A stretch of DNA of 19,467 bases from Candidatus Bathyarchaeia archaeon (GCA_038883795.1 JAVZLK010000030.1:1-19467), one strand, 5' to 3'; counted from the first letter of the stretch, positions 1 through 19,467 are shown. Notes: generated by a model from the letters alone, not told the origin. Numbers and translations are program-made.

Positions 1-1
1 C

Positions 2-991
2 TCCAGAATTGAGAATTGTGCCTGGCGGAATTGTAATTGTAACCGTGTCACCGGCAGTCGTGGATAGCGTCCAATAACTCAAGTCCACCGCATTTTGGGT
101 AGGATTGTAAAGCTCGACCCATTCCTTCCCTTCGTCTACTCCAGCAGGATTCAGCTCTACTTCGTTAATCACTATTTTCGTAGCTCCAGTGGAATGTGCC
201 TCAACATAGAGAGTGTGAAGCACATCCGAGATATAATTCACGGCCAAGTTGAGCGATTGCCCCACTCTATTAACAAACTTAGGATCGCTCCAGTTGTAAT
301 TCAGATCCATCCAAACACATGTAAAGTCGCCATTCACCCCAAATGTGGTGTTGTAGGCTAGTCGCAAGGCGGCATCATAGGCAGAAACTATGCTGAGCTT
401 CCCATCAAAAGATAAGTAGCTGTCGAAGATGGAGGAGTATCTTGAGATTCGATCATCTACGTACCTCTCGTAGTCCGAGTGGTGCGCCTCTTCGCCCCAG
501 TCAGTCTTTGAGCCCATGACATGACCGAATACTGCCATGTCTGCGATATAGTGGCTCATAATACCGGCAGTCTTTGCGGCTTCTGCAAAGTTGCCCGCCT
601 TAAGAAATGCGAGGGCTTTGCTAAACTCTGCGGATGCCCTGGCGGCTGAATTGTCCTCTTGCAAAGTACCGTCTGAGCGGTAATAGATGTGGTGGTTTGT
701 GGTATCACCTATTCCATCGGGAGCCTAGCTATTATCAGGTAGTTCTGTCCCGTAAAAGTAAAGCGCTAAATTGTTTAAGATGTAAGCTTTCTCTTCGTAA
801 GGCAACCACTCCAAAGCATGCTCTGCGATCCGGTCATGGGTCCCATATTTTGGGTTGTATGGGTCAGTAGAGTATCCGCCATTACTCCAACTTTTTACTG
901 AGCCTGCACTCAATGACATAAACAGGAGGGAGAGTAGTGCTATGCCCAAGGCGCTTTGCTTAAACCTAGAATTTATCAAAGGATCCACCAT
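2..991 (-). pseudogene. Secreted Zn-dependent phospholipase C / S1-P1 nuclease-fold protein with C-terminal lamin-tail domain; one in-frame TAG at 725-727; runs off the left edge
   Basis: The 88-aa ORF 725..991 has a signal peptide followed by W-S-N-G-G...G-T-H-D (N-terminal Trp/His of the PLC/P1 fold). Manual translation past the TAG stays open to position 2: ...TELPDNS*APDGIGDTTNHH...MSHYIADMAVFGH...HHSDYE...KIVINEVELNPAGVDEGKEWVELYNPTQNAVDLSYW. These are the remaining metal-ligand motifs plus a lamin-tail signature. Confidence 0.8.
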
Positions 992-1304
992 TAAGCAGCT
1001 ACTTGATTTTTAATTTTTTATCTTATCTAATTTTTTAATATATGAATTTCCAAATAAGTTTGAATAGGTGTATGTCTTTAAATGAATTTTTGAATTTTAA
1101 GGTCAATGCTAGAGTCTTAGCTTATCGAGCTTTGGATTTAGTAGTATGTAAAGAATCTTTTTATTTACTTATTAGTTAATTTTTATAATTTACCACAACC
1201 TTATTATTAAAACGTAAGGGCTGCAGGAACATTGTCAGGCTATAAAAGTCATGAATTGTACTTATGGAAAAATTTTTAGTTTAAAGGATATGGAGGGCGC
1301 ATGG

Positions 1305-1835
1305 ATGCCGTGGGGAAGAACATGGAGTGAAGAGCTAGTTGCTGAATGGCTTGAGCTTGAAGGCTTTCTTGTAACCATCGGACTGAAGGCTGGAACTGGA
1401 GGTCGCGGCGGACGAAAGGAAGCGGATGTTGTGGGTGCAAGAATTAGAAATTCGAAGTTTGAAATAATGCATATAGAAATAGGAGCATTGTATGAGAATA
1501 GTAGGAAAATTGTTGAAACAGTGACTGAAAAGTTCGATTTAAGTAGAGTGGATGCTATTAAAAAATATTTCTCACAGCTTGGTCTCGGAGGACAATATGT
1601 TGAGTATAATAAAATTTATGTTATGTCCTACGCTCGAAAAGATAAAAAAGAAATAAATGAAATGCTTTCTCCTTTCAGTGTTAAGTTTTGGGACATAGAA
1701 GATCTGATTGAAAATATCAAACAAAGCATAGATCGCTGGATTCAAGTTCACAGAACCCCACAAAACCCCTATCCTTCGTTACCAGAAAGCCACTGGTTGT
1801 TAAAGCTATTTAGCATCTTAGCAACAAAGTGGTAA
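1305..1835 (+). CDS. PD-(D/E)XK-superfamily (restriction endonuclease/resolvase-like) protein, ~176 aa
   Basis: SEELVAEWLELEGF...EADVVG...MHIEIG matches the E-helix / D / E-x-(K) layout, with Gly at the usual Lys position. GGAGG at 1292-1296 favours ATG 1305 over the track start at 1251. Confidence 0.65.
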   Translation: MPWGRTWSEELVAEWLELEGFLVTIGLKAGTGGRGGRKEADVVGARIRNSKFEIMHIEIGALYENSRKIVETVTEKFDLSRVDAIKKYFSQLGLGGQYVEYNKIYVMSYARKDKKEINEMLSPFSVKFWDIEDLIENIKQSIDRWIQVHRTPQNPYPSLPESHWLLKLFSILATKW

Positions 1836-1970
1836 AGTCTTTCTGCTTGCTCCTCTCTTTTCACTTTTTTAAATAACGCATAAATTCAGTGTACAACTCA
1901 TTGGCCATTCAACTCATTACTAACACTTGGCTTAAATGTTATTGCATGTTTTATTTTTTGAAAATATTAG

Positions 1971-2159
1971 TTATAATTGTAAGATTGCCTTGAACTTTCT
2001 GGCTTTATATTTAAACTTTTTAGGATCTATTTCTTTCAAATCTATTTCTATTTCAAAGCCCTCATATTCGCAGAAGTCGCATGATATACGAATCATTAGG
2101 TTCTTTCCTATAACTTCAGGCAAAACATAAAGTTGCTGTTTGCATATTGGGCAGATCAA
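1971..2159 (-). CDS. Small Zn-ribbon protein (62 aa) with basic C-terminus
   Basis: CPIC...CDFC pair; GGAGGGG ribosome-binding site just upstream of the TTG start on the minus strand; Lys-rich tail. Confidence 0.6.
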   Translation of the reverse strand: MICPICKQQLYVLPEVIGKNLMIRISCDFCEYEGFEIEIDLKEIDPKKFKYKARKFKAILQL

Positions 2160-2390
2160 AACTGTTACCCCTCCTATTGTATTGGATTTTACACTTTGGT
2201 CAAATTAATAATTACTACATTATTTAATCTCAACCTTTAAATACTTCATAAAATGGATGTCCAGCTAGACTTTTTCATGGTGCTTTGAGTTTTACAAATC
2301 TCAGATATATAAAGCGTTAATGAAATATAGCAATTGGTGACTAATAAAGAAAAGCGAAGAAATATTCTATAAGGGAAAAGGGGAGGCTAG

Positions 2391-5300
2391 TTGAGCCAAG
2401 AGTTTCCCGAGCCCGAAAGCATTCTTGAAGGACCCTTTTGGCCTGAACGGGTCAAGGTGATTTCTTCAAAGGCAATAGGTTCTAATCTTGAGATAAGGGC
2501 AATAGGCTTGAAAACCCAACGTTTTTATTCTAATATTTTTACTGAGGGTGATTTATCGAAAGTTAGGCAGATCGAAGTAAAGAGAAAGGACTTCTCGGGT
2601 GAGGGTGAAGCTTTCTTTCTTGCTATTGAAGCACACAGAATTCGTCATGCTTTTCAGTTTGATCCACTTTTTGCGGTTAATGTATCTCAGATAGATCCGC
2701 TTCCTCACCAAATAGATGCGGTGTATAATTACATATTGAAACATCCCAGAGTCAGATTCTTACTAGCCGACGACCCAGGTGCTGGTAAGACTATAATGGC
2801 AGGCCTTGTCCTCACAGAACTTAAACAGAGGGGTTTGGTTAACAGAACTTTGATCGTGGTACCGGGTCATTTAACCGATCAATGGTTGAGAGAGATGAAA
2901 GAAAAGTTTGGTGAGACTTTCAAAGTTATTGATAGAGGGGTGATGGAGGCTTCTTGGGGACAAAACGTATGGCAGAATGAAAATCAAGCCATTACTTCAA
3001 TAGATTTCGCAAAGCAAGAGGATGTTATGTGTAGTCTTGCCGAATCCAATTGGGATCTAGTTATTGTGGATGAAGCCCATAAGATGGCAGCTTATCAGTA
3101 TGGACAGAAGCTTACAAGAACTGAAAGATATAAGCTGGGCGAGCTATTGTCAAGAAATTCTAATTTTCTTATATTTCTGACAGCAACTCCCCATAGAGGG
3201 GATCCAAGCAATTTTAGATTATTGCTTGACCTTTTGGAGCCTGGTTTCTTTGCTTCAAACGAGATGCTCGGAGAGTCGATTAAAAATAAGGACAACCCTC
3301 TCTTCTTGAGAAGGTTAAAAGAAGATTTAAAGAACTTCGATAAAACGCCACTATTCCCGCCCAGAAGAGTGGTGACGATCAAATATCGTTTAAGTGATGA
3401 TGAGAAAAGACTATACAATGCAGTTACCATGTATGTTCAGGAATATTGGAATAAGGCCATGCAGAAAGAGAAAAGGAATGTTGCTTTCGCTTTACTCGTG
3501 CTTCAGAGGCGTCTTGCCTCAAGCGTGAGAGCTGTCAGACTCTCGCTGGAACGTAGGAGAAATAGACTCCAAGAATTATTTGAGCAGGGCAAGATAATTC
3601 AAGAAATGGGATACTTCGATGAGGAGGCTTTGGACGATTCTCCTGAGGTTGAAAGGTGGAGAAAAGAAGACGAGTTTTTGGAAAGACTAACTTCGGCTGA
3701 GACTCTTGAAGAGCTGAGCAAAGAAATTGATGCTCTTGATGAACTTATAAAATTGGCGAAGGAGGCTGAAAAAAAGGAAATAGAGACAAAGCTCGGCGAG
3801 CTTAAAAAAGTGATGGAAAAAGAGGAGTTATGGAAAAGTGGAGAAAAGATCCTCATCTTCACGGAATCCAGGGACACTCTTGAATATTTAGTTGAGAAAA
3901 TTCGCAGCTGGGGGTATTCGGTAACTTCGATTCATGGTGGTTTAAACCTTGATAGGAGGATCAACGCCGAGCATGAGTTTAGAGAAAAAACACAAGTAAT
4001 GGTCTCCACTGAGGCAGGAGGGGAAGGGATCAACCTTCAATTCTGCTGGCTTATGGTCAACTATGATTTGCCTTGGAACCCGAATCGGCTTGAGCAACGA
4101 ATGGGCAGGATTCATAGATACGGACAAAGATACGAGGTACGCATCTACAACCTCGTAGCGGTTGATACAAGAGAGGGGCAACTTCTAGAGAAGCTTTTCG
4201 AGAAACTTGACATAATAAGGCATCATTTGGGAAGTGATCGAGTCTTCGATGTTATAGGCGATGTAATTCGTGGCAAGAGTCTCCAAGACCTTATCGTGGA
4301 AGCTGTTACAAATAAGAGATCCATGGATGATATACTGAAGGATATCGAAAGAGTTACAGATGAAGAAGCTGTTGAAATGGTAAAGCAGGCAACACTTGAA
4401 GGCTTGGCAACCCGCCATATAGACTTAAGTCGGATCCTAGGCGAGGCGAGGATTGCCAAAGAGAACCGATTAATCCCTGAATATATCGAGAGGTTTTTCA
4501 TTAAGGCTGCAGAAAAGCTTGGATTAAATGTTGAAATGAGGACTGATGGTTTTTGGAGAGTTCAAAGTGTTCCATACGAACTGCGAAATCAAACTTTTGA
4601 ATTTAAGACAAAGTTTGGAGAGGTATTTAGGGAATACAACAAGTTTTCATTCGACAAAGAAAAAGCTTTCAAGGAGCGGGCAGAATTTGTTGCGCCTGGT
4701 CACCCATTGCTTGAGGCGGTCGTAGAGAAAGTTTTACAAAATTTCAGCAAAGATCTTGATAGAGGTGCTGTTTTTCTTGATCCGTCTGGAAGCATGGATG
4801 GATTTATCTGGTTCTTAGAGGTTATAATAAGTGATGGAATGGGCTCTATAGCCGGAAAAAGGATATTTGTATTATATCAAGACGTTCAAAATAATATTAA
4901 GCAAATTGCCCCTTCAATTCTTTGGGATTTGAAGCCCTATGATTTTTTTGGAAGTAGGGCTGATTGGTTGGTACCCGACGAGGAGTTCATTCTCAGCTTT
5001 GCAGTAGAAAGAGTGCTTCCCAATTATTTAAGGGAGTTGAAAGAACAAAGAATTCGTGACGCTGAAATTAAGAGAAAGTATGGGGTTAGATCCCTACATG
5101 AGCTTATTCTAATCTCTGAGGCGAAACTTTTAGAATACGAGACAAGACGAGCTAAAGGAGAAAATATCCCCGACATTACAATACAAAATGAAAAAAGGAA
5201 TAAAGAGGATCTCGAAAGAAAAAAAGGACAGCTTGAAAGACAAATCGAACTGGAAACTAATCTCCTCCCTTCATCACCTGTAATTTTGGGTGTCGCCAGA

Positions 5301-5720
5301 GTAGTTCCCAAAGTAATGGATGACGACACGCTGAGAAAAGATAAGGAAGTTGAAAAAATAGGAATGCGTATTGCAATGGAGTTTGAAAGAAGACAAGGAA
5401 GAATTCCCGAGGATGTAGCAGATCAAAATCTAGGTTTTGATATACGCTCGGAGGAATCGGACGGAAATGTTAGGTATATTGAAGTTAAGGCAAGGTCTTT
5501 AGATGGAAAAATTGCTCTGACACCGAATGAGTGGCTTATGGCACATCGTTTAGGAAAAGAGTATTGGCTTTATATTGTGATAAACGCTTCCCATTCGCCC
5601 GAACTTTTCACCATACAAAACCCAGCAGAGAAAATTAAACCAAAAGAGGAGGTAGAAATAGTGCGATATATTATATCAGACTGGAAAGGCTTAGCTAAAA
5701 AGGAAACGGTTGGTGCATGA
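2391..5720 (+). CDS. SNF2-family (SF2) helicase/ATPase with C-terminal DUF3883 (NOV_C) PD-(D/E)XK nuclease domain
   Basis: LLADDPGAGKT (Walker A), VDEAH, TATPH, STEAGGEGINLQ, YDLPWNPNRLEQRMGRIHR; C-terminal GFDIRS...RYIEVKAR...LTPNEW...YWLYIV; GGGGAGG site before TTG. Confidence 0.92.
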   Translation: MSQEFPEPESILEGPFWPERVKVISSKAIGSNLEIRAIGLKTQRFYSNIFTEGDLSKVRQIEVKRKDFSGEGEAFFLAIEAHRIRHAFQFDPLFAVNVSQIDPLPHQIDAVYNYILKHPRVRFLLADDPGAGKTIMAGLVLTELKQRGLVNRTLIVVPGHLTDQWLREMKEKFGETFKVIDRGVMEASWGQNVWQNENQAITSIDFAKQEDVMCSLAESNWDLVIVDEAHKMAAYQYGQKLTRTERYKLGELLSRNSNFLIFLTATPHRGDPSNFRLLLDLLEPGFFASNEMLGESIKNKDNPLFLRRLKEDLKNFDKTPLFPPRRVVTIKYRLSDDEKRLYNAVTMYVQEYWNKAMQKEKRNVAFALLVLQRRLASSVRAVRLSLERRRNRLQELFEQGKIIQEMGYFDEEALDDSPEVERWRKEDEFLERLTSAETLEELSKEIDALDELIKLAKEAEKKEIETKLGELKKVMEKEELWKSGEKILIFTESRDTLEYLVEKIRSWGYSVTSIHGGLNLDRRINAEHEFREKTQVMVSTEAGGEGINLQFCWLMVNYDLPWNPNRLEQRMGRIHRYGQRYEVRIYNLVAVDTREGQLLEKLFEKLDIIRHHLGSDRVFDVIGDVIRGKSLQDLIVEAVTNKRSMDDILKDIERVTDEEAVEMVKQATLEGLATRHIDLSRILGEARIAKENRLIPEYIERFFIKAAEKLGLNVEMRTDGFWRVQSVPYELRNQTFEFKTKFGEVFREYNKFSFDKEKAFKERAEFVAPGHPLLEAVVEKVLQNFSKDLDRGAVFLDPSGSMDGFIWFLEVIISDGMGSIAGKRIFVLYQDVQNNIKQIAPSILWDLKPYDFFGSRADWLVPDEEFILSFAVERVLPNYLRELKEQRIRDAEIKRKYGVRSLHELILISEAKLLEYETRRAKGENIPDITIQNEKRNKEDLERKKGQLERQIELETNLLPSSPVILGVARVVPKVMDDDTLRKDKEVEKIGMRIAMEFERRQGRIPEDVADQNLGFDIRSEESDGNVRYIEVKARSLDGKIALTPNEWLMAHRLGKEYWLYIVINASHSPELFTIQNPAEKIKPKEEVEIVRYIISDWKGLAKKETVGA

Positions 5721-5721
5721 A

Positions 5722-8421
5722 ATGGAAGATAAAAGGCTTATAGAAGTTGACTTCCCTCTAAAGGAAGTGAGTGAGGAATCGGTAAGAGAAAAAAACATAC
5801 GACATGGGCATATTTCTACTCTTCATATTTGGTGGGCCAGACGTCCATTAGCTGCATCAAGAGCCACCATTTTCGCCTCCCTGATTCCTGCACCAAAAAA
5901 CCATGATGAGTTAATGAGAAAACTTCAGTTTGTCGCCGAACTTTCAAAATGGGAGAACTCTCTCAATCAACGGATAATAGAGAATGCTAGAAAAGAAATC
6001 AGAGAGTTCTTCGGAGGAAGACCACCAAAGGTTTTAGATTGCTTTGCTGGAGGAGGGGCAATCCCTTTTGAAGCTTTAAGGCTTGGTTGCGAAGCTTTTG
6101 CTTTAGAATACAATCCTGTTGCAGTGTTAATACTCAAAGCAGTACTAGAATATCCGCAAAAATTCGGAAAGACAACAAACGGAAAACAAGAGCATCTTCA
6201 TTTAACGAACAAAAAGCTCGTTGAAGATGTTCAAAAATGGGGAAAATGGGTTTTGGAGGAGTCGAAAAAGGAAATAGGTAAATTCTTTCTTTCAGATCCT
6301 GACGGAAGCATTCCGGTGGCATTTATCTGGGCGAGAACTATTAAGTGTCAGAATCCTTCGTGCCAGGTAGAAATTCCATTAATGAGGCAATTCTGGTTAG
6401 CTAGAAAGGAAAACAAAAAAATAGCGATAAAAATGCTTGTTGATAAAAAAGATAAGAAGATAGACTTCAAGATAGTTCATGGGAAAGATATAGACTTTGA
6501 CCCCTCGCAGGGTACAGCTAGAAAGGGCACAGCTATATGTCCTATGTGTGGCTCGGCCACAAGATCGATTAGCAAGCTAGCAAAGGCTGGAAAAATTGGA
6601 CAAAAGCTAATCGCTGTTGTGCTATATAACGGGAAAAAGGGAAAGCTGTATAGAGTTGCAAATGAGCGAGACAAGCAGATGTTTAGTGAAGCTGAACAGT
6701 ATTTAGAAGAAAAAGTCAAGAATTGGAAAGGGAACTTCAGCATGATTCCAGATGAGCCTACCCCAGAAGGGAAAGGCCCCGGCGCAGAAAGAGCATTTTC
6801 GGTACGTAATTACGGCCTAAATACATGGGGAGAATTGTTTAATTCTCGGCAAAAACTTGTCCTAGCAACTTTTGCAGAGAAGATTAGGTTCGTGTATAAG
6901 AGACTAAATGAAGAAACTTGTGATACAGAATATAACAAGGCAGTGTGCACCTATTTGGCTTTAGTGTTAAGTAGGGTAGCAGACTTTTCTAACATCCTTT
7001 GCGAATGGCATAACACGTGGGAGTTTACTGCCCATTTATTTTCCAGACAGGCGCTCCAGATGAAATGGGACTACTCTGAACTGAATATTTTCTCGCCAAT
7101 TCTCACAGGAACCTGGGAAAGCATGCTAAGACAAATTCAAAGAGCAATAGAAGCTTCTTGTATCGAGACTCCTTCGTCTACATGCGTTATCGAAGGGACT
7201 GCTACTAGATTGCCTTACGAAGAAGGCTACTTTGACGCCGTGATAACGGATCCTCCGTATTATGATAATGTGCCCTATTCGGACCTCTCGGATTTCTTCT
7301 ATGTATGGTTGAAAAGAACAGTTGGCGAACTCTACCCAGAGATGTTTGCGACTTATCTTACGCCCAAATCCCAAGAAATAGTTGTTCATACTCTTAGACA
7401 TGGCAATAGCATGGAAAAAGCAAAGAGATTCTTTGAAGATATGCTTACAGAGTCTTTCAAGGAAATGTGCAGAGTTTTAAAGCCTGAGGGCATAGCCGTT
7501 GTAGTGTTTGCCTACAAATCAACTGAGGCATGGGAAACAATCATTAACAGCCTTCTAAAATCAGGTCTAGTGCTCACGGCTTCCTGGCCTGTTCATACCG
7601 AAATGAAGGCAAGACTGAGAGCAATGGAAAGTGCAGCTTTGGCTTCTTCTGTTTACATGGTGTGCAGAAAACGGACAAAAGAGCAAATCGCATATTTCAA
7701 TGAAATAAGGGCTGAAATAGACCATAGCATTAAGGAAAAACTTACACAGTTTTGGGAACAAGGGATAAGCGGAGCCGACTTCTTTGTAAGTGCAATAGGT
7801 CCAGCAGTTGAAGTTTTCGGTAGATATTCAAAAGTCGAGAAGCTTTCTGGCGAAGAAGTTTCTGTACAAGAATTACTTGAATACGTAAGAAAAATCGTCA
7901 GCGAATTCGCTTTGGAAAGGGTTTTGAAGAGGGCTGATCTCGGCGGTGTTGATGCTGAAACAAGGTTTTATCTGTTGTGGCGTTGGACTTTTGGTAATAC
8001 TAAGGTGCATTTTGATGACGCGATAAAGCTTTCTCGTCCTATGGGTGTTGAGTTAACGCAGTTGTGGGATGGTGGAAGCTTGGTTAAGAAAGAGAAGGAG
8101 TTTGTCCGGGTGCTTGCTCCTCATGAAAGGGCGAAAGATCCAGCTTTTCTTAAGAAAACGAAGTTTACGTCTATGATTGATGTTCTTCATTATGTGTTAG
8201 TTTTGTGGGAACGTGGGGAAAGAGAAAAGATTAAGGAAGTGTTAAATGAGACTGGGTATGCTGGTAATGAGGTTTTTTGGCAGACTGCCCAAGCCATTTC
8301 TGAAATTCTTCCTCAAGGCGATAAGGAGAAGCAGTTGCTTCAAGGTTTTCTTTACGGTAAAGAAATTTATGTTAAAGAAGCTAGAGGAAAAACCAGTTTG
8401 CTTGACTATATGGAGGGTTAA
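5722..8421 (+). CDS. DUF1156-family adenine-specific DNA methyltransferase with Zn ribbon
   Basis: RLIEVDFPL...STLHIWWARRPLAASRA (DUF1156 N-terminus), LDCFAGGGAIPFEA (SAM-binding motif I), TDPPYYDN (motif IV), CQNPSC/CPMC. ATG 5722, directly after the helicase stop and preceded by GGTG, is preferred over TTG 5710. Confidence 0.92.
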   Translation: MEDKRLIEVDFPLKEVSEESVREKNIRHGHISTLHIWWARRPLAASRATIFASLIPAPKNHDELMRKLQFVAELSKWENSLNQRIIENARKEIREFFGGRPPKVLDCFAGGGAIPFEALRLGCEAFALEYNPVAVLILKAVLEYPQKFGKTTNGKQEHLHLTNKKLVEDVQKWGKWVLEESKKEIGKFFLSDPDGSIPVAFIWARTIKCQNPSCQVEIPLMRQFWLARKENKKIAIKMLVDKKDKKIDFKIVHGKDIDFDPSQGTARKGTAICPMCGSATRSISKLAKAGKIGQKLIAVVLYNGKKGKLYRVANERDKQMFSEAEQYLEEKVKNWKGNFSMIPDEPTPEGKGPGAERAFSVRNYGLNTWGELFNSRQKLVLATFAEKIRFVYKRLNEETCDTEYNKAVCTYLALVLSRVADFSNILCEWHNTWEFTAHLFSRQALQMKWDYSELNIFSPILTGTWESMLRQIQRAIEASCIETPSSTCVIEGTATRLPYEEGYFDAVITDPPYYDNVPYSDLSDFFYVWLKRTVGELYPEMFATYLTPKSQEIVVHTLRHGNSMEKAKRFFEDMLTESFKEMCRVLKPEGIAVVVFAYKSTEAWETIINSLLKSGLVLTASWPVHTEMKARLRAMESAALASSVYMVCRKRTKEQIAYFNEIRAEIDHSIKEKLTQFWEQGISGADFFVSAIGPAVEVFGRYSKVEKLSGEEVSVQELLEYVRKIVSEFALERVLKRADLGGVDAETRFYLLWRWTFGNTKVHFDDAIKLSRPMGVELTQLWDGGSLVKKEKEFVRVLAPHERAKDPAFLKKTKFTSMIDVLHYVLVLWERGEREKIKEVLNETGYAGNEVFWQTAQAISEILPQGDKEKQLLQGFLYGKEIYVKEARGKTSLLDYMEG

Positions 8422-8427
8422 ATAAAA

Positions 8428-11037
8428 ATGAGTGTGAAACCTTGGTGGCAAGTCGCCGTTCCTCATAAAGACATACGTGAAGGAAAGTTAAGTGACTTTG
8501 CAGCGGACCTCAACAGCATCGTGAAAGGACAAGCCCCTACAGAATATTTGGACCCGAGAACTTTCTTTAGTAGAACCCACTTCACAAAAGGATTAAACAA
8601 CATCATCAAAGACGCTGTTAGAGTTCTCTCGGGAGAAGAGAAAAGCCAAATCGTTCAGGTTCAAACACCTTTTGGCGGAGGAAAAACACACGCGCTTATC
8701 TCTCTTTACCATCTGTTCAAGAATAACAGTAAAATCTCAGATTTAGAAAATGTGAAAGAAATTCTCGGCTCAAACGGACTTAATTTACCGAAAGTTAATG
8801 TTGCCGTTTTTGTCGGCACGGTTCCTGACCCATTAAAGGGCAAAACACCCTGGGGAGAAATCGCAGACCAGCTAGGAGACTACAAGAGGTTTGAAGAACA
8901 CGATAAAAAAAGAATCACTCCTGGAAGAGAACTGCTCCAGTCACTGCTAGAAGAAAAACAGCCAACATTAATCCTGATTGATGAACTCACCGAATACATC
9001 GTAAAAGCTAAAGAATTTGAAGACCAAATCTTCGCCTTTTGCCAAGAACTAACTGAAGCCGTCAACGCGTCTGAGCGATGCATGCTTGTTTGCACCCTCC
9101 CATCAAGCGCACCTTACGGCGAGCGCGGAGAAAAAGTTCTAAGCCAACTTCAAAGAGTCTTCGGAAGAATGCAAATAATTTACACGCCAGTTGAAGGCGA
9201 AGAAATATATGAAATCATAAGGAAACGCCTCTTTGAAAGCCTAGGCGACAAAAAAATCCATCAAGACGTTGTTAACGCCTTCTTCGAAATGTACCAAAAA
9301 CTGGGCGAAGAAATCCCACCTGAAACCCGAGAAATTCACTACAAAGAGAAAATGCTTAAGGCATACCCATTTCATCCCGAAACAATCGACATCCTTTTCG
9401 AAAGATGGGGAAGCATACCTACATTCCAAAGAACCCGAGGCGCGCTAAGACTTTTAGCAGAAGTCGTCTCAGACCTATATAACAGACAGTATCCCTCACT
9501 TCTCATAAAACCAGCCCAAATCAACCTTTCCAACCCAAGGCTGCGAAGACTCTTCATCGAACACACAGGCGAAGTATTCGAGTCCGTCATAGCCTCAGAC
9601 ATAAGTGGCGAAAACGCCAAAGCCGTAAGAATCGACAGGCAAATGGGAACAGAGTATTCAAGGTTTAATATAGCCACTGGACTTTCAACCTCCATATTCT
9701 TCTACTCCTTCAGCGGTGGAGAAAGAAAAGGCGCCACAGCCCAAAGACTCAGGCTAGCATTGCTGGAAGAGGGCATTCCTCCAGCAATAATCGGTGACGC
9801 CCTCAAAAGATTGGAAGACCAATTATGGTTCCTCCACTACGAAAACAACCTTTACTACTTCAGCAACATAGTCGGGCTTAACAGGGTAATAATCGACAAA
9901 GAAGAAGTCATCACAGAGAACGATGTAGAATCCGAGTTCAAAAATAGACTCGAAAAGATCGCTGGAACAGACTTCGACGTTTACATATGGCCAGACTCAA
10001 GCAATGATATCCCTGACAATAAAAGAGTAAAATTGGCAATTCTTTCATGCAGTTTTATGGCAGGCGCACGAAAAACAGAACAACTAATAAAAACTCTCAT
10101 CAACACCTACGCTACTGGCTTCAGAACCCACAAGAACAGCCTAATGTTCCTCATAGCCGACCCTAACGAATATGACGGACTAAAACGAGCCATAAAACGA
10201 TTCTGCGCCCTCAACATGATAAAAGCCGAAAAAGAAACAATTAAAAGACTGACAGAAGAGGACCAAAAACGCGTAGAGGAAAGACTGAAAGATGCAGACG
10301 CCTCAATCCCAACCAGAATAATGTCATTATACCGGTATTTGGTTAAGGCCTCAAGAGAAGGAACAAAAACCTACGACCTTGGCATTCCAACAGTCGGTGA
10401 AAAATTAAGCCTGACAAAGAGAGTCAAAGACTATCTTAAAAGCCAAGAATTACTGTTGGAAAGAATTTCTCCGAAAGTAATGGTTGAGAAAACATTTGCC
10501 AAAGGAGAACAAACGAAACACGTCGCCGAAGTGCGAGAAGCCTTCCTAAAATTCCCAGAATTACCACTTCTCGAAAGCGAGCAAACATTCTATAACGCAG
10601 TGATTCAAGGAGTAAAAGACGGAACAATGGGACTCCTAATCAACGACAAACTGCGCTATAAAGAAGTGATATCTACAATGGAGATACAAGACGATGCAAT
10701 TATAGTAACCAAAGAGTTTGCTGAAAAACAAAAGGAAAAAGAAGGCATAACAGAAAAACCAAAAGAGGAGGAGGAAAAAGAAAGAGAAAGAGAAACAAAG
10801 GCCAAAGAAGGAATAATTACAAAAGTATATCTAAGAACAGATGTGCCATGGGATAAACTCTCAGACTTCGTCCGCGGCGTTGTGATACCGCTAAGCACAG
10901 AAGGCGCCCAAATCTCGCTGGAAATCAAGGTTGAAGCCCAATCAGACAAAGGAATAAACAAGCATACCTTAGATTCGAAGGTTAAAGAAACCTTAAACCA
11001 AATCGGGGCAAAAATTATAGAAGAAAAAGAGGAGTGA
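8428..11037 (+). CDS. DUF499-family AAA+ ATPase
   Basis: KPWWQVAVPHKDI, FAADL, QTPFGGGKTH (Walker A), LILIDE (Walker B), AYPFHPE, FQRTRGALRLLA; 6 bp downstream of the methyltransferase. Confidence 0.9.
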   Translation: MSVKPWWQVAVPHKDIREGKLSDFAADLNSIVKGQAPTEYLDPRTFFSRTHFTKGLNNIIKDAVRVLSGEEKSQIVQVQTPFGGGKTHALISLYHLFKNNSKISDLENVKEILGSNGLNLPKVNVAVFVGTVPDPLKGKTPWGEIADQLGDYKRFEEHDKKRITPGRELLQSLLEEKQPTLILIDELTEYIVKAKEFEDQIFAFCQELTEAVNASERCMLVCTLPSSAPYGERGEKVLSQLQRVFGRMQIIYTPVEGEEIYEIIRKRLFESLGDKKIHQDVVNAFFEMYQKLGEEIPPETREIHYKEKMLKAYPFHPETIDILFERWGSIPTFQRTRGALRLLAEVVSDLYNRQYPSLLIKPAQINLSNPRLRRLFIEHTGEVFESVIASDISGENAKAVRIDRQMGTEYSRFNIATGLSTSIFFYSFSGGERKGATAQRLRLALLEEGIPPAIIGDALKRLEDQLWFLHYENNLYYFSNIVGLNRVIIDKEEVITENDVESEFKNRLEKIAGTDFDVYIWPDSSNDIPDNKRVKLAILSCSFMAGARKTEQLIKTLINTYATGFRTHKNSLMFLIADPNEYDGLKRAIKRFCALNMIKAEKETIKRLTEEDQKRVEERLKDADASIPTRIMSLYRYLVKASREGTKTYDLGIPTVGEKLSLTKRVKDYLKSQELLLERISPKVMVEKTFAKGEQTKHVAEVREAFLKFPELPLLESEQTFYNAVIQGVKDGTMGLLINDKLRYKEVISTMEIQDDAIIVTKEFAEKQKEKEGITEKPKEEEEKERERETKAKEGIITKVYLRTDVPWDKLSDFVRGVVIPLSTEGAQISLEIKVEAQSDKGINKHTLDSKVKETLNQIGAKIIEEKEE

Positions 11038-11124
11038 TGATTCAATTCATGGTAAGGCTGGTTTTGTGTCCTAGCATTTAGGTCTTTAACGGCACGTTTC
11101 ATTTTATAATAAAAATAACTTCAA

Positions 11125-12078
11125 TTATGATGGACTAAACTTAAACTGAAGTTCATAAGTAAAAAGTTTACAGTTTTTTAAAGCCTTTACTGCATATCTC
11201 AGTTCTTCGCTAGAACTTCTTGTGATTATCAAACTTTTCACATTTTTTCCTTTGGCTAAATGTGTCTCTACCCAGCCGAGATATCTAGCTATTTGTCCTA
11301 CAGCCTTGTCTGATGTGTCTTCAGTTCTTTTAAGTTCTATAACGAGAAAATCGCCTTTTTCGTTTTGGTAAAGAAGATCTATTTGCCCCACAATTTTTGT
11401 ATCATAAAGCTCTCCTGTTTCACCGTCCGGTCCTTTGTAAAGCGTGTATCCTTTGTATTCGTCTCCAAGTACTCTGTCCAATGTCGGAAGTTTGGCAAGG
11501 TAATTTCGTAAATCTTCTTCTAACAAATCCCCAAGAGTTCGAGAGATTTCTGGCGGTTGGCTTTTATTCCATTCTATTATTGCATTATAATCACCTATGT
11601 CGACCTGACATATATTGAAACCAAGTTTTCCGCAGTTGTTCATAGATTTAGAGAGTTTTCCTTCTTGAACCCATTTCCGGATCTGTGCCAATTCGAGACC
11701 TTTGTTTAACGATAAATGTAATCTTAATCTTAGGATATGTGGATTTTTTACAAGTCGTTCAGCTTCCTCTTTATTTATTTTACCAGTTTTTATCGCCTTA
11801 TCTATGTCATCTTTTATTACTTCTAAAGCCTCAACTTCATAAATGTTCTTAATCTCTCCAGGATAGTCCTCTACATCGCCCGTGCAGTATTGAAGGACAT
11901 AATCTCCAACTTTCACTTTTCCAAAGTCTCGATCTCGAGTACTTAAATCCCAATCGTCGTGTCTGTAATAATAGTACTTTGAAACCTCTTCAGCATAGGT
12001 TCTGTCTTTATATTCTATTGTTGCGTGTTTAGCCATCTTTCCACTACTTTGTATTAGGAAAACTTGTCTTTGTTTCAT
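11125..12078 (-). CDS. Putative PUA/EVE-like reader domain fused to NucS/DUF91-like endonuclease domain
   Basis: N-terminal KVKVGDYVLQY resembles the EVE/PUA GD motif; C-terminal LEEDLRNYL...GQIDLLY...LVIELKR...AVGQIARYLGWV is the E / D / ExK / QxxxY set of NucS/RecB-like nucleases. Confidence 0.75.
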   Translation of the reverse strand: MKQRQVFLIQSSGKMAKHATIEYKDRTYAEEVSKYYYYRHDDWDLSTRDRDFGKVKVGDYVLQYCTGDVEDYPGEIKNIYEVEALEVIKDDIDKAIKTGKINKEEAERLVKNPHILRLRLHLSLNKGLELAQIRKWVQEGKLSKSMNNCGKLGFNICQVDIGDYNAIIEWNKSQPPEISRTLGDLLEEDLRNYLAKLPTLDRVLGDEYKGYTLYKGPDGETGELYDTKIVGQIDLLYQNEKGDFLVIELKRTEDTSDKAVGQIARYLGWVETHLAKGKNVKSLIITRSSSEELRYAVKALKNCKLFTYELQFKFSPS

Positions 12079-12160
12079 AATAAATAGGTTCTCAGTTTTA
12101 TAAATAAGCCTTTGTAATTTTGTTAAGTTATTAACGTATGCTTACTCTTTATGAAGATAG

Positions 12161-12180
12161 TTTGCAAAGTATTTTGCAAA
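12161..12180. promoter_or_regulatory. Palindromic candidate operator TTTGCAAA-GTAT-TTTGCAAA
   Basis: Two copies of the self-complementary octamer TTTGCAAA 4 bp apart in the intergenic gap upstream of the 12078 gene. Confidence 0.3.
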
Positions 12181-12245
12181 AATGTTTGTAATCATGTTTT
12201 ACATTTAGTGCGAATATATAAAATCTTTACACATGAAACAAAGTC

Positions 12246-13139
12246 TCACAAACCTATCTCTAACTTTATCCGGTGAGCGTCTTTAAGTAGCTCGTGAAGT
12301 CTTACTATTTTTGTGTACTCGATTATTCGAGCATCTGACTTCATCTCATGAAATGATCCGTTGAGAAGCCACTCCGCCTGGTTCATGTATTCTTCGGTAG
12401 TTATAAGGCAAGGTTTGCTGTTCCATTTGTCCCACGCATGTTTAAGTTTTGTCAATGCTTCATAGAAGTTCCCAGCCATTTGAACCTCAAAAGCCCACTT
12501 TGGATTCCCTGTAGGGATGCTCTTCCAGACCACATCCAAGCGCAAATTTTCAATGGGATACTCCATTTCTGAGATCTTACCTTCGAACTTTCCGATTTCA
12601 TATATCATTCTTTTAACTTCGTCGTGCGTATGCTTTCTTTCGACTTTAGACCCCTCTCTACTAGTTTCCTCGGTCACGGTTTCTATTGCAAAATCTTTTG
12701 GTAATGGATTATTTGCCATAGTTTGGTCTATGATTTTAAAATCCAATTCAGGAATGGGTCTTCCAAAATTTGCAGGTGTTCCCCGCAAGTACACTCCGGG
12801 CTTTGACTTATTTTCGATGAAACTAAGGCTTGGCACTAGTTCTGAAAGTTTAGCCAACCCTTCTTTTACAACCTCAACATTTACTTGGTAGGGATATATA
12901 ATGCGACCTTCGCTTTTCTCATCGGACCAAGTCAGCTCTGTGGCTCTATACCAATTGCTAGCTATCCTAAGGATAGAAAGGAATGCCTTCTTATCAGTAC
13001 TATACAGTATAAGAAAGTCACCAACAGTAACTTTTTTTGTAATATTAGGATTTTTAACTGCCCAAACCTTCTTTTCTCTTGAAATTTTCCAATTTTCGTG
13101 TCTGACAGAGAAGATCCAATATTTTGAGTTTGTAGTCAA
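12246..13139 (-). CDS. EVE domain + PD-(D/E)XK nuclease (putative modification-dependent, type IV-like restriction enzyme)
   Basis: KYWIFSVRHENW...VWAV...VTVGDFLILY...TWSDE...IYPYQV...LSFIENK is a typical EVE domain; C-terminal HDEVK...EY...RLDVVW...AFEVQ...ALTKL is PD-(D/E)XK with ExQ. Confidence 0.8.
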   Translation of the reverse strand: MTTNSKYWIFSVRHENWKISREKKVWAVKNPNITKKVTVGDFLILYSTDKKAFLSILRIASNWYRATELTWSDEKSEGRIIYPYQVNVEVVKEGLAKLSELVPSLSFIENKSKPGVYLRGTPANFGRPIPELDFKIIDQTMANNPLPKDFAIETVTEETSREGSKVERKHTHDEVKRMIYEIGKFEGKISEMEYPIENLRLDVVWKSIPTGNPKWAFEVQMAGNFYEALTKLKHAWDKWNSKPCLITTEEYMNQAEWLLNGSFHEMKSDARIIEYTKIVRLHELLKDAHRIKLEIGL

Positions 13140-13356
13140 ACAGATCGACCTATCATTATTCTACTGATTTTTGTATATAAAATAATGTAATTTATGGCAA
13201 GTATTTAAAACAATACCTAAACTAAGATTACCCGTAATTTTCTACAATCTTATTTAGACTTAACGGAACTAGCCAGCCTTATCTCTGAGCTTAAATTTTA
13301 TTGTGTCTATATCACTGCGCTGATTTTCTTTATAAAAGCAATTTTTGCATAGTTTT

Positions 13357-13370
13357 GAAAAACTTTTTAT
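13357..13370 (+). promoter_or_regulatory. Archaeal BRE + TATA-like promoter for a probably leaderless cas10 transcript
   Basis: GAAAAA-C-TTTTTAT ending 26 nt before ATG 13397; no SD motif before that ATG. Confidence 0.45.
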
Positions 13371-13396
13371 TCTCTTAAAATGAATTTATTGATAAT

Positions 13397-15292
13397 ATGT
13401 TGGCAGCAACCCAGCTTGACTTAGTCCGAATGAGCGCGATTTTGCACGACATAGGCAAACTGGAGTGTTGGTCTAAGAGAAGACCTTGGTCGGAGCACGT
13501 GTTCTTTACCTTTAACTTCGTTAAAAAGTGTCTCGGGGAGGAGCTCGCTTGGCATGCCAGGAGACATCATGTTGGTCCATCATACTCGGAGGTCGATAGA
13601 CCCTGCGATGAACTCGAGAAAATAATATCCTTGGCAGATCACTTGGCATCAGGGGCGGACAGGAGGGATCAGACCATTCATGGTCCGCCCTTGCCCAGTC
13701 CACCGATAGAACTGGCTCACCCCCTCTCCAAAGAAGCGGTTATGGAGAGGCTCGGCGCCGCGGATCTGGCTTACATCTTGCAGGAGATAGCCCAACGGCT
13801 GGGAAACCTTGAAAAGGGCTTTGCGGAAGACCCTAAAAAATGTTATTTCCAGGTTTTTGAGATCTTAAGGAGCTCAGGGTTAAGGAGGGTCCCCGCCGAC
13901 ACTAGAAAGCCCGTAAACGACGTCTCACTCTGGGACCACTTGAAGCTCACCGCTGCCATATCAACGTGTATAACCCTTGAAGGATTCAAGGGGGATGACC
14001 CTAATCATTACAAATTTGCGATACTGAGCGGAGACTCTGACAGGATATCTGCTTTCATAAACCAATCGAGGCGCCTCCCAGATTTGAACGCCAGGAGTCA
14101 GCTCGTGAAGGATGCGACAAGCCAAGCAGTACAGTTCGTTTGTAAAGAGCTCGGTCCTGAGTGTGTGCTCTTCTCCGCGGGCGGAAGCGTTTTGGTTATA
14201 TCTCCAACAAATCTTGCGGAAAAGCTACTTTACGGAATCAAGAGGACTTTTGAGTCTGCCGCAAACGATATGCTCACCATGACAGTGAGCAGCATCGTGG
14301 TCGACGGTGTGGAGCTGAGCGAAGACTTCGGGCACGTTTGGGAATCTGCGAGGACAGCCATGAGGATTGCCAAGGGGAGGCGCATCGCTTTGCCAAAGGT
14401 CTTTGTTGAGGAAGGAGTAGACTTATGCGATGTGTGCGGCATCCGCCCGTACACAAAGGAGGATCTTGAGAAAATTTTGCCTTTCGATGCTTCCCCAAGG
14501 TACGAGAGGCTATGCGAGCCTTGTTGGAGCCTAAGAAAGAGAGGTAAAGGGGTATGGCTCGACGAACTTAAAGACTCGAATGGGCTCGTAGGGTGCGTTA
14601 GGATGGACGGTGACAACGTGGGAGCGGTCCTTTCTGGCAAGCTTTTCAGAGATTTGGGCAAGGCGAGCACCCCGTCGAGAATCTCTACTGTCAGCGCTCT
14701 GATCCAAAGAATATGTGAAGATAGCTTTAAAGGAGTCCTAGGCAAGTTTAACGGGGAGAGGGGTATCATATTTGCAGGGGGCGACGACCTCCTAGCATTT
14801 GTGCCCGGTAAGGATTCGATGGCGGCGGCTTTAGAACTTGCATCAGATTTTAAGGAAAAAACAGCAGGGGCATGCACGATTTCGGCGGGCGTTGCCATCT
14901 TCCATTACGACCTGCCAGTTTATGTGGGTCTCGAGTCCGCGAACGCTCTACTCCGTAGGGCGAAGGAAGGCGGCAAAAACAGGGTCGCATTCGCTTTCCT
15001 GAGGGGGTCTGCAGTGGGGGAGAGCGAACTTGAGAGATTTAAGCCAAGAACTTGGGATGAGCTTAAGCACTTGATCGATCTAACAAAATTTATGGGGATG
15101 GGCGGAGTATCATCCTCCCAGCTCAGGAGCTTTGCTTCCGTTAGAGACCCCGAATACGCTGAAATTCTGATCAAGAACAGGATGGGGAGGGGGCGGATTG
15201 GATGGGAAGAGGGCGAGGGTTTGCTCTCAGCCCTAAAGTCAGGGTTGCTGACCGATGCGTTTTTGGTATACAAAACACTGGAGGCCAGTTAA
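13397..15292 (+). CDS. cas10: Type III CRISPR large subunit Cas10 (HD nuclease + palm/cyclase), compact 631 aa
   Basis: ILHDIGKL, HH, ADHLASGADR, SLWDHLKLTAA, LSGDSDRISAFI, Zn finger CDVC...CEPC, RMDGDNVG, IFAGGDDLL, ISAGVAI. Confidence 0.95.
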   Translation: MLAATQLDLVRMSAILHDIGKLECWSKRRPWSEHVFFTFNFVKKCLGEELAWHARRHHVGPSYSEVDRPCDELEKIISLADHLASGADRRDQTIHGPPLPSPPIELAHPLSKEAVMERLGAADLAYILQEIAQRLGNLEKGFAEDPKKCYFQVFEILRSSGLRRVPADTRKPVNDVSLWDHLKLTAAISTCITLEGFKGDDPNHYKFAILSGDSDRISAFINQSRRLPDLNARSQLVKDATSQAVQFVCKELGPECVLFSAGGSVLVISPTNLAEKLLYGIKRTFESAANDMLTMTVSSIVVDGVELSEDFGHVWESARTAMRIAKGRRIALPKVFVEEGVDLCDVCGIRPYTKEDLEKILPFDASPRYERLCEPCWSLRKRGKGVWLDELKDSNGLVGCVRMDGDNVGAVLSGKLFRDLGKASTPSRISTVSALIQRICEDSFKGVLGKFNGERGIIFAGGDDLLAFVPGKDSMAAALELASDFKEKTAGACTISAGVAIFHYDLPVYVGLESANALLRRAKEGGKNRVAFAFLRGSAVGESELERFKPRTWDELKHLIDLTKFMGMGGVSSSQLRSFASVRDPEYAEILIKNRMGRGRIGWEEGEGLLSALKSGLLTDAFLVYKTLEAS

Positions 15293-15293
15293 A

Positions 15294-15827
15294 GTGTCCG
15301 AAGAGAAGGAATTGAAAAAAGAGGGGGAGAATCTCGCCAGGCTTGCTGTTGAGAGGGGCTTAGCTGCGAAGCAGCTGCAGATGATATACAAAGTCATAAG
15401 AACCAAGCCCTTGCCTTTTGCCGAGGCGTTCGTCCAGAGGCAGTTATCAAGGGCCCTTGAGGGCACCATGCAGGGCGCAGAGGTTCTCGAAAAAATACTT
15501 GAAATGTTGAAAAGGTATGAAAACGACAAGCTGGTCATTGAGAGGATCATTATGTATGCCGTCATGCTTTACCCTTACTACGAAAGGGCGCCGCTCCTAA
15601 AAATGATGAGGTATGCCGAGCCTGTGGTTAGGGAAATACTCAAAAGGAACGGTCTTTCACTCGACAGGTTGGAGCCCCAGCTCCATGGCAACACTGTTAT
15701 ATTGAACGTCCATATACCCAACTTCAGGGACAACCCCAAGATTCTCGCTGGCGAGATCGAGAAAGGGCTCAGGTCAGAAGAAAACCTGTCAGGGGTTAGC
15801 CTAAGGGTCTGGATAAAATCAAGGTAA
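15294..15827 (+). CDS. cas11: Probable type III small subunit (Cas11/Csm2-like) with additional C-terminal alpha/beta domain, ~177 aa
   Basis: Located between cas10 and cas7; helical N-terminal ~105 aa (GLAAKQLQMIY...FVQRQLSR). GTG 15294 lies 1 nt after the cas10 stop with GGAGG upstream, so it is preferred over ATG 15255. Confidence 0.65.
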   Translation: MSEEKELKKEGENLARLAVERGLAAKQLQMIYKVIRTKPLPFAEAFVQRQLSRALEGTMQGAEVLEKILEMLKRYENDKLVIERIIMYAVMLYPYYERAPLLKMMRYAEPVVREILKRNGLSLDRLEPQLHGNTVILNVHIPNFRDNPKILAGEIEKGLRSEENLSGVSLRVWIKSR

Positions 15828-15840
15828 CGGGGGTGAAACC

Positions 15841-16542
15841 GTGGTATTTGAGAAATTGGAGAAGAGGTTGATAATATCCGGAACCTTGGAGGCCGTAACG
15901 CCGATACACATCGGCTCCGGTAAAGCGGAGGTGGAGATACAGCAGGTGGACATGCCTGTGCTGACGGACACCGAGGGGAGACCCTACATACCGGGCTCCT
16001 CTTTGAAGGGGCGAGTCAGGGCTGAAGCAGAGAGGATCGCAAGGAAGCTCGGTAAATACGTGTGCAACCCGCCCGATGTTAAAACAATGTGCGGATCCCT
16101 AAAGGGAGATCCCGAGGACTTCTGCATATGTTGCAGGATCTTCGGAACTGCTGGCGAGATCTCGGTCGCCAGCAAGGTGAAATTCAGGGATTCTTTCCCG
16201 CTCCAAAAGGTGGACGAGTTGCTTGAGCGGACTGGAATCGCAATAGACAGAGGTAAGGGAACAGTTTCGAGAGGGGCCCTATACACAATCCAGGCGGTGC
16301 CAGCCGGGACCAAATTCAGCCTCGAGATAGTGGGCGAAAACCTATCGGACGAAGAACTTGAGCTTTTGAGGGCCGCCCTCAAGTCGGTTCAGGACTCAAG
16401 CGTCGGAGGATCTTCGACTAGGGGCTTCGGAAAAGTCAGAATAAAAATAGAGAGTGTCAAGGAGAGGAGTGCCGAGTATTACCTGGGAAAGGAGGAAGAG
16501 AGGGTCATCGGCGGCGAGCAATGGTTAGCGAGTGAGGACTGA
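15841..16542 (+). CDS. csm3: Cas7-group RAMP backbone subunit (Csm3/Csx7-like), catalytic Asp present
   Basis: TPIHIGSG, VDMPV (Asp at the Csm3 RNase position), PYIPGSSLKGRVR, Cys cluster C...C...CICCRIFG, RTGIAIDR thumb, VGGSSTRGFG G-loop; GGGGTG ribosome-binding site. Confidence 0.92.
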   Translation: MVFEKLEKRLIISGTLEAVTPIHIGSGKAEVEIQQVDMPVLTDTEGRPYIPGSSLKGRVRAEAERIARKLGKYVCNPPDVKTMCGSLKGDPEDFCICCRIFGTAGEISVASKVKFRDSFPLQKVDELLERTGIAIDRGKGTVSRGALYTIQAVPAGTKFSLEIVGENLSDEELELLRAALKSVQDSSVGGSSTRGFGKVRIKIESVKERSAEYYLGKEEERVIGGEQWLASED

Positions 16543-17684
16543 TGGATTTCTGCCACAGGATCTCGGGCGTGCTAAGGGCTGTCACACCTATCCACATTGG
16601 CTCAGGCTCTAGGACCGGAGTCATAAAGCACTCCAGAAAATTCATACCAGGGGCGGCGATTCGGGGCGCAGTCGGCACGGCTGTTATAAAGCTGGTCTGC
16701 AGGCGGAAAGCTCCCTTGGTCAGACACGAAGAATGCGAATATTTCAACGATTGTTTGTACGTTAGGCTTTTTGGAGAGGAGTACGGCAAACCCTCAAAGA
16801 TTTTTTTCAGGTATGCGTACCCCCTCCATTTAACCTGCGGAGGGGCATTCAGACCTACGCCGAAGACTCTATACAGGTGCAACAATCCTCAGTGCCGGAA
16901 GCTTTTCGAGTCCTTCCTTCCGATGGACGCCTGCGATCTGTGTGGGTCCACCGTTAAGCCTTTGAGGGGTTTCAGGTGCGACAAGTGCGGCGAGGTGGAG
17001 ACAAAGCCAGTTAGTACCTCCCGAATAACTTTGACTGCGGTTGAGAGAAAGAGCCTTTCTGCCGCGCAGGTGGGAGGAGGAGCCGGCACTTTACACTCGC
17101 TCGAGGTAATCTCGGCTGGCGCCAAGTTCGGCTTCGAATTGATGGTCTATGGGGCTAATGAAGAAGAGCTGGATGTGCTAAAGGAGATCATAGTAAGGGC
17201 TTTACCGGACGAAGGCCTTGGGGGGTCAAAGTCTAGGGGGCTAGGGAAGGTAGTAGTTGAAAACTTTAATATAAGCACCATCGGCGAGAGCGACCTGAAA
17301 GCGCGATCATCTGCCATAAATCCCAACCGATTCAGCGTAGAGGTCCTCTCGCCAACGGTATTAGAAGGCGACATACTTGATCCCTCGGTATTACTGGAGA
17401 GCATCAGGAGGGTCTACACGATGGCTTATCACGCAGGTAAGCCCGCTTTGCCATCCCTTGAACTCGAGAATTGGGCGGCCGAGGGTGAGACTTATACCGG
17501 TTGGTCCCTGAGATGGAACAGAAGGCGCGAGGTCAGACCAGCCCTTTCGGCAGGATCTATCTTCGAATTTCGGTCCAAGGTAGGGGGCATCGAACTAGCA
17601 ATGGGTCTTTCGGCGCTCGAAATGTATGCGATCGGTGGCTATAAGCCACATGGATGTGGTCAAATATTTGTAAAAAGCGCGTAG
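16542..17684 (+). CDS. csx10: Cas7-Cas5 fusion RAMP (Csx10-like) with Cys-rich insertion
   Basis: Two RAMP units: TPIHIGSG/IPGAAIRG/LGGSKSRGLG, then LSPTVL/LSAGSIFEF/IGGYKPHGCG. TGATG overlap with the upstream gene. Confidence 0.75.
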   Translation: MDFCHRISGVLRAVTPIHIGSGSRTGVIKHSRKFIPGAAIRGAVGTAVIKLVCRRKAPLVRHEECEYFNDCLYVRLFGEEYGKPSKIFFRYAYPLHLTCGGAFRPTPKTLYRCNNPQCRKLFESFLPMDACDLCGSTVKPLRGFRCDKCGEVETKPVSTSRITLTAVERKSLSAAQVGGGAGTLHSLEVISAGAKFGFELMVYGANEEELDVLKEIIVRALPDEGLGGSKSRGLGKVVVENFNISTIGESDLKARSSAINPNRFSVEVLSPTVLEGDILDPSVLLESIRRVYTMAYHAGKPALPSLELENWAAEGETYTGWSLRWNRRREVRPALSAGSIFEFRSKVGGIELAMGLSALEMYAIGGYKPHGCGQIFVKSA

Positions 17685-17720
17685 GGAGGTGTACAAAGCA
17701 GAGAGCCAGAGAATTTTTAG

Positions 17721-17793
17721 CGTGGGTTAGCCCGGATTTTTGTACCGATCCCCTGGCGTAACCGTCCGGCTAACGACGAAGGTAGACCAGGGA
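17721..17793 (+). other. Candidate structured RNA element (long hairpin with possible pseudoknot) between csx10 and the CARF gene
   Basis: CGT..GTTAG-C-CCGGA (17721-17736) complementary to TCCGG-CTAAC.ACG (17765-17778); loop CCCTGG (17751-17756) complementary to CCAGGG (17787-17792). Confidence 0.3.
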
Positions 17794-17892
17794 CTGTGCG
17801 AGCCATTGAGATTGTCAGAAAGGCACACCATCGAAATTTTCTGCGAAGTCGTTAAAAGGTCCGATCATCCCATTTATAACCGTGAAGATGCC

Positions 17893-19095
17893 TTGAAGGC
17901 CCTTGTAATTTCCGTGGGGACCGGGACCCTTGGAAGCGATGAAAACACTAAGGGTCTCGCTGAGGCGCTAGCCTACAGCGTGAGGCACCACTCGCCCGAT
18001 AAAGTATTCTTCGTAGTGACCAAGGAAAGTGCTGAGAAAACCTTGCCCAAGGTGCTCCAAGTATTGAAAGAGTTTGATTATGAGATAATTGAACTTAAAA
18101 GTCCGGACAACCTCCAACATATATACGACGAGCTCAGGGGCAAGATAGCAGCGATCAGGAGGAGCTACAGTTACTTTGTGGTAGACTTCACTTCTGGAAC
18201 CAAATCCATGACCGCCGCATTGGCAATTTTGGGCGCAATCTACGGTGCTAACGAACTTAGCTACATTTCGGGTAAGAGGCAGGGAGGAGTTGTCCAGTCT
18301 GGGACGGAACATATACTATCGATCCGCCCATATTTCATCATAGCTGAACAGAGGTTCATTATGGCTGTCGAGTTTTTTAATGCTTCCCAGTATGAGGCGT
18401 GTGCTTCGATTCTCAGAAATATTTTAAGTATGACAAGGGACCCCGACATCTTACAACGGTTTGAACCGATTTTGAGGCTCGCCGAAGCCTACGCGATGTG
18501 GGACAGATTCCAGCACCAAAAAGCCTTCGATGCTATCAGGGAAATAGGAATGAAAGAGATCGAAAAGAACAAACGATTCCTGGGCAAGTTATTGAACGCA
18601 TATTCTAAAGGGAAGGATGTGGAGCCATACATAATAGCCGACCTAATCAACAATGCCAGAAGGAGGGGAGAATGCGAACTAAAGTATGACGACGCCGTGG
18701 CGAGACTTTACAGGACGACCGAGCTAATAGCCCAATACAAGTTGAAGAGAGATCACCAAATAGATGCTTCGAAGGCAGATCCCTGCCAGATGCCGCCCGA
18801 ATTGATCTCAGAGCGGGGAATGAAGATCGACGGACCCATAAAACTCGGTCTGGACAAGTCCTATAGGCTCCTATTTTCGAAAGGTGACGAGTTGGGCAAG
18901 TATTACGTCGAAAACGAAGAATTAAGGGGATTACTCTCAAAGCGGAACCTTTCAATACTTGCTCACGGGATTGAGCCGGTGGATAGGAATACATACGTAA
19001 AACTTTTGGAATTTGTTACGCAATTAGCACATAAAACAGTTGAAGACCTTCACACACTACTTGAGGATTCCGCTTTCATAAAAATACTACAATAA
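17893..19095 (+). CDS. csm6: CARF-HEPN ancillary ribonuclease (Csm6-like, TIGR02710 family), ~400 aa
   Basis: KALVISVGTG and VDFTSGTKSMTAAL (CARF motifs), AYAMWDRF, DLINNARRR, YDDAVARLYR, RNLSILAHG (HEPN R-x6-H). TTG 17893 starts the first CARF strand, so the 51 extra residues in the track ORF (from 17740) are probably non-coding. Confidence 0.85.
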   Translation: MKALVISVGTGTLGSDENTKGLAEALAYSVRHHSPDKVFFVVTKESAEKTLPKVLQVLKEFDYEIIELKSPDNLQHIYDELRGKIAAIRRSYSYFVVDFTSGTKSMTAALAILGAIYGANELSYISGKRQGGVVQSGTEHILSIRPYFIIAEQRFIMAVEFFNASQYEACASILRNILSMTRDPDILQRFEPILRLAEAYAMWDRFQHQKAFDAIREIGMKEIEKNKRFLGKLLNAYSKGKDVEPYIIADLINNARRRGECELKYDDAVARLYRTTELIAQYKLKRDHQIDASKADPCQMPPELISERGMKIDGPIKLGLDKSYRLLFSKGDELGKYYVENEELRGLLSKRNLSILAHGIEPVDRNTYVKLLEFVTQLAHKTVEDLHTLLEDSAFIKILQ

Positions 19096-19203
19096 TTGCG
19101 AAGATCCTTCATCAAGTTTATCGGAAAAAAGATCTTCACGGAGCTTCAACCATTCTGATGAGAGAAATAGTTTTTTGAGAGAAAATCAAAAAATCAATAA
19201 AGC
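19096..19203 (+). promoter_or_regulatory. CRISPR leader
   Basis: 108-bp AT-rich non-coding stretch with A/T tracts directly before repeat 1; contains the inverted repeat GAAGATC (19100-19106) / GATCTTC (19131-19137). Confidence 0.65.
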
Positions 19204-19467
19204 GTAGCAATGACTCCAAAGAGGAAGAGCTAACTGAAACCAGAGATCTCTTTCGGGACGCTCACGTAGAGGTAGGGTAGCAATGACTCCAAAGAGGAAG
19301 AGCTAACTGAAACCACTTACCCTGTCCACAACTTTTCCGCATACCCTACGTAGCAATGACTCCAAAGAGGAAGAGCTAACTGAAACTTGCGTTCCAATAC
19401 TTCGAGGAGAATAAGGAGTTGCGTAGCAATGACTCCAAAGAGGAAGAGCTAACTGAAACAACCGTAT
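19204..19467 (+). CRISPR. CRISPR array, 37-bp repeat GTAGCAATGACTCCAAAGAGGAAGAGCTAACTGAAAC, truncated by window end
   Basis: Four identical repeats at 19204-19240, 19277-19313, 19350-19386, 19423-19459; three unique 36-nt spacers plus 8 nt of a fourth. The GAAAC 3' end and leader position give + orientation. Confidence 0.98.

Follow-up and report, generated by a model that had tools for sequence, protein, structure and literature searches.

Subtype III-D, one of the closest described systems to the locus analysed here, has several Cas7 paralogues or fusions, and an HD domain is reported for 3% of its loci in the part of the source consulted (PMC11229360). Type III effectors with few genes have been described as subtypes III-F and III-H, in which, according to the sections consulted of two classification papers, the Cas10 palm is inactivated and CARF effectors are absent (PMC12669027, PMC11229360). 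III-H is modelled in the same sections as an assembly of seven Cas7, one Cas5 and one Cas10 (PMC12669027). In the portion consulted of a 2025 census of complete genomes, the count of CRISPR-cas loci for Bathyarchaeota is zero (PMC12669027). The loci described here document CRISPR-Cas in MAGs of Bathyarchaeia and of neighbouring Thermoproteota.

The window analysed here is a stretch of 19,467 nucleotides from a Candidatus Bathyarchaeia archaeon (GCA_038883795.1, JAVZLK010000030.1) that constitutes an entire contig and stops within a CRISPR array, in a genome that is only 87% complete. Open reading frames of the predicted positions and sizes were recovered for four effector genes, all on the plus strand, whose products sum to 1,421 aa (Table 1). 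The genes are separated by 1 nt (cas10 and the small subunit gene) and 13 nt (small subunit gene and cas7), and cas7 and cas5 overlap by 1 nt. The CARF-HEPN gene and the array that had been predicted downstream were both recovered as well. A Cas10 with palm/cyclase domains, together with RAMP subunits of the Cas7 and Cas5 families next to a CRISPR array, places the locus in type III; the module is genuine and unusually small for this type of CRISPR-Cas system, and it comes with an RNase partner and an array of its own.

Table 1. Features of the four-gene module and its surroundings, in window coordinates.
Feature	Position	Strand	Description
cas10	13397-15292	+	631 aa; HD, palm1, zinc finger, palm2 cyclase with GGDD, short C-terminal helical domain
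small subunit	15294-15827	+	177 aa; Cas11-like helical bundle predicted at ~1-118, extra alpha/beta domain at ~125-176
cas7, Csm3/Csx7 type	15841-16542	+	233 aa; sole backbone subunit gene
cas5, Csx10 (III-D) type	16542-17684	+	380 aa; Cys-rich insert at ~99-150
CARF-6H-HEPN RNase, Csm6/Csx1 class	17893-19095	+	TIGR02710, Pfam, PADLOC
putative leader, A+T-rich	19096-19203	+	direct sequence reading; inferred function
CRISPR array	19204-19467	+	4 repeats of 37 nt, 36-nt spacers; cut by contig end

Cas10 carries the Pfam domains HD, Cmr2_N and Cas10-Cmr2_palm2 (PF22335, 107 bits) and passes the NCBIfam Csm1 model TIGR02578 (179 bits, cut-off 170). With the PADLOC models it scores 177 bits for the generic CAS-III Cas10, 94.6 for Cas10a, 33 for Cas10d and only 21 for the III-A/F Cas10, and the match to the Cmr2 model (85 bits) is limited to the C-terminal third of that model. 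Both active-site motifs are intact, as the original prediction had it, and are kept among seven aligned homologues, one of which lacks the N-terminus: the HD motif (H17 D18) is conserved and the GGDD at 461–464 is invariant. In the same alignment the CxxC...CxxC zinc finger (C344/C347/C373/C376) and D213/D215 are conserved and the DGD motif (D404/G405/D406) is invariant. Among the representatives listed, 21 Cas10 proteins of 573–697 aa each score at least 434 bits and the nearest full-length Cas10s outside this group, of 708–936 aa, score at most 182 bits, so that by sequence score this Cas10 belongs to a separate short clade, set off by more than 250 bits. Its distinctness was judged from this gap and by running the PADLOC models on 10 of the 150 representatives listed; nine of these ten, the nearest outgroup proteins scanned, match Cas10d models at ~84–127 bits. 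A tblastn search against plasmids gave just seven partial hits.

The 380-aa protein had been described as a Cas7-Cas5 fusion, a reading that is ruled out by structure: the whole of its AF2 model (residues 1–380, pLDDT 86) aligns end to end with residues 242–590 of 8s9v_A (Z 26.9, rmsd 3.2, 318 aligned), and this segment is the Cas5 (Csx10) domain alone, which follows the N-terminal Cas7 part in the Synechocystis III-Dv fusion subunit. Other fold matches are Cmr3 (Z 20.3, full length), the type VII Cas5 (Z 19.3) and Csm4 (Z 16.6, full length). The sequence likewise matches the RAMP family and the Cas5_IIId/Csx10 models over their full length, with 68.9 and 66 bits for the PADLOC Cas5_IIId models and 57.9 bits for Csx10 TIGR02674, the last far under the curated cut-off of 177; Csm4 TIGR01903 gave no match and the PADLOC Csm4 model 20.7 bits. 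Residues C99, C113, C118, C131, C134, C146 and C149 and two G-rich loops are invariant in 28 sequences, and the Cys-rich insert is probably a double zinc-ribbon. On its predicted structure, the protein is a single two-RRM Cas5 of the Csx10 type with a Cys-rich insert.

Cas7 passes the models for Csx7 (TIGR02581, 146.7 bits, cut-off 108) and Csm3 (TIGR02582, 96.5 bits, cut-off 90) and scores 127.7 bits with the RAMP family PF03787, while its match to TIGR03986 (Cas7-insertion type) is partial and below the cut-off (65 bits, cut-off 161). Its best sequence match in the PDB is the III-D Cas7 paralogue 8bmw_H (3.9e-27). Residue D37 aligns with the aspartate of the G-x-D-N-P-V motif in the Csm3 proteins of M. 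jannaschii and T. onnurineus, and this putative catalytic column is D in four and E in three of seven homologues, in all of which four cysteines are invariant.

The small subunit gene occupies the csm2 position. An alternative start at 15255 would give a product of 190 aa; homologues begin at residue 14 of this longer frame. No Pfam, NCBIfam or PADLOC family matched the protein, the best row of a profile search against the PDB was not significant (Csm2 5an6_A, E 0.043), and Foldseek with the AF2 model (pLDDT 95) returned nothing at E <= 0.001 and only zinc-transporter-like rows. When the model was compared with 48,161 chains using VIA-align, 14 of the top 50 rows covered the helical part and 12 of these were type III small subunits or Cas11-like domains, headed by 8bmw_A (Z 10.6) and including Csm2 6ifk_D (Z 9.3) and Cmr5 9arw_F (Z 8.5), in a range (Z 8–10.6) that VIA-align calls unsafe for helical bundles. 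The rows for the C-terminal domain (RimP-N, KH-like, OsmC and CDF-CTD) lie at Z 7–10, within the noise range of the tool. In the model, the small subunit consists of a helical bundle resembling Cas11, to which an alpha/beta domain is added. A predicted complex of Cas10 with the small subunit scored 0.59, compared with 0.00 for the best of three controls, with at least 94% of contacts agreeing between runs and a partner pLDDT of at least 85. Of 80 solved complexes, 58 attain the mark used for such predictions, as do 2 of 110 mismatched pairs; only seven of the 80 attain it with a score of 0.60 or below, as do both mismatched pairs, and the prediction weakly suggests that Cas10 pairs with the small subunit.

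The protein encoded downstream matches TIGR02710 (199 bits), the Pfam families Csm6 HEPN, Csm6_6H and CARF, and the PADLOC model CARF1--CARF_HEPN (338 bits), and contains the R-x6-H motif RNLSILAH. The open frame reaches back to TTG 17740; alignments with homologues begin at residue 52, and the start is likely to be TTG 17893. The repeats of the array begin at 19204 and recur every 73 nt until the contig stops; the predicted hairpin of the repeat is weak (z -2.06), with the 3'-terminal ACUGAAAC left out of the pairing. A k-mer scan identified this as the sole array in its own assembly.

Related loci were not found with a single Cas5 query and were found with an alignment query. The gene order cas10-cas11-cas7-cas5, which the original prediction had proposed to look for in other archaeal genomes, recurs in 20 of the 24 named archaeal loci, the remaining four being cut or remnants, and also in further loci that were retrieved. 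Within the order, 12 of 201 genomes encode this Cas5, and within the class 17 of 401; among 401 genomes sampled across the phylum, 10 Cas5 matches were full or nearly full in length, three of them outside the class. Beside the module, 16 of the 24 named loci have an array and 10 a CARF-HEPN gene; a Cas_APE2256 CARF protein replaces the latter in two loci, and the arrays of relatives have up to 19–29 repeats. Two of the named loci retain only Cas5 fragments (L079, 182 aa; L080, 90 aa) and cas5 is split or short in L071 and L077. Judged by these matches, the four-gene module is conserved in many uncultured archaea.

Because the contig, which the window spans in full, breaks off within the array, the window by itself cannot prove that the gene set is minimal, and since the DNA past the array is unassembled and the genome incomplete, minimality rests on the relatives. 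There are two PF03787 matches in all in the window's own genome. In the whole genomes of 12 of 15 relatives, among them genomes that are 97–99% complete and one of 97% completeness in three contigs, PF03787 matches only the two genes of the module; the exceptions are G001 with one match (contig cut), G100 with four more RAMP genes, which sit on another contig, and G041 with one more. The Csm5 model TIGR01899 gave only matches of 16.6–19.5 bits (cut-off 38.3) in five of five genomes, all within the module's cas7, and TIGR03984, which we take to be the Csx19 model, had no match in five genomes, with no positive control among them. No conserved additional ORF was found in or flanking the cassette across loci, and the genes past the arrays of relatives are unrelated; PF03787 and TIGR01899 may miss divergent RAMPs and any non-RAMP subunit. 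These searches uphold the predicted four-gene effector set and the lack of a separate Csm5/Cmr1-type capping gene, with further RAMP genes past the array or elsewhere absent in the 12 relatives and csm5 absent in all five genomes. As there is no cas6 or cas1/2 in any module locus, the module is not obviously self-sufficient; Cas6 and Cas1 are encoded at other places. Cas6 was not found with PF01881 or TIGR01877 in the window's own genome, which is one of 7 of 18 carrier genomes where the search for Cas6 was negative and crRNA maturation is therefore unaccounted for. The own genome has a full Cas1 gene on contig C8 and pieces on C49 and C28, with no array on any of the three.

The module resembles III-D in its Cas5, probably of the Csx10 type that is the signature of III-D, whose closest fold is the III-Dv Cas5 domain (Synechocystis III-Dv, PDB 8s9t–8s9x), and in that its Cas7 sequence and small subunit fold are best matched by chains of Saccharolobus SsoCsm (8bmw), the latter chain having 121 residues. 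Unlike III-D, it has one Cas7 gene and no Cas7-insertion protein, Csx19, often present in III-D, is not detectable in the five genomes searched without a positive control, its Cas10 of 631 aa carries an HD domain whereas 8bmw_K has 829 aa, and its Cas11 has an additional C-terminal domain. With III-A it shares the gene order, which corresponds to csm1-csm2-csm3-csm4, the passing Csm1 and Csm3 models, the HD and GGDD motifs and a Csm6-class CARF-6H-HEPN partner; it differs from III-A in having no Csm5 and no cas6 or cas1/2 in the locus, a Cas5 that is Csx10-like rather than Csm4-like (Z 26.9 versus 16.6) and a Cas10 that is ~120–180 aa shorter than solved Csm1 proteins (756–813 aa). Few effector genes, a single Cas7 and the lack of adaptation genes in the locus are reminiscent of III-F and III-H, whereas the invariant GGDD and the adjacent CARF-HEPN gene are at odds with the inactivated cyclase and missing cOA effectors of III-F, III-H, III-C and III-G. 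The Cmr1 and Cmr3–6 set that defines III-B was not recovered, the Cmr4, Cmr6 and Cmr3 models all scoring below their cut-offs. The earlier view that the module fits no standard subtype is thus overstated, given its III-D-type Cas5, Csm3/Csx7-type Cas7, Csm1-passing Cas10 and csm1-csm4 order, and a typing program would probably label it III-D or III-A. It is a reduced lineage in which the Cas5 is of III-D type and both the gene order and the unusually short, HD-bearing Cas10 are III-A-like. No published description of the four-gene module was found in the literature; the supplementary data of classification papers may list these loci.

We consider it likely that the locus is a compact and complete four-subunit type III CRISPR-Cas interference module. 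Judged by its motifs, it looks like a signalling-competent, cap-less III-D/III-A-like variant, a streamlined known system rather than a new kind. Beyond the gene content, motifs, folds and conservation described above, its assembly, stoichiometry and activities are drawn by analogy with Csm and III-D complexes whose structures are solved. Cas10 and the Csx10-type Cas5 would grip the 5' tag of the crRNA, which is 8 nt long and probably ACUGAAAC, with multiple copies of the single Cas7 forming the backbone along the 36-nt guide and copies of the Cas11-like protein forming the minor filament. Lacking a head subunit of the Csm5/Cmr1 type, the filament would be left uncapped at its 3' end or be closed there by Cas7 or Cas11. 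Binding of a complementary transcript would lead to its cleavage by Cas7 at D37 and to activation of the HD nuclease and GGDD cyclase of Cas10, and the resulting cyclic oligoadenylate would activate the adjacent CARF-6H-HEPN RNase. Spacer uptake, and probably the cutting of pre-crRNA by Cas6, would come from other loci. A further-reaching and only tentative proposal is that the module represents an unclassified, subtype-level type III lineage, cap-less, four-subunit and fully signalling-competent, with three features taken jointly: the extra alpha/beta domain of Cas11 may stand in for the absent Csm5/Cmr1 head in its RNA-end or target-binding role, the zinc-ribbon Cas5 or another subunit may mature crRNA from the module's conserved repeat family without Cas6, and the lineage may be concentrated in Bathyarchaeia.

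The module could instead be an ordinary member of III-D (or III-A), its minimal look reflecting normal variation in a heterogeneous subtype that has already been catalogued, perhaps in the supplementary data mentioned above. The full-length Cas5_IIId and Csx10 matches, the III-Dv Cas5 domain as top structural match, the Csm1, Csm3 and Csx7 scores above cut-off and the Cas10d matches of nine of the ten scanned outgroup Cas10s all speak for this. We nevertheless think it rather unlikely, because the extra Cas7 paralogues and Cas7-insertion protein that define III-D are missing, Csx19 was not detected (again with no positive control), the HD domain is rare among III-D loci in the report cited at the outset, the Cas10 itself reaches only 33 bits on Cas10d models and stands apart by its score gap, and the literature search yielded no account of the module.

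That the effector is incomplete, with a head subunit or further components provided by another type III locus or by a non-RAMP gene elsewhere that escaped recognition, would accord with the additional RAMP genes of G100 and G041, with the supply in trans of Cas1 and probably Cas6, and with the capacity of divergent proteins to escape family searches; the 12 relatives with no other RAMP match, including nearly complete genomes, and the lack of any conserved additional gene beside the cassette make this very improbable. We give least credence of all to a decaying or domesticated remnant without immune function, which the fragmentary or split cas5 genes of four loci and the mere four repeats visible in the window might suggest: the catalytic motifs are conserved, with 43–58% identity across classes, the arrays of relatives are long, and that of the window is cut by the contig end rather than naturally short.

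The preferred reading of a complete four-subunit module has some practical bearing, in that the short Cas10 (~630 aa) and the 1,421-aa gene set are a defined starting set for reconstitution; the saving over a Csm complex is modest, so that the suggested value as a compact RNA-sensing tool is speculative. Two concrete oddities lend themselves to testing: the additional domain of Cas11 and the failure to detect Cas6 in 7 of 18 carriers. If the reading is true, both Cas10 activities and cOA signalling would be workable with one Cas7, one Cas5 and one Cas11-like protein and no head, and such a head-less working complex would inform what Csm5 and Cmr1 are needed for.

The type III module consists of five closely packed forward-strand genes, from cas10 through a CARF-6H-HEPN gene as read from open reading frames (see table), and the set, sizes and positions of its four effector genes are as originally observed. 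Homologues of the CARF-6H-HEPN protein align from residue 52, so that its likely start is an internal TTG; the protein carries an R-x6-H motif. An A+T-rich stretch of 108 nt separates this gene from the CRISPR array, which has four 37-nt repeats and 36-nt spacers, comes within 8 nt of where the contig ends and is the sole array in the assembly by k-mer scan. The genome bin comprises 81 contigs and is 87% complete, the window being one entire contig. The G+C content is 0.51–0.535 across the type III genes (13001–19000) versus 0.33–0.45 upstream (1001–13000), a contrast consistent with the module having arrived horizontally. The nearest cassette found, in a genome of another class, has the same layout, with 57.5% identity in cas10 and 79% in cas7. 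An Hma defence system of three genes lies upstream of the module, which makes the contig a defence island; two reverse-strand genes stand between Hma and cas10, and another is cut by the contig start.

Features of the window and of related loci (L numbers)
Feature	Position	Strand	Remarks
Truncated protein gene	2-664	-	zinc phospholipase C-like and lamin-tail domains
HmaA	within 2391-11037	+	SNF2 helicase with NOV_C, 722 bits
HmaB	within 2391-11037	+	DUF1156 adenine methylase, 498 bits
HmaC	within 2391-11037	+	DUF499 ATPase, 496 bits
297-aa protein gene	within 11125-13139	-	N-terminal EVE domain
317-aa protein gene	within 11125-13139	-	C-terminal NucS/PD-(D/E)xK-like nuclease domain; PADLOC candidate PDC-S02, 67 bits
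cas10	13397-15292	+	631 aa
Small subunit gene	15294-15827	+	177 aa; ORF open from 15255
cas7	15841-16542	+	233 aa
RAMP gene (cas5)	16542-17684	+	380 aa
CARF-6H-HEPN gene	ORF 17740-19095	+	probable start TTG 17893
DEDD-type exonuclease gene	L028 5644-6294; L032 5715-6353; L038 14062-14763	same as cas10	212-233 aa; RNase_H_2/PolB-exo match
230-247-aa protein gene	L028 4826-5530; L029 5371-6090; L032 4904-5596; L033 11500-12243	divergent from cas10	sole match a faint ArsR-type HTH (E 0.0086)
Cas_APE2256 CARF gene	L038 8483-9280; L055 601-1383		260-265 aa, ~102 bits
Second array	L037 3-1410		19 copies of an unrelated 37-nt repeat; 3.8 kb upstream of cas10

Cas10, whose domains are HD, Cmr2_N and palm2, scores 179 bits on the Csm1 equivalog, above the cut-off of 170. 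Seven aligned homologues, at 44–52% identity, retain the HD dyad, palm1 GDxD, a zinc finger of the form CxxC...CxxC, DGD and GGDD, which bears out the original observation that both active-site motifs are intact. Cas7 clears both the Csx7 and Csm3 models. Its residue D37 aligns with the Asp, presumably catalytic, of the G-x-D-N-P-V motif in two solved Csm3 proteins, and this column holds D in four and E in three of seven homologues.

By sequence and predicted structure, the 380-aa protein is a Cas5. The III-D Cas5/Csx10 sequence models cover it end to end, with scores under the curated Csx10 cut-off, and residues 1–380 of its AF2 model (pLDDT 86) match residues 242–590 of the Synechocystis III-Dv 'Cas7-Cas5-Cas11' chain with Z 26.9 and rmsd 3.2 over 318 aligned residues. 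The matched stretch sits downstream of the N-terminal Cas7 part of that chain, which PMC11026444 describes as linker-joined Cas7, Cas5 and Cas11, in that order. The next-best full-length structural matches are Cmr3 (Z 20.3), type VII Cas5 (Z 19.3) and Csm4 (Z 16.6); Csm3 matches are limited to residues 1–252, in keeping with the first RRM of a Cas5. The end-to-end Cas5-domain match of the model rules out the earlier reading of this protein as a Cas7-Cas5 fusion. Seven invariant cysteines within residues 99–149 suggest that the Cas5 carries a double zinc-ribbon insert.

The small subunit has no family match in Pfam, NCBIfam or PADLOC. Its AF2 model (pLDDT 95, from a 16-sequence alignment) features five helices (residues 3–118) followed by a beta-beta-alpha-beta unit (125–176). 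Among the top 50 matches from 48,161 PDB representatives, 14 cover the helical part, and of these 12 represent small subunits of type III systems or Cas11-like domains, including Csm2 of four species, Cmr5 (9arw_F, 2zop_A and 4gkf_B among them), the Cas11 parts of III-Dv and III-E proteins and one Cmr2 C-terminus. The Z values of 6.8–10.6 fall inside the tool's warning range for helical bundles, and the Cas11-like call therefore rests on this enrichment, on gene position and on a non-significant Csm2 match (E 0.043). Complex prediction weakly supports a pairing of the small subunit with Cas10, scoring 0.59 versus 0.00 for the best of three controls, with contacts agreeing between runs to at least 94% and partner pLDDT of at least 85. 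Of 80 solved complexes 58 attained the mark used, as did two of 110 mismatched pairs; at scores of 0.60 or less it was attained by just seven of the 80 but by both of those mismatches. Small alpha/beta modules, RimP-N and KH-like among them, resemble the C-terminal domain with Z 7–10, which is insufficient for naming it.

Minimality cannot be judged from the window, since it ends inside the array, and relatives were used instead. Within the order Cas5 was found in 12 of 201 genomes, and within the class in 17 of 401. Searching 401 phylum genomes with a profile gave 20 matches: ten full or near-full length, three of them outside the class, and ten weak and partial, to other RAMPs. The handle-fetched loci all share the order cas10, small subunit, cas7, cas5, and profile HMMs recovered all four genes in this order at 20 of 24 named loci from species-representative genomes (L063 and L076 with a cut or short cas10, L071 and L077 with a split or short cas5); the remaining four (L069, L074, L079 and L080) are contig-end pieces or remnants. 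Both sets derive from one collection and overlap, so that their counts are not additive. Of the 24 named loci, 16 have an array adjoining the module and ten a CARF-HEPN gene. Usually the layout is cas5, array, CARF-HEPN; that of the window, with CARF-HEPN before the array, is seen again in L054/L057. At two loci a Cas_APE2256 CARF protein replaces CARF-6H-HEPN, and the effector is therefore swapped on a constant four-gene core.

Whole-genome searches gave two RAMP-family matches in the window's own genome and none beyond the module's two genes in 12 of 15 relatives, including a 3-contig, 97%-complete genome. The exceptions are G001 (one match, contig cut), G100 (four extra, on a different contig) and G041 (one extra). 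In five of five genomes the Csm5 model reached only 16.6–19.5 bits (cut-off 38.3), and every such match fell within the cas7 of the module itself. TIGR03984, presumed to be Csx19, gave no match in a search that had no positive control. Past the arrays in relatives lie genes for an acetyltransferase and a PIN protein, for ABC transporter parts and for regulators, among others.

Several further genes accompany the module in relatives. A DEDD-type exonuclease gene, absent from the window, lies immediately upstream of cas10 at three handle-fetched loci and could serve in crRNA 3' end trimming or signal degradation. The product of a conserved gene divergent from cas10 at four loci may be a regulator. 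In L037, superoxide dismutase and M50 peptidase genes separate a second array from cas10.

No cas6, cas1 or cas2 was present at any module locus examined. At E <= 0.01, 11 of the 18 carrier genomes yield a match to the Cas6 model TIGR01877 (five above cut-off), always away from the module; the other seven, the window's genome among them, yield none. In G254 the weak Cas6 match adjoins Cas1, a type I-like operon (a name based solely on ORF sizes) and also a 61-repeat array whose repeat differs from the module's, ~460 kb from the module. The window's own genome encodes a full Cas1 (346 aa) on contig C8, beside which neither an array nor a recognisable cas2/cas4 lies, and split or stop-interrupted Cas1 pieces on C49 and C28. 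The module repeats form a conserved family across loci (...CAATGACTC...GAAGAG...GAAAC/G); that of the window has a weak fold (z -2.06) in which ACUGAAAC stays unpaired.

A Cas10-clade profile searched against 1.84 billion representatives returned 21 proteins of 573–697 aa at 434 bits or more, plus fragments, and the next full-length Cas10s (708–936 aa) reach at most 182 bits. Of ten such outgroup Cas10s scanned, nine match Cas10d models at ~84–127 bits and one resembles the generic/III-A type; the window Cas10 scores 177 bits with the generic model, 94.6 with Cas10a and 33 with Cas10d. The subtype signals are thus split, Cas5 pointing to III-D and Cas10 with the gene order to III-A. According to PMC12669027 and PMC11229360, in the reduced subtypes III-F, III-G, III-H, as well as III-C, the cyclase is dead and CARF effectors are lacking, and the latter reports HD for 3% of III-D loci. 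No description of the four-gene variant came up in full-text literature searches; supplementary tables, outside this coverage, may list it. The 2025 classification counts 23 complete Bathyarchaeota genomes without detectable CRISPR-cas (PMC12669027). The named carriers are mostly Bathyarchaeia/Bathyarchaeota MAGs, with a few Methanosuratincola, Terraquivivens and Nitrososphaeria MAGs. The original view of a streamlined, signalling-competent type III effector is largely right, with signalling and all other activities predicted from sequence; rather than fitting no standard subtype, the module is better described as a reduced III-D/III-A-like lineage, which is dependent on other loci for adaptation and probably also for Cas6.
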